In this document: in pieces, positions 1 to 64,000 of the stretch | Position numbering within the stretch: position 1 is the first letter of the stretch | Layout: each line of letters starts with the position of its first letter | Assembly: GCA_964106645.2 (NCBI GenBank) | Contig: OZ067051.1 | Length of the DNA: 64,000 nt | Direction: 5' to 3' (one strand) | DNA from: Podarcis pityusensis | Taxonomy: Eukaryota | Translations under genes and position numbers: made by a program | Notes under the pieces: model-generated | Told to the model about the DNA's origin: nothing | Database searches by the model: none | The model's input: the letters and a program-made list of their open reading frames with translations, nothing else

Positions 1-80
1 TGCCAGCCAGCCAGCCTACCTCCCACAGGTATCAGGGTGAATTGTATGCCCAGATAACCAAAATGCTTCTTGCCTTCCAG

Positions 81-180
81 ACACTGAGCCAAGGCCTGGC
101 TCTATCCTCTGGATTTTCATCCCTTTGCTGTGTGTGTTCATCATGGCCCTGGCTACCTTCAGCTTCTTCTGCGTCACCAG
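81..180 (+). CDS. IL4R: IL4R transmembrane exon
   Basis: ttccag|AC...CCAG|gtaggt; encodes TEPRPGSILWIFIPLLCVFIMALATFSFFCVT(R), phase 1 to phase 2. Confidence 0.85.
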
Positions 181-1709
181 GTAGGTCTTGGGTGCCTTGC
201 AAGGTGTTGTCTCCAGGGCTGCCCTTTGCCCACAGCAAAACAAATTAAAAAATGGTCACTTCTGCTTGAAGGTTGCAGGCCTTGTTGGCAGAGGCATTTT
301 CCTGCAACCCTGACAGGAAAGGAAGAGGAAAGTGGCCCCTGTCCCTTCTGAGTCTTCTCCTCATCCTCCTTCCAGCCAAACAGTCTTCCTCAGCTCTCTT
401 ACCTGGTGTTTTTAACCATGCATTTGGCTGCTAGTCACCTCGGAAGGGGGAAGATTGGTTCCTGATGTTCGGAGGGGAGGCAGCCCTTGCAGAGCCCTGT
501 CTCTCCCTTTCTGAGGGCTGGGAAGGACTAACAGGTGGCGCTTTCTTGCTTTGCAGGGTGAAGAAGGGATGGTGGGACCAGATTCCAAACCCCGCCAAGA
601 GCAAAGTGGCCGCTGGTGTGACAGCAGCAGTGGTGCCATTCGGAAACATGGGCCTTGAGCACCCTGTGCATATTCACAGCTGCATTGCATCTGCCAAGCC
701 AGAAACTCAGAAAGAGGAAGACTGCCAGGTCCCTCATGAAGACGCCGTGGCCAAGCTCTTCAGGGACCTTCTCAGTGGGGACCTGAGCAGTGGGGGCACC
801 GGTATCCTGGACGAGCACCCACTTCTCAAGGACCAGGCTCTGGGGCACATGCAGAGTGCTTTTTCCTTTTCTCAAGATGCACCGCTGGACAAGCACCGTG
901 GTGTTTCGGAGACCTCTTCCGAACCTGTCTATCAGAACACCAGCACAGAGACAGTGGCTTCATCCCAGCCAGGCAGTGCTGCCCTGGAACTGCCCCTCAG
1001 CCACAGCCTCTTCTCCCCAGAGGCACAACCCGTCACCACGGACAGACTCTGTCTGCAAGGGGGGGATGGCAGCACAGCCGCCCCCCAGCCCTCGGGCTAC
1101 AAGTGTTTCAGCAGCCTGGTGGTGGAGCCTATGGCCGGCTTCAGCCAGGTCTGTGAGGAGGAGCAAGAGGAGTTTTCTCCTTTCAGGGACCAAATCCAGC
1201 CATTCAGCCATGAATCAGGGCCTTGCCTTGCACCTGTGACTGGCAGCCTGCACCCTGCTTTCCAGGGTGTCTTCCCAGAAGCCCAAGACTCACTTTGCTT
1301 TTCCTCCTGTATGGCAGCTGCAGAGCAAGAGGCGAGGCCAGGCAGCTCCTCCCAACATGCCCCAGGGAAGTCTGGCCCCTGCCCAGCAGCCTCCCTCCTG
1401 GCTGGTTACCGCTCCTTCAGCTCAGCTCTCCAGGAAGGCACAGCCCCCCAGGGCAAGAGTGGCAGCGCTGGTTGTGGCCTAGATGGGCAGTCCCCTTACA
1501 AACCCTTGCTCAGCATTGTCCAGGACAGCCCCGCAGCAGCCACTGGGGTGAGCAGGGTCCTCTTTCACCCTGGCTGGGGGGCTCAGGAGGTAAGAGACCT
1601 GGCCTGGGCAAGTGCACCCTGTGGGGCGGACCTTGACATGCAACAGGTGGCTTCCGATGGATGCTTTAGGGAAGATGTGGCCAGGGACAAAGGCCTTTCA
1701 TACCCCTGA
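81..1709 (+). CDS. IL4R: Interleukin-4 receptor alpha, 3' part: join(81..180,557..1709); 5' exons lie outside the window
   Basis: A 100-nt TM exon splices in frame to RVKKGWWDQIPNPAKSK (human Box1 KIKKEWWDQIPNPARS). The tail has LFRDLL and the STAT6-type motifs GYKCF, GYRSF and PYKPL. The gene lies directly upstream of IL21R. Confidence 0.88.
557..1709 (+). CDS. IL4R: IL4R Box1 plus cytoplasmic tail, terminal coding exon
   Basis: Acceptor ttgctttgcag|G at 556; open frame to TGA at 1707-1709. Confidence 0.85.
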
Positions 1710-2447
1710 GGCCCCTTGTACCTCCTTAATTCCGCCTGAACCAGGCAGTGACCTCCTCCAGGTGGAATTCTCCCTAAATCCAGAGATCCGCTATGCTGTA
1801 AATAGGAAAGCAGCAGCAACCGCATATAGGGTTTGGGGGTTCAGGGAGGAGGAGCTATGGGACTGCAGTCAGAGGAGGAGGATGTATGGGAGAGGGAATT
1901 AAAGGAGGGACAAAAGGTGTTCACCATCCCCTTTAAGCCCAGGTAGGGAAGGGCCCTTATTACCAACAGAGGGCTAAGCCAAAGGCCAGCAAGGAGAGGC
2001 ACCTTCCTGCTTGTAGACCTGCATCTGTGTGGAAACTCTGAGGACAATTTGCTGGACTCAAGGGGCTGCGTTTGGCACTTCTTACATGAATGGGACCTTC
2101 AGGGGGATGGGTGCTTTCTTGACCCAGATTGGGCTGGGGGCTGGAGCACCAGTTGTTCTTGGGCTCAAGTTACTGGACAGTGACCTGCAATGGATTCCAC
2201 ACTGCCTGTCAAGTGTTTCGGTTCTGCCTGCTGACAGGCTCTGAATCCAGCAAGTGGCCAGCTTTTGCTCAGGCACTGCCTTGGTTTTTGCAGAGAACAG
2301 TCTGCCTGCCTGCCTTTTGTTGCTGCTTCTGTACAGGTAAGGAGGTCTTGCTTCATATATCCATAGCAAGCAACAAGGTCTCTGCATGGTGGTGTGACTT
2401 CCTGTGCCCTCTGCCAGAGATCAGATAAGAGGAGGGGAAGCAGGCTG

Positions 2448-2453
2448 AATAAA
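2448..2453 (+). other. Candidate IL4R polyadenylation signal AATAAA (alternative ATTAAA at 2531-2536)
   Basis: First AATAAA I found downstream of the stop codon. Confidence 0.4.
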
Positions 2454-3240
2454 GGGACACTCTGGGACTGCTTTTGGTGATGGGGATGCCAGGAAGTATC
2501 GCCAAGTGACTGAGACAACACTATTCTAGCATTAAAGTTTTTTATCCATATGATCCAGCTTTATTGCACTTATTCCACTCAAGGTGTGATAATAGGCAGG
2601 ATGGCATTTCCAAAAGGAGGAAAAGAAGCTTGCATGGGGAAGGACCTGTCATGGACCCCCCATGGAGGCTGAGGCTGCTGCTCCCAGCTGGCGAAGAGAA
2701 GACTATGTGGCTGTGGGCAGCCCAGATGGACCATTCTGGCATCATAGTGCGCCCGCGTCTCACAGGTACCTGTAGAATGAAAGGCTTCTGAGAAGATGAG
2801 AAGCTATCCAGGCAAATGGAAGCTTCACAAGAAAGGAAGTGGTTAGAAACATTCAAGTACAGAACCTGAATGTTGAAGCACATTTGCATAAATCTGCATA
2901 ACCTTTTAAATGTATGAGTGCAGATTCCTGCCAGCTCTCAGCCTCTTGCTGCTGGCTTACTGAGCCACGGGGTGCAGCCAGGATTTGATAGGCACAGTAG
3001 GCTGTGTGTGGATTGGACCCTCTGAAGGTTGAAGCAAAAGTTTAGTTACCTGCCAATTAAGATGCATGACTTGAACTGTGCAATATAAAATTTTTCGTAC
3101 CTCCACTGCTGGGGATCTGAGTGATTTGAGGTCCCTGCCATACTACACCTCCGTGGAGGCAGGATCTGTCTTCCTCAGCTGACCCCCTTATCTTAAAGGC
3201 TCCTCAAAGAGCTCCCAGATGGCCTTGCAGTGACTCTTGG

Positions 3241-3254
3241 ACACAAGGGGGCAG
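3241..3254 (+). promoter_or_regulatory. CTCF-like motif between IL4R and IL21R
   Basis: ACACAAGGGGGCAG resembles CCASYAGRKGGCRS with two mismatches. Confidence 0.25.
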
Positions 3255-3824
3255 CAGTCCTCCAGGAAGCTCTAAGCCTGCTGGCCCCCAGCTCACCATC
3301 TTCCATCAGGCCACAGAGGACCTTAAACCCACACCAGCCAGCTGCGCCCAGCAGCAGCAGCACCCCACTCTTGTCCTTGGCTAAACCCTAGAATGAGAAA
3401 GGGCTCTTGCCCAGCGCATTAGTTTGGTGCCCTGCTGCTCGGCATGAATTGTGTTCAATTCCCAAAGTGCCACTCCTCCCCTTCACTGGGTTGGTGAGCA
3501 AAATGCGCAGCACAGCATGCAGCAGATGTGGAAAGCCCCCAGCTGATTCGCAGAAGAGAACTTGACTCCAGGAAGAGCCTGCTTTGCATGAAGTTGGGAG
3601 GTGACTATTGAACTAGTGGGCGGGCAGGCAGCTGGTAGCAACCCTGGGCCTTCCGTAGCAGCCCACGCTCCACACTTCTGCTATTTCTGCCCTTTGTTCC
3701 AGCCCCACCCAGTTATATGCTGGATGGTAAGAAACCTGCCGTCCAAAAGAAAAAGAAAAAAAACAGGATTTTTTCTGGTGGAGGCAAGCACAGAACACCC
3801 ATTCATTCTGTAGACTATAACGGT

Positions 3825-3912
3825 ACAAGCCTAAACATGCCTACTTGGAAGTGATTCCTACTGAATTCAGTAGGGTTTACTCCCAGGTAAATGGGGTTAG
3901 AATTGCCGCCTA
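3825..3912. repeat. Short squamate interspersed repeat (related copy near 53950-54040)
   Basis: Both loci share the core cc(t/c)actga...tactcccaggtaa. Confidence 0.5.
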
Positions 3913-3989
3913 ACTGGCCCTAACCTAGAGCTTTAAAGTTCCTTGGATAGCTCCGTCATCAGACTCCTAATCATACGTTGGGCAAAAGG

Positions 3990-4056
3990 TTTCCTGCATT
4001 GCAGAGGGTTGGACCAGCTGACCCTTGTGGTTCCTTTCAACTCTACCATTCTCTAA
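3990..4056 (+). mobile_element. CR1-type 3' end (LINE or SINE tail)
   Basis: cctgcattgcagagggttggac...caactctaccattct; reverse-complement match to the tail at 56144-56215. Confidence 0.6.
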
Positions 4057-4536
4057 TTCATTTGGTACTTAATGCTTCACAACTCTTGATGAAAAAGCTT
4101 GGTAAAGGAGAAGCAGGCTGCTAGACAGGGAAGGAAAAGCCAGCAGAAAACACCACCTACTTTCCATTGACAGAAGCCATCACTGGATCAAGGTACTTTC
4201 TGTGAATGGGTGGATGCTACCATCCCTGCCATGCTAGTTCACTTCAGTTCAGCTGTAATCTATATTCCCTTTTCATAGAATCGGGCGTATTATGTGCTGC
4301 TTTTCACATTCTGCTTCTATCAGGGATACTGATTGTCATGTTCAGTGCAGCTGAGGATAATCGGAAGATAAAATAACCACATTTAAAGAAGAGTGGTGTG
4401 TTACTACACCCTCAAAAGTATACATATATTGTTATGAAACACTGAAGCATAGTGCGGTATATATTAGATTAATTGGCGCCTATTCTGAGCAGGTCTTGAC
4501 TCGATAATTGCAATTTACCTGACAGTAGTATAATTA

Positions 4537-4830
4537 GGGCAGATGGGGCTCGTCAACCTGGGAAGGTAGCCGAGCTAGGAGAAAGTAAACTCTTGTCTTA
4601 AACCTGCACTGCCTTGCAACTATACTCATTTGTGTGAAAGTCTTTGGTAGTAAATCCCGTACTCACTGCCTTGCAGAACATATTCAGGAGAAAAAATGGT
4701 TACGGAGTAAACCCTACACAAATCCAGAGTGGAGTCCCTAAGGTGGTAGGATGGCATCTTGTAGACTTCCTTCCAGCAACTCCTGCAGCCCAGCAGGTGC
4801 CAAATGTATTGTTTTGCTTTCTTTTGACCA
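4537..4830 (+). mobile_element. Putative RTE-clade LINE 5'-UTR fragment
   Basis: gggcagatggggctcgtcaacctgggaagg...ctaggagaaagtaaactct resembles RTE 5' UTRs (recognised from memory only). Confidence 0.35.
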
Positions 4831-5912
4831 CCTTTGAAAACCTCCCAACAGCAGAGGGACACTGCAAAGGGATGGTATCCACAATATACAAAATACTGTT
4901 CCAAAATCCCACAAACCCCCTTGACACAATCAAAGAACAATGGGAGCACAACATAGGCTATGAAATTAACCCCACCCAATGAATTAGAAGGTGGTCTAAA
5001 CCTCCCTTTAAGTCCATATCAGCCAAAAGAAGGGAACTCACTCTGAAACTCATCTACAGGTGGTACTTAACACCATGGAAACTGGCACTGATACACACAG
5101 GAAACTTGCCAAGATGCTGGAGAGGCTGCATCTCCACAGGCACATACCTCCACATGTGGTGGGAATGCCCTAAAACCAACCCTTCTGGACTGCAGTCCTA
5201 CGAGAGGTATGCAAAATAACTAAACAGGTATTAGAACTTACCCCATAACTGGCCCTACTGAACATCGTCCTAGAACACAATGATCATTCACATTATACAG
5301 AGCTTATAACCCAACTACTCTCAGCAGCCAAAAGCCTCATAGCCAGACACTGGAGAGACCTGTCAGGAGTAAACATGGACCAATGGTATCCAATTGTATG
5401 GGAAACGACCTTAATAGAAAGGCTAACCAACAAACTGAAACTGTCACAGGGACAAATAGAAGAAGACACCTTCACCCCAGAATGGCTCTCCTTTATCACA
5501 TACAGTACACAGCCCAACAAGACAACAACAAGAATCCACTGACAGCATACGAATCAATCTGGATTACTTGACCCAACAAGCCCCCCCCCCCAATGCAAAA
5601 GATCCCACTGCAGCCAGCCACAGACAACCAACCACACCCTGCCCCCCAATACCTCCCAGAACCAAGGAAATGTATGGTAATAAATGAACAGAAAGAAAAC
5701 CTACCCAGTTGATGCTGGCACAAAACCCTACACGTTCACTATACAAAAGAATATAAGCCTCACCACACCACCCCTCCTCTCCTCCAACCTTATACTGTAC
5801 TCAACACTAATGTCTCACAAAAAAACTGATTTGTAATAAATACTGCACAACCTGAAAAAAAGAAACAAGGCGTGTAATCCAAGAAAATCTTTAATAATTT
5901 TTTTTAATAAAG
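4830..5912 (+). mobile_element. L1/Tx1-clade LINE, degraded 3' part of ORF2 and 3' UTR
   Basis: Translates KGMVSTIYKIL...KEQWE...LIYRWYLTP...RCWRGC..TGTYLHMWWECPK (C-terminal zinc knuckle at ~5112-5170) with stops; A-rich end. Confidence 0.8.
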
Positions 5913-6690
5913 TCAATAGAGTTAGAGCAAATATACATAATCAAATGGCGTGCTTGGTTTGCCTAAACACTACAATTTCTAGCAGGCACCAAAAACAGAA
6001 CAGCCTGATCTCAATAGGCAGGGAGTTCCAGAGCATAGATGGACTGTTGCCCTCCAAGGCAGATTCTTGAGAGCCTGCTGCAGCTGCCAGGCCCTCCCAT
6101 AGCTGTTATGGAAAGAGCCACCCCACCCCCATGTCTCCCATCCCCTCCATCCCATCTCTGTGGTCCTCCTTGTGCTGGAGAAGAGCCTAGAGGGCTCATG
6201 TGGATTCCCTGAATGTTCAAGGTTCTAGATCTCACAGGGAGCCCACACAAGGCCAGGTGACAGACAGGCCCTAGAGAGTAGGGACCCTTGAGCGTGCTCC
6301 CACTTTCCCCCAATTCACTTGGTGGTGCACACCTGAATGGGGTTTATGGGGAGGAGGTGCGTGGCAAACTCTCTCTTGGCCACAGAGGGTCATGGGTTGC
6401 TGCAGGCTGCAAATTGCCGCCTGGTTGAGTCCTGTTTTCTCTGCTTTTTAAAAGCAGCCAGCGGCTTTTGCTCTAGGCTTCAGTGCTCTAACCGCCTCTG
6501 CTGCATCGCTGGCTACTGCTTTACCTGCAGGTTGCAAAGCAAACGCTGTCTGCCTACAGGATGCTGATTTCAGTTGTGGGGAGGAGTGAAGGGTAGGGGA
6601 GCTGGCTGAGGACACTACCACCACCTCCTCCTTCTCTCACCTCATGTCCTCACCACATCCTCCTGCTTGTACAGTAATATCAGGGCGAGC

Positions 6691-6834
6691 TGACGTCACG
6701 CCTGTTCCAGAACCAAATCTAGTTATGACTCATCAAGGCATTTGCACCTCTAGAAGGCAACCATCGCAGGAGGCTGAGCGAGGACCCACCAGGCGACAAT
6801 GGCCAATGGACCAGAGCAGTGAAGCTGGGTAAGT
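6691..6834 (+). promoter_or_regulatory. Candidate IL21R promoter and non-coding first exon
   Basis: CRE TGACGTCA at 6691-6698, AP-1 TGACTCA at 6726-6732, consensus donor G|GTAAGT at 6829. The first coding exon starts with an acceptor (10743), so an upstream exon is expected. Confidence 0.4.
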
Positions 6835-8439
6835 GAGGGGCTGCCCAGGGTTGGTGGCTTCCAGGCAGGGAGTCGGGGGGGGGGGGGACAATAACGTTGG
6901 GCACAATGAGGAGTGTTGGGAAGAGACACCAAACATGCGGCTGAGCGTTTGGTCACCATGATAGGAGTTCCTCCTGCTGCCAGGGCCTGACCCCATGCTT
7001 GGAAGCATGGAGTCATGGGCAGCAGGCAAATCCACCTTCTGTAGCCTCCTTTGGCCATGTTCTGTCCCCCGCCCCATTCTGGAATGGGTGCGTCCACACA
7101 GTGGAAGGAGGAGATGCCACCAACCTGATATGAGAACATAAGGAGATTCTGCTGGATCAGACCAAAGGGGGCCCATTGAGAAGGTGCTGGGAATTGCTGG
7201 TGGAGAAGCAACTCCAGGCCTGGCTGGCAGCTTCATTTTCTCCATATGTATCGAAAAGGTAAAGCTTCACATTCCTGCTGGTCTGGCCCATCAGCTAAAA
7301 ATGGTATGACATGAGAGTTGTGTGAATGGGCTCTTACACAGGTGAAAAAGAATGTAGTAGCAGTGGATGGAGGGAGATTTGGATCAGGACATCAATTAGG
7401 AGACTGCAGCTTAGTTCTTCCAACCATTTTCCTGGAAAGAAAACGCGGAAAGTTTTAATGGTGACCAGCCAGATGGCTCTGGGAAGTCCATAGGCAGGAC
7501 ACAAACTTTGTTGCTCTCTTTGCCATTCTGAATGCTAACACAAACATCCATACAAAAATGGTACCTCACTCTCTTTTTCATATAGTCTTCTCTCAAGCAT
7601 TTTTCTTTTTTTGACAGTATAAAAATTTCCCAGGTTTGTTAATAAATCAGCCCAGCCATCGCAACTGAATTTAGCACTAGTTGGACTTTTCTTTGAAATC
7701 CTGACTGAGTCATTTCTGAATACCACTTGGCGGGTTCACGATCCACCAGAGGTTGCAATTCTCCCCCTAAATCTGCGTAGGGTTACATTTCTAGTAAGCC
7801 TCACTGAGAGGTATCTGGAATGAAAACTAATAAATTTATCTCACAGTGTGAGAGGGGCCTATTAAACCACCAGTTCCTTTTTTGAGCAAGTTACATTTTA
7901 AATATTTAAATTTCTCTTTGTAATATTCATGTGGTGTCAGTCAAGAGATTCAAAGAAATTGGCTCTGTGGTTCTCCTCAGCCAAATCTGGTGCACCAACA
8001 TCCCTCTCCATTGCTCTGGAGATGATGGACTTCTCCTTGAGTGGATCCTTGTTTTGTTTTATGGGGCTCTAAACCATTATTTTCCAGAACAAACAAATCA
8101 TTTGTGCCTTGAGTGAATTACTCTTCTGTATACAAATAGATTTACCTCTCAAAACCTTGTCAAGTGCTCTGTTTTTCCCCTGAGCGGTTCTCTTAAGGAA
8201 TAAATAGCTAATTTTGGTGGGTTGACTCATTTTATGATTTGACAAAGCCTTTTACCCAGATTTGTTTGTTGTCTGGAACAGGGTTATAATTTTTCAGAAA
8301 TCAGCAGATAATTGAAGCCTGATTGTTTTCATCTTTGTGAATTAGAAATAAAAACAAAAAGGCTACGTCTGATGTAACTCAGTGAGACTTGCAATTGACC
8401 ACCATTGTGAGGTCCACTTCATATCTACATTTGCGTTTG

Positions 8440-8655
8440 CATTTTATTTATTATTACCATCTTTTATCCCACCTTTATATCCCTCCTTTTCCTGCAAGGA
8501 GCTCAAAGTAGCATACACCCTTCTCTCTCCCCCCCGCCCCCCACTATTTAATCCTATTAACAAAAGAGGTAGGTTAGGCAGTGACTGGCCCAGTATCACC
8601 CTTCAGTGGACTTGATGGCTGAGTAGGTTTTGAACCCTAGTCTCCTAGTCAACTA
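8440..8655 (-). mobile_element. CORE/MIR-like SINE fragment
   Basis: gtgactggcccagtatcaccc...ggctgagtaggttttgaaccctagtctcc (reversed tRNA head and core) with an A-rich tail on the minus strand. Confidence 0.55.
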
Positions 8656-9039
8656 CATTTGTTAAATTTCATCCCAGTTGTCCTTTCTGTCAAGGTCATT
8701 TGTTTTTCCTGTTACCCTGAGCTTTGCTAATTTGAAAAGAACCCCCTCCATCTCTCAACTGAGTTACTGTGATAAAAACGTTGAAAAGTACCTAGCCAAG
8801 GATGGAGACACACTCCCCCTCCCCATTTTGATGAGGAGCCATGGATTGCTTTCCAACAGCTGTGAATCCACCTGACAGTATTTTCATCTGGCCTGTACCG
8901 AACCTGTCTGAGAACATCTTGAGTGGTTTTCCAAAATTGCAGTAACAGAAGCTCAGCTAGAAGATGTACCACAGATCAGGGAAGGAGTCAACCAGTTCAA
9001 GAGGATGTTGGTGTGGTTAATGAACAGAGACACAGAAGC

Positions 9040-10242
9040 TTTTGGAGGCAAGAGTGCTTCCTTCAGAAAGTGGGACAGGAAACCGAGAACAGGAATAAAT
9101 GGACAGCTTTCACAATGGAGAGGTGTATGGCATGGGGCTCCCTGTGGATCTGTATTGAGAAGGCCTATGCTTTTCAACTAATTTTGTCAATGACCTGGTG
9201 CAGTGCATTGTCCAGGTTTAGTGATGACACCAAATTTTTCAGGATGGATAAAGCAAAATGGGATTGGGTAGAGCTCCTGGAGGATCTCTGTACATTAGTC
9301 CAGTCCTGCTGGATCAGGCCAAAGGGGGACCAATGAGTCTCCTTCCCCTCCTGGGCAGCCAGATGCCTATAGGAAGCCCACAGGTAGGAGGACATGATGA
9401 TGGGACTATAACCTGCATTTGGTTGACCAATAAAATCTGGTGGTGATGATATATAGACAAGTAGAATCCATTGATAGCTCTATCCTCCATGAATTGGTCT
9501 AATCACGTTTTAAAGGCATGTGATGTGGATTCCTTAGTTCAACTATGCGCTGCATGAAGGACTTTATTTTATCCAGTGCTTTCCCCCCTAGAAAAATAGG
9601 TGCCGGTACTCACCGTGAAGTTGTTACAATAAGTGCCCCACTTTTTTACAACAACAAAAAAGAGGTGCCAGTACTGCTTACCCTCTAGTACTCCCTGGAA
9701 AGAAAGAAAAAGCACTGCTTTTATCTATCTTGAATTTTTCAGCATTCAGCTTCATTGAATGTTCATGAGTTCTCCACCCACATTCTCTGTGTCATGCATA
9801 ATTCTATAAATTTCTGTTATGTTGTCTCTTACTCACCTTTTCTCTAAAAGTCCCAAATGCTGAAGTCTTTCTTCATAATTTTGCTTGCCCCTTTCTGAAC
9901 CTTTCCCAACTCTTCCCAACTCAATTATCCTTTTAGAGTTGAAGTTATCAGAACTGTACACAATATTCCAAATGTAGTCTCATTTGTATAATGGCATTAT
10001 GATGCTGGCAGATTTATCTTCCATTTCCCCCCCACTAATGATCCCTACTATGGAATAATGCATTTTTCACAGCTGCTAAATACTGGGTCAATGTCTTCTC
10101 TGAGCTATCTATTATGACCTCAAGATTTCATTTCTGGTCTGTCACCACCAGTTTAAACCACATGAGAAATTTAGACCATATGGGAAATTATGTTTTTATT
10201 TGTTTGTTTCATCACTTGACACTCATTTACAGTGAATTTACA
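9040..10242. mobile_element. CR1 LINE relic in two opposite-orientation pieces (+ ~9040-9295; - ~9296-10242)
   Basis: The + piece has a degenerate GVPQGSVL region and SRFSDDTKFFR. The - piece starts KFTVNECQVM and runs to the CR1 3' end (cctgctggatcaggcc at ~9305). Confidence 0.7.
9574..9717. mobile_element. hAT-type MITE nested in CR1
   Basis: TIRs cagtgcttt/aaagcactg; 8-bp TSD attttatc/cttttatc. Confidence 0.7.
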
Positions 10243-10774
10243 AGGTGAGAAACAGATAAGGGGCGAGTGGCAAAGCCTTGGAGAATATTTTAAAAGATAT
10301 GATAATAAAACTAACCTACAAGTAGGGGTAATTTCATGAGCAACAGTTAACAACAATGGAGGAATTAAAAGGAGAAAAATAGGGTCGGAGAATTATCAGA
10401 TATGCAGCAATGTAAGGTACACCTAGAATGCTATGGTATGTTGGGTTGGGATGTCTGTAGCAACATTTTGTATGATGGAAAATGTATGATGTGTAAATAG
10501 AAAAATGGAAAATGCATAAATTAAAATAAAATAAGAATACAGTGAATTGCATGTCTGTGCGTATCCTGCTGTGAGGGCACCTTGACAGCTCAAAAACTGT
10601 GAGTTTGCAATCTGGCTGGTCTTTGAGGATTTGGACTCCAGATGCTCCTCTCACTCAGTGCCTGAAAGTTTCTGGGATCCCTTCCTGGAATCTCACATTC
10701 CTCTCTCTCATTCCTGACAAAGTTGCTCTGAATTGTCTTGCAGGGAGCCCCAAGGGACTGTGGCAAGAGGAAGG

Positions 10775-10826
10775 ATGGCAGGCCAGGTGTGGGGATGGCT
10801 GCTGCTGCTGCTCTTCCTTCAGCAAG
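10775..10826 (+). CDS. IL21R: IL21R coding exon 1, signal peptide
   Basis: MAGQVWGWLLLLLFLQQ|gtaagc; exon acceptor at 10743. Confidence 0.85.
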
Positions 10827-13800
10827 GTAAGCCCAGCCTTCAAGAATGCATTCAGATGATTGAAAGTGGTTTCGCTTTCCATGTGGGAGGAGGTGGAGGG
10901 GGAAGTTCACACACGCACGCAGTGCAGCTTATTCATTCACTTTCCAAAAACAACCCTCATCGAGACGTTTTGAAACAATGCAGAAAGACCTGTTTGCCAG
11001 AAGCAACAGTGCAATGATTTTGTGCAAGCAGTGTCACCAAGCCCTTATGTGAAAGTGCTTTCAGTGGGGTGGGGATTATCATTGTCACCATGTCAAGGGG
11101 TGTCTTAGTGAAAGCCAAATGGAGTGTCTGTGCAACTGTGGCACATCCCTCACTGTTAGGGGTGGAAAGGGATTGGAAGGGATGAGCAGGGATTGGAACA
11201 GGATTGTGCAGCCGCTGTGGGATTCAATCCTGTCCTGCTCATTGGCTGACACTACCAGTGATGGGCATGCGATCTCGCAGGTCAAAGTGCAACCCCTGGT
11301 AGGCCAAGGTGGGCCCGCAAGCCAGAGGCTCTCCACCCCTCCCCTATAGTGTCAAGACGCATATTCCGTAGTCTCCAATTGCAAGAATGTCCCTATTTTC
11401 TGTGGGATGTATTATTAAACATTCCCACATTTTCATCTGAGGAATTTTGGAGGGTATGCACCTCCTCACAGCCCGATTGTTTGGGGCAGGGGTTTTTGAG
11501 CCACAAGAAGATGCTGATGGTGTGTGGATGCCCTATCAAGACTGAGTGCTCAAAGCGGGGCGACTAAATGCCTGCTGTGGAAATAGCCTCCGATTCCTTG
11601 GCAAGGGGGTGGGGATCTTCATCCCCTTGCTAGGGATGTCCTACTGTAGGTGACCCATAAGCAAACACCTGCAATGACCAGAATGACCACCCAAAATCCA
11701 CAAGTGGTCAGCACTAGAAGTCCAAAGTTCAATCACAGGGAAGGCCAGGAAGTTGGAATTGGGGGCTTTTAGGCCCGAGCTTCAGAGCACAGCTGCAGGT
11801 GGAGATGGTTCTGACCGAGGCACCTAGATTTAGTAGGTTAGATGGGTTTTGTTTTTTCGGGAGGCAGGCCTACCCACCTCCTCTACCAGAATCAAATATA
11901 TTTCAGTTGTATTGTGGGGTAGGGGACAGATGGGTCTCTGCATCATGCACCCCATCCTGAGCAGCCACATTTGTCTCACCTGTCTCACCTCCAGCTTCAG
12001 CTTGTGGGAATCTCACCTGTTTTGCCGACTACATCCAGACCTTGACATGCATGTGGGGAAATGACCCCCATACCTCCAGCAGAGCTCAGTACCATCTCAC
12101 AGCGACATGGTATGTATGGATGTGGAAGAAGACATGCCGTTGACCCCAGCCCCCTGGAACTTTAGGGCTGCCCCCATGACTTTCACAGGGTTCGGGGGCA
12201 GAATATCGTTCTCTGTGGCTCCCAAATCCTGGCTTTGCCTGGGAGTGGGGCAGGAGTGAATGGCTCCCTTCTCTGCTAACCCCTGGGGCTCCTTGGTACA
12301 CCTTTGTGGACATACTTAACCAGCTGTTTCGGCTGTAGCTGAGTCTGCTCTCTAGCTAATGCTGGTCAGGCTTGTGCCATCAGACAACCCTGCTGCACAT
12401 CTGTGGTGGCTGTGTCTCCTCACAGCTGCCAGGATGGAAGCCACTTTAGCCGCTGAGCCAGAGGGCAGCTCTCTGAGGCCCTCCTTGGCCACTGCCAGCT
12501 CCCTTCACGCCTTCAGCTTTCCTTTCCTTTAAGTCCTTCTGCATCTGGAATGACTAGCAGAGTTTCCCAAAGTTGGGTCTCCAGCTGTTTTCAGACTACA
12601 ATTCCCATAATCCATGACCACTGGTCCTGCTAGCTAGGGATGATGGGAGACCCAACTTTGGGAAATCTTGGACTAGAGCAAGACAGTTTGGATTTGGGGG
12701 GGGGGGGGGTGTGAAGGCTAAGGCAGCCCACCCCAGCCAGCAGGTTCATTCCAGCAAGTGGCTGCTTGGTAGAATGGGGAAAGTGATGAAGCTGGTAGGG
12801 TCTCCATGGGCCATGCAGGGCAGCGTCCTCTTTTTTTAAAATGCAAATTTAATCTCTTTAATTTTTTAAAACATAATCCCATATTCCCAAATACAAAACG
12901 GGTATGCTAAACATTAGGAGGAAGACGCCCACTGTTGCTCATTCTTATCATGGAAGTTCATGGTTTCTCATTATGTCTGAATTGGGCTTAAAAATAGTAA
13001 GTTTGATGGTTTTCAGTGCAGTTGATTTGATAGATCTTGTTAAAAATGGTATTGGAAAATAATTTTATATACAACATTTGGAAAGTCAGGTACATTTAAA
13101 ACCAAGACACAAATGTTTGCTAGTTCTGAATGGTTTGTATCTGTAAACAAAGATCTGTCTTTAAAAATTTGAGCAACAATTTTGAGAGGGAATCTCAAAA
13201 CAATTTCATTTGTAGTCTCCTGTAGTAAAACCAAGCATACAAAAAGAACAGGCCCCATATGCTCATCACCCTTGACAAACACCTGAAACCAAACTACATT
13301 TGAACATAGTAATATGAAAAAAAGAATAGCACTTCCACCACACAAGCTCTTGCTTTGTTTCCAATATGAATTCATCATCCAAAAATTAAAAACAGAGATC
13401 AGTCTTATTTACACATTTTTCCTATTTGTCACCTAATCTCATCAGGATTTAAAGTGAATTAAAATGAATGGGGAACTTCAGTCATCGAAAACTTTGCATC
13501 CCAGGAGAGTAATTTCAGAACATTTATCTTTATTAATTGCGGGTGATAATTGTTTTTCCACTCCCCAGCTACATGTACAGAGTGTCTATACTGTAATGTA
13601 TTCTCAGTTATCTGTTATTTTAAAAGTGTGCAGTATCAGGAAAGCCAGCTCATCCAAATAAGTACTGGAACACCCAAAGACTGGGGCATTAAGGAAACTG
13701 GGAACAAAAAAATTGAAAGCATTCATACCTCTGTAATTCTAAAGGTCATTGTGTAGTTAATAGGAACTGCAAGTTTGTACCTGCTCACAGTAAAAGACTT

Positions 13801-16800
13801 CATTGACAAGCAAAGATATAATGTAAGACAACTGGTCAGTTCAGGAGGCTGTTGGCAACTTATGGACACATACACACAGCTTGGACAGCAGCAGATATGA
13901 ACATATGTTTTTAAAGATGATCATTAAATGTTGCTTTTAATGAAACACCTCAAAACACGCTGATGATATCGTAATAGGGTAATGTATTTATATTCATTTG
14001 AATGCTGCCTGCAGTTGCTTCGAAGCACAGGTTAATAGAGGTCTAAAGGTTACCCTACATACATGCTTTTACAAATGAGTTAAAGACATTCTGTCTCCGC
14101 TTCCTTGTCACTGCCTGCAACACTGCTGTCTGTGGATGCTGTGACATCTTCATTGGTACCCTCGCCATTATCTCCTCTCTCAGCTGCTTCACCCTTTGGG
14201 CCACCCTCAGATGCACTGAACGCCTTCTGGGAGCTGGACAAATGTTTCCGAAGAATCTGCGTCAGATGCTGTTTTTGGCATTTCTGTATTTGGATCACCC
14301 AAAAACTTTTGCCAACCCTTCAGTCTCTCTTCCCTTTCTCTTAAAGTCTCCTTGACGTGATAATCTGTTACACCATCTCATGTCTCCACAGAGAGCTGAC
14401 GTCCACCAAACCATCTCCCGTTGAGTGCATCTTCTTCTTCTGCTTCTTTAAATGACACAGAAGCAACACCACCTGGGTGCCTATCAAATAAAATTACTTT
14501 CTTTACTTGTCCAAACTTTTCACATTCTGTCCGAAGATCTTCTCTTATCTCATTTAGCACTAAAGGATCTTCCTCAAAATCGCTTGGGTGGAACATGTTC
14601 CTGATAATGATAACACACTCGTGCTGCATTCGAACACTGCCATCTTTCTTCTCCGGTCTCCAATCCAGAAGTTTTTGTTGTTGAGACAGCTTCTTCTTGT
14701 AGTCTTTGCATTTCTTTTTCTTCTTGCTGGCATCGTACTCCCCCTTTGGTTGAAACTGTGCAACTTCCACATGCAATTTGTAGCCTCTAATTTCATTTTC
14801 ATCCAATAGTTTGAATGCTAGTTCAACAGATTCTCTCTTTAAGTAGCAGCAGAGCCCATCTCCTTTCAGATTTCCTTCTTTGTCTTTGTAAAGTTTAATT
14901 TTAGGCTCCTCTGTTTGTGGATCACGCATAACATTACCACATTTTGACATAACCTGCACGAACTCATCTTTTGTAATGTCTGGTGGTAAACCTGTCACAT
15001 ATACATTTGTGTTTCTCTGTTCTTCAACATGAAACCATCCTGCGTCAGGTTTTATTCTCTCTCCTTTTGGTTTAAGATCCGTTGCCTGAGATGCTTTTGG
15101 ACCTGTTGCCTGCTGGACCTGGGTAGCCTTTGAATCTGTAGGTGTTTTAGATTCAGTCTTTCTAAGAGATGCAGATGAGCTATCTGAAATTTCAGTGGGA
15201 AAGCCGTAGTTAGCATGATATGTTGCCAGGAAATCTTCAGTAACCTTTGGGAACCAGGCCTTCTTGTCGGGATCCCACTCGTACTGCGTCCCGTCCGCCA
15301 GGTCCGTGTACGTGAAAGGGTCCTCGCCGCCGTCCGCGCCCTCCTTGCCGTACAGCTCCTGCAGCCGCAGCTGCTGGTAGAACAACTCGTTCCGATCCGA
15401 GCCGCCAATACTCATGTTGCGGCCGGAGCCCAGGCTGACGAGGCAGGAAACGCGGGGCGACTCAGCAGCGCCTCACAAGCTAGGCCGCGCCTCAGGCGCC
15501 GCCGCCGCCAACTACTCGGGAGCCGCCAGACTGCACGAAGCCGCTCCGGGCTCCTGAGCGCGGGTCTCGCGCCACGGTTGCCCCAATTGGGGTCCTCTTG
15601 AGCATCATGGCTGCAGCTGGGGGACTTTCCTGGCTCACGGAGGGAGCAACCATGGCCGTCCCACACTGAGCAGGGGCATCTTTGGTGTTCGCAGGGACTG
15701 CGGAGAAGGCGGCAACTGCTCCTTCACTTCCAATGGTGCTGCCGCCGCCGCCGCCGCCCGATTCACCTGCTTTGCAGAGCAAAGTATCTGCTTTGGGAAC
15801 AACAACTTTGAGGTGGTCGTGAAGCTGGGGGATGAGCAACAGCAAGTGTGTAAGAACGAGTTTGTCTTCCAAGAACACTGTAAGTATGGAGGGGGGGTAG
15901 GACTCTGTGTCCGTCTGGACACGTGAGTGGGACTGGGAGGAGGAGGACACACGCAAGGGCTGCTGAGAAAGGGGCTTGTTGCAGCCGGGCTCAGAGACCC
16001 TTCCTCACTTACGGGTGTGGTGGTGGCATTTTTTAAGATTTGGGTTTGTTTACAAGTATGAAGGCAAGGAGTTTTCAAGCTCCTACAGCCAGCTAACCTT
16101 GGGCTGCTTAAACAACCTGGGGCTTTTAAAATGTTTCGACGGGGTTATTCTCCATCTCCACCCCGCCCCCAGCCATTATGTATTTTGTGTTTTTCTGTTG
16201 TAAACTGCCCTGGAATCTTCGGATGGAGGAATGAATGAATGAATGAATATGAATGTGAATGTGAATGAATAACCCACTGCCTTTCATTCAAGCCCAGCAG
16301 CCCCAGATGCTTTCACCTTGCTCCACTTGGAGGCTGGAGGGACATTGCAGGGGCTTCCCCACACAAGTACCCCCTGGGGATTTGGGGGTGTCACTGCTGC
16401 TTCACCCAGTGGGTGGGGGCCAAGTCCTGTCAGCCAGATGCCCTCAGGAGCCCACTTTGACTCTTTCCACAGTTAAGCCATCCCCGCCGTTCAGCCTGAG
16501 GGCTATTGTCTCCCCTGAGGGCTACAACCTCTCCTGGAGCACCATGTACCAGCAAGATGAGTACTTCTACCTGGACACGGAGCTGCAGTATGAGTTGCGC
16601 TACCGGCAGAGGGGACATCCATGGCAGGTAAGCCAGGAGGCAGGGCCAGCCTGAGCTGGATGGCGGCAGGCACCATTTGCCCAGTCAGGCCCTCAGTGGC
16701 TGGCTGGCCACCCTGGAGCTCAGCCCCAAAGTTGCTTCTCTGGACTTGGGCTTCAGGGGCACTGGGAAGTCATGGGGCTCTTTCAGGATCATTTGAGTAA

Positions 16801-19538
16801 CTCCTCTGAATTGCTTTGAAGGTGGCAGAGGTAGGGAGCGTTTCCCAGAATTCCTTCCAGCCCTCTGGCTTCTTCCCTTTCCTGCAGGGACACAACCATC
16901 TTCTGCAGTACACCGAGACCTTGTGGCTCCCCCAGGAGTTCAAAGGGGACACAGACTACGAACTCCAGGTTCGGGCGAAGCCAAGGGAAGACTCCTTATA
17001 CCAGGGCGCTTGGAGCGACTGGAGTCCCAAGACGACCTTGAGGACGCTGCCAAGGGGTGAGTCCCCCCTCCCTCCTCACGAGGGGTCTTGGCTTCTGCCC
17101 ATATAAGGAGGGCTGAACCTTCCCATCAAAGGCCGTTCATAAGCCCCTCTCCCAGTCCAGGGGGGCCTTCTGCACCTTTGAGACCATGAATCCATGGCAG
17201 ATCAGAGGAGCAGCCTCTCTTCTTTCCTGTCAAGTAGACCCCCTCCTGCTACTCTGCTGTCCTAGGAGGGAGCTCTGGCCACAATCCCAGGGAAACTCAT
17301 CTTGACTGAGCCCCAGAGCCCAGCCCACCCTGGCAACCCCCAGTGGAGCTACCAAGAAAAGTAACTGATATTACTGGTTTCCTTCCTTAGCCGTGGAAGA
17401 CAGGCCAGGAGACAAGTGGTCCTTGTGGTTCCTGCTGGTGCTCAGCCCATTGATTGCTCTCGTGGTCTTCCTGGGCTGGCAGCACCAAAGGTGAGTGTGG
17501 GAGTTGGATGCTGGATGCTGGGGTGGCGGGGCTGCCAAGAGCTTCTGGTTGGCCGCAGGCTGCCCACTTCCCAGCTGGATGACCTACCCTACACAGAGAA
17601 AGGAAATGGTGGGTGGGGGATGCATCACCTCCCAAGAAGCCATGCTCAAGTAAGTCTACCAAGCCCACTCCCTCTTTCCCTCAATCTGCAGAGCACCAGC
17701 CATGGGCTTGCTTGCTTGTGGCAGTGGGTGGCTGAGTTCCCTAGAAAGAGAAGCCATGAGGTTCCTTGGACAAGGCAGTTGCTGGGCAGCAAGTCTGAGA
17801 CGCCAATGCCTCAAGGCCTGGCCATGCTCCTAGTCCCTCCCGTGGGTAGTCGGTGAAATGAAGTTTGGGCACTCCCCACAAAAGGCCTCCAGCTCTCCTT
17901 TCCCTCTGGCAGGTTGTGGAAGAAGCTGGACATCTTCATCCCCAGCCCGGCCCCCTTTTTCCAGCCCCTCTACCTGATCCACAATGGAGACTTCAAGGTA
18001 CAAATGACTCCTACCCACCAGACAGGAGGGGGAGGGGAGGGTGTTGGAGTGGCTGTTTGAACTGACCCACAGGCACTTACGGATCCTCCGGGCATCACCC
18101 AAGTCAGAAAGTTCCTGTATGTGTTTGGGGGGGGGGTCCTGCCTCAAGTGCCAGGAGCCTTAAGGCATGGTCGGTGGGAGGGAGGACATCAGGCTGCCTA
18201 ATATTCTGCAGAGAAGTTGGGGACTTGGTGGAGGGGTGGGGGTCTCCTCTTGACACAAGGCCTGCCTTCTCCCCCACCCCAGGCTTCCTCCATGTCCCCT
18301 CCCCACAGCAGGGGCTCTGCCTGCTTCTCTCTCTCACCCCAATTCCCATCCCTATGAGGCAGGATCCTCTCTGAAAAAGTGAGCTCTGGGCAGAGTCCTG
18401 TGGAAATCACATAGCCCTTGGAGCCACCAGGTGCATTACAGGTGGGGAGGAGTTTCCTCTTGGCACAGAAGGATGCCAGGAGATGATGGGGTAGCTGATA
18501 AGAGGGCACTTGGTTGCACAGTCTGGGCTGGAGGAAGGAGCTCCTCTCCTGGGATATGTCCTTCTGAAGGTATGCAATTCCTTCCATTCCCCAGATGGTT
18601 AAAAAAAGGCCCACACCTGCTGTTTCTCTGGCCACAGCCTGCTGACACCTCTCTCTCTCTCTCTCTCCCTCTCTCCTGTGCAGAAGTGGGTGGGCGGCGG
18701 CATCTCCTGCCCCAGAGCCATGCTGGACAACTTTGAATGGAGCACAGCCCTGCTGGATGTGTTTGGGATGGGCCAAAAGCCCCTTCCCCCCAGCCCTGCC
18801 AAGGAGCAGCAGAGTGGGGGCCATGCACCCTCCCCTGCTACATTTGCTTCCCACCTGCCTGGGAGCCAGGATGCCACCCATGATCAGGCCTACGGCCACC
18901 TCTCCATTGACACCGTCACTGTGGCTGGAGAGTTTACCGCCTGCTGCCCGCGGTGCAAGGGGGCCACAGGATGCTGTGCTCTGGAGGAGGGCCAGGACGA
19001 AAGAGACGCCTACCAGGGCATCCTCTTCAATGAGGGCCAGATCTCCGAGAATCTGCTCCTGGTGGACATGGTCCCACCAGCAGCAGCCCAGAGGAAGGCT
19101 TTCTTGTCTGCCTTGGAGTCCTGGTCAGGAGACCCTCTCCTCGAGACTCTTACTCCTTTCTCGCAAGCTGGCGGCTCCCTGGGCAGAAAAAGGTCTGGGA
19201 AGGAGGTGGACTTTTTTGGTTCGCCTCCTGAGCCCTGGACCCTGGAAGGCCTCTTGTCTCCAGAGGAGGAGGACATAGCTTCCTACCGAGACCTGCTCTC
19301 TCCTGACTTGGATGCAGATGGGGACATCCTTGCCAATGGCCTGGATCTGGATACCATTGACAGTGGCTTTGCAGAGTGTGACTGTGGGAGCCCTGTGGAC
19401 TCTGAGTTCGAGAGGAGGCCGACAGGCTGTGGGTCTGAACCCCTCAGTGTGGAAAGCGGAGAGACAGGGGAAGAGCTCCTGCCCAGCTATGTCAAGCAGT
19501 GGGTCTCCTCCTGTCACAACAGAGCGCAGCCCAGTTAA
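10775..19538 (+). CDS. IL21R: Interleukin-21 receptor, 571 aa: join(10775..10826,11995..12109,15695..15879,16473..16627,16888..17056,17391..17490,17913..17997,18684..19538)
   Basis: All phases are compatible (1716 nt). Signal peptide, CFADYIQTLTC, WSDWS, TM, Box1 IPSPAPFFQPLY, YGHLSIDTVTV, GLDLDTIDSGF and terminal SYVKQWV (human SYLRQWV). Confidence 0.95.
11995..12109 (+). CDS. IL21R: IL21R coding exon 2
   Basis: (A)SACGNLTCFADYIQTLTCMWGNDPHTSSRAQYHLTAT(W)|gtatgt; alternative in-frame acceptor at 12000. Confidence 0.9.
12558..12670. mobile_element. Palindromic hAT-type MITE
   Basis: Inverted repeats tttcccaaagttgggtctcc / ggagacccaactttgggaaa; gactag on both flanks. Confidence 0.7.
12833..15591 (-). 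pseudogene. HTATSF1: Processed (intronless) HTATSF1/Tat-SF1 retrocopy: 5' UTR 15591-15416, ORF 15415-14378, disrupted C-terminal coding region to 14080, 3' UTR to the poly(A) remnant at ~12837
   Basis: YEWDPDKKAWFPK, RRM1 (NVYVTGLPPDIT; GDGLCCYLKRESV) and UHM (IIRNMF...GRWFGGR). No introns. TGA replaces W in VET*DGVTDY; a frameshift follows downstream. ATTAAA signals, A tail, 8-bp TSD GTCCTCTT at 12825-12832 and 15592-15599. Confidence 0.93.
14378..15415 (-). CDS. HTATSF1: Uninterrupted 345-aa ORF of the HTATSF1 retrocopy (coding status unknown)
   Basis: ATG-to-TGA open frame covering the N-terminal region, RRM1 and most of the UHM. Confidence 0.4.
   Translation of the reverse strand: MSIGGSDRNELFYQQLRLQELYGKEGADGGEDPFTYTDLADGTQYEWDPDKKAWFPKVTEDFLATYHANYGFPTEISDSSSASLRKTESKTPTDSKATQVQQATGPKASQATDLKPKGERIKPDAGWFHVEEQRNTNVYVTGLPPDITKDEFVQVMSKCGNVMRDPQTEEPKIKLYKDKEGNLKGDGLCCYLKRESVELAFKLLDENEIRGYKLHVEVAQFQPKGEYDASKKKKKCKDYKKKLSQQQKLLDWRPEKKDGSVRMQHECVIIIRNMFHPSDFEEDPLVLNEIREDLRTECEKFGQVKKVILFDRHPGGVASVSFKEAEEEDALNGRWFGGRQLSVET
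15620..15630 (+). promoter_or_regulatory. Canonical NF-kB site GGGGACTTTCC, with adjacent E-box CAGCTG at 15614-15619
   Basis: Exact match to the Ig-kappa enhancer kB sequence; function untested. Confidence 0.45.
15695..15879 (+). CDS. IL21R: IL21R coding exon 3
   Basis: ttcgcag|G; DCGEGGNCSFTSNGAAAAAAARFTCFAEQSICFGNNNFEVVVKLGDEQQQVCKNEFVFQEH|gtaagt; phase 2 to phase 1 bridges the flanking exons. Confidence 0.88.
16473..16627 (+). CDS. IL21R: IL21R coding exon 4
   Basis: (F)KPSPPFSLRAIVSPEGYNLSW...ELQYELRYRQRGHPWQ|gtaagc. Confidence 0.93.
16888..17056 (+). CDS. IL21R: IL21R coding exon 5 (WSXWS)
   Basis: ...DYELQVRAKPREDSLYQGAWSDWSPKTTLRTLPR|gtgagt. Confidence 0.93.
17391..17490 (+). CDS. 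IL21R: IL21R coding exon 6 (transmembrane)
   Basis: VEDRPGDKWSLWFLLVLSPLIALVVFLGWQHQ(R)|gtgagt. Confidence 0.9.
17913..17997 (+). CDS. IL21R: IL21R coding exon 7 (Box1)
   Basis: LWKKLDIFIPSPAPFFQPLYLIHNGDFK|gtacaa. Confidence 0.93.
18684..19538 (+). CDS. IL21R: IL21R terminal coding exon
   Basis: A (CT)n pyrimidine tract precedes cag|KWVGG...SYVKQWVSSCHNRAQPS*. Confidence 0.95.
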   Translation, partial: KWVGGGISCPRAMLDNFEWSTALLDVFGMGQKPLPPSPAKEQQSGGHAPSPATFASHLPGSQDATHDQAYGHLSIDTVTVAGEFTACCPRCKGATGCCALEEGQDERDAYQGILFNEGQISENLLLVDMVPPAAAQRKAFLSALESWSGDPLLETLTPFSQAGGSLGRKRSGKEVDFFGSPPEPWTLEGLLSPEEEDIASYRDLLSPDLDADGDILANGLDLDTIDSGFAECDCGSPVDSEFERRPTGCGSEPLSVESGETGEELLPSYVKQWVSSCHNRAQPS

Positions 19539-20179
19539 AAGCACAGAGGGGGAAGCAGGAGCTGAGCACCTGTCGAGGCCACCGTGAAGCTCCTTCACTC
19601 CTTGCAAAGATCTATGGGTCTTGCTTGGACGCTCAGCTTTCTCCTGCATAAGAGAGACATAAGCAGGGAAGCCTTTGCTGCCACTACCAGACACCTCCTC
19701 CTTTGCACCGGGAGACCCACCCACCCCAGGACTGGAAGCTGCTTTTACCCCTCCTTGGCAAATTCCTCTTTTTTTCTTAAAAAAGTTAATATTTTTACAA
19801 AGGCTGTGAAATCTTTGGATGAAGTTCGGAGTGTCAACTACAAAGCAGATTTCAAGTTCCAAGCCACAGGGGGTGCACATGGGTGGGGTGGGGTGAGCTG
19901 GGCACAGAGAGGGAGACATGCCCATCACATTTGCTCCACCCCTTTGGTGGGAAAAAAATTGTAGTCTTCAAAGCCAGCATCAATCAGGAGGAGGCCCCCC
20001 ACCAAAGCTGGACTCTGCAGCAGCAGCAGCAGCTACACTCCATGAAGAGCCCCAGAGGACCCCCAACCTTCCCCCTCCCTCTTTTCTTAACCTTTCCTCC
20101 TCTTTTGGGGGGCCACCACATTTCAGGCTGTGAGCCCTGGGCAGAGACCAATTATGTTGGCATTTGTTGTATAGCACTT

Positions 20180-20185
20180 AATAAA
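20180..20185 (+). other. IL21R polyadenylation signal AATAAA
   Basis: About 640 nt after the stop, followed by a GT-rich downstream element. Confidence 0.6.
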
Positions 20186-21160
20186 GAAGGTCTATCACAG
20201 TTGTGCTGATTTGTGTGACTAGTGGGACGTGTGCATGGCCATTGCTTGGGGGAGTGAAGGCCAAGGCAAAAGGGGAGAAAAAGGAGTCAGGGAGGGCAGA
20301 GTTTCCCCCACAAAGGCAAGTCCAAGCCTGAATTGGAAACTGAAAAGCAGCTGGTGGGTCTGGGATAGGGTGGAGGGGTTACTATTGCACATAATAATAT
20401 TGCGTAGCTTGAAGCAATTGGATGCATAAAAGCTGACTCCTTTCGGAATAAAAATTGCCCAGACCCATAAATATGATTCAGAGCTTTACTAACCAGAACT
20501 TCTTCAAAACTGGTACAGTACAAAAACAAATAATGATAACTCCAAATAATTCCATAAGACTTGTCCAAGCATAGGCTCAATATCTTAGAAATATGACTCT
20601 AAAGAGACCTAGAATCAAAGGTCTCTCCCTACAATCTCCATTAGCCTGGAGTTGTATTTCATGGAAAGACTTATTGCACATCTTTCTTCCACTATTCCTG
20701 GGAAATAAAAAACCAAAGACAGCTCCCTTCAAAATGGAGATTTGCAATTGAATACTGTAAACATCTGGTCTAAGGTTAAACACTCACATGAAAGGGGCAG
20801 AGAGCATTAACAGTTAATCATTAACCCAGCTAGAAGCTTAGAGAGCTTTAGCATCCCCCCAATGGAATTTTCCAGTGTTAAACCCTTAGCAATATACATG
20901 CAGACATTCTCCATTTCATTCTGCAATTAAACAATTCTACTCAACATTTAACTTGGTGATAAACTTCATTTCTTTGTTTCATTCAAGAACCTCTTTCTGG
21001 GAAACGTGCCAAAGCGTTTTAACAATCATGGCATATTAAAAAAATATTTCAAACCCAGGACAGATGCAGGCTGGAATAAGAATCCCCCCTTGCTACTTTA
21101 TGTTATTGTTTATTTATATGCCACCTTTTAGCCAGAAAGGCTCCCAAGAATTAGCAGATA

Positions 21161-21406
21161 CAGTCATATCTCGGGTTGCAAACGCTGTGGGTTGCGCATT
21201 TTTGGGTTACGGACCACACCAAACCCGGAAGTACCGGAACGGGTTAATTGACGAGTTTTGATCCTCGTGCATGCGCAGGAGCACTAAATCACACTTTGCA
21301 CATGCGCAGAAGCACCAAATTGTGTCATGCACGTGCGCAGATGCAACGCTGCAGGTTGCGAACGTGCCTCCCGCACGGATCACGTTCGCAACCCGAGGCA
21401 TGACTG
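21161..21406. mobile_element. Tc1/mariner (pogo/Tigger-like) MITE, 246 bp
   Basis: ta|cagtcatatctcgggttgc ... gcaacccgaggcatgactg|ta. Confidence 0.85.
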
Positions 21407-22541
21407 TACACACAAATACAATAATACATACATCAACAATACAAAATTATACACATTCAAAACATTCCAGCAGTATTACGAACCAAACACATTAGTGTTT
21501 CTACAAAAAAAATTAAGACAAAAATGCCCAAGCAGCATCTTCACTTTAAAAGTATCCCAGGGTGGGGCAAGGCAGGTGGAAAAAGCTGAGGCCCCTAGAT
21601 GGTCCCAGCAGCCTCTCCCCTGGAGCCTCTTCAGATGCCTGTTGCCAAGGGAAACCTTCAAGACAATATAGTCTGAAGGCAGTTCCAAAGCGAAGGGACC
21701 ACTGGATCAAGCTTTTCCTGGGTGCCCTGGAGTGGCCCAGTGAGCCCAGCTCCTTCCAAGCATCACTTGGCCCCCCAACCACAACATAATTTCCACTCTC
21801 CCTCTGCTGGCCATCTTCTTTCCCCTCGGAAGGGCTTGGCTGCCTGGGCCTAAAGTTCCTCCAGGAGGCAGAAGCAGTCAAGAAATCCCCTGCTGCTGAG
21901 CTGGGCTGCAGTCTCTGCTGCACTGGTCTTTCCCAGCCTGGCAGAGCAGGATCCTTTCACTGGGGACTGATGTCCACAGCCTTGCCTCAAGCCACCTGCC
22001 ATCCCCCACTGGCCTGGACTAACACTTGTCTGTAGAGGCCGCCTGACGCAGCCTCCCCACCCCTGTTGCCAGAGAAAAGGCAGGGGCCCTTTCCTGCCCC
22101 AACACCTCCCTCCCTGGCATACACCCAAGGTCATCTTTCTTCATCCTGAAAGACTCTCCTGCCTTGGGAGGATGCAAGAGGCGCATCCTACTTGGAACTG
22201 TTATGGATGAGCCATCAGAGGAAGTGTCTGGAGCAGAGGAGCTGGACACTGCTGGGCTCTGCTCCAGAAGAGAGGGGTGGATTTGCAAACCGGTATCCCT
22301 TCCAGGGCACCTGGGCTGCAGGTGTTTCAGGGGAAGCAGTCCCTGTTGGGTTCTGGTCACCCCATGGACCTATAGCTAACAAGGAAGAGTTGATTTAACA
22401 GGGCAGCCCGACAGGGAACCTTGTGTGTGTGCTGCAAAAACACAGGGTCCCTGCAGGACAAGAGGATGCCCAGGCAGCTGCACTTGCCAGTTCAACGGTT
22501 GCAGCTGCGCAGCTTCAGCTGTCTGTCTGTGAGCTTTCCTC

Positions 22542-22583
22542 CCTTCCTTCCTTCCTTCCTTCCTTCCTTCCTTCCTTCCTTCC
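22542..22583. repeat. (CCTT)n microsatellite
   Basis: About 10 tandem units. Confidence 0.95.
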
Positions 22584-23842
22584 CTGAGAGACCCTTTGCC
22601 TAGCCACAACCCCTTTGGGCTACTTCTTTTCCACCTGACTGGGTGGAATTTAGACACATTTTAAAAAACACAGTGAAAATGCTTTTTTGAAAAAGCGTTT
22701 TGAAAAATATATTCAATCTGCCATAAGCTCATCTAGTGTAAAATTTGTATAATGCACTTCAAATACACTTAAAACATTATATTTGCAGCTATACAGCCGA
22801 GTCCTGGAGTCTTCACTGGTGCTCTTTCTCCCTTTCCAGGCTGCAAGGATGGCTCTGGATGGCTCCCTCCTTTCTCCAGGGAGACAGCCTTCCACTGTGG
22901 GCATGACCGGCCCAATATGTTCAACTGCCTGCCTGTGGCAAAGAAGGAAAGATGGAACGCCCCCCCCATCCCATGTACAGAAGACGACTGGACTGGCAGC
23001 TGACTCTTAATTCAGCCTTCCACACCATACTTGACACAGCAGACCAGATCCAATTTTCTGGACAAGTCACGCAGCAACAGGGGAATGGCTTGGAGGAGGG
23101 AGGAGGGCTTTAGATGAAAATGTGGGGGCTGCTGCCCCACCCCAGCATCTGCCACCTGAGGCAATTGCCTCAGTTTGCTTAATGGTTGGGCCAGCCCTGT
23201 TTTGGGATCAGAACCACAGGTGTCTCCACAACCTCCTTACATGAGGTAGCAAAAATGTAGGGCAAAAAACAAGGCTCAGGCAGGTTTCAGGGCACATGGC
23301 TCATGCCTGGGGACCCACAGGGTTAATGCCTCAAAACCCCTCAAAATCGGTTTGACAATCTCCATAGCCTGCCAAACTTATCGCCAACATCTGCCTCAAT
23401 AGAAAAGACACCTCCTCCTGCCTGGTAAACAAACTGTTCTTTCTAAACAGCCCAGGGGCCAAGACGGAGCAAATTGCCACTGGAGCAGCTCCAGGAGAAG
23501 AAGAGCCACAGAGTCCATCTGCAGCCACAGAGTCCTGCCATTGCTTTCGGAACTGCTTTTCTGCCTCCCACGAAATCCATCCATAGAGAGAGACCCCAAA
23601 GGAGCTCCGGGTAAGAGTCACATTGGGTCTGGTCAAGGCACAGAGGAGAGCAGATATAATTTATAATTTATATAATAGTTGTGATCAATGGGGCTTCCTT
23701 TCATGTTAGCGTCCAGGAGATTTCAGCCTGGGTGGTATAAGAATTCCCCCCCCCCCAATTACTGGGAGTCCTTTGGGTCCTTTTGAGGCTCTGTTACAGG
23801 GCAGACAGAGATGCAATTATAACATATATATATATATAATTA

Positions 23843-23995
23843 CTGTACTTTTCTGTGTGTAAGACTAGGTTTTTTTTTTACTTTAAAATAAGGTTAAAAA
23901 TCTGGGGGCATCTTATACATGGATAGTGCATATGCCCATTTTCTAAATTTGGGGTCCCCAAAAGTTGGGGATGTCTTATACATGGAAAAATACGG
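23843..23995. mobile_element. Tc2/pogo-like MITE (related fragment near 47992-48150)
   Basis: ta|ctgtacttttctgtgtgtaagac ... gtcttatacatggaaaaatacgg|ta. Confidence 0.7.
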
Positions 23996-24388
23996 TATAT
24001 TATATCAAATATATAATATAGATAGATGTAGATATACAGCAAGTCCCCATCACAACTGAGATGGCTGTAGCTGTTAAGGAATGTTCTATAAGATGGGGGG
24101 GGGGAGTTCTGCATCCCCCCATGTTCACCACTGTCCTGCATAACACACAGTAACAACAGCCTTCCGTGGGAACAAGGCAGGTGAAACAGCTCTTCTGAAT
24201 CCATCCTGTCTCCCTCTCTGGGGCTTGGCATGCCATGTGCAGGATGAGCTTCCTGGCCCCATTGCTACAGAGAGTCCTTAGTGCCTCGCCATCAGAAGTC
24301 ACTTTCCATCTGCAAGAAGAGGAGCTGGCTTAGCAGTGGCTTGACAGGGCCCCTTCTGTCCTTCTGTTTTCTAGGAGTCCTTCTGGCC

Positions 24389-24470
24389 ATGGGGGATGGC
24401 TGTCGGACCACCTGCCTGTTGCAGGTGCTCCTCCTCCCTCTCTTTGCGGCTGAGGAAATGCAGCAAACAG
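24389..24470 (+). CDS. IL9R: IL9R coding exon 1, signal peptide
   Basis: Kozak gccATGg; MGDGCRTTCLLQVLLLPLFAAEEMQQT|gtaggt; acceptor at 24374. Confidence 0.75.
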
Positions 24471-27400
24471 GTAGGTGGGGGGGGCGGTTCTTGGCCACCA
24501 AATGGACCCACAGAGAATGGGATGTACGTCTGAGGACCTGTGACCAGAGCGGAGCCCAAGAGGCACCACAAGGTCTCTCAGGACATCTCCTGCTCTCAGT
24601 GCTTGTGAATGTGTTAGGGTTTAACTTAAAAGCAGTTGGAGTGGGGGGCAGAGGTTCAATTTTGTCCAGAAAAGCAGCGTTGAAGGAGGGGGTAGTGTCT
24701 TTAATTCTCCACCTCAACAGGCCATTTTCCAGATTAAAATGCTGCTGTTCACCCTATTGTGGGTCAGGGAGACATATCCAGACCCATCTCTGGGCTTCTT
24801 TTCTGGCTTTGGCCCCTTTGAGAAAGGGGGACGTTCCCTAGGGTCTTTGCTGTTTTCTTTACAGAGTCCCCTTTCTACATTTGTTTAGATTTTTGATGTA
24901 ATACAGTGGTACCTCGGGTTACATATGCTTCAGGTTACATATGCTTCAGGTTACAGACTCCGCTAACCCAGAAATAGTGCTTCAGGTTAAGAACTTTGCT
25001 TCAGGATGAGAACAGAAATCGTGCTCCGGCGGCGCGGCGGCAGCGGGAGGCCCCATTAGCTAAAGTGGTGCTTCAGGTTAAGAACAGTTTCAGGTTAAGA
25101 ACAGACCTCCAGAACGAATTAAGTTCTTAACCCGAGGTACCACTATATATGTATTCCACCTTTCCAACCACATGTGTTGAGCTCAAAGTGACTCACAATA
25201 ATACCAGTTAAGAAACAACAAACAATGCAATCACTGTACAGTCAAAGCTCTGTTGTTGAACGTAATCCGTTCTGGAAGACAGTTCGACTTCTGAAATGTT
25301 CGACAACTGAGGATCAAAGGGTGGTTAGCAAAGTCAATGGAGAAAAAAGAACAAAACTCCCCAGAAGCTGTTTGGCTTTCTAAAATCGTTTGAAACCGGA
25401 GCAGTTACTTCCAGGTTTTCAGCATTCGGGAGCTGAAACGTACAATAACGGAGGCGTTCAGGAACCAAGGTTTGGCTGTAATATCAAACACAGTAGCGTA
25501 TGACAAAACAAATTCATCAAGATGATTTAATAAAGTAATTCAAAATATCAGAAAGAGCTGCTGAGCACCAGCCCTGTACTAGATGACACCCTCTCTCTGA
25601 GAAAGGGCTTTTTCTTCATCCAGTGCAGTGGACAGGGCATGCTCAGACACAGGTGAGAAGCAGGAGGTTGCAGAAGAAAACACAAGGGCATAGCAGCTTG
25701 TCCACTGAAATCCCCAAATCAGATCTCTCCTCCAGAAACCTCCCAGCAACCCAGAGGGGCAGATTGCTCCTTTCATCTTCTGCTCAAGGCAGCAATGCTT
25801 CTTAATGCCAGCTGCTGGAAACCACAGTTTGGAGGAGTGCTGCTTATGGGCTTCTTCGCTTTGGAGCATTTAGTTGGCCACTGTGAGAACCAGAGGCTGA
25901 ACTAGATGAACCACTGGCTTCATCCAGCTGCAGGGCTCACTTTGTGTTCTTATGCTCTTGTCCCCAAAGCATCTGCAACCTCTTCTCTTCTTCCCAGTGC
26001 CACCTCATGGCACAATTGGAATAAACACAAGCCAAAGTTCAGGAGGGAGGGCGGGAGTGGTGCTGGACTGATGAAGGTGCGGCTGGCTTCTAACGGTGCC
26101 ATTTCCCCCCTTTTCTCTGTCTCCTGGCAGGGCTCTCCAACAACAGTGTGCGGTGCCTGAACAATTATGGGTCGCAGGGCCGCAGGGTGAACTGCACATG
26201 GCACCGCCGTGACACGATCCTGGGAGAAGGACCCTTCCACCTCAATTTCTCTGAGTAAGGGCAGGGACACCAAGCCCTGGTCCCTGCTGGGGTGACTGAG
26301 GGCTGGCAGGAGCCAGGTTTCTTGCAGGGTGGCTCTGGGTTCCCGGGCAGTGTATCTCTCATTTGTGGTTGCAAGCTGTGGGGAAAAGGAGATGCCTGCA
26401 CAGTCCAGGGGATGTTGGTGATTGATGGGTTTCAGGAGCCAGAGAGCAGACTTCCTAGGACTTTGGCTAGAGCACAAGGGGCAAAAAGCAACAGCCACAG
26501 CAGGGTATATCTTCTTGGGAGAAAATGCCCATGGTGCTAGGCACAACCACAGAGTCAAAGGCTGCTCTGCCCAATACCACGCCCATCCCAGCCCCCAGAG
26601 GTTTGTCTGAGTCCCTTCCCTGGTGGCACCTCCGGGCAATCCTTAATTTCTCCAAGGTGCACCTTTAGATTTTCAGGTTGCATGGAAACAAATCCCTGTC
26701 CCTCCCTCCTTTCATCCCTTTCGGACACACAGTTAGACACTTCGGTCAGGAAGTTCAGGTATGTGAGTGTTGTGATAGGAGTTACTCTCCATATGCTCAG
26801 AGGCACTCTCTCCTTCCTCTTATGGCAACCGGCCACATTCCCCCAGCCATGCTTCATGCTGGGCGGCCACCCCAAGGAAGGACCTTCTTCCTCCTCTCCT
26901 CTGTTTTGCAGCCTCCTTGGTCTCAACAGTGACCTCATCTGCCATCTCTCTGAGGAGGCCCTGGACCAGTTCAGCTGCTCTGTGAATAGTGAAGAGGGCG
27001 AGTTCACAGAGAACGATGAGTACAGCGTCTCCTTGTATGCCTCCTCCTCCTCCGGAAACGGACTCATCGTCTTTGCGATGTATGAGCCCAGGCTGCACAG
27101 TGAGTCTTCTTGCATGTGGAAGGACTGACTCAAACTTCTCCAGGACGGAAGAGTGGCCATGGTTGGAGGCAAGGGTCCTTGTGTCCTCCAGCTGTTGGGG
27201 ACAGTCTGTTTGCCCCCAGCCTTTTCCCTCCCCTTCACCTCTCTTTCTGAGCTTTTTCCAGCCCTGGACATCCTGGTGAGCCCTGCTGAGTTCTCCCTGA
27301 GCAGCAGCAGCTCCTTGGAGGATGTCCCAGGAGTGCGCACATACACACTGTGTTGCTTTTGGGTGGGTGGGGGTCTTCTTGGCTCCCAGTAGCACCTCCT

Positions 27401-30400
27401 CTCCGCTCTCTATCTCTTTCCAGTCAAATGTGAGCCACCGTTTGACCTGCAGAGCAACATGAGTTCCAGCAAGTGCTGGATGCAGTGGAGGAGGCCAGAG
27501 GCCTATGAAGACATTTTCCTGGACGACTGGCAATGGGAACTGGCATTCAAGACCACAGAAGCACCCTGGGAGGTAAGAGGCCACTGAAATGGGCTGAAAG
27601 TGGGAGGCATTTCACCACCTCTTGCCTTCTCAAGGATCACAATGCCCTGGAGGATAGGAGACAGGAGGGCTCTTGGCTGACACACAGCACAGAGACGTCT
27701 GGTCAAGGTTTGCACACTGACGGGGATGGCAAATGGCTGAGCAGCAGGGATATCTACAACTGAGAAAATAGGGTTGTATGGAAGCACAAGCAAACGTTGA
27801 GTCTGAACAAGCTGTTAGCGGCATAAGGTCTCCACCCGGAAGCCCCCATCTCCTTCTGGCATTTGCTATGACTTACAGGGCCTGCCCAACTGAATTCTGT
27901 CTAATGGGATCATTGCTTGTGCTCCGATCCTTCACAGCAGAAACAGAACAAGGTCTGGGTCAACAAAGAAATGCGGGTGGCGGGTGGCACTGTGGGTTAA
28001 ACCACAGAGCCTAGGGTTGTTCGGTCCCTGCTCTTGCCAACCTAGCAGTTTGAAAGCACATCAAAGTGCAAGTAGATAAATAGGTACCACTCTGGTGGGA
28101 AGGTAAACGGCATTTCCGTGCGCTGCTCTGGTTCGCCAGAAGCGGCTTAGTCATGCTGGCCACATGACCTGGAAGCTGTACGCTGGCTCCCTCAGCCAGT
28201 AAAGCGAGATGAGCACCGCAACCCCAGAGTCGTCCACAACTGGACCTAATGGTCAGGGCTCCCTTTACCTTTTACAGGGCCTGTCCAACTGAATTCTGTC
28301 TAATGGGATCATTGCTTGTGCTCCAATCCTTCACAGCAGGCACAGAACAAGGTCTGGGTTAATAAAGAAACATGGGTGGAAATTGAGGGCTTCGAGTTCG
28401 AGTCTGGCGTAGAGTACGTGGCAAGAATTCGCTGCAAAACTCCAGATGTGAATATGCACTACAGAAGCCAGTGGAGTCCATGGAGCGCCACCACCAAGTG
28501 GAAAGCCCCCCCAGGTCTGGTACAAAGCTGTGCTGCATTTGATGTGCCACACACCCAGGTCCACACACATACAAATTCCACTTCTCTTGCTTGCACTCAT
28601 TTGTGTCATAGGTTTTGTTTTTCTTAAGCTCAAAGGAAATTACAACTCACAAAACAAAGCCCCCCCCCCCCCATTTGAAAAAACAGGGTCACATCTCTTG
28701 GGGGGGAAGGTCTTTGGTGTTTCTCAGAACTAGTCAGGTGAGCTTCTCAAGGGACAGATTTTTAAAATCTGCCTTCCCGGGCAAGACACAGACTCTCTGT
28801 GGCTACCAGTTTCATCCCCCAAAGATTTATTTAGTATTTTACTGGAGCTGAATATATCCCACACACCACACAGGCTGAATAAGCTCTTGGTGAAATGTGT
28901 GTCTGCTTGTTTGCCATTTCAAAGTGAAACCTACAAAAAGGCAACTGTGCTCATTCCTTCGGTTGCCAGCTCCTTTTCTGGCAAACCGAGGGCAATCCTC
29001 CACTGTACTGATGATTCTATCCACAGGCAACGGGCAGCAGCAACATCGGGAGTCCCACCTCCTGAAGCATGTGTTCAATCTGCTCTTTCTCTGCCTGGGC
29101 ATCCTGCTGTTCCTGCTCCTGGTACTCACAATCTTCTGGAGGTATATCACTCACTCATTCATTCATTCATTTCGCCTGGAGATGTTGCATACAGACAGCC
29201 AGGAGGGCCCAGGCACCAGTATTTGTGTTTTGCTCATCACATGAGGTCAGAGAAGGAGTTGGGGTCTCTGGCCCAGGCTTTGCTACCCTGAGTTGCAGTC
29301 CCTGGTGCCCACACAATGTGCCTAGTGCATGCACAAGCACAGAAAACAGAGACAAAGGAAAGGGAGGCTTTTGTGGTTCCCACAGCAGGAAAGGGGTATC
29401 TGTCGCATAAAAGGCACACAGAGTACAGTATATCTATCTCCTTCTGCCCTGCCCTGAAGTGGGATTGGGTGTGGCTGATGCTCAGCCTTTTGTGTGCATG
29501 GAGGCACCAATTCCTTCAGTTGCGTGAACGCCTGCCCTTCTAGGGCATTTGCATACAACCAGACTCTACTCTCCAGCTCTAAATTGGCCCAGCAGGTGGG
29601 CAGGAGTTTGCCTGTGCTTTCTCTTTTCCTCACTGGGGTTGACATGCACCAAGGAGGTGGAATAGGGGCAGAAGGAGGAGACAATTATTTGTACACCACC
29701 AGCATCCAGGAAGATGGACTGTGGGAGGCTGGAAGAAGAGAAGGGGTATTTTCCCATGGGCTGTGGTTCTCTCTTTCCACAGGTCCAAGGGCCATTGCAG
29801 CGCAAACATCCCCAGCCCAGCGGCTTATTTCCAGCCCCTTTATCTCTCACACAGTGGGGATTTCAAGGTAACAACCATGATCTCAGGAGCAGTCAGATAG
29901 AACCTGATGATGGCTGAGTACCAAGCCAGGGAGGGTGGGGTGTAATTCTCAGGCTGCCATGGAGAAGTGGGCCTCCCATCCTTTCAGAAGAGAAGGGGGT
30001 TTCAGCTGCAGAGATGGCTTCCTGGGCAAGGTTTTGGTATTGTCGTCTGGGAGTCTTCCTGGTCCCTCTCTGGTAGTGGTGGCAGATGTGGGTGTCAGGC
30101 TGGCAGCTTTGTGGCCTAGGCAGGACCTGGCCTCCTCACCTGAAGGCAGGTTGTAAACTGCTTGGAGAATTCTTTGGAATAATAATAATAGTAACAATAA
30201 TAATTTTATTATTTGTACCCCACCCATCTGAATGGGTTGCCCCAGCCAGTCTGAGTGGCTTCCAGCATATATAAAAACATAATAAAACATTAAACATTAA
30301 AAACTTCCCTATGCAGGGCTGCTTTCAGATGTCTTCTAAAGGTTTTATAGTTACTTACTGTATCTCCTTGACATCTGGTGGGAGGGCGTTCCACAGGGTG

Positions 30401-31494
30401 GATGCCACTACTGAGAAAGCCTTTCCTTGTTCCCTATAACCTCACTTCTCGCAGTGAGGGAACCGCCGAAGGCCCTCAGCGCTAGATTTCAGTGTCCAGG
30501 CTGAACAATGGGAGTGGAGACACTCCTTCAGGTACAGAGGGCCAAGGCCGCTTAGAGCTTTAAAGGTCAGCACCAGCACTTTGATTTTTGTTTGAAAACG
30601 TACTGGGAGCCAATGTAGGTATTTCAGGATCAGTGCGTATAGTCCCAGCGGCCGCTCCTGGTCACCAGTCCAGCTGCTGCATTCTGGATTAGTTGTAGTT
30701 TCCGAAATGTAGTTTTGGAAATCTGAAGCAGCGCACAAATCATGTAAATAAAAGAAACTAATCTCAACCAACCAAGTTCTCCAGGTGTCTAGGGATGAAT
30801 ATACACACACACCCTGCAAGTAGCAGGAAGCCCAAAAAGAGGTGCACACTGACTCTAGCAGTAGCCGAGGGGGCAGCAGGATCATGCCCATGCTGGCTTC
30901 CGGCATGGAAAGCCATTCCAGGTGGGGAACCTGAGGCTATTTTCTGCTCTCTTCCAGCGCTGGGCTGGCCTGGCAGAAAAGACCGGTAGCAACGAGGACA
31001 AGGAGATGCCCTGGGACCACAGCAAGGGGGGCGAGGAGGATAAAGCCCCCCCAGCAGGCATTTCCCGGCTTTCCTTCTGCCAGCCGCTGCCAGAGGATGA
31101 GGCCCTGTCCAAAGAGAGCAGTTGCCCCCCGCCTGAGATGCCAGACTATCAACATATGGCCAGCAAACAGAGAGGCCTCGAGGAAGACCTGAAACAGCCA
31201 CAGCCTGAAGCAGAGGCACCCCTTCCCTCTGGGGAAACAGAGCAGGAGAGCTCTTCTTCTTTGCCATGCGAGTGGGGCTTCGCCTTCCAAGAACAGGGCT
31301 CACTGGAGACGGAGACACCTGCCCTCCTCCTCCTCTTTGGCAGCAATGATTACTGCGCCTTGGGAGGTGACCACAGCCAGCCAGGCTCCAGGCCTGCTGC
31401 TGAGCAGCTGCTGCAAAGCATCTCAGCATGGGGGCCGGGCCAGGCTGCAAAGGACTCCCCCCAGGCTGTTCTGGGCCCCACTAGCCATGTCTGA
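24389..31494 (+). CDS. IL9R: Interleukin-9 receptor, 485 aa: join(24389..24470,26131..26254,26912..27099,27424..27572,28337..28514,29027..29141,29783..29867,30958..31494)
   Basis: Phases are compatible (1458 nt). PPFDLQSNMSS (human PPSDLQSNISS), ELAFK...PWEQAQ (human ELAFK...AWEQAQ), QWSPWS, Box1 NIPSPAAYFQPLY, NDYCALG (human NNYCALG). Confidence 0.9.
24904..25145. mobile_element. Tc1/mariner (Tigger-like) MITE, 242 bp
   Basis: ta|cagtggtacctcgggtta ... taacccgaggtaccacta|ta; internal repeats of gcttcaggtta. Confidence 0.88.
25239..25478. mobile_element. Tc1/mariner MITE, 240 bp
   Basis: ta|cagtcaaagctctgtt ... aaccaaggtttggctg|ta. Confidence 0.75.
25780..25955 (+). mobile_element. CR1 3'-end fragment (similar pieces near 34140-34310 + and 61910-62250 -)
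   Basis: gttggccactgtgagaac...ctagatg...catccagc...gttcttatg. Confidence 0.65.
26131..26254 (+). CDS. IL9R: IL9R coding exon 2
   Basis: LSNNSVRCLNNYGSQGRRVNCTWHRRDTILGEGPFHLNFS|gtaagg (C...CxW motif). Confidence 0.88.
26912..27099 (+). CDS. IL9R: IL9R coding exon 3
   Basis: LLGLNSDLICHLSEEALDQFSCSV...FTENDEYSVSL...YEPRLH|gtgagt. Confidence 0.88.
27424..27572 (+). CDS. IL9R: IL9R coding exon 4
   Basis: (I)KCEPPFDLQSNMSSSKCWMQW...WELAFKTTEAPWE|gtaaga. Confidence 0.92.
27981..28271 (+). mobile_element. Sauria SINE flanked by a 108-bp direct duplication (27873-27980 / 28272-28379)
   Basis: cgggtggcactgtgggttaaaccacagagcctagg...gtgcaagtagataaataggtacc...ggacctaatggtcaggg..ccctttacct tail. Confidence 0.88.
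28337..28514 (+). CDS. IL9R: IL9R coding exon 5 (WSXWS)
   Basis: NAGNAG acceptor; QAQNKVWVNKETWVEIEGFEFESGVEYVARIRCKTPDVNMHYRSQWSPWSATTKWKAPP; weak but phase-correct donor gtctgg. Confidence 0.88.
29027..29141 (+). CDS. IL9R: IL9R coding exon 6 (transmembrane)
   Basis: NGQQQHRESHLLKHVFNLLFLCLGILLFLLLVLTIFW(R)|gtatat. Confidence 0.88.
29783..29867 (+). CDS. IL9R: IL9R coding exon 7 (Box1)
   Basis: SKGHCSANIPSPAAYFQPLYLSHSGDFK|gtaaca. Confidence 0.92.
30178..30710 (-). mobile_element. L2-clade LINE 3' fragment
   Basis: Minus strand reads LKYLHWLPVRFQTKIKVLVLTFKALSGLGPLYLKE; AT-rich tail near 30180-30212. Confidence 0.8.
30958..31494 (+). CDS. IL9R: IL9R terminal coding exon
   Basis: ctcttccag|RWAGLAEK...DYQHM...NDYCALGG...PTSHV*. 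Confidence 0.88.
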   Translation, partial: RWAGLAEKTGSNEDKEMPWDHSKGGEEDKAPPAGISRLSFCQPLPEDEALSKESSCPPPEMPDYQHMASKQRGLEEDLKQPQPEAEAPLPSGETEQESSSSLPCEWGFAFQEQGSLETETPALLLLFGSNDYCALGGDHSQPGSRPAAEQLLQSISAWGPGQAAKDSPQAVLGPTSHV

Positions 31495-31842
31495 CCCCCA
31501 CCCACAGATCAAGGCGAGCCCTGTTGCCCTGACCATGGCTGGGCTGAGGTCTTGATGGATGGATATTTCCCCAGTGGGGCTGGACAAAAGACTGTCAGTG
31601 TGACTTGATGACTGGGCCTCTCTCTTGTCTGGCCTTGGAAGGGGGCATCCCTGGAAGAAAGGAGGCAGAGGAGCATTTGGGAGCTGCGTTGCAGTGGGAG
31701 ACTCAGAGCTGATAGTTGGAGTATGTGCAGCTGGGTTGGCAGGGGGTAGTACAGTGTTGGAGAGCAGATGCAAAAACCACAACACGGCGGCTTCCTTTCT
31801 TGAGGTGCCTGCTTCTTTCCAGTGAGTTCTGCTTGCAACTGC

Positions 31843-31848
31843 AATAAA
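31843..31848 (+). other. IL9R polyadenylation signal AATAAA
   Basis: About 350 nt after the stop. Confidence 0.6.
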
Positions 31849-34800
31849 GTCACACTCAGAACAGATGCCCTTTGCGTTCTCTGTTCCCTGTCCCCCACCA
31901 GAACCCTGCAGTGCTGCTGCTGCTGCTGCTGCCACCCCTTGGGAAAGGTGATGGAGTGGTGACTCACAGGCCCAGCCTTCCTGGGCATCTGAGGTTGCTG
32001 GGCCTGGTAGCTGCCACCCACAACAAAAGGCAAGAAGATCAAGGAGCCAGGGAGGGTTGAGCTGTATCCTTGAAACAGCTCTTGGTGCAGTTTCTTGTAT
32101 TGCAGGGGGTGTTAATATCTGCAAATCCACCAGAGAATTCAAGCATCCATCAGATTCCATTGGTCTCCGAAGGCTGACCATTTCAAGTTCCTCCGGCACT
32201 GCAGCATGCAGTAGCTGCCTTCAGCCCAAACCTCACCAGGGAATGCTCTGTCGGTGATGATGGATTCACAATAAGCCCCCCCCCCTTACAGTGTGTGAAG
32301 CCCATCCCCAGCCATATGTGCTGGCCCAGTGATGTGCCAAGACAGCTTCGTGGTTATCATATGGGCCATGAAGTCCTAGGCTGGCCCATCTGAGGCAGCC
32401 TCAGCATGGACATTGAAGCCGCCAAAACTGCCATGAAGGGATTCTCCAACACCACATTCAAGACTACCTCCGTCAGCTCGCTTCCATTCCCATGGAGGTC
32501 AGAGGAAAAACACTCTCCCCACCCTCACCCCCGCCGAATTGCTATTTATCAGGTATGAGGAACTGGTTAGTCTTGGCCTTGTCTTTCCCGGGTGGGAGGG
32601 GTTTCACAACAGGCACTATCAGCCTAAATTAGATTGTGTTGCCTCCAGTGTGAGAGTGGCCAACTGCAAACTCAAAATGACCCAAGCTGGGGCTGTTTAT
32701 CGTCCATCACTGCTGCCAGGAAGGATGTTTTATTATCTGTGTGGTGCAGCAGCAGTGGCAGCAGCAACACACATCTCTGCAGACTTCTTCAATGCTGCTG
32801 TGAGGGAGGGCAGCAATCAGTAGATCAATGCTGAAAGCACCCCCCCCCCAAATGATAATCTTGCCTTAAGCAAATGAAAGCAGCATCATGCAAGTCTTTT
32901 GCTGGAGGTTGGGGGAGAGGGAGAGGGCCGACCAGCCTTTGGCAACTGTGCTTCCTTTCTCTTAGACCTTCTTCACTCTGCTCAATAATTCTTCCCAAGT
33001 TGGGAGGCAAGGAGAGTAGTAGGAGGGTGAGATACTGAGACATTTCTAACCCAACGAATGCCAAACACCTTCTCCTCACCTTAGCCCAGCACCTTGCAGC
33101 CTTGAGCAGATGCCTGCCTCACTCAACCCCATCCCTTCCTGGCATGTGATGCAGCCACAGATGCTAATCAGTTCCAATCAGAGCTCTACTCAGAAGCTGC
33201 GATCTGCTCTGCTCAGCATTTTCAAGAAAGATATGTTCAAATCACATGCAAAGATCTAAGCTGGTTAATTGTTTTGAAAGTACAGCCCAGGCTATCTCAT
33301 GAGTGCAGACATCCGTAGACTAGAGCCCCATACCCTCTGGGGCCAGAAAACCAAAAGGCCTAAAAGGCCAGAAAACCACTTAGATGTTCTCCTGCCACGA
33401 GTTGAGATGGCTGAGTCGAGAGCTGAATCAATGACTTCCAGGTTCACACCCTCAGGACCTATGTTCTATCACTAGACCCTTAGCTATAGTGAAATACGAC
33501 CATCTTTCGGCCCTGTACCACCCTACACCACCTATGCTCTTTCACTGCATGGACGAAGCCCACAGAGAAGAGGGTGGCATAGTTTCAGGACAGGGTGTGT
33601 GTGGGCGGGGGGAGAGGGTCAGGCATTCACATCCAAAGAGAAAGGAAATGGCTGGCCATCATTGTTATCAAACTTTATTTCCTCGTGAAGGAGTGCCCCC
33701 TTCCCTCAAGTTACTAGTGTGCCAGAAACTGAATGTTTTCTACATCTTCACTTTAGTTTGGAGTCTGGCACAAGAGCTGTGTTTGTGGCTTTGACAATGA
33801 TGCCCACTTGGAAATCCAACTAGAGAACCTCTTGAATCCACTTTTGACATCCCATTCCCCACAAAGTGCCTTCAGTGAACCTCTTTTGAATGTGGGATGA
33901 CTATTCCTTGAAGTTACAAATGCATCCAGTAAGCAGCTCATACAAAAAGGCGACACCTGCTGGTAGTACATTCTTGAAATTACAGAAGTTTAAAGGAAGT
34001 AACTGTTTGTGTTTGGTTCCTGCCTGCCTCCATACCCATTATATGGGCTTTTAATGCTGGTGAGCAGAGAAAGAAGCTGAGTGGCTCTCCACTCCAACCT
34101 ATTCCATGTGCTCTCCTATTGGATCACTGCTGGGATGACCAGTGGGTGTATGCTTCTGAATAGCACCAGCTGCTAGAAACTGCAGGTGGGCTGGTACACC
34201 AGGGTCCTGCTTGAGAGCTTTGCTTTGGGGCATCCGATTGGCTTTTGTGAACACAGGAGACTGGGCTAGATGGATCATATATCTAATTTGACAGCTGGGC
34301 TCTTCTCTTCAGAGTTCCCCCTCCAGTACAGGAGAAAGGGTATTTTCAGGAGTGCCCCTCCCAAGGAGACCCACTTGGCACTACCACTACCATTTTGGGA
34401 GGGGTTTCCAGGCCAAGACTGTTCTTGATTCCCAGACATTTGATGGTTGAGGTCTCTCTTCTGCTGCTGGCAGGTAGTGTTTGCTGAACTGTTATGTCAA
34501 GGCTGTTTTGTTGTTTTAAATTTTCAATACCTTACATGATTGTCTTCAGTTGGTATGTATTCTGTTTACCAGCTTTCCAAACACGTGTGTCGGCTGCAGT
34601 GTGTGTGTTGCACAAACAGTCCCCGCGCTGCTCCCGGGGCTGGAAAGGGGATAGTTTAACCTCCGGTTTGCTAGTAAAACTTAATGACTGTGTTGCAAAA
34701 TGATGCATGTCTAAAAAGTGTGTCACCAACATGAAATGTTTGGAAACCTCTGCTGTATACTTTTCTTGTAATGATATAAATAGCAATGAGATCTTTGTGG

Positions 34801-34949
34801 AATGAGGTGATGAAATAAATATTACAGTATCTTGTTATATCTGATGCTTTCTATTGATGCAAGTAGCCCTGAGAATATATATTGAAGGGTGGTGGACTCG
34901 GGGGCTCTTGCACTATCTTTGTGAGGATAAGAACAGCTACAGCGACAGC

Positions 34950-36180
34950 AGCAGGAGGGTCTCATCGCTGCTGAGGCAGGAAGAGAGCAGACGGAGAAGT
35001 CGAGTCCCGGGCCTGAAAGCCTCTTCGCCGCCCTCCGGCTTCCCGACCTCCAGACGAGCCAATGGGAGGAAGGAAGCCACAGGCCAGCTGGCTCCGGGAC
35101 CTCCGCGGGAGGCGTCCCCAGGCAGCCTCTCTATCGTACCGGTTTGCCACCGTCGAAAGAGGGGAGTGGTGCATCACGGGAAGCGGCGGTTGGAGGCGAA
35201 CCAGAGGTGTTGTGGGTAAAGCGAGTGGGCGTGGCGCATTGCTTCACTCCCGCTTCCCGCGGAGCCGGCTGGTCAGCTGACCTGCTCCTCTTTCTACTCG
35301 CCCCCCGCCCTCCGCCCGGCTTCTTTGGCGCAAGCGCACGACAGTCTCGCGTGAGCCGACGAGACGTGGCTGAGTGCCTCGGCGCCCATCCAGTGCTGAA
35401 GGGAGGCGTGCGGAAGTCCCGCCCTCCCCTAGCGGAAGAGGGCATTGTTGTGGCCGACGTCATTCACGGAGGACGCGGGCGTCCCATTGGGTCGGACTCT
35501 CTGGTTGGAGCGCGGCCGAGTCGTTCGCTCGCTCGCTCGGAGGGCGGGCAGACGGACGAGCAGCCCGCGCCCATGGCCAGCACCGGCAGCCCCCTGGTAA
35601 GCTCCGCGCGGGAGCCGGCGGGGAAGAGGGGAGGAGAGGAGCGGCCGCTTGGCCTGCGCTGCCTTCCGGGAGGCCGCGGCGCGAGCGGGACCTCTGGCGG
35701 AGGGAAGGTGGGGTTCGCCGCTCCCCGACCCCGGATCTCCTCTTGGCCAGGGGCTCTGCAGGCGCCTCGGGGTCAGCCTGGGATCCTGGCCGGAGAGGGG
35801 CGGGGCCCAGGCTACAGCACGGAAGCGAAAGCTGCGGAGGAGCCGGCCGGGCCCTGACCTCCCCCCCCCCCGGTGTTTGGCCTCCCGTCGTCTTACCTGG
35901 ATAAGCAGGCAGGCCTCGGCTAGAGCCTGCCTTGTTTTGCGTAGCGGCGCGGGATCCCCGTGAAGTGAGTGCCCCACTTAGGCGTGGAGGGGCGCGCCCA
36001 TTTGCCCTCGGAATTCCACCTCCTTTCCCCGCCGGCAACGGAGAGGGCAGCTCGTCTTCCGGTGTGCATTGGGTGTTGGCGCCTCCGACTGTCGCGGGCG
36101 ATACGGAGGTTGCGATTTCGGCTACATTCCGGGCTTAGCATTAGCGATAGAGCAGTGTGTCGCCTTAGCCCACCGTTTTG
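34950..36180. promoter_or_regulatory. CpG island / PDPK1 promoter
   Basis: Dense CpG, GC boxes, ETS GCGGAAGT at ~35410 and inverted CCAAT at ~35486, surrounding exon 1. Confidence 0.85.
35573..35596 (+). CDS. PDPK1: PDPK1 exon 1
   Basis: cccATGg; MASTGSPL|gtaagc (human MARTTSQL). Confidence 0.88.
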
Positions 36181-39100
36181 GGGGCCCTGCTAGTCCTGAG
36201 GGATTGAAAAGCTGAATCTTCCAGTGGTCAAAGAAACTTCTTATATATTAGTTAAGGAGCAATTCTGTAAGGCAGACGTCATGCAAAGGATGCCCAGTTG
36301 ATTTACAGCTGAGGTGAGATCTAATACGCTCAGTCCTTAGGAGGTGCTGCTGTAGAGCAAATTCTTTATTTTTTCAATATATGTGTAGCATTTGATGCTT
36401 GTTGTCAGAGGCTTTCATTTTCAGCCTGTTCTACTTCAAATTTGTTTCACATCCTGATTTAAAGTTCTTGAGTAATTGCCGTTCTTCCCAGTAGTTTCGT
36501 TGACACAGTTGGCCACCGTCATGCTGTTCATGTGTCATTTAGTAAAAAGTGCCCATTGTTCTGTGGCACCAACTCAACCTATTCCCACTTACTTACAAAT
36601 ACATATCAGCTGGTGAAAACTGGCACAGGACAGGCAGCTACCCGGTCCTCACATTATGTCACATGTGCTTGAGGAAGTGTAGATGTTGTTTCCATATGAC
36701 CTCTTGTTATCAGCAGAATTAAAAATGCAAATGCCAGCCATGAGTACATATGCCATAGGAGGCATAGAAGACTCCACATTGTATTGAATCAAATAATGAC
36801 TCATCCAACCAATAATTCCCGGAGCTGGGCAACAGTAGTTGAATGGAACAGAGCCTGGCATTTTTATACATGCAAACCACAAGTTCTAGAACACTTATGG
36901 CCTTTTCTGCAGAATTGTGTGACTTTATGCCACCATCAGAGTTCAAACAGGTGTGTAGCAAGGTGTCACAGGTGTGCCTGTGCCCTTTGCACTTTCATCA
37001 GCTTACTTGACTTTTCTTAGTACTGTAGAATGACTTAAATGTGAAAATGATTCCAGATTTCTTGTGCAGTTTGTGTGTGCATCTGCCTAGCATCATGTAT
37101 TGTGTGCAAACAGTGTACACTTGCTTATTCTGTGTTCCCCAGAGATAGGCAGATGTAACACCATCCTAGATCAAACTTCTTGAGCCTGATATCCTCCACA
37201 TATTTTTATTACAATTCCCATTAGCAGTACCCAGCATGGCTGTGCTGAAATCATAGTCCAAGGCATCAGAAGGGCACCAGGTTGAGGAAGGCTGTCTTAG
37301 CTTCTTGGATTATGGCATCCCACATGGTGGGTCTTCTGAGTCCAGGGATGGCTCTGCCTTGAAATTTGTAGGCCCTGTTAAGTTCCATACTGAAGAAGAA
37401 GCTCCATTGTATATTGCTAGGGCATGAATTATATATGTCATTGCAAGTAATTATCAGGGGGCACTTTGCCTGCTCTTTGCTGTGAGCATAAAATACTGCA
37501 CTTGCCAAAATGTTATCATTCTGCTACAAAGCAAACTTGCATTTCACTGGTGATCCTAGACTTCTCAAGGCTGGATGTATGGAGTGGCAGCTGCTGCTGA
37601 ACTGTATACCATCTATCTGGCTACAGAACTCATTACCTGGGCAAGTCGACCACATGCTGTGACTCCTGAGAGAGCAGGAGGTTCTTTATTTATTATGTTT
37701 ATTTTTAATTATCTGCTATGTGTATTTTCTCTTGGAACACAATTGTTCTAAATATAAAGCATAATAAAATAGTCATCCCATTAAAATCACATTAAACCTC
37801 TTAAAACTAAACAAAACAGTTAAAACAGAAGTGATTAATAAAAGCAACTCTAGTTAATTAAAAACAGTTAGCTTCATGCCATATTGATGCTTTTTTATCT
37901 GTGGTTTATTGCTGATATATAGCCTTTGACACAATGAAAATAATGGGCTGGACTCAAAATTCAGGTGGGGGTTGAAACCAGCATAAAATTTCAGTTGCTA
38001 GGTAAGTGTAACAAAGGTGTGTGCATTTTAAAAATCATGTTAGAAGTAATAAGCTACAGAAGTAGAGGAACTGTTATCTAGGCAATAGTATTTCTATTCA
38101 GTGTGTGTCAGCAGGATTTTTATAACACTTTCAAACCTACGCATACCTGGCCTGGGTACTTTTCTTTGGCATTGGCAAGAGCAAGTGGGACATAGTAAGG
38201 CAGCCATTAAAGCCATGGCCCATTACAAGTTAGCTCATTTATTCAGTCTGGAACACTATTTTTACTCTGAAACTGGATTCATACCTAGATGGCAGACCTT
38301 GATAAGCTGTTCAGAGGAAATTGAAATGGCGATGTCAAATGGATAGGAATGTTTCAGCCAGTCTGATGTGGAAACTTGGGTTTTCTGAGGAGTCTTGACA
38401 TCTTATAAACCTCTCTCACCTGAAGAAATAGCAACACTGAAGGAAGGAAAGAATTAATCATTCATTTAATTTCCTTAAAGTTAAGAGTCTAAAGGAAAGT
38501 CTGAAAGTTGAACTTGTTGATAATGAAAAGCTTCCTGATATAAATGGGGAAGCTGCTTGACTTTGGATATTTGAATACCTCTCAATGTAAACAATACTGA
38601 ATTAGATGGACCAATTAGCCTGACTTGGTATCAGTAGTTTCCTGTGTTTCGATGAAAAAACAGGCACCAAGCAATCAGTGAAGCACAATTCCATACATTC
38701 ACCATAGCAGTCCTCAATATGCTAAGCTTCCAGTCAAAAACATTACTGTTTCTCATAATTATTATTAGAATGTAGTTGGAGGCTACTATTCTACTGTAAG
38801 ATGACAGAATGACCAGAGGTCCTAGGAGCACATTGTAATAAAATAGTGGAGGAATTGTAAGTTAGTAGGTAGTGTACCTGCTTTGCATGCAGAAGGTCCT
38901 ATCTTGAGTCTCTGGTGTCTTTGGTTATGTAAGGATATTTTAAAGCCACAAATTGCAGAATTATTATTTCATTTGAGTAAGCTGCTCTTTTCACTGGTTT
39001 GCGTGTCAAATATTAAAACGCCAAATCGTTTCAGACTGTTTCAGTTTCTCTCTAGCTAATTGGATGTGTGTGTTAGACTTACCAAGTTCTTCAGGCAGCT

Positions 39101-42100
39101 TCCGAACTTTGTGGGTTGGATTCCTTTAGCCTTCAGATCTCTGAAGACCTGCTGTGATCTGAAAGACTTTGGCTTTTATAGATTCAAGTATAGGCTGGGA
39201 CCTTAGGGTGAAGGGTGTGTAATTAATAATAGTAATTATTTGTGAAGCAGTAAGGTGGCAACTCTTGACTCTTGAAATTCAGGTCATGAGGTGGCCATTT
39301 TTGTGTGTTTTGTACATGCTTGATCTATGGAATCACAGCAATGTAGCATAGTTGCCATGATCGCCAGTAGGTGCCTGTAGCCCCCCCTTTTTTGTGGGGA
39401 GCAGCACTCCTGAACTTTGGCATATTTCCAACTAGTATACGGGGATGTGTGGCTAATAGATTGCAAGCTGCAGCATCATGTACATTCTTTCTCTTTCCTT
39501 CAGTACGATGCTGTTCCAATCCAGTCCAGCGTGGTTTTATGTTCCTGCCCATCACCATCAATGGTGAGGAACCAGGCAGATCCCAGCCCTTCACCTGTTG
39601 CTGCTCCCTGTGGCAGCAGGCAGGGACTGAGCATGGAGGGCACAACGGCTGAGCCAAGGGGGAGTGAAAAATCCTTGCAGCAACCTCCACAGCCTCGAAA
39701 GAAACGCCCAGAGGACTTTAACTTTGTCAAGATTCTGGGCGAAGGGTCTTTCTCAACAGTGAGTATCTACTGCAACTGTGGGTTCTGGGAGTGTCATGGC
39801 AGAAGCCAGCCGTTTGGCCTTTGTGTATCATTCAGACAGTTCTCTCCCCCTCCCCCCAGCATTCTCTAAGGAAAGCACTTTGCCCACCAGCTTGCCCGGA
39901 GGAAGGTTCTACTTGGCTCTGCAGGAGGTCAGAGAAATAATGTTCACAGCTGTTGGCTGTTATGGTACTTTTTGTCCTCTTGTGGCCCCTGCAGTCTCAC
40001 ACCAGACTTTTAGTGAGATGAGGTTACCACCTCTGTCTGTCCTCATTGAACCCCTGCTGTTGTGCACATGTTCCATTGACAGGTTTTGACTCTCCACCCC
40101 TGTGATGTGTCATTGCTTGCTATAGCTGCCCCCCCCCAAAAAAAATCAAAAACAAAAAACCTCTTGGGTACATTAGGATTTCTGGATTTTATGACTTCTT
40201 ACAAAATGATGGTTTACCCCTTCCCTTCTGGACATATAGGACCAGATTCACCTAACCAAGCACACTAGCAAAGGCCAGTGCAGTGACTCCCACTCCCCCA
40301 CCCCCCCGAAAAAAATCTGCCCTAGGAAGTTGGGAGAACCCCCCAGAACAGTTCCTACATGTTGTCTTTAGGGAGTGCTGGGAATGTGTATGAGACTGGC
40401 TGATGTAACTGGTGTGGATAGAGCAATGGTCCCTTGGGGCCCTGGGCTCCAATGGGCGGAATTCCCCTTTTCCACTCACCCCCTCAGTAGGTTGGAGACC
40501 TTTTGTGGGATCTTAGTTGCGTGCAAAACATAAGGCAGTTCTTATTTCCCATTTAACAGGTCTTCTTGGCCAGAGAATTGTCTACCTCCAGAGAATATGC
40601 CAGTGAGTAACCCTTTCTTCATTAGGGTGTGGATTTTAGATGGATGATGTCCTGTCCTCATAATGGAGCCAAAGGAAGTCTAGGTTACGCCTGCTGCTGC
40701 TTTTGTGGGAAGCTGCTCTCTAAGTGTAGCTTCATAGTCAAGCAGAGCAGATGAGTTTGCAGCTTCACTGTGTATTTCCCAAGTGTGTTGTAACTTATTT
40801 GTCTTTTTAAAAGTTAAAATTCTGGAGAAGCGCCACATCATAAAAGAGGGCAAGGTGCCGTGCGTGAATAGGGAGAAAGATATCATGTCTTGCCTGGATC
40901 ACCCTTTCTTTGTCAATCTCTACTTCACCTTTCAGGATGATGAGAAGCTCTGTATCCTTCTGGATGGAAATATTTCATGGTGATATTTGTTGGGATAATG
41001 TGTGTGGAAAAAAGAACCATGTTTCTTCATTTGCTAACTCAATGATGTTTTCCAAATAGTTGTACCAGAATTCATAGGCAGGATACAAATGTGAAAAATC
41101 TTGACTCTTGTAAACCTGGCAGAGGACGAATCTTGGGCCCCCCATGGGTATGACAGTGCATTAAGGCACCCCACTCAGCCTCCCTCTCCCACTTTCTATT
41201 TTTTAATTGATATTTTTTGTTTGATGAGATTGCCTAGTTTTTGTGGTAGGAGGAGGTTTGTTGTTGTTTTTACTGTGTTTTATTTGTCTCTAGGTGTCTG
41301 TGCTTTGCCTTTTAGGTGTATGGGGCTGTTTCTGAATACCACCAGTTTTTCTTCTGTTGAATGTGTATGTTGTGGTGTCCACAAGTTTCTTTTATCTCTA
41401 AATGTGCCCCTTGTCCCAAAATGATTGGAGACTAAGTTAACCGCTGCACCATATTGGCCCGAATATAAGCTGCACACTTAAAATTCAAGGTTTATTTACA
41501 GGTGCTGGTGCCGGCTGCCCCCCGTTCAGGGCGGTAGTGCCAGGAGGCAGGCATGGAGCGCGCTCAGAGCCCAGCACCAGCACCGGCTTGGGTAGCTGAG
41601 TGCCTGCCTCTGAGCTGGTTGGCGGTACGCGTGCTCCCTAGCTTCGTGGGGGGGGGGGAGGCGTGCGCAGGCTAACCAGCTAGGGAACATGCGCAGGCTA
41701 ACCAGCTAGGGAGTGTGTGCACCGCCAACCAGCTGGGAGGCTGCGCATGCTCCCTAGCTGCTTGGCGGGGGGGGCAGTGGCGTGCCCACCTCCCTGCTGG
41801 TTGGTGGTGCGTACGCTCCACCCCCACCGCCAACCAGCTGGGAAGTGGGCATGCCTCTCCCCCCCCATCAAGCAGCTAGGGAGCGCACACTGCCAACTAG
41901 CTGGGAGGTGCGCCACTCCCCCCCCCCCCGCCAAACATGCGCTCCCCAGCTGCTTTCAGCAGCATATGGTAAAAAAATCACCAATATAAGCCGTACTTTT
42001 AACTTTTCAGGGTCCGAAATTGGGAAAAAAGTGTGGCTTATATTCTGGCCAATACGGTAAATCTTTGGCTGTGTGCAGAGTCCAGCCTTCTCTTTCCAAG

Positions 42101-42472
42101 CACATCGCCACCTATCCCTTCTAACATTGCCTCAGATTATCTGCATTTGTGTTTTAGGGTCCAGAGATTCACAGTATAAATTATCCTTAACTTAGTGTTC
42201 AGATTTTGGTCTTAGCTATGCCAAAAATGGAGAGCTTCTAAAATACATCCGGAAGATTGGCTCATTTGATGAGACATGTACTAGGTTTTATACTGCTGAA
42301 ATTGTGTCTGCATTAGAGTACTTGCACGGAAAGGGAATCATTCACAGGTAATGTAATGAATTCAAATCCATCTATTCTTGGTTCTTGTTGCTGTTGTCAT
42401 AGTTACTGTTTGTTGCCCTCCTGATAGATTTCTCCTGGTGGCTCTAAACTCAAAAGTTCCCATAGCAAGCAG

Positions 42473-42508
<36 letters not shown>

Positions 42509-45500
42509 TGTCTTAGGTACCTTTGTTGAGACTTCCTGGCTTTCCTGCATTCCTCACCTGTGGTGACACCAGCCTAGTTAATTTGGCACAAGGCATTGGC
42601 TGCCTTGGAGTACAAAGTATCCAGCAATGGATGGGGATTTTGAACAGTTGAAATCTTTCTTTCCCTCCCTCTGTCGCCTTTTGCCTTGGTTTTTTTTTTT
42701 TTGTAGAGGAGAGGGACGTCCCATTCTGCCAGGTCGCTAGCAGAGTAAATGTAGCGCCTCTTCCGTACTGTTTGCCTGCCTGCAGTAGAAGGCAGAAGAG
42801 AAGAACTCAGCATGATCTAACATTCAGATTTGCTCCATGTCTCCCTGCCGCCTAGTCCCCTCCTAATCATTTGGGAAGCAGCTCCCAATACCAGGCAGAG
42901 GAGCAGGTAGGAATCTACTTCAAACCTACCAGAACAGGCAGAGACAGTAAGGGCCAATGGACAGGCTTAATTTCCTAGATAGCTGCTGTTACTTTAGAAG
43001 CCTGGGGGAGAATCAGCTTTCCATGGTTAGGGCCTTACATTGACAACTCGGGATTTCCTCAGGGGACACAAATAGTTGTTGAGGGCATGACTCTGTGCAT
43101 GCATGGCTCATTCCCAGCTGTGCCTTTTGCAGGGACCTGAAGCCAGAGAACATTTTGCTCAGCGGAGACATGCACATTCAGATTACAGACTTTGGGACAG
43201 CAAAAGTATTGTCTGCAGACAGCAAGCGAGGTGCGTGCAATTTCTCAACCTGTCAACGACTAAAGCAACTTTCTGCAGTTTCAAATTCCTTAAAACTGAC
43301 CACAGTATCCGATGCTACGTCTCAATGGGGTTTATGACGGTTCTTTACTGAGTAAAGGCAAAATGGCTATACCGCAGGAGATGACATCAGAGAGGAAACC
43401 TGCGGGGTTACTAAAATGGGGCAGCTGAAATCAGGTGATAGTGGGGTGCCCATGGGGTGAAATATTGCTTGGTAATGCTTAGTGTTGAGGGGGCGGGGAG
43501 CGTTTGAAAAACAATAGTCATTATGTAATATTGGATGCCTACAAATATAGTTAAATAAAAGCTGATGAAATTTGAATTGCACAACAAAAATGAAAGCATT
43601 GTTTCCAAATGAACACATCCAAGCCTTCATGAGGACCTTGTAAGGACATTTTTAATGATTAAATGCTTACTTGCATCTTGGTTTCTTCAGCACGGGCGAA
43701 CTCCTTTGTTGGGACAGCACAGTATGTGTCTCCAGAGCTGTTAACAGAGAAGTCTGCCTGCAAAAGGTGAGTTACATACGTTGCCTTTGTAGAGGGGTTG
43801 TATGACTGAGAGAGAGATCTTCAAGGCAAATGGGTGAGGCCTATTTCCATTAGGGTGTACCCCATTCTTGTGCCTCAGTGCCTCGTGCATAATCAACACT
43901 GAAACATTTTAAACAGCATGACAATGGCTCTTAGGATTGCTTTTGTCTATTTTTCTGCAACACGAATAGTTCATTAACCCTTGGATTTAACATAACATAC
44001 CAGCAAAACATGAGACAAGACGTTCTAAGCATTGTCATCATGTTTTCTTGCTGCAATCTCTTGCCGCTTTACTTGGTTTGTACATTAAACAAGACAGAGA
44101 ATTAGAAAGCTCTTTGTGGCCATTTAATTTATTTTTATTTTTTTAAGCACCTATTCAGCTTGGGATCATCTTCGAAGGGCTGTATTGGGACTTAGGCCTG
44201 GGCGATATATCAATATATTGCCCAGGACTGGTCCTTCCTCCAGCAGGCACTGCTAACAGAGGGACTCGGGAGCAGTGGCAGTTTCACCGGCGATATACCA
44301 CTGAGTGAAGCCGACATCGCGGTCTGCTCCTCATACCAGTCCCGGGCAATATATCAGTATATCACCCAGCCCTCATACAACGGAGAGGGAGAAACAAGCT
44401 CTATTGGCGAGGCGCCAATACAGCTGTTTCCTCCCTATGCATCTTTAAACTGCTTGGCTGAGGAGTGTGTAGCTACCCTTTCCTCAGTTGAGCAGTTAAA
44501 GGAGCACCCAGGACAAGTTGCATTGTCCTAACCCACGACTCTGGGTGAAACTGCCTCAGCACTCGAGGTGAGAGCTGGGGCAGTTTCACCCAGTGTTTTG
44601 CGGGGAGAGGACAATGCATCTTGTTTTTTCAGCATCGCAGTATGTCACCAAACTGCTATGTTTGGCTTGCGATACACTGCGTTTTTGAAAAGCTGATATC
44701 GCTCAGCCCTATTGGGACCTTGCTGAAGTCTCTCTTCTGCTGTTTCCATCCTTCCTGTGGGAGCCTAACCCAAGATGAGGAAATACGTAGATCTGGTTCA
44801 GGAAGTGTACAGTGGCAGCTTCTGCATCAGATCCTTCGGAAACGCCCAGGGATAAACACCTTTTCTTCAAGGTGCCTTTACCAGGCATTCCAAGTAAATT
44901 AGAGTCTGATACTCCAGGGGAATTTGCAGCTCTGCCTGAAAGGGAATCTGTTGTATGCTTTTGTTGTGGGTGCCTGAACTAGGAGATGGTGACATTGGAT
45001 ATGCCCACAGTGCTAACTCTTCTGCTTTGCCTTCTCATCTTTTTGCCTGTCTTCATGATGCAGTTCGGATCTGTGGGCTCTTGGCTGCATCGTATACCAG
45101 CTTGTAGCAGGATTACCACCATTCAGAGCCGGGTAAGACTTTGGAGCACACCAGTGCCAGACTTCCCACCAAGTTAGTGTTTGCCCGTGTACCCATAGGA
45201 TAGTATAGTTTCAACCTTGAAGTTGACTTATAGGAAATGTTTGCATAGATGTAACTATACTTTTCCCCATCCTTTTTGCAGAAATGAATATCTCATATTC
45301 CAGAAGATAATCAAATTGGAGTATGAATTCCCAGAGAAGTTCTTTCCGAAGGCAAAAGATCTCGTAGAAAAGCTTTTGGTAAATGAATTGTATTGTCAAA
45401 AGTTTCCAATGCATGCTAGAAGCCTCCAGTCAGATAACTTGCACAAAATGTGGTACTCATTGCTGCTGTTCTACCCCAGCCGGTGTTTTGGCCCTCTAGG

Positions 45501-48500
45501 CTTCAGAGTCCCACCCCCCCCAACTGTTACCCCTTTGACTTGTTCCCTGTCCCTCCTGCTTTTCCACAAAGCATCTTCGGGGCCTTGTTTCTTAGTCCCC
45601 ACCGCCTTCCCATGGGATTTTCTGCCCTTTCGCTTCCCAGCCTCACCCCGACCCACAGATATACTCCTCTATACCTTGTGTTGAGGTATTAATTTCCAGC
45701 TAAGGCTCCCCTACTTTCCCTCTCTTCATGGAACTAGACTGTTAGCTTTGTTCCCAAACTAGCTGGAACTTTTCAGTCAGTTGGTGTTCAAGGTTTTATC
45801 ACCACAAGAACCATATGATACAGATGTCAGCCTCAAGGCCTGCAACCAGCATTCCTTTCCTTCCTGCCTGTCTCCTTCCATCTCTTTTCTCTTTTAATTG
45901 GCCACTTGCCTCCCACTTGCTCCAGGAAGTGGAGCAAAACAAGTTGACTTCATGACCAGTTTCTTGAGATGCTCTCTGTCCTGTTGCTTTATGCCAGTTA
46001 AGCCTATACAAGCCTTTGTTTCACGGGTTATTGCAAAAGCCCCTTGTGAATCACCATGAAGGGGTGCCTGGAGAAGAAATCTCAATTGTCCTCCTCCTTC
46101 ATGGAGTCTCGCTTCTACTAGGTACATCAAAGGTCCCATATTAACAGATTGTCCGCAGAGGTGGACTGCCTGAGTCACCAAGATCTGAAATGACAGGGAG
46201 TGGAGCCCGAGACGCCCCCTGAGTCTTTCCAGGGAAAATGTAACTGTGTCTTCACTTAACCAGGTCCAAGATGCCACCAAGAGGTTAGGCTGTGAAGAAA
46301 TGGGAGGATATGAGCCCTTGAAGGCCCACCCCTTTTTCGACTCCATCACCTGGGAGAATCTGCATCTTCAGACACCACCCAAGCTCACTGCATATTTGCC
46401 CGCAATGTCAGAAGATGATGAGGATTGCTATGGAAATGTAAGTGCAGGCTTTGATACTGATGCCAGGGGAGATCAAAGGTTCCTGAAAGGCAGTTTGCCC
46501 TTGTGAGTGCCTCACATCCTTCTCCATCCATCTCAGTAGTCGCAGTAGGAGTGCCCATCTTGATCTACCATGCTCCATAGAGGTCTTTTCAATACCCTTG
46601 CATCCTTCAAGGGAGAAATAGGCCTGTAGTTCTTGCTCTGGTCTAATCCTTGGCTCCTTTGCCACCCTCACTTTCACTTGTAAAGTTCACATGACCAGAG
46701 GGTGAGAGCAGATACTGAGCTGAAAGCAGAGCTCCTTCCCAGCTTCCTCCCTCTCTCGCAGAATTTCTGCATGCAAGTGGAGGGTTAAAGAGTGATACAT
46801 GCATGTACTGTGAGGAGATAATGAAACAAAGCAAGTAAAAGGAAATGTTCTAATTTCCAGCTGGTTAAAAATATGGGATCGCTGGTGAAATTTGTGAAAG
46901 AGATAGAGGCTTTAAAATTTGGAGACGGGGATTTTTCTGATACATAGATTTAATCAATCAAGGCAGGACTATTGATCATTCAGAAATCAGGAGAAATTTG
47001 AATCCAACACCCCCCTTGACTTGAGTGTCTTAACGTAAGATGGGTAATAAAACAAATTATGTAGATAGTGAATCAAGAAATGAGGCTGCAATCCAAGTCC
47101 CCTCATCTGCCATATCGTAGCATGGGTAGCATGGAAGGATAGGGCAGAGATATCCTTCTGCTGTTCAGAGTGGCTTCAGCAGCACTCCTCCAGCACCACT
47201 GAATTTCTCATGCTGCCTGCCAAATGGGGTATTCTGGAGAGGGAGGACTGAACTGGCTCCACTGCTGTCAGCAGTCTCAGGGTGGATTGTAGGGTGGAGC
47301 AAGGGTTTGCTTGTCCCCACATGTGTCCTAGTTGACATGTGCAATGCTGCCCATCACACTCTACTGTGCCTTACCCAGCTTGGGTAAGGATTGCTCTGAG
47401 GAAATTAGCTGATTTGGAGAAATTAGGTAAAACAACCCTTTATTACGATGCAGAGTGATATCCAGTGTCTCAGTGTCATACTCAATAGTAGACCCATTGA
47501 AATCATTCTACTGGAGCCTCTTGATTTAAATTGGCCTCTTATGACTTGCCAATCACCCATAAAATTTAGTTAAATAGCTGCAGAATATAGGTAAAATCAT
47601 TCCGGTGAAAATCTTGGGAAGCCTACTGATTTTCTTAAGGATAACTGGAAAAGAAAATAGAAAAATTCCAGTACAAACATATGCTGGAAGTGTCAACAGG
47701 AGAAGGGAGGTGATTATTATTAATGCTACTATTAAAAAGTGGAAGCAGATCAAGCATTTTACAGTCTATAGATTATGAAACCTCTCTAGGTCCTGTCCTT
47801 ACTAAATTGTGTTGAAGCCTCATGAGACAGAGCATAAGGAATTAGTCCCATTTGTGAATTGAAGCAAGAATGTTTTTAAGCAAAGAAATGGAGAATATCA
47901 CTAACAGCAGAAGTGGCCAGAAAATGAGTGGGATTTTGCCTTGATAGCAAAAGTGATGTACTGAGTAAAATAAAAGATGGCCACACAGTTACCATATTTT
48001 TCCATGTATAAGACGCCCTCATGTATAAGACGATTTTAAAGCCTAAATTAATAAATAAATAATTGCAACATTCTGTGTATAAGGACCCCCCCCCCCCAAA
48101 AAAAGTTAACTTATTTTTTTGGGGGGGGGAAATATAGTCGTATATTGGAAGCTGTTTGTTTTCTTACAGATGAAATGTGTTGCTTTCCTCAAGTATGGGC
48201 TTACAGTGTTTATACAGCGTAAACACATGTACTAGTAGCATTTAAAGAGAGCATGCAGAATAATAAATAAATAATATAACATTGGTTATATCCATTGTTA
48301 GTCACATTCATTGGCACATCAAATTTAGGCCCATTAATGTTACTGGATTCACTCTTGAAGACAACTTGGATATTATGTTGGCAGAAATATTGGTCAGAAG
48401 AAAAGGGTAAGATGCCACATACTTTCCCCCCATTTATTCTGAAAACTGTCTTTCTTGTTTTGATAGTATGACAATCTCCTGAGTCAGTTTGGCTGCCTGC

Positions 48501-50807
48501 AAGTGTCTGGCTCTGCCTCTTCTCAGTCCTTGTCTTCCCCGGAGACGTCCACCCCACAAACCTCAGGCAGCAGCAACAACATAGAGCAATACATTCACAA
48601 CCTCGACAGCAATTCCTTTGAGCTGGACCTCCAGTTCTCTGAAAAGGAGAAAAGGTTACTCTTGGCAAAGCAGGCTGGTGGAAATCCCTGGTAAGCACTG
48701 CGGGGTGTGGGGTTTTTCCCCCATAGAGTGGCTTATGCAAATGTGTGTGCGCGCATGTGCTTGCACTTGCTTTCTCTCCCCCTCCCTCCCCCTCTCTTGA
48801 GTGACGTCTTACTCCACAAATAAAGTTCAGCTTCATCACTCTTGCACCTCACTAACAATGGAGGGTGGCAGAATCTTGGGCTTTAGAAAAGAGGGGAAAA
48901 GGGCCATTTGAATTGGCCAGAGCTTAGAAATGCAGCCAATTTCTGCCATGGGATCTCACCCAGAGCTGACAGTCCCATAAAAGTGCTGCTAGAGACCTTT
49001 TTCCTCTGCATGCTGAGCACAATGCCCTTAGCAGGGAGCGCCCATCTGCCTGCTGGCTACTTTTCCTCCTCTCACTGACACTCTGTCTCTAAAAGCCTGT
49101 AAGTGGATGGCTTGGCAATGAATGATGGATTGATGGAAATAACACAAGGTGATGTTTTCTTCTCAGGCACCAGTTTGTAGAAAATAATCTAATACTGAAA
49201 ATGGGTCCAGTTGACAAACGGAAGGTAAGTCACCTTATCCTGTGCCTCGGATTCATTCTCTAAATGATTGTACTTGTGAGTCTAAAGTACTTGGGGATAT
49301 GAAATAAAAAAACCTGCAGAGTAGTGGAGGAGAAAGAAACATATGCTAAGAGAAACCAAAAGCAGATTATCTAAATGTAGTAGTTTGTGGTGGGGAGTGT
49401 AACCCTGTTTGTTCTCCTTGACCTGCACATTTCATAATTTTATTTGTATGCTCTTCCATGTGTACCAGGTGGTTGGTAATTAGGTAACTAAAAAATTAAA
49501 TGAAAACCAGCGGGGAGGGAGAGAGGCCTTCTAGTGTTTTGCAGAGCCTGCCATATATTTGACTATCTCCCCACTGGGCAGAAGTTGTGGGTGTATCTAG
49601 AGTACAGTGAGCTCCAGGAACAAGTTGGTTCCCAGACCTGGAAACGGCAAAAGAGGCAGAGAGAGTGTTGGATGGGGTCTTCAGGGAGGTCCCACTCCCA
49701 TGATGACAGTTCCCCTGCTGTCATAGGGAATGAGAGTGTTGCCTAGAAGAGAGTTTGAGCTTTGAAGACCTTTCATCATTTGTCCAAAATTTGGTTTGGA
49801 GACTGTTGCAGGAAAGGCAAAAAATATAATAGGTACTTCCCCTTGCTCGTCCTGTGAGCTGGTTGTGCTGCATGTGGTAAAGGTGGAGAGGCAGAGGAAA
49901 CTAGCTTCTCAGAAGATGTTGTGATGATCCCTTTGTGCTCTATAACAAGAGCGTTGAGTCCTAAGCAGTATCCTGTGATGGTGCTAGAATCCTGCCTTTC
50001 TTGACCCTTTCTTTGAAGCTGCTGGCCTGCAGCGCTGGCTAACTCTAAGTGTTGTGTCCTCCTCTGCAGGGGCTCTTTGCTCGCAGGCGTCAGCTGCTGC
50101 TCACTGAAGGGCCACACTTGTACTATGTGGACCCTGTCAACAAAATTCTGAAAGGAGAAATCCCTTGGTCGCTGGAACTCCGGCCGGAAGCCAAGAACTT
50201 CAAGACCTTCTTTGTTCACACAGTAAGTGACCCCTTCCTGCTGACAAGTTCTGACTTCACCGGTCCTGTTCTGTGGGCTCTTGCAGGTGTGGTATTAGCA
50301 GGGCCCATTCAGCTGCCAGTGCTTACTGGGAGGTGCTGGAGGTGTTGAGGAAGGTCTGGAGGTGTTAATTGGCTGTGGGATCCTTCCCCTTTTTTGAAAA
50401 ATGGATCTAGAACTTCCTGAAGTAGCAGCTCCCCAGTGACACAGCTCCACACACTGATGACTCTTGTTCTTTCTCAGGCCAGAGTTGGCTCACACAGCCA
50501 CCCCTGCCTTTTAATAGCTCCTGCCCGTTGTCTGGTTTTTACAGTGGGAGACTTCTGATGTACAAAGTGCTGTGTGCAGCCTTCATCCCCAGGGGAGGGA
50601 GGGGAGGCCCAAGCCCATGCATTGCCTGCTGGCCTTGGTCAGCTTAGTTAGGTTCTTGCTGCAGGAATGAGTAGGCACTAAACCTTTGTTTACTTGTAGC
50701 CTAACAGGACATACTACCTGATGGACCCAAGTGGGAACGCTCATAAATGGTGCAAAAAGATACACGAGGTTTGGCGACACATATACCACCAGAACACTGC
50801 GAAATGA
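35573..50807 (+). CDS. PDPK1: 3-phosphoinositide-dependent protein kinase 1, 553 aa: join(35573..35596,39504..39758,40560..40602,40814..40951,42203..42347,43133..43230,43691..43766,45064..45132,45282..45378,46264..46437,48467..48690,49167..49224,50070..50222,50700..50807)
   Basis: 1662 nt in frame. [31 protein letters not shown] and the PH domain [14 protein letters not shown] are all intact. Confidence 0.97.
39504..39758 (+). CDS. PDPK1: PDPK1 exon 2
   Basis: [21 protein letters not shown]...[21 protein letters not shown]|gtgagt. Confidence 0.96.
40560..40602 (+). CDS. PDPK1: PDPK1 exon 3
   Basis: [14 protein letters not shown]|gtgagt. Confidence 0.95.
40814..40951 (+). CDS. PDPK1: PDPK1 exon 4
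   Basis: (I)[45 protein letters not shown]|gtatcctt. Confidence 0.95.
40952..42202 (+). other. U12-type (minor spliceosome) GT-AG intron, PDPK1 intron 4
   Basis: 5' site GTATCCTT; branch point TCCTTAAC at 42184-42191, about 10 nt before the AG; no polypyrimidine tract. Confidence 0.93.
41449..42057. mobile_element. Non-autonomous Tc2/pogo-like DNA transposon with GC-rich internal repeats
   Basis: TIRs ccatattggcccgaatataagc / gcttatattctggccaatacgg|ta; repeated accagct(a/g)gg(g)a units inside. Confidence 0.8.
42203..42347 (+). CDS. PDPK1: PDPK1 exon 5
   Basis: (Y)[47 protein letters not shown](R). Confidence 0.96.
42465..42507. repeat. (GCAA)n microsatellite
   Basis: About 10 units. Confidence 0.9.
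43133..43230 (+). CDS. PDPK1: PDPK1 exon 6
   Basis: [32 protein letters not shown]|gtgcgt. Confidence 0.96.
43691..43766 (+). CDS. PDPK1: PDPK1 exon 7
   Basis: (A)[24 protein letters not shown]. Confidence 0.96.
44193..44711. mobile_element. Non-autonomous hAT element
   Basis: TIRs taggcctgggcgatat / atatcgctcagcccta; 8-bp TSD ttgggact/ttgggacc. Confidence 0.82.
45064..45132 (+). CDS. PDPK1: PDPK1 exon 8
   Basis: [22 protein letters not shown](G). Confidence 0.96.
45282..45378 (+). CDS. PDPK1: PDPK1 exon 9
   Basis: [32 protein letters not shown]. Confidence 0.96.
46264..46437 (+). CDS. PDPK1: PDPK1 exon 10
   Basis: [25 protein letters not shown]...[10 protein letters not shown]. Confidence 0.96.
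48467..48690 (+). CDS. PDPK1: PDPK1 exon 11
   Basis: [13 protein letters not shown]...[21 protein letters not shown]...GGNP(W). Confidence 0.96.
49167..49224 (+). CDS. PDPK1: PDPK1 exon 12
   Basis: [19 protein letters not shown]. Confidence 0.96.
50070..50222 (+). CDS. PDPK1: PDPK1 exon 13
   Basis: [22 protein letters not shown]...[10 protein letters not shown]. Confidence 0.96.
50700..50807 (+). CDS. PDPK1: PDPK1 exon 14, coding part
   Basis: [35 protein letters not shown]. Candidate distal AATAAA at 54229 and 54384 would give a ~3.5-kb 3' UTR. Confidence 0.95.
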   Translation, partial: PNRTYYLMDPSGNAHKWCKKIHEVWRHIYHQNTAK

Positions 50808-53800
50808 GACTGCCCCCACCCCCAGTGCCCTGCCTCCCTCCTTGCTGCTAGAGCGCCACATGCTCCCAGCCTGAGGACTCCTCCCAGCCCAGCCTACATC
50901 CATCTCCAGGGCCAAAACTAGTTCCTTCTCTAAGGAAAAGCCCAACCAATGGAATTCAGGGTCGCTTTGCTTGCTTTTGTGCTTCTGTTGAGGCTTCCAA
51001 ACACACACACACTTGCACAGCTCTCTTTGCTGCCGTGAGAGACTCCCTTGGCTTCTGCTGCAAACTGCTGACTTCAGTGTAGATGAGTTAAGCCAAGCCA
51101 CGCGCACAGCCCAGATCATGTGGGGCGGGATTATTACTGTGACTTTCCGATTTTATCATGCAACTGTGTTTCGTCAGGGAGCTTTGAAACATCTCCGTGT
51201 GAGAGGCCACCATTGTTTCTGCTGCCACTTCCTCCCTTCTAGTTGGTCTCTAGTTGGTATCCAGCACTTGTAACCGCTGCTGCAAGCGGATGGAGGCCCT
51301 TGCCGAACCCTTCAGGCCGTGTCCAGTTGCAGGATTCTCCATGGATGGTACTTCTAATTGCATGTTTTGCAGATAGATACACTCCGGCACAGGTGGTAAG
51401 AGAGGGAAAATTTGAATGTGGCACTTAATCCTGGAAATCAAATTTCATACAATTTTAAACATGGAATTTTAATTTGATGCATTTACATGTTGAACTAAGG
51501 AGCATTAAAGTTACCAGCATGCTTTTAACTAATACTAACTGAGAGGTTGCCTAGTTAGTACCAAGCTGTATTGATGTAGTAAATAGACTCTTCACCTTTT
51601 CCGAAGAGGGGGAGGGGGAGCAAGCTGGTTCTTTCCAGGGTGGAGCACTGCAGGGGGCTGGCCTGTTGTGCCTGGGGAGAGAAGCGCGGTTGTACAACTG
51701 ATGACTTGATTTGTTGTCTCTTTGTATAATGAGGTGTACAAATATATTCCTGTCTTGTTCAATGGCAAAGCGTCAGACCTTTTAGCAACTTTGAAAATAT
51801 TTTACATGATTTAAATATATTTAAGCCCCTCCACTAATCAGACTAATTGTTGTGTTTATGTAAAAATGTTGATACAAAGGAGGGGAAGTGTATGGTACTT
51901 GAGTCATATCTATCAAATGTTTCATATCGTTCTTTTGTCCTTTTCCTATTAAACTGTTATGGTCAAACATTTCTTGTAACATAGCAAAGATATTGCTTTC
52001 TCACTGCAAGCATCCTTTTTCTATGGTGTGCTCTGATATCTGGGTAGCCTAAGCTTTTTTGCAGGGAGGGGAACAGGTTCTTGCCCAGACACCAGTTCTC
52101 TTCCTCACCCCCCAAAAGTACTGGTACCACTTCTGTTCACTTTTCACTTGTACCGTAAGAGAGAATATTTCACTAGTGCTGAGCAAGAGGTGTCAGATTT
52201 AGGTTCCATTTTGAAGGTGAGGGTTTCTCTTGCCCTTAAAGTCAGGAGTAGACTTGGAAGTGGAGACTGTCTGGTTGTTGCTGGAAAGAAGAGAATCCGC
52301 TCTTTTCAAAGTTCCACCAGCACAAGGTGAATAGCACTTCTGGAGCAGATGAGGCTGGTCTACTGTTATCTCTAGTTCTGTCTACAAGTTGGACCATTTT
52401 TCCTGTAAAGCTTTGACACACCCACATGTTTGTTTGTTCATACATGCACACTGTCTGCAATAGCCATCACATGGAACATGGATTTATTATTTTCCTGTAG
52501 CCAGGCAATGCAACCATGACTCTTAACAAGCCACCAGAAGTAGTGGAGCCAAGTAGAAGTGCTTTTGGCAGTGAGAATCCCCCTCCAACAGCTGTCAATC
52601 ATGCTGGTTGTTTTTCTTCCTTCCCCCCACCCCTTGGTAAAACTGAATCCCATTGGGTGAAACCAAGCGGCAACTTAGCATCCCCCACAACTGTGTTAGA
52701 TTGTCTCAGGAGAGGTGCTGGGAAGCTCCTCTCTGGAAAATGATGACACACGCAGATTTGACTTCTCCCATGGATGATAATTGTTCTGCACAATTCATCT
52801 CTCTAATGATTCAAGGAGTCTTTCTAGTAAGAAATGTCCAGCGACACTATTATGTTGGCAGAACTGCTCTGCGACTGCACCAGAGGACACATTTTTCTGT
52901 TTGGCTTGCCTAAATTTGCTGGCTGCATCCTGCTATTTACTTGGATTAAGAGGAAGCATCTCTGCCCCATTAAAAATGGTGTCCCATCTCTTCCTGACAA
53001 GCAGTCTCTCCGAGCCTTGAGAAGAGCCAGGGGGAGGACCATAAGAACAATAGCACTAAAGGGGAAGAGTCAGTTTGGACCAAGGGGGAACAGACAGGAG
53101 GAGCAGAGAAGGGGAAAGAGATCCAGTCATCTCACTTTCACAGCAGGTCTGAAGCTTCGAAAGGCAAGAGAACGGAAATGCTGGTTCAGGTGGCTGAGTG
53201 GACACCTTTAGAATAGGTGACAATATAATTCAAGTCTGGACTAGGGTTGAGGTATCTAGTTAACAGCACTCTCCATACTCTTGCTCTCAAGTAAATCATC
53301 TCTCTTCAGCCACTTTCAGGACAAGTGCAATAGTCTTAAAAGCCGTGTTTGTCACAGTTCACACTGCTGCAAATATTAGACCTTGGGAGGCAGGTAGCAT
53401 TTTGCTGCTGCATTTGACTGGATTACTAAACTGCTTTGAGGGGTGGTTGTGGTTGTTGTTTTTACAATCAAGTGTATATAAATAAACCACACATAAGGCT
53501 GAGTGTTTTGGAAAAGTTCTGTTCGAATTACCACATAGACAACACCATCAGGTATTTGGTCCAGGAAGACAAGCTGGGTCTGCTAACTCGTAAAATGCTG
53601 GCACAAACCTTTTGTGCCCCAAACCCAGCCTCTGACTCTGCTTCTCACTTGCCTCAGATTCACCCATCTTCTGCATTGTGAAAGAACTAGAATTGTTTGG
53701 AAGCTTCCCATCAGTTAAGGAGCGAACTAATGTGTGAAAAGCTTGTTTCAGTTTATGCAAACTTGTTTCTGAAGTCCATGAAGCTCAAAGTGAAAGTTCC

Positions 53801-54742
53801 AAATGGGAAGCTCTGGGTTTTTCAGGAATTAATTCTGGTTATAGAAATAAACATGAGACCTAGGTTAGTATATTCAGTGATGAATTATTTCATGGGGTAG
53901 TGATATAAATTAGCTTGGGATAGCTAATTCTTTTCTACAATTATTATAAGCAATTGCAACCTTTTGGTATGCATGGTACTTAGAAGCAAATCCCACTGAG
54001 TCTATGGGACCTACTCCCAGGTAAGTGTACATAGGAGTGCACATACTTTTAAGTGGTGATCAAGCTGAACTCTCCAATAGTAAAAGTTGTAACAATATCC
54101 AGTTTTATTGCTACTTCATAGTTACATTATAGGGGTATTTATTTCTGAGCTTTTTCCTCTTAAAAATTGAGTTCCTTCTGTTGCTGCATGATGATGCTTA
54201 TGTCTGCATACTGTTTCTAATCCCAGATAATAAAACCCTCCTGTTTATTATGGTGATTGTTTCAAGTTTCAACTTTTTTATTTCCTCATTTCTTTCTAAG
54301 TGGAAAACCTAAGAGTTGTATAACTTAAGATGCAGCAGCTTGCAGTTTCATCTCTAACACACAGCATTTGTATTGCATGTTTGAATAAAACATATCTGCG
54401 CTTCATTCACGTTCCCAAAATAGCAAAGCAAATTTAGGTTTAGATAAGTAAACATTGCATATTCCATGGTTCAAAACTTCTGAATTCCCCTATCTGCATT
54501 ACATATTGCCAGTATGGAAACTGCTGAAGAAAAATGTTGATCCATCTTTAAAGCAAAATACTGGTGGATCCTCCATGTCTTCCTGTATCAATCTGGCAAT
54601 GGATTGGGAGACTCTCTCTCTCTCTCTCTCTCCATGTCCCACAATCCACATTGGCTTGCATCATTCACTTATTTTCCAGGAGCTGGGTAGGTGGAAGCAG
54701 GCCAGTCTCCAGTTCCCAGCCCCTTTTTTGTGTGAGGGCCAT

Positions 54743-55174
54743 TGTCAGGGAACTGACATCGGAGCTAGAGGCGGAGGGAAGGCTCTCAAATGATGCTGGA
54801 GAAGGGCCCAGCAGGGAGAGAGGCAGCTCAGCAGATGGGGAAGCAAATCAGCGCAACACCAGGGATAAAGGGGGGCAGATGGGGGAATCGGTGAGAGGGC
54901 TCCAGGACTCTTCACCGGCCACCAGCGGGGAGAGCACGGGTCCTCCGCTACCCACGCCCTCCCTGCGCAGAAGGCTTCCGCGCAGGGAGAGTAGGAGGAG
55001 ACTTGGCGTCAAACAACTTTTATGTTGGAAAAGGTTTAAGAAACGCCCACTGACAGATTCTGCTAGCGACTGAGGCAGCCACGAAGTGAAGGGCTGTCCA
55101 GACATAAAGGTTTAACAAGGCAACATAGCCAGGAGAGGCGGCAACTTACGCACGAGCAACCCATACTCATTACA
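54743..55174 (+). mobile_element. Solo LTR (Gypsy-like), 432 bp
   Basis: TGTCA...TTACA termini with a perfect 5-bp TSD GCCAT (54738-54742, 55175-55179). Orientation inferred from the internal frame only. Confidence 0.8.
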
Positions 55175-56143
55175 GCCATGTATTGTCATATTGTGGCCCA
55201 GAAGTGGCTGCTGGGTCCTGAGTGGGAAAAGAACACACAGGCCCCATTATGCTGCGTTAGAGTAAGGCTTGCAGTGTCAAACATTACTCCCCCCCACAAA
55301 GGTATTTTAAAAGCTGCTTTTTAGGTTTAAGGCTATCCTTTCAAAGAAATGAGGGCTATAATGGCCAACATCAAATCAGTGTATTCATGAGGATGCAGCC
55401 AGTGCTATATCCCCCCAGCAGAGGACATTTCCACCCACCCTGGCAGCAAAACTCCTGCCATGTGTTATTCTGCTAACCGTGAAGCCCCGAGCCAGTCCAG
55501 GCAATGTGAATGTGATCCATTTCTTTTGGGGTTTAGGCCCAACTTTGGCACAAAAACTGCTTTAGTGGCCCTGTATGATGATCTCTGTCAGAAGAGAGAG
55601 GAAATATGCCTCTTCTCGACCTGTCAGCAGCTTTCAATGCTATCAGCCATGGTATCCTTCTGGAGTGGCTGCCCAAGTTAGTGGTGGTTGGCACCACTTT
55701 CTGCATGATCATTTCCAGAGGTGATGCTTGGGGAGTGCTCTTCGGCTCTGTGGAGCCTTCAGTGCGGCGTTCCTCAGGGATCGATTTTATCCCCCATGCT
55801 ACATGAAGCAGCTGAGGGGTTATCTGGAGTTTCGTAGTATGCTCATCAATATGTGGATGACACACAGCTCTACTCCTTTACATCTGCAGGTGAGGCAGTG
55901 GATGTGCTGGATTGTTGTCATGCCTTCGTAATGGCCTGGATGAGAGCCAACAAACTGAAGCTTAATCCTGATAAGAATGAGGCACTGTTAGTGGGCAGTT
56001 CCCTAGATCAGATGGATGGGAGGTTGCCTGCTCTTGAGGGAGTTTTAACTCCCTCTAAAGGAGCTGATGCACAGCTTGAGGGTACTTCTAGATCCATTGC
56101 TGTCACTTGAGGCTCAAGTGGTCTCGGTTGCACAGAGTGCCTT

Positions 56144-56278
56144 AGAATTATAGAATTGTAGAGTTGGAAGGGACCCTGAGGGCAATCTAGTCCAAGCCCC
56201 TGCAATGCTGGAATATGTAGGTGTCCCATATGAGGATCAAACCCAGGACCTTGGCATTATTAGCACCATGCTCTAACC
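56144..56278 (-). mobile_element. tRNA-Ile-derived SINE with a CR1-type tail, nested in L2
   Basis: Minus strand ggttagagcatggtgctaataatgccaaggtcctgggtttgatcc (tRNA-Ile-AAT-like), then a CR1 3' end with an attct(a) tail. It splits the L2 sequence gagtgcctt|ccatcagctt. Confidence 0.8.
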
Positions 56279-56703
56279 ATCAGCTTAGACTGGTGGCCCA
56301 GCTGCACCCCTGTTTGGACAGGAATAGCCTAACTTCAGTTGATTATGCTCTGGTAACCTCTAGGTTAGATTACTGCAATGTGTTATAGGCAGGGCTGCCT
56401 CTGAAGATGGTTTGAAAATGTCAGTGGGCACAGAATTCAGGAGTCTGGTTGTTCACCAGGACAATATGCTTTGAGCATATAACACTGATCCTTTCCCAAC
56501 TACCAGTAAGTTTCCAGGCCCAATTCAAAGTGCTGGTTTTGACCTATAAAGCCTTAAAAACTACTCAGGACCTCAAGGGTATGAACTTCTGATATGAACT
56601 GAGGCCCTTCGTGTGCCTCCTTTGTGAGAGGCCCAGAAGGTGGCAACATGAGAACAGGCCTTTTCTGCAGAGGCTCCTCCTTTATGTTTTGTGCCTTCAG
56701 TAC

Positions 56704-56962
56704 TGTTAAGTTGTGGGTGAACATATCAGCGATTTGAACGACACAGCGATTCTTCAAACAGCTCTTGTTTATTCACAGGCCAGAACAGAACTGAAGGGTT
56801 CAGCCAGCCTGCTTATATAGAGCAAGGCAACAGTAACTACTTTCTGTAACTATCCAATCACTGAATGTCACTTTCAATCCCTTATTTGCATATGTGGACC
56901 TGAGTGAAAAATATCTACAGTATCCCCCTGCTGGACCAGGGTGAAAACTTCAGTAAATAACA
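56704..56962 (-). mobile_element. Solo LTR, 259 bp
   Basis: TGTT...AACA termini; TSD agtac/attac (4 of 5). On the minus strand: octamer, CCAAT, TATA (56813-56820), then AATAAA (56768-56773). Confidence 0.7.
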
Positions 56963-57189
56963 ATTACAAATTAGTAGGTGCCAGGCAAAAAACATTCCTC
57001 TTCTCCCAGGCCTTTGGCTGATTGATCCAAGGTTTTTAAAAAAAAATGGGGGGGGGGGTATTGTTTTTTGTTTACTGCTATGTTACGTGCTTTTGTGCTA
57101 TAAACTGCCCTGTAAGCCTAAAATGAAGGGCGGTACAGAAATTCAATTTAACTAAATAAATGTGGGCATAGATTGGGTATTGACATGCC

Positions 57190-58150
57190 CCCCGCTTCGC
57201 CCGCAAACTCAGGCAGGGAGAGCACAGCGCTTCCTGCGCGAACGGTCTCCTAGCAGACATAGAGCTCCCCCCCCCCACCCGCCCTCCATCGGCGCGGAAG
57301 AAGAGACCAGGCGAGGCGGAGGTTAGATGATAAAAGCGGCCGGCAGGCAAAGAGTTAATCTGCGCCTCCGCCCCTCATCCCGCTGGCGCACCCAGCAAGC
57401 AGAAGAAGCCCGTAGAAGGGGAGGGGCCGCTCTCCTCCCTCACTTCCGGACGGCAGGGGGGCGGAGCCACATCGCCGCCGCCGCACATGCGCTCTCGGAG
57501 AGCCTGCTGGGACAGCGGCCCGGAGGGGAAGCCTTTCGAGAGCGGACCTTCCGGCGCGCAGCCAGGATGGCGGCGGAGGGCTCCTGCGAGCTGCCGGTGG
57601 TGCCGGCGGCAGGGCTTGGCCTGTCCGGGGCTCCCTCCGCCTCCTGCCGGCGCTGCAGCAGCAGCTCCAGTTCGTCGTCGTCGTCCTTCTCCTCGCCTTC
57701 GTCGTCGTCCTCGTCGTCGTGCGGGGGCTGCCTCGCTCCCCCGGCCCCTCCCGTCGCGGGCGGCGTGCCCGGGAAATGGGTCCGGCTGAACGTGGGCGGC
57801 ACCTGCTTCCTCACCACCCGGCAGACGCTCTGCAGGGACCCCAAAAGCTTCCTTTTCCGCCTCTGCCAGGCCGACCCGGACCTCGACTCCGATAAGGTGA
57901 GGGGGCGCCGCCGCCGCATTCTGCAGGTGCTCAGGGGACAGGCCGGGCGAGGACCCCATAGCTTGGCCGCCCCACCGCGGGCACTAGGCTGGAGGGCCCC
58001 CGCTTTGCTGCCCCGGTTCCTCCTGGAGTGCCGGGCCTCTGCGTGAGAAAGAGCCGCTCAGGCCACCTGTGTCACGGCGCCGTCGTTACCGTGAAAGAGG
58101 CGCCCACCGTCAGGTTCTCGCTCTTTTCTGGTCGGTTACCCATCTCCCGC
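57190..58150. promoter_or_regulatory. CpG island / KCTD5 promoter
   Basis: CpG-dense, with GC boxes, ETS CACTTCCGG at ~57441 and NRF1-like GCACATGCGC at ~57483. Confidence 0.8.
57567..57896 (+). CDS. KCTD5: KCTD5 exon 1
   Basis: aggATGg MAAEGSCEL...DSDK|gtgagg. Confidence 0.93.
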
Positions 58151-61100
58151 ATCTAGGCAGGCAACTTTAAGTGTTGAGCATGTATAATTAGTATGCATTA
58201 AGCACAGTAGGACTTGCTTCCGAGGAAACATGCATAGGGTTGCACTGCGAGTTCACGAGGGATCCATACTGTCTTGAGCAGAGGGTGTGGAGCGACGGGG
58301 TTGAAGGGAGATCTCAGTGCCAGCTCAAAGCATCTTGCTGCCTGAAGTGGAGCACCAGCCGTAGCCCCCTTTCTATAAAAGAAACCCTTCCTATGCCTGT
58401 TCAAAGCCCACCTGGGCCTCAATGTGCATGCTGCTGGTCCCTAGGCATTCCGCAAGTGAGAGACTCCAGTACTGAAGCGCTGGGCCCCATCAAAGCCCAC
58501 AAGTCTTAAAAATGTGTGAAGTTTTCAGTTTATCAGAACTCTCTAGCAAGCAAGATATTAACACAAAGCAAGGTTTTATGAGGGGAAATCAAACCCAAAT
58601 ATAGTTGCTGTGGCCATGTGGCCAGCTGGCTGGTCTCGGTTCCAGCTTGGAGATGCAGGCCAAACGGGTCTATCCTAGGGGCTACATGAACCAGGTGACC
58701 CACCTGGGATTATGTCCTCATGATTTGAGAAAATAAAGCCTGACTTGTAACACTAATGTTTCTAACACCCTAGACAAAAGACAGATTTCTTAGGCAGAAC
58801 AGAAGTAACAAGACATGGTAGTATTATTTCACTTGTAAATCTAGAAGGGCCATCATGGGTTATCTGATCCAACTTACTGCTGATCTGGAAAATCAGCTTT
58901 GGGAAAGAGACTGTATTTCTTGAGAGTCACTCTAAAAGGCTTGTTCAAAACAGCTTTGTCTCCGGGCTTCTTTTAGTAGATTGAAGGTTCTCTTGTTTTA
59001 CCCAGGGGGGAATCTATGATTCTCCAAATGCTGGTGGACTTTGACTTCCAACATCCATGGCTGGCAGCAGGAGCTAATGGGGGTTGGAGACCAACAACAT
59101 CTGCAGAGGACCAGATTAGCAAAGGCTGGTCTAGACTCTGCATACCTGGGCTCTGGGCATCTCCAGGCCTTGACTTCTCTTCACCAGACAGGTTCCTCTT
59201 CTCTGGGGCCAGGATGCCAACTTGAATCAAATATTGGGGGGGGGGGGCAGGTAAGCTCCAGTCCACATAATTGATCAAATGATGCAGTGTAACACACCAT
59301 TTGAATGGCAATGCCCATCAACTTTAGCCCCCCCCCAAATATATTTTATTGGGGAGGCTGAAGGAGACCTTCGCCCCTAGGAGTTGGCTACTTTTCTCTG
59401 GAGTAAAGTTGTTATTCTCTCTTCTGGTTGGACTCGTAGATGAAGGCAACATGCAGAAAGTCTTCTCCCAACAGACTAACTCACAAATAGCTAACTTGGT
59501 GTCCTCCTTATGTTGGACTGTGACATGCTTCAGCGCCAGCCAGCATGACAAATGGTCAGGGAAAGGTGGGAGTTGTAGTTCAGCAACAACTGGGAGGCAC
59601 CATGTTGGTTGTTCCTGGATTTGAATAAGGAAACTTCAAAGGGGTTGTGAAACTCTTGGGTTTTAAGCTTTAACGCAAATGTGACACCTCTTTTTGCATT
59701 TCATTTCCATATGATCTCACTGTTTGTATTTCTTTCTCTACACCTATGTAGCAATGGCATGCACTGTATCTGATGAGGTAGATGCTAGTCCATAAAAGCT
59801 TACAGTCTTCATAGTGCCCCTGGCTGCTTAGTTAATTGTTAAGTGTGCCTTGGCAGTGGTCAGATTGCACTCCAGTCCTGAAAGACTCAGTTGGCATATA
59901 ACTTAAGCTTGCTTTTAATGACTCAAGTGAGCTGCCTCTCCTTGCCCTTTAGTTCCTGATAACCCCCCTTGTGTATTGCCTCAGAGTGCAAGTCTGAACT
60001 TGCCTAGATCATGTTGTTTGTCGATGCTGGTTCTTACTTAACTTTTAAAATATTCATTGAAAAAATAGAGTAGCTACTTTCATAAACAGTGGGCATACAC
60101 TAAGAAAATCAGACTGTCAAAACAGCTGTCTCCCAGTAGGTCTTGCCATATTTGCTCATGAGACAATTGTAGGAGGGGGAGAGGGTCCACCTTTCAGGTT
60201 GCTCCTATTGGCATAAGTACTGCCAAGCAAAAAACAATTTGTCATGTCAGTATAACCCTATAATGTCAGTTTCTCAGATAAGCTATTTCCACAGTTTTCC
60301 CCCCACTGTAGTCTTTTCCATTGCTTGGCTAATTCTAGCCACACTACTACAAGCATAATAGTAATCAGATCCTTATGGAGCAAATATTTATTAGGTCAGT
60401 TGAGTAAGCTCAGCAGTGCAAGATTACAGTCTACTCAGATTTGTTTTCTGATAAGAATAGATCTGTTCTCTTGATTGTGCTCTTAAATCATGGGGTCAGC
60501 AAAATCCAGTGCTGCTGGACTGCACATTGTACATCTCTGTGCCAAACTCTGCTTTCTAACTTTAGAACTGTGGCAAGCCTGTAATGAAGTGGGGGAAAGA
60601 GCTGGATAGATTCTCATGGATCCATGGTTTTTACATGAAGGTGCCTCAGATCCACTATCAAACCAATGCTTATATCTTTGTCCATGGGCTGCTCCATAAA
60701 AATCACAGTTCATCATGGTGCCAAAAATTAGACCCATGGTAAAACTCATTCAGATCCAAGAAAAGCCATTTCCAGGTTTCATGTTTTTGCTAGTGGTGCA
60801 AAGACTCACCAGAATTGTGAATTTTGCAATGCAGTTGTTTCATACTTAGAGAGATAATTTGCATCCTCAAAGCCTATCCATCAACAAGTAGGCTGTATAT
60901 TTATTGTAAGATACCAATCAATGCAACAGGACCTGGATCCTTCAGTGTGGATCTTCACAGCATGGACTGAGAGCACCAAAAAATTTATTGGCCTGAAGTT
61001 TGCAACAAGAATGCAAGAGACCTTGTAGCATCATGCTACGACTATTGTATGTTATGTCCTGGAAGTACCAGAACAGACACTGAATTGGTAATCCATGAAT

Positions 61101-63635
61101 GTCCAGAGTGGGACTGGAATTTCCATTTAATCATTACATGGATCCATCAGGATCTGGCCATCAGAAATGGGCTGTGTACAGCAACAAGAAGCTGATTTTT
61201 GTGGTGAGTAACCAGAGGTGTGAACAATAATGATAAGACAAAGGTGGTGAAGGGTTCTATTTGTAAAAAAAAAAAGATGTATAGAGATCAGTGCTTCTTC
61301 ATTCCCAGTTTTTTTGCACCACAAGCATCACGTAGTATTAGTTTTACAATTTTATAATGTTCATTGTCTTTTGACAGTGAATTTGGGGCATTTTCATGTA
61401 AAAATGTCGTCTGATCTTTCTCTGTATTCCTATGGGCATTTATTAAAAATACTTATATACCACTATTTCATAGGGAAAAAAATCAGAGTACTTTACAATA
61501 ATGCATAAAACTATACAATCAAAACCATAAAAATTTAAAATCCGACATCAGTTAACTGTCATGGTATTAGATGTGGAATGTGATTATGCAGTGGATTTTG
61601 AGTTTCTCTATTTAAAAAATGCTGAGCTTTTTTTCGTGAGAACTACCATTCTGGCCCCTGTAGAACCGAAAGATAGTGACTATTATGTTTTCAATGCAAT
61701 CAGTGGGGATGGATGCAGGTTGTGAATAGCTGGTAGATTTTTGTGACCTTCTTTCTAAGAATCAAAAGGATCCATGCCTAGAATCTAGGTTTTTGCAGTG
61801 TCACAAAACACTGGATCCATGATCTTTGTAGTGCATTCTGCCACCATATTTATTTATTGTTGGATGCCTCCTTTCAGAGTAAAAACTCCCAATGTGGTTT
61901 CCGTAGAAGCAGTAGCATACAATACATAAAAAGAGCCCATCTGGTCCAGCACCCTGGGCTCACCAGGTGCTCAAATGAATAGGCCACAAACACGACCTGA
62001 ACACAGCAGCAGCAGCAGCAGCAGCACTCTCCCTTTTGGGCTTCCCTCCAACTGAGCTTCAGAGACATAGCACCTCTGACAGTGGAGGTGGAGCATAGCC
62101 ATTGTGGCTAGTAGCCATTGGTTGCCATATCTTCCATGAATGTGTCCAGTCCTTTTTAAAAGCCGTTCAAGTTGGTGGTCATCACTACTTCTTGCAGGAG
62201 TAAATTCTGTAGTTTAACTATGTGCTGTGTGAAGAAGTCCTTCCTTTTTTCTTTTTAAAAAATCTTAGTGGAAATTCAGTTCTTGTGATTTCCTTTATTT
62301 TAGTTTTGGTTTTGCATTTTCACTTTTATTCACAACATTTTATTGACACTTTTATTGTCACAACATCCATATTTCTATATCAAGGAAAAATGAATGAAAA
62401 GTCCTTCATTTTGTCTGTTCTAAATCTTCAAAAGTTCAACCTGTTGTGTGGCCCTGAGTCTTGAGGGAGGGAGAGGTTTCTGTACACCATGCATAATTTT
62501 ATACACCTCTGCCATGTGTCCCTCCCAACTCATTTTCCCCCTCTAAATATTATAAATTGCAAATATTAAAGCCAATGCCATAAAAACAAATAACATCAGG
62601 GCAAATTTAATAATTGGAACCACCCCTATGAGAAAGCACAATAACAAAATTGTCGTTCAGGAAAATGCTGTGAGACTTGACTGGATGGTGAATTTTTGTG
62701 TTCAGCTCATAAAAATAATGTGAATTCAGAGGGCTCTGGCAACCTTCTGCAAAATCATATTTCTGTACAGGTGTGTAACAAAATACCTTTTAAGCCCCTT
62801 TGATGTTTTATTAAACAGCCCCTCTTCTTGACAGGAGGATGAGATTTTTGCTGATTTCCTGTTCGGTTCCTTTTGCCTTCCAAAAATCTGCTCCAGATGG
62901 TTGAGGGACCCACCAGAACCTTTGGGTAGGGGAGATTACTGGGGTCTGCAGGGAGAATTGGAGAAAGCCCTCTTCCTGTAGTGGATACCTCAACTCAGTC
63001 AGAGCACATTTTATAAACTGTAGGAACCATTCATTACATTTCTAAGCCTGGATCTAACCCGGAGATTTGAGGGCTTTATTGCTTTGGTTGCAATTTTAGG
63101 TTTATTATTTAGTATAAAGACCATAACTACTGGTTGAATAAAATGGATTGTTCTCATTTGCATAAACGTTATTAAGCTTTTCTTACCCCACATTAATATT
63201 GATTGTCATTTGAGCCAAATTATTAATTTTCACAATCCCTTGCAGTAATTGATTAGAGATTAGAAACTAGCTGAGTAGTATCTCTGTTTCACAATTAAGA
63301 CCTCCATACTGAAGCTCTGATTATTCATTAATGCAGTGCATTGAATCCATGGTGGAAGCTTCTGACATGGATGAGGGCATGTCAGGGTTGGAATGTCAGG
63401 ATCTCTGTGGGGTCTCACACTAATTTAATCCGGTATTTTAATTTAGTTGGCTGATCTGGGAATAGGATGGCTTAAGTGTGATAAGACAATTTCTATATAA
63501 ATAAGTAACATACATATTTTAATTAGGATGAAACAGGTGCCTACTTAATAGACAGAGATCCAACCTACTTTGGACCGGTGTTGAATTATCTCCGACACGG
63601 GAAACTGGTTATCAATAAAGACCTCGCAGAGGAAG
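57567..63635 (+). CDS. KCTD5: BTB/POZ domain protein KCTD5, 5' part: join(57567..57896,63527..63635); continues beyond the window
   Basis: [41 protein letters not shown]|[36 protein letters not shown]; follows PDPK1 as in human. Confidence 0.95.
60489..61752. mobile_element. Possible highly degraded hAT transposon in KCTD5 intron 1
   Basis: Imperfect inverted ends ggggtcagcaaaatcca / tagatttttgtgacc; recurrent GGATCC(A); a CEFC motif at ~60815. Confidence 0.3.
63527..63635 (+). CDS. KCTD5: KCTD5 exon 2
   Basis: aattag|[36 protein letters not shown]|gtatgt. Confidence 0.95.
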
Positions 63636-64000
63636 GTATGTTTTGCTGTTTAGGAAAACTGCTTTAATGCTTGATCATAGCTGTGAAAAATCACTTTGGG
63701 TGTAATTGGTTTCACATATGCAAAGCAGGGCGGCCTGTTTGGGCTGGGCTAGTTTGTAGCATTGCTGTGCAACTTGCACTGGCCTTCAGATCTTGAGACC
63801 TGAATGATCCTTTAGAAACCAGGATTTGGCACCTGAAGTGCTGTGAGGTCACTGTTTTGGGGAGGTTGTTGGCTGGTGCATGACCTACCTGGAACACTCT
63901 CCTTGCTCCTGGGCTTTCTCTTTCTGCTTTGGTCTTGGAGCAGAGGCCTTGCCTTATCCTGACCAGGGCAACAGTTCAGAGGGACAGTCTGCCGCTTGGC

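Follow-up and report, generated by a model that had tools for sequence, protein, structure and literature searches.

Structure of the HTATSF1 retrocopy and its host intron

The window analysed here is a stretch of 64,000 nucleotides from Podarcis pityusensis (contig OZ067051.1), in which inspection of the sequence revealed an intronless copy of HTATSF1 mRNA (copy A; 12825-15599, minus strand) with a target-site duplication (TSD), an ATTAAA signal and a short A tail. The host gene is IL21R: the exon at 16475-16630 matches IL21R in PDB (E=6e-11; next family, E=0.12), and one contig from run X1 splices 12108 to 15694 (GT..AG), skipping the whole of copy A. The host intron is therefore 3585 bp long and is 77% occupied by copy A, which lies 94 bp from the IL21R acceptor, in agreement with the initial annotation, which had described an antisense insertion filling about three quarters of an IL21R intron and ending 95 bp from the acceptor. 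Pfam searches found no domain in the IL21R tail, the IL4R tail or an exon-like stretch beside a second retrocopy (copy B, see below), and a sigma-70 promoter scan was set aside as irrelevant to vertebrate DNA. The features of the locus are as follows.

12001..12108, plus strand: IL21R exon upstream of the insertion (start placed from the AG at 11999-12000)
12109..15693, plus strand: host IL21R intron, GT..AG, 3585 bp (spliced contig, run X1)
12825..12832, minus strand: TSD, 3' copy (sequence)
12833..12837, minus strand: poly(A) remnant (sequence)
12838..14088, minus strand: copied 3' UTR, ATTAAA at 12853-12848 (sequence and alignment)
14089..14377, minus strand: dead remainder of the coding sequence (17-bp frameshifting deletion at 14218/14217; parental stop reads GAA)
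14378..14380, minus strand: premature TGA (parent TGG, W350; alignment to parent)
14427..14428, minus strand: point at which 12 bp are deleted in frame (VCKQ of the parental UHM; alignment to parent)
14381..15415, minus strand: residual 345-codon ORF (RRM1 and damaged UHM), neutral (orthologous copies frameshifted at 15322 and 15306)
15416..15591, minus strand: copied HTATSF1 5' UTR, CpG-rich (aligned to parent exon 1 on C20)
15592..15599, minus strand: TSD, 5' copy (sequence)
15694..15879, plus strand: IL21R exon directly downstream of the insertion (joints 12108-15694 and 15879-16473)
15251..16000, strand not assigned: CpG island covering the retrocopy 5' end, the adjoining intron end and the IL21R exon (observed/expected 0.89 and GC 0.67 in 15251-15750)

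Alignment to the nine-exon parent showed that all eight parental exon junctions are fused in copy A, with the introns absent. The TSD is a perfect 8-bp repeat (15599-15592 and 12832-12825) that reads AAGAGGAC on the minus strand and GTCCTCTT on the plus strand, the insertion is flanked by TC|AAGA, as expected from the L1-like target (tc/aaga) proposed earlier, and the ATTAAA is followed by a five-A remnant running into the AA of the TSD. Sequence and parent alignment together thus uphold the claim of a full-length mRNA copy with duplication, signal and tail.

The ATG of copy A at 15415 opens the 345-codon frame that had been claimed as preserved, ending at 14381, and RRM1 is recognisable within it (PF00076, E=1e-11). 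The lesions named in the initial annotation were recovered on alignment: codon 350 is TGA where the parent has TGG, four residues are lost in frame from the UHM, and the frameshift expected near 14210-14260 is the 17-bp deletion at 14218/14217. SF3B1 is bound through the UHM (PMC11482624), the interface from which the four residues are missing. Damage at conserved sites, also claimed, stood only in part: RHER-to-QHEC and HPDG-to-HPGG are genuine changes specific to copy A, but FQLK-to-FQPK is no lesion, FQPK being the parental sequence both in this genome and in all lacertid parent proteins aligned. Residues invariant in all four outgroup squamates are altered in copy A (e.g. I161N, L201F, R264Q, R267C and D315G). 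Similarly, the product does lack a tail, but one of only ∼100 residues, the lacertid parent protein having 451 aa, and not the long human acidic tail.

The parent gene and a second retrocopy

The HTATSF1 parent (P) is found on C20, a 51.1-Mb sequence that also carries LRRC8A and a bacterial-type, likely mitochondrial, MetRS. In lacertids, lrrc8a and mars2 both mark the Z (PMC6534595), and the Z of Podarcis lilfordi measures 50.7 Mb (PMC10214862); from the marker genes on C20 we infer that the parent is Z-linked. In some parent-type contigs the depth was between a third and a half of that in the flanks; this would fit Z hemizygosity but was rejected as evidence, as contig depth is not a copy number.

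Copy B lies on C7, which is likely autosomal, and has an intact ORF of 456 codons. Annotated copy-B proteins were found for P. lilfordi (456 aa), Podarcis raffonei (453 aa) and Zootoca (456 aa), with none listed for Podarcis muralis or Lacerta agilis. Derivation of either copy from the other was rejected: copy A reaches 39 bp further 5' on the parent and copy B a few bases further 3'.

Selection on the parent and the two copies

Differences were assigned by majority among the parent, copy A and copy B, a procedure that assigns CpG losses wrongly where they occurred in parallel (as at site 15248), and the neutral synonymous expectation for codons 1-349 was taken from the 3' UTR mutation spectrum. 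An apparent stop at codon 11, a double change scored base by base, was counted as non-synonymous. On this basis, copy A carries 22 non-synonymous and 8 synonymous changes, against a neutral expectation of 8.5 synonymous in 30 (p=0.64, omega ∼1.08), whereas the same test gave 7 and 13 for the parent (omega 0.21, p=7e-4) and 20 and 23 for copy B (omega 0.34, p=4e-4). Outside exon 1, copy A has 21 non-synonymous changes, where the length of its own UTR branch predicts 26 (p=0.19), and copy B has 13, where 31-35 are expected (p<=3e-4). Copy B therefore shows fewer amino-acid changes than neutral, but evolves much faster than the parent; between two Podarcis species, 26 of 453 copy-B residues differ compared with 1 of 451 in the parent. 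The estimate for copy A is drawn from only 30 changes, with which weak constraint (omega 0.6-0.8) is still compatible.

Copy A in related organisms

The insertion is present at the identical site in all three DNA runs examined (organisms H, I and A), in which contigs cross an insertion junction and no empty-site joint was seen. Its origin probably predates the Podarcis/Lacerta/Zootoca split. The reading frame is not shared. A 2-bp deletion interrupts codon 37 in organism H (15306; depth 16.7/16.7), and a 1-bp deletion interrupts codon 32 in organism A (15322; depth 23.3/23.3). These would truncate the frame to 58 and 120 aa, respectively, and each was seen in one contig from one individual. 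Both contigs were typed as copy A, with 2 other letters in organism H (6 expected for the parent, 19 for copy B) and 5 in organism A (9 and 21 expected). A 1-bp deletion at 15050 in organism I (78.3/238.9) belongs to either copy A or copy B. An organism-A contig reads across the 14218/14217 site with no more than 4 gap letters, and organism A therefore shares the 17-bp deletion. The two nearest protein clusters, 14 members in all, include no copy-A-like protein.

These data bear directly on the proposal that copy A is a truncated retrogene, encoding a 345-residue protein with RRM1 and a damaged UHM, perhaps a dominant-negative Tat-SF1. An ATG followed by 345 open codons, the recognisable RRM1 and a frame survival that is improbable under neutrality all speak for it; the chance of 349 codons without stop or frameshift is ∼0.01-0.03, with indel rates taken from the AT-rich UTR. 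The proposal nevertheless fails because dN/dS against the parental gene is near 1 and the 5' ORF is disrupted by independent early frameshifts in two of the three organisms, at codons 32 and 37, in addition to the altered conserved residues, and we consider it very improbable. That the frame stayed open in this lineage is likely due to chance, and its low survival probability is tentatively ascribed to ascertainment and an overestimated indel rate. A further observation that counts against a pseudogene is the tail past the stop, with 3 non-synonymous and 5 synonymous changes (p=0.02, in one of six regions tested).

Copy A is, with high confidence, a processed pseudogene that is spliced out with its IL21R intron and whose protein is unselected; the decaying pseudogene put forward initially as one of its alternatives is supported by neutral substitutions and by the frameshifts in relatives. 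The HTATSF1 mRNA was reverse-transcribed, likely by L1-type machinery, and inserted antisense into the IL21R intron, and it is unlikely that copy A yields a protein.

Transcripts over copy A

The putative RNA runs examined, X1 and X9, are 2 of 18 that were guessed to be RNA, and both come from organism A, in two studies. Among the runs listed, none is recorded as RNA, and 6 more are of unknown kind, with contig sets the size of a genome. Over copy A, the listed pieces from X1 are of parent type and leave 15140-15640 uncovered, and X9 gave one unbroken parent-type contig; none of the contigs from either run was of copy-A or copy-B type, and such contigs prove presence only, not absence. IL21R transcripts showed the normal splice only, in the one run covering IL21R exons, where contigs show neither starts nor strand.

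The CpG island of copy A

Only three CpG-island blocks occur in the window, one of which (15251-16000) spans the 5' end of copy A and overlaps an IL21R exon. Of the 28 parental 5' CpGs, 4 are lost in copy A versus 22 in copy B (Fisher p=2.4e-6), and over the island of copy A, 4 of 39 CpGs are lost, with 22 of 238 non-CpG sites differing from the parent. CpG retention is only an indirect sign of low germ-line methylation, from which the island is likely to have remained free.

Retention of the island is also the sole positive evidence for the antisense regulation of IL21R suggested at the outset. In this scenario the protein is dead, but the candidate island would be an intragenic promoter tuning IL21R, as PPP1R26P1 does for RB1, either by transcribing the 5' region of IL21R in antisense or by starting a shortened IL21R transcript at the exon 94 bp from copy A. 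The contrast with copy B, the CpG and non-CpG counts, the rarity and placement of the island and the mammalian precedents for intronic islands of retrocopy origin with effects on the host gene (PMC4122923, PMC1796624) are consistent with such a role. However, CpG loss in the island and body of copy A does not differ significantly (4/39 versus 5/16, p=0.10), and an excess of W-to-S changes in copy A (7 versus 4) is equally explained by GC-biased conversion. The island sequence is not conserved either, organism A having 37 bp replaced by 4 at 15484-15522 and 8 of 119 letters different, and organism I 5 of 103. The adjoining IL21R exon is itself CpG-rich (observed/expected 0.58), and the site may therefore have been protected prior to insertion. 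We regard a promoter role as unlikely; for the pseudogene, the likely unmethylated state is probably a passive effect of sequence and GC-rich neighbourhood.

Two copies with opposite fates

As a pseudogene, copy A has little import beyond that of a datable insertion marker for wall lizards, and copy B is the better lead. The coding pattern of copy B suggests that it is probably a functional out-of-Z retrogene, although its maintenance for reasons of Z dosage or female function is doubtful. The two copies derive from one likely Z-linked gene; A kept the CpG island, B kept the protein, and the pair permits a direct test of the effect of insertion site on the methylation and survival of a retrocopy.

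Read jointly, Z-linked HTATSF1 may have exported two copies that divide its parts between them. The C7 copy, its island lost and its protein kept, may be maintained by selection to back up a core splicing factor that is hemizygous, and the copy in the IL21R intron, its protein lost and its CpG-island promoter active, may modulate IL21R as a reptile counterpart of PPP1R26P1/RB1. If true, this would constitute an out-of-Z retrogene in a ZW vertebrate, but we find it hard to credit that copy B is functional and the copy-A island active together.

HTATSF1 is unmentioned among the best 25 of 802 literature matches. Searches for HTATSF1 with lizard found nothing, and those for lacertid retrogenes found none by title among the best 25 of 187 matches; RCPedia and Tables 15-16 of 10.64898/2026.06.26.734816 may list these copies.

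Comparison with known retrocopies

Copy A does not differ in kind from L1-made processed pseudogenes of housekeeping parents: like them it is a full-length mRNA copy without introns, has a poly(A) signal, a tail and a short TSD, carries disabling lesions, lies antisense in an intron and evolves neutrally. Its particulars are the retained parental 5' CpG island and a 5' frame that in this species is still open. At PPP1R26P1, in RB1 intron 2, the retrocopy-derived CpG island shows differential methylation and acts as the promoter of an alternative host transcript (PMC4122923, PMC3839921). Copy A is likewise a non-coding retrocopy with a CpG island in a host intron, for which both of these properties would be hypothetical. 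Mcts2, Nap1l5, U2af1-rs1 and Inpp5f_v2 are X-derived intronic retrogenes that are imprinted and likely protein-coding (PMC1796624), and the lacertid sex chromosome derives from the ancestral block that also gave rise to the mammalian X (PMC6534595). Copy A resembles these in its sex-chromosome parent, host intron and 5' CpG island; unlike them, its frame is not conserved. Genomic imprinting is not known in reptiles.

For copy B, the closest parallels are the out-of-X retrogenes PGK2 and PDHA2 (10.64898/2026.06.26.734816). All have an intact ORF on another chromosome (likely an autosome for copy B), a sex-linked housekeeping parent and a deficit of amino-acid change; copy B differs in its ZW setting and in evolving much faster than its parent. 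In published surveys, an out-of-Z excess was not found and Z-derived retrocopies in birds were mostly species-specific (PMC3242482; 10.64898/2026.06.26.734816). Copy B would be a conserved retrogene leaving the Z, a single case that does not overturn that pattern, and lacertids, whose Z and the mammalian X are homologous, are well suited to testing it.

Structure of copy A and its place in IL21R

Copy A, the HTATSF1 retrocopy on the minus strand at window positions 12825-15599, is the complete mRNA copy that the initial annotation described: it lacks introns, is flanked at both ends by the target-site duplication (TSD) AAGAGGAC and retains a polyadenylation signal and the 345-codon ORF, which runs from the ATG at 15415 to the TGA at 14378-14380. 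At the DNA level, copy A has 13 matches in the genome that the window comes from (G000), namely copy A itself, eleven pieces on chromosome C20 and one intronless copy on chromosome C7 (copy B, at locus L002); no HTATSF1 copies beyond these two and the C20 parent were found genome-wide.

12853-12848, minus strand: poly(A) signal ATTAAA of copy A, with a short A remnant also present
G000:C7:30179194-30181855 (L002:1501-4162), minus strand: copy B, a second HTATSF1 retrocopy with an intact 456-codon ORF

The eleven C20 pieces comprise nine exons, the last of which is split in two, and one short inverted match, and the spliced exons encode an intact 451-aa protein identical to a Podarcis lilfordi record. 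Compared with this parent, the 12-bp in-frame deletion in the UHM domain, the change of W350 to TGA and the frameshift (of 17 bp) were all recovered, but FQPK, previously read as a lesion of FQLK, is the state of the lacertid parents. Intron 2 of the parent (L015) has a GC-AG boundary. Stretches of 16, 19 and 58 bp are present in both retrocopies and missing from the parent UTRs; the 58-bp loss is shared by organism H, a related organism, but the stretch is covered by a transcript of another, organism A, so this loss is recent.

The assignment of the host gene to IL21R was upheld, with the exon at 16475-16630 matching IL21R structures at E=6e-11, versus E of at least 0.12 for other receptors. 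One contig from X1, a run of organism A, contains splice joints 12108-15694 (with GT..AG ends) and 15879-16473, the former showing that copy A is removed whole with a 3585-bp intron. Copy A makes up 77% of this intron and lies 94 bp from the acceptor, in line with the three quarters estimated earlier. The adjoining IL21R exon contains a GCC repeat (15745-15765) encoding seven alanines. From translations read by eye, we take the neighbouring genes (435-1709, 18603-19538, 39325-45684 and 57327-58046) to be an IL4R tail upstream, the IL21R tail, and PDPK1-like and KCTD5-like exons downstream; CpG islands extend over roughly 35.0-36.2 kb and 57.0-58.2 kb.

Age of the insertion

Contigs from three of six genome-sized runs (organisms H, I and A) were aligned to the window. 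Contigs crossing an insertion junction were present in all three organisms, and none contained an empty-site joint. At residues 52 and 117, copy A has lysines found in 4 of 4 outgroups, and its T93 and A97 each occur in 2 of 4, whereas the full-length parent proteins of lacertids (five in all, from three Podarcis species, Lacerta agilis and Zootoca) share other residues at these sites; the template of copy A is therefore likely older than the split of these lacertids. The 3' UTR branch length of copy A is 0.033. V100 and I121 (15118 and 15054) are common to both copies; at these sites the parents in lacertids all carry I and R, which also occur in 3 of 4 and 4 of 4 outgroups, respectively. Such sharing could stem from a template allele or paralog common to the two copies, or from the parent having reverted later.

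CpG island of copy A

Across the shared 5' UTR and exon 1, copy A has lost 4 of 28 parental CpGs and copy B 22 of 28 (p=2.4e-6). The retained island, one of three island blocks within the window, has an o/e of 0.89 and a GC content of 0.67 at 15251-15750 and continues into the IL21R exon. This retention suggests low germ-line methylation, and it favours the proposal that the island is active and regulates IL21R. We consider that proposal unlikely, however, since CpG loss within copy A does not differ significantly between island and body (4/39 versus 5/16, p=0.10), its changes show a slight GC-ward excess (7 versus 4 AT-ward) and the sequence is not conserved, 37 bp being replaced by 4 in organism A.

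Probable drift of the copy A coding sequence

The parent, copy A and copy B were aligned, and every difference was credited to the odd sequence of the three. Over codons 1-349, non-synonymous and synonymous changes numbered 22 and 8 in copy A, 20 and 23 in copy B, and 7 and 13 in the parent. Relative to a neutral expectation from the 3' UTR mutation spectrum, the dN/dS check proposed earlier gave an omega of about 1.08 for copy A (8 synonymous changes versus 8.5 expected of 30, p=0.64), with 0.34 for copy B (p=4e-4) and 0.21 for the parent (p=7e-4). Copy A is altered at residues invariant in 4 of 4 outgroup squamates and its UHM, which is described as the SF3B1-binding domain (PMC11482624), has lost four residues.

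The ORF is not conserved across relatives. The 5' frameshifts that the initial annotation had suggested looking for were found at full depth in two organisms: in H, 2 bp are deleted at 15306 (codon 37) and the frame would stop after 58 aa; in A, 1 bp is deleted at 15322 (codon 32) and the frame would stop after 120 aa. The contigs concerned depart from the window at 2 and 5 letters (expected: parent-type 6 and 9, B-type 19 and 21), identifying them as copy A orthologues. Organism A also shares the 17-bp frameshift. In organism I, one-third of the depth at 15050 carries a 1-bp deletion, which could belong to copy A or B, and every contig at 14378 has TGG; 14378 and 14427 are without cover in H and A.

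Of the two readings offered previously, these results favour the decaying pseudogene over the truncated retrogene, and that copy A makes a truncated protein is very improbable given an omega of about 1.08 and frameshifts at codons 32 and 37, even though two results count against a pseudogene: 349 codons free of stops and frameshifts have estimated neutral odds of 0.01-0.03 (an estimate that takes its indel rates from a UTR rich in AT and disregards the choice of copy A for its long frame), and 3 non-synonymous and 5 synonymous changes lie past the premature stop (p=0.02, with six regions tested in all). Copy A is thus very probably a processed pseudogene of the well-known kind. Reverse transcription of an HTATSF1 mRNA would have been followed by insertion at a TC/AAGA site, and the TSD and tail suggest L1 as the vehicle. 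By lying antisense, the copy likely left splicing and polyadenylation of IL21R undisturbed, and its coding sequence would since have drifted, breaking at different places in each lineage.

Copy B and the parent chromosome

C20 (51.1 Mb) carries LRRC8A and a bacterial-type MetRS, likely MARS2; both genes are named among lacertid Z markers (PMC6534595), and the Z of P. lilfordi is given as 50.7 Mb (PMC10214862). By marker genes and chromosome size, the parent is likely Z-linked, in a ZW system that lacertids are described as sharing (PMC8622242). A multi-exon MetRS-like gene occurs twice in tandem with matching scores at G000:C2:5903005-5920210, which may be a recent or an assembly duplication.

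Copy B is flanked by a 14-bp TSD that has decayed, no longer has the 5' CpG island and gains five residues through a 5-bp deletion at the stop. Its protein matches one from P. lilfordi at all but one residue and belongs to a cluster of three intact annotated counterparts (P. lilfordi, P. raffonei and Zootoca); P. muralis and L. agilis have no listed member in either of the two nearest clusters. Outside exon 1, copy B carries 13 amino-acid changes versus 31-35 expected (p<=3e-4), a test that leans to constraint if copy B is older than copy A or partly converted by the parent. It evolves far faster than the parent (26/453 versus 1/451 residues between two Podarcis species). Copy B is probably a functional, relaxed out-of-Z retrogene, judged from sequence comparison. 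The P. raffonei and Zootoca proteins share derived C-terminal residues (T for A near 390, VK for DN near 409-410) where copy B of this genome and of P. lilfordi has parental ones, a pattern that may reflect gene conversion by the parent in one lineage. A short exon-like stretch at L002:134-220 (plus strand), with no Pfam match, ends in a ATATCCTTT motif that resembles a minor-class (U12) donor; if it is an exon, copy B would lie antisense in an intron of a putative gene.

Comparison with known retrocopies

No published work on HTATSF1 in lizards was found, and supplements of 10.64898/2026.06.26.734816 may list copies A and B; section 8 of that source describes ZW-derived copies in birds as mostly species-specific, and a survey reports no out-of-Z excess (PMC3242482). 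The main points of note for copy A are its retained CpG island and its intact sister, copy B. Retrocopy islands acting on host genes are described in mammals (PMC4122923, PMC1796624), and copy A resembles them in anatomy.

Follow-up and report, generated by a model that had tools for sequence, protein, structure and literature searches.

According to the available text of two surveys (PMC13295347, PMC6007223), insertions of Sauria SINEs and Bov-B elements carry an (ACCTTT)n tail, are flanked by a duplication that starts with T about 10 nt after a TTT, and reach a high copy number in Podarcis. The SINE copy described here, which lies in an IL9R gene, is alike in these respects, but most of the duplications in those sources are no longer than 13 bp, whereas that of the IL9R copy measures about 99 bp. 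Two further differences from other Sauria SINEs are the 7-nt tandem in the head of this copy and the loss of about 50 nt. Duplications far beyond the usual stagger, flanking otherwise normal insertions as at IL9R, are known from L1, where several hundred nucleotides are on record in the accessible part of PMC1291365. The IL9R case differs from these in that the element is a SINE of the RTE system and that a whole splice acceptor and the start of an exon were duplicated. The rotifer element R9 is also said to produce long target-site duplications.

For L1 and Alu, the accessible text of PMC10760644 describes attachment of the 5' end where the target resembles the element, and L1 insertions are known to show microhomology where their 5' ends join the target (same source); the 5' junction in IL9R likewise falls where the two sequences resemble each other. 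Here, however, the match is imperfect, 13 nt long and about 95 nt from the nick, and the SINE is nearly full length. Mobile elements also provide splice signals to their hosts, as in SINE exonisation, poison exons and intron gain of the Introner type, where a splice site comes from the target duplication. The present locus is alike in that a mobile element and a duplicated target supply splice signals and leave the protein intact. It differs from Introner gain in that the insertion and the upstream copy were absorbed into an existing intron and no new intron was formed, and from SINE exonisation in that none was seen at IL9R.

Both Sauria surveys, in the portions available, sought only perfect repeats of 10-49 nt (PMC13295347, PMC6007223), and they are therefore silent on the frequency of long duplications. 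Our search of the open-access literature turned up nothing on this locus or on Sauria SINEs with long duplications, and no report of long duplications for RTE-1 of C. elegans.

The reading that we favour, at a probability of about 0.7, is that a single Bov-B-driven insertion generated an abnormally long target-site duplication, and that the spare upstream acceptor is a likely silent by-product. The locus illustrates clearly, in a single case, one way in which an RTE-system SINE may be attached at its 5' end, and it leads to the prediction that, genome-wide, long duplications end at target sequence resembling the SINE head, which bears on a poorly understood step of non-LTR insertion. It also amounts to a natural tandem-acceptor experiment in which one of two near-identical 3' splice sites is used. 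Were the upstream site a regulated poison exon, the locus would matter more, and the present data give no sign of it.

Identity of the gene and structure of its exons

The window, by which we mean the whole 64,000-nt stretch of DNA analysed, contains downstream of the SINE an exon that is 98% identical to the IL9R-like proteins of Podarcis muralis (P0001) and P. raffonei (P0002), and tblastn maps P0002 exon by exon onto 21599-31488. The closest solved relative of these Podarcis proteins is human IL9R (PDB 7OX5, E 5.9e-22), followed by IL4R (8.9e-4), and this match, together with the exon identity, upholds the assignment of the gene to IL9R in the first-pass annotation. A homologue search with the IL9R-like protein gave 23 squamate proteins including the query, most of them named IL9R-like, and Pfam gave nothing above its curated cut-off for nine proteins or exon pieces.

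Four of the 24 listed sequencing runs were compared with the window (X12, X15, X18 and X20), organisms A, B and C and runs X16, X17 and X19 lying outside the comparison. X12 is a DNA-like run of organism D; X15 (organism D), X18 (E) and X20 (F) are taken by guess to be RNA, with contigs that join at GT..AG exon ends. No run in the list is recorded as RNA; six were guessed to be so, and these three come from among them. The features of the locus are collected in Table 1.

Table 1. Position and basis of the features discussed in the text, in window coordinates.
Feature	Position	Strand	Basis
IL9R exon, first half of the second fibronectin domain	27425..27572	+	tblastn of P0002; spliced contigs in 3/3 RNA-like runs
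Donor GAG/GTAAGA of the 27425..27572 exon	27573	+	
Tn-TA insertion signature, putative first nick, intronic	27862..27875	+	TTT 27862-27864 and TA 27874-27875, 10 nt apart
Upstream duplication copy, 99 bp	27873..27971	+	sequence; seen in DNA of organism D
Branch-like CTAAT within the upstream copy	27901-27905	+	sequence
CAGCAG acceptor of the upstream copy, after a pyrimidine tract	AG 27936-27937, 27939-27940	+	
5' junction, exon into SINE head, in-register 9-of-13 match, 7-nt tandem	27968..27987	+	loose ends; rank 1/600
Putative Sauria SINE (Squam1) copy, ~301 nt, sense to the gene	27972..28272	+	repeat pile-up; loose contig ends
TAA stop, in frame if the upstream acceptor is used	27998..28000	+	sequence
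Cryptic donor-like AAG/GTAAAC inside the SINE	28100..28108	+	6/9 donor-consensus matches
Downstream duplication copy, continuous with the functional exon	28272..28370	+	acceptor 28337 used in X15, X18, X20
Functional WSXWS (WSPWS) exon, 178 nt	28337..28514	+	contigs; aligns to human IL9R, PDB 7OX5
Donor CAG/GTCTGG of the WSXWS exon	28515	+	
Transmembrane exon	29027..29141	+	P0002 mapping; WSXWS-to-transmembrane contig joint

Two minor observations concern the exon borders. At the CAGCAG tandem acceptor of the WSXWS exon (28335-28340) the first AG is used in all three RNA-like runs, which gives the exon a Gln-Ala start, as in most homologues. The intron before the first exon of the second fibronectin domain (27100-27424) is covered by contigs in X15 and X20, and the P. 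muralis model P0001 begins inside it; possibly this intron is commonly retained.

The direct repeat

Between 27873-27980 and 28272-28379, 9 of 108 sites are mismatched, exactly the count that had been given before, and the copies stand 399 bases apart. Among direct repeats of at least 45 nt with copies no more than 6 kb apart, this pair is the only one in the window. Not all of the 108 nt are duplicated host sequence, however: three of the nine mismatches (27972-27974) and the shared GGGTGG are SINE head, which fills the final 9 nt of the upstream copy, in register with a similar stretch of the exon. The duplication proper measures 98-99 bp, with six mismatches; 65 nt of it are intronic and 34 nt exonic. 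Its two copies (27873-27971 and 28272-28370) abut the ends of the SINE exactly.

Both copies contain cacagcag. The claim that each holds the acceptor and about 14 codons of the exon stands as to the acceptor, but the duplicated coding part amounts to 11 codons. If read from its own acceptor, the upstream copy translates as QKQNKVWVNKEMRVAGGTVG followed by the TAA listed in Table 1, and the downstream copy runs on as the intact WSPWS exon, so that the translations proposed earlier were correct. The downstream copy retains the ancestral residues (A in 22, T in 19 and W in 20 of 24 homologues); the K and MR read from the upstream copy are derived.

The SINE copy

Contigs from all four runs stack over 27978-28285 to a summed depth of 10^4 to 10^6, as befits a high-copy repeat, and the element's 3' end reads CCCTTT ACCTTT (28261-28272). 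Copy number and an (ACCTTT)n-type tail thus agree with the view that the repeats flank a Sauria SINE; we assign the family name provisionally, from tail, length and copy number. Full-length, active Sauria copies measure about 360 bp in the available text of PMC10058329, as against about 301 nt here, and the IL9R copy reads as a decayed member: as judged from loose contig ends, about 50 nt present in other copies are missing after 28016, among them a B-box-like motif. Sauria SINEs carry the Pol III boxes A and B. BLASTN found no second copy of the SINE within the window, and Rfam returned only two chance matches, below the gathering score.

At the 5' end, other copies of the SINE leave a loose end GGGAC before 27980 (66, 24 and 23 contigs in X12, X15 and X18), and the head of the IL9R copy holds a 7-nt tandem, CGGGTGG. 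On the simplest reading, host sequence would end at 27971 and be followed by the SINE head, to which the 7-nt tandem was added; this is preferred because the alternative needs three adjacent substitutions. The gggtgg that the junction was said to share with the SINE head is indeed present, but the hexamer belongs to the head itself.

Occurrence in a second organism and age

In organism D, the boundary between upstream copy and SINE head lies within an X12 contig (27896-28006); a second X12 contig begins at 28295. Given an assembly by 31-mers, the contig ends at 27902, 27896 and 28295 would fit an exact repeat of 27873-27925 in this organism. The insertion structure therefore predates the split from organism D. 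X12, from the most distant of the listed organisms with DNA, is the one DNA run compared and carries the insertion; an empty single-copy allele was not seen.

Over two contigs of organism D, 46 of 1448 bases differ from the window (about 3%), which places the split very roughly at 12 My ago at the rate used in PMC13295347, in the text available. The six differences between the 99-bp copies give an equally rough estimate of about 23 My (9-51), and by this approximate clock the duplication would have an age above about 10 million years. At 28360 and 28363, C is common to all four runs and the upstream copy, which makes these two changes recent and places them in the downstream copy of the window. 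X12 also differs from the window by two insertions, one of about 17 nt at 27721-27723 and one of about 13 nt at 29003, the latter just upstream of the acceptor of the transmembrane exon.

Proposed insertion mechanism and alternative origins

The left edge of the duplication is intronic, 65 nt short of the WSXWS exon, and coincides with a Tn-TA motif (Table 1), the published cut-site signature of Bov-B and Sauria SINEs (PMC13295347, PMC6007223), at which the first nick is indicated by the base that opens the 5' repeat (PMC13295347; both sources in their available text). The exact spacing of TTT, 10 nt and TA occurs at 96 of the 2852 TA sites of the window, and at 216 when one base more or less is allowed, a background of 3.4-7.6%. 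At the right edge, exon positions 28367-28379 match the 13-nt SINE head at 9 of 13 sites, including the in-register GGGTGG; this match ranks first among the 600 positions from the repeat start, and 80 of the 63,987 positions in the window score equally well. At the upstream junction (27968-27980), 10 of 13 bases agree with the head. Together, the cut signature on the left and the similarity to the SINE head on the right make it likely that the repeat originated as a long target-site duplication, as the first-pass annotation had proposed.

The following sequence of steps would account for the structure. The endonuclease would nick the intronic Tn-TA site, 65 nt upstream of the WSXWS exon, from which synthesis would be primed on the SINE tail; the cDNA end would then attach within the exon, about 99 nt further downstream, at target sequence similar to the SINE head (9 of 13); and fill-in would duplicate the stretch between nick and joining point. 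This does not sustain the further proposal that the SINE landed in coding sequence and that the duplication rescued the exon, the endonuclease signature being 65 nt inside the intron. With a nick at that place and the usual duplication of no more than 13 bp, the whole SINE would have come to lie in the intron, a little upstream of the branch-like site, so the long duplication copied the acceptor and the exon start before the SINE and repaired no exon that had been hit. RTE-clade elements and their SINEs typically have duplications of 13 bp or less (PMC6007223, in the text available); the 98-99 bp found here lie outside a typical 7-15 bp and are about 8-fold longer than 13 bp.

A history in two steps also deserves to be weighed, in which the SINE inserted into the intron with a short duplication and a template switch from the empty to the filled allele, at the similarity between exon and SINE head, later duplicated the 99 bp. 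Such a history yields a final sequence identical to that of a single insertion; it explains the Tn-TA signature and the in-register head match equally well, does without an over-long duplication where 13 bp or less is typical, and fits the 7-nt tandem at the junction, which template switching could leave. We nevertheless consider it unlikely, as it calls for a coincidence of two rare events at this locus before the insertion had become fixed, whereas microhomology at the 5' junction is already known for LINE insertion itself (PMC10760644, accessible part); organism D, moreover, has the same structure, and its one DNA run shows no intermediate. That the duplication came first and the SINE later settled between its copies, or that the structure arose in assembly, is very improbable. 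While the comparison contains neither an empty nor a duplication-only allele, a later insertion requires the SINE to have hit the repeat boundary exactly, with no duplication of its own, and a chance occurrence (3-8%) of the cut signature at the far left edge; an assembly artefact is excluded by the six differences between the copies and by the junction in the independent DNA run of organism D.

Use of the two acceptors

In X15, X18 and X20, one contig each joins 27572 to 28337 at GT..AG, with a depth of 8.74, 4.3 and 4.8, respectively. Since the joint table gives only part of the joints, use of the upstream acceptor was judged from the depth of bins. In the same order, the depth of the donor bin (6.24, 3.07 and 3.43) and that of the exon-start bin (3.18, 1.56 and 1.75) are exactly what this one contig contributes. 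The bins being fully explained, there is no contig from the donor to the upstream acceptor and none from the SINE into the exon. Use of the upstream acceptor was accordingly seen in none of the three RNA-like runs, whose contigs, at depths of 4.3-8.7, drop rare forms and in which NMD would deplete such a product. Among the RNA-like runs, X15 is the one whose organism (D) is shown to have the duplication; its depth over 27593-27977 is zero. A small depth over 27901-27977 in X18 and X20 (3.35 and 2.22) has no tie to the preceding exon, and is probably overhang from the SINE head. The splicing switch that the first-pass annotation had envisaged is thus not borne out: the junction check gave 27572 to 28337 only, in all three runs, from contigs of low depth.

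The two acceptors differ at two sites between -65 and +3. Structural masking of the upstream one is not supported, local folding at three window sizes giving no consistent difference in accessibility. The upstream acceptor defines an exon of 577 nt and the downstream one an exon of 178 nt, and both introns that flank the WSXWS exon exceed 250 nt. With introns longer than this, cross-exon proximity matters, and the preference for the upstream 3' site is reduced, not reversed, according to the available text of PMC9225289. We infer from the two lengths that exon definition would favour the downstream acceptor and so keep the other silent. Any leak through the upstream AG would reach the stop and be removed by NMD.

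The upstream acceptor and the donor-like site in the SINE, which scores 6 of 9 and thereby equals the true donor of the WSXWS exon, would bound a pseudo-exon of 165 nt (27938-28102) whose stop lies 102 nt before its end. We hold it to be quite improbable that this is a functional poison-exon switch, in which the upstream acceptor, alone or with the donor at 28103, conditionally lowers IL9R through NMD. The acceptor is complete in the window (branch-like site, pyrimidine tract, CAG) and, as judged by contig breaks, in organism D; the donor-like site is as good as the true one, both acceptors are predicted to be equally accessible, and NMD would conceal the form in steady-state contigs. Yet none of the three RNA-like runs shows it, use of the SINE donor at 28103 appears in no contig of the runs compared, and the contig of organism D over the upstream copy differs from the window at 4 of 111 sites, much like the neighbouring intron (18/603 and 28/845), and thus gives no hint of constraint, in a comparison of low power. 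Just as doubtful is the wider proposition that one event built an NMD switch, with a 165-nt poison exon tuning IL9R, and that long homeology-guided duplications make up a hidden class of Bov-B/Sauria insertions. A secreted decoy, that is, a soluble ligand-binding IL9R made from the upstream acceptor, can hardly be credited. The product would indeed be without the transmembrane exon, but it keeps only 11 residues of the WSXWS exon and loses 48 of the second fibronectin domain, including WSXWS itself, and in the class I cytokine receptor family half a fibronectin domain without this motif is unlikely to fold. Its stop would precede the next junction by 102 or 514 nt, so that NMD is predicted, and the two proteins matched by the preceding exon in a weak search (three candidates) are neither of them cut at the WSXWS exon. 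What survives of the truncated, transmembrane-less IL9R suggested earlier is the predicted NMD target; the decoy is unlikely since the early stop predicts NMD and WSXWS is lost. A silent by-product of one long-duplication insertion remains our preferred reading of the upstream acceptor.

Neighbouring frames

Between 435 and 31494 the window carries, in tandem on the + strand, frames like IL4R, IL21R and IL9R, after which come frames like PDPK1 and KCTD5; we take the neighbours of the IL9R gene to be IL4R, IL21R, PDPK1 and KCTD5. On the - strand, between the IL4R and IL21R exons, an intronless, long and intact open frame of 364 aa with an RRM occupies 14381-15472, and is presumably akin to an HTATSF1 retrocopy.

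Follow-up and report, generated by a model that had tools for sequence, protein, structure and literature searches.

A lineage-wide cluster of substitutions in the N-lobe of lacertid PDK1 and its possible effect on the kinase

Insulin and growth signalling pass through PDK1, a hub that is essential and single-copy and whose N-lobe has remained near-invariant from sharks to mammals. The locus described here raises the question of whether a dense group of changes in that lobe is real, when it arose, and what it might do to the enzyme. The window, a stretch of 64,000 nucleotides from Podarcis pityusensis (contig OZ067051.1), contains a PDPK1 gene for which a first-pass annotation, made from the sequence alone, listed 11 N-lobe substitutions relative to human PDK1. 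With residues given in human numbering and PDB chains taken as the human reference (2r7b for the whole kinase domain), all 11 were found at the places named (Table 1).

The gene is the PDK1 orthologue and the lone PDPK1 found in the assembly. All of its introns have GT..AG ends in the exon model, and the donor and branch signals of intron 4 are presumably those of the minor (U12-type) spliceosome. The domain search placed a Pkinase match at 81-328 of the protein, followed by PH_3 at 446-546, the domain order of human PDK1 (2biy, 1h1w and 2r7b; 1w1d for the PH domain). The translation differs at 0 residues from P0121 (records labelled Podarcis muralis and Podarcis), and PDPK1 of Zootoca vivipara and Lacerta agilis show 1 and 3 differences from it, respectively. 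The catalytic residues K111, E130, D205 and D223 and the activation-loop residue S241 are unchanged, as the first-pass annotation held, and Y288 and the linker residues Y373, Y376 and F383 are likewise shared with the human enzyme. The NYD motif and the internal hydrophobic motif of the linker are present, with D377 kept as well as Y376 and F383; at residue 386 the protein has Leu, a state that it shares with Rhineura and geckos. Exons said to match human exactly do so for 5 and 7, judged against the human chain; exon 12 was compared with fox and jerboa and is identical to these. The description of the PH domain as intact applies to the PIP3-binding residues K465 and R472-474, which are kept, but not to the lacertid-only changes D418N, E433K and R546I. 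Downstream of PDPK1, at 57327-58040, lies a BTB_2 exon of what we take to be KCTD5, in a neighbour arrangement like that of other sauropsids, and turtle and bird PDPK1 records include a fused BTB_2 domain; for two upstream frames the protein atlas gave no usable match.

Table 1. Features of the PDPK1 locus, in positions of the window; "others" are the listed non-lacertid sequences described in the text.
Feature	Position	Strand	Remarks
PDPK1 gene	35573..50807	+	14 coding exons, open frame, 553 aa
Exon 2	39504..39758	+	ends in strand beta1 and Gly-rich loop; GT..AG joint 39758-40560 in X15 and X17 contigs
K83N (AAC), G85V (GTC)	39720..39728	+	strand beta1; N in 0/121, V in 0/120 others
Exon 3	40560..40602	+	carries V97F, A103S
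V97F	40563..40565	+	F in 0/123 others
A103S	40581..40583	+	S in 13/123 others; variable site
Exon 4	40814..40951	+	alphaB, alphaC, alphaC-beta4 loop; seven substitutions
N122G	40849..40851	+	alphaB-alphaC loop; N in 125/125 others
Y126C	40861..40863	+	alphaC; C in 4/125 others
T128N, R131K, V133I	40867..40884	+	alphaC; frequent states among distant PDK1s
R136C	40891..40893	+	alphaC end, adjoining S135; C in 0/125 others
K144N	40915..40917	+	alphaC-beta4 loop; D138 partner lost; K in 125/125 others
Intron 4	40952..42202	+	donor and branch signals in the sequence, probably of U12 type; spliced in X15, X17
Q236R	43227..43229	+	activation loop; R in 0/115 others
D418N, E433K	48599..48646 (48599-48601, 48644-48646)	+	PH N-terminal extension; absent from others aligned there
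V493I	50145..50147	+	PH domain; same state in cartilaginous fishes
R546I	50781..50783	+	PH C-terminal helix; I in 0/89 others

The cluster could be suspected of being an artefact or a mark of decay, whether through assembly error, a relaxed duplicate or GC-biased conversion, a reading that is now hardly credible. All 11 substitutions are common to the Podarcis, Zootoca and Lacerta records, and 20 sequencing runs from 10 studies contain the stretch or part of it. Read support was drawn from four runs (X2, X8, X15 and X17). Contigs from X15 and X17, which come from two studies and are presumed to be RNA although no run is recorded as such, join exons 2-3, 4-5 and 5-6 at GT..AG ends; the X15 contig also joins exon 3 to exon 4 and has 0 differing letters in exon 4. 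In X2 and X8 the exons are covered as continuous DNA. Given the sharing of identical states by three genera and the spliced contigs with an unchanged exon 4, the changes are due neither to assembly error nor to a relaxed paralog. A relaxed duplicate or pseudogene is further contradicted by the open frame, by the 0-3 differences across the three genera and by the failure to find a canonical copy. Among the best-scoring genome candidates, PH_3 marked a single locus through two exon matches, exon 4 matched once, and exon 5 had a full match along with five others at 35-62% identity; no canonical second PDPK1 appeared among these candidates. Searches for a further exon 4, in the window by tblastn and among the best genome candidates, yielded none, in agreement with the initial reading of the flanking introns. 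What speaks for an artefact is that the genome search ranks only the best candidates in an assembly that is possibly incomplete, and that the read differences were judged from those listed, with 111 rows beyond them; the three exonic differences among the listed rows are all synonymous. GC-biased conversion was rejected because the codons need G/C-to-A/T as well as A-to-G steps and the GC3 of exon 4 is ordinary (0.65, with 0.38-0.64 in the remaining internal exons). Hitchhiking with nearby immune-type genes was also set aside, as it leaves unexplained the sharp stop of the changes at exon 5, only 1.25 kb off.

The rarity of the new residues was assessed against 125 non-lacertid sequences, composed of 119 from the best 120 of 187 matches and 6 cluster members, a set that contains isoforms and fragments and whose members are not independent. 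Seven of the lacertid states (at 83, 85, 97, 122, 128, 136 and 144) occur in none of the 125 listed sequences, and N122, T128 and K144 are invariant in all of them, in a region that hardly varies among vertebrates. Replacement of N122 by Gly requires two base changes from any Asn codon. C126 is carried by Tiliqua, Lerista, Latimeria and one unnamed fragment, K131 by two listed sequences, those of Tiliqua and Latimeria, and I133 by 30 of the 125. As A103S and V133I fall at variable sites, the notable N-lobe changes number nine rather than 11: K83N, G85V, V97F, N122G, Y126C, T128N, R131K, R136C and K144N. The PDPK1 proteins of the skinks and the coelacanth lack the other seven conserved-site changes, and thus their substitutions were separate, much smaller events. 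Rhineura floridana, the closest outgroup at hand (P0054), is 93% identical and has I133 and L386 in common with the lacertids, but at each of the nine conserved sites in the N-lobe it retains the residue that is usual in vertebrates.

The changes are tightly grouped. When a conserved site is defined as at least 95% identity across the 125 non-lacertid sequences, residues 83-144 hold changes at 9 of 55 such sites and the rest of the protein at 1 of 321 (Fisher p 1.5e-7). In a scan permutation, which takes account of the post-hoc choice of this interval, 0 of 100,000 trials matched the count observed. At a cut of at least 90% the figures are 9/56 against 6/357, with 70 matches in 100,000. Zero changes in residues 83-144 were seen in 100 of the 125 listed sequences. 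Five others have 5-11 changes there in contiguous runs, which look like mis-called exon ends and were kept in the count.

A rate tree of 20 proteins, shark to mammals, was fitted to a fixed species topology, with an out-of-frame Liasis isoform tail masked. For residues 76-160 the lacertid stem has a length of 0.130 substitutions per site, which is 27% of the 20-taxon tree and the longest N-lobe branch (next 0.051), compared with 0.028 in the C-lobe (161-390) and 0.032 in the PH domain (411-545). At the protein level, the proposal of localised accelerated evolution is thus upheld. The Rhineura branch has 0.000 in 76-160 (0.009 in the C-lobe and 0.008 in the PH domain) and no change there falls on any of the three lacertid tips, which places fixation between the Rhineura split and the ancestor of the three genera. 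The nine conserved-site changes arose on the lacertid stem and were then kept. Since the stem is long and the sampled lacertids amount to three genera, the apparent burst may have been a slow accumulation; two of three cluster look-ups gave no further lacertid genera, and a search of 24-79 aa fragments returned 6 proteins, none with the lacertid pattern. The cluster is real, lineage-wide and statistically clear.

What the nine changes do is a separate matter, and the reading favoured here, to which we give a probability of about one half, is that they retune the internal allosteric and autoinhibitory switch of PDK1, with a substrate groove that is predicted still to work. A burst of change limited to the N-lobe on one branch, followed by stasis across three genera, is what such retuning might look like, and so is the retention of the catalytic residues and of K76, K115, I118, I119, V124, V127, T148, Q150, L155 and F157 in the pockets. 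The long stem, with its possible slow build-up, weakens this argument.

The main rival is that one mildly harmful fixation drew compensating changes from its neighbours by drift, leaving an enzyme that behaves as the usual vertebrate PDK1; this is a real possibility, though a less probable one. The distant relatives speak for it. Of 148 representatives, 118 were kept by a filter (K111, E130 and the activation-loop motif) and are called PDK1-like by rank and filter. Lys is the majority state at site 131 among these (75 K and 41 R of 118), Asn the commonest at 128 (36/118), Ile is found at 133 in 22/117, site 97 is aromatic in 36/114, and sites 83, 136 and 236 are variable. Rare states are C126 (at most 1/118, with Tyr in 82), N144 (7/117, with a basic residue in 91), G122 (3/118) and V85 (4/111), and on this comparison the unusual changes are K144N, Y126C, N122G and G85V. 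Every tallied lacertid state is found in some distant PDK1-like protein save C126 and C136, which lie outside the commonest states listed; such a pattern would fit tolerance without functional change and so counts against a retuned switch.

Moreover, C126 together with K131 arose separately in Tiliqua and Latimeria, and the genome encodes a PKC-type kinase (L030, which we assume to be PKCeta) whose native residues at the positions of 126, 131 and 133 are Cys, Lys and Ile, so that this alphaC arrangement is workable in an AGC kinase. L030 is another gene, unlike PDK1 across the rest of the exon, and because the resemblance is confined to three positions, conversion from it was rejected. In the three vertebrate lineages seen with K131, this residue always comes with C126, yet such a dependence is not general, since Y126 occurs with K131 in 51 of the 118 distant proteins and in amphioxus. 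Drift would also fit the lacertid stem being longer than the Rhineura branch outside the N-lobe (0.028 vs 0.009 and 0.032 vs 0.008), as well as the unchanged fold of the predicted model. It sits poorly with the strict conservation of N122, T128 and K144, with the functional effects reported for K144 (PMC12101721, PMC9330272), and with the spread of the changes over three exons and two structural faces.

The first-pass annotation located the 11 changes around the PIF and phosphate pockets, a description that suits R131 but not K83, G85, V97 and A103, which lie within or between the first two strands. R131 is the sole phosphate-pocket residue among the 11, and its replacement by Lys keeps the charge; K76, T148 and Q150 are identical to human. 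So is the whole hydrophobic PIF pocket (K115, I118, I119, V124, V127, L155 and F157), including the five residues that had been noted as retained. A model predicted from a 126-sequence alignment has block pLDDT values of 94-98 across residues 71-160, with alphaB and alphaC intact, and lies 1.0 A rmsd from human 2biy (91% identity). It shows only that the lacertid changes are compatible with the fold, as an AlphaFold model mostly mirrors its alignment and is blind to subtle shifts; its confidence over the N-lobe and its nearness to 2biy are nonetheless what a retuned but working kinase would be expected to give. The first-pass annotation supposed that the two new cysteines could confer redox sensitivity, which would be a conjecture; C126 and C136 stand 10 residues apart along one predicted helix, a spacing that makes a disulfide between them unlikely.

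These observations bear on the earlier suggestion of retuned substrate docking, in the form of a shifted selectivity among S6K, SGK, RSK and PKN with AKT activation unaltered, which we consider unlikely. In its favour, the N-lobe holds nine of the ten changes that affect the most strongly conserved positions, and R131 and T128 touch pocket ligands according to a review (PMC6327997). K144A and K144E lower PIFtide binding, as cited second-hand in PMC12101721, which suggests that K144N might reduce docking indirectly. Against it, the floor of the pocket and three of the four phosphate residues are unchanged, and the R131K part loses its force where Lys is the commonest residue in distant PDK1s and where, again second-hand through that review, R131A and R131M abolish and R131K retains activation by a PIF-pocket compound.

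Nor do the substrate motifs read in this genome, from 23 Pkinase_C matches, show a matching change. The tail of PKN2 is 46/48 identical to human with its PIF motif unchanged, that of AKT1 20/23 identical with its motif unchanged, and those labelled SGK-, PKC- and S6K-like, names and human comparison that we adopt as assumptions, fit the usual motif form. There is no sign of co-evolution in the tails read, among which no RSK or AKT3 motif was recovered, and the near-identity of the PKN2 and AKT1 tails suits a switch retuned with an unaltered groove. The companion claim, that PH-dependent AKT activation is spared, is not established, given that the PH domain has lacertid-only changes of its own.

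The roles published for K144 and Y126 concern closure of the hinge, alphaC allostery and the docking of the linker onto the kinase. Y126 is described as relaying an allosteric signal, with T128 touching some ligands (PMC6327997), the K144-D138 pair marks the closed, active form of PDK1 (PMC9330272), and a simulated autoinhibited state has the linker contacts Y126-F383, R131-D371 and K144-D368 (PMC12101721). A list of mutations that alter activity or the response to modulators includes Y126C and K144E, with no direction stated (PMC12006859). The engineered human R131K and Y126C are the same substitutions as those of the lacertids; the engineered mutants are single and lab-made, with Ala or Glu at 144, whereas the lacertid set is combined, fixed in the wild and has Asn there. 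A retuned switch could then work as follows. K144N would break the salt bridge to D138 that goes with the closed, active form, Y126C would take away an aromatic contact from alphaC, and with both contacts gone, hinge closure, communication from the PIF pocket to the active site, and self-docking of the linker would be expected to weaken. R131K, T128N, V133I, V97F and Q236R, all tolerated in the wider family, may have been permissive or compensating steps, and E433K and R546I in the PH domain possibly form the opposing face of that interface. The outcome would be an active PDK1 with a shifted activation threshold rather than a new set of substrates.

The overlap with the simulated interface is a lead. 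In the simulation the kinase and PH domains meet through K120-E432 and E121-K435, with R238, K495, E497 and R546 also involved (PMC12101721), and E433K falls between E432 and K435, facing the loop that bears N122G. Of 14 lacertid changes at sites with at least 90% identity, 4 are at residues named in this interface (permutation p 0.0065) and 8 lie no more than 2 residues from such residues (p 0.004), in a test applied only after the list had been seen. Taken by itself, neither the N-lobe (p 0.06 and 0.14) nor the rest of the protein (0.21 and 0.05) shows a significant enrichment, which tells against a retuned switch, as does the fact that the interface is a simulation. Published exchange data place the PH N-terminal extension outside the autoinhibitory surface (PMC8986801), though a conformer has been proposed in which linker and PH domain rest against the small lobe close to alphaB, with a role for helix 434-443 (PMC7614687). 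The first of these sources also assigns the beta1-beta2 surface to a dimer interface and has the NYD and hydrophobic motifs of the linker promoting autophosphorylation.

Outside the N-lobe, lacertid PDK1 differs from the human enzyme at Q236R, D418N, D/E433K and R546I, in addition to changes at variable sites. Q236R, near a junction backed by contig loose ends at 43230, puts Arg at both -5 and -3 relative to S241, an arrangement that we take to fit the AKT/S6K/SGK/RSK consensus. It is not unique to lacertids, as 14 distant PDK1-like proteins share the R236 and R238 pair. One improbable scenario is that lacertids rewired the activation logic of the kinase altogether, with N122G, Y126C, R131K and K144N matched by Q236R and by E433K and R546I so as to loosen self-inhibition. 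The Arg-x-Arg-x-x-Ser241 motif would then open S241 to the kinases that PDK1 itself activates downstream (AKT, S6K, SGK, RSK) or to 14-3-3. R238E and S241A are reported among mutations that affect 14-3-3 control (PMC12006859). Were this scenario true, the master growth kinase of a whole lizard group would have come under feedback control with a different dependence on PIP3.

Genetic conflict usually shows itself as many changes packed onto one surface of a protein that is fixed elsewhere, and the lacertid cluster would fit escape from a pathogen that hijacks the PDK1 N-lobe, for instance through phosphorylation of S135 or a motif mimic. Rodent parvoviruses do activate PDK1 by way of S135 phosphorylation by PKCeta/radixin (PMC4351090), and R136C, V133I and R131K flank that residue. 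S135 itself is kept, however, and the absence of any change in 76-160 among the three genera gives no sign of an ongoing arms race. The literature searches gave no lizard pathogen tied to PDK1, and such an escape appears very doubtful.

The lacertid N-lobe cluster is unreported in the literature searched; the protein is a known one and the functional effect is a prediction. Those searches, with most subscription literature outside them, found neither positive selection on lizard PDPK1 nor work on the reptile TOR network naming PDPK1; work by McGaugh and colleagues (2015) on how the insulin/TOR network evolved in reptiles may cover the gene. A natural, viable enzyme with K144N, Y126C and R131K combined offers a test of allosteric and autoinhibition models that were built on single mutants and simulations, and shows which alphaC contacts are dispensable when compensated. 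If the effect on the switch is real, growth signalling would seem to have shifted throughout a lizard family that is well studied; if there is none, lacertid PDK1 would be a clean case of compensated change in a drug-target pocket.

The single HTATSF1-like frame aligns without introns to residues 6-344 of HTATSF1 (E 1e-146), both RNA-binding domains being covered by the open frame, and the sequence is likely a retrocopy. The reverse-transcriptase-like fragment is probably a LINE remnant.

Features of the window (positions in nucleotides)
Feature	Position	Strand	Remarks
Low-complexity open frame, long	435-1706	+	
HTATSF1-like frame, single	14381-15472	-	364 aa; match to HIV Tat-specific factor 1 (HTATSF1)
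Low-complexity open frame, long	18603-19535	+	
Low-complexity open frame, long	30865-31491	+	
PDPK1 intron 4	40952-42202		
Interspersed repeat in intron 4	~41365-42150		contig depth very high
Two-residue insertion, end of PDPK1 serine-rich linker	48566-48577	+	
Reverse-transcriptase-like fragment	55838-56107	+	weak match, E 0.0008, under family cut-off
BTB-domain gene, first exon	57327-58040	+	includes long serine run

The three low-complexity frames, which look like terminal exons of cytokine receptor genes (similar to IL4R, IL21R and IL9R), had no match in Pfam (0 of 3), and none was found in the protein atlas for those at 435-1706 and 18603-19535. The BTB-domain gene is presumably KCTD5; among database records, some PDPK1 isoform models of turtles and birds have a BTB domain fused on.

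Within PDPK1 itself, intron 4 carries minor-spliceosome-type signals. Lacertids have the two-residue linker insertion; all 11 of the other sauropsids in the comparison lack it. Monodelphis domestica has a divergent PDK1-like protein (P0136; 63% identity), which forms a separate 50% cluster.

Two of the substitutions that distinguish the lacertid N-lobe from human PDK1 recur elsewhere. Y126C is also found in the skinks Tiliqua and Lerista and in the coelacanth Latimeria (records P0003, P0124 and P0010), and in Tiliqua and Latimeria it is accompanied by R131K. On the sequences compared, the pair Y126C and R131K is thus of three separate vertebrate origins, lacertids included.
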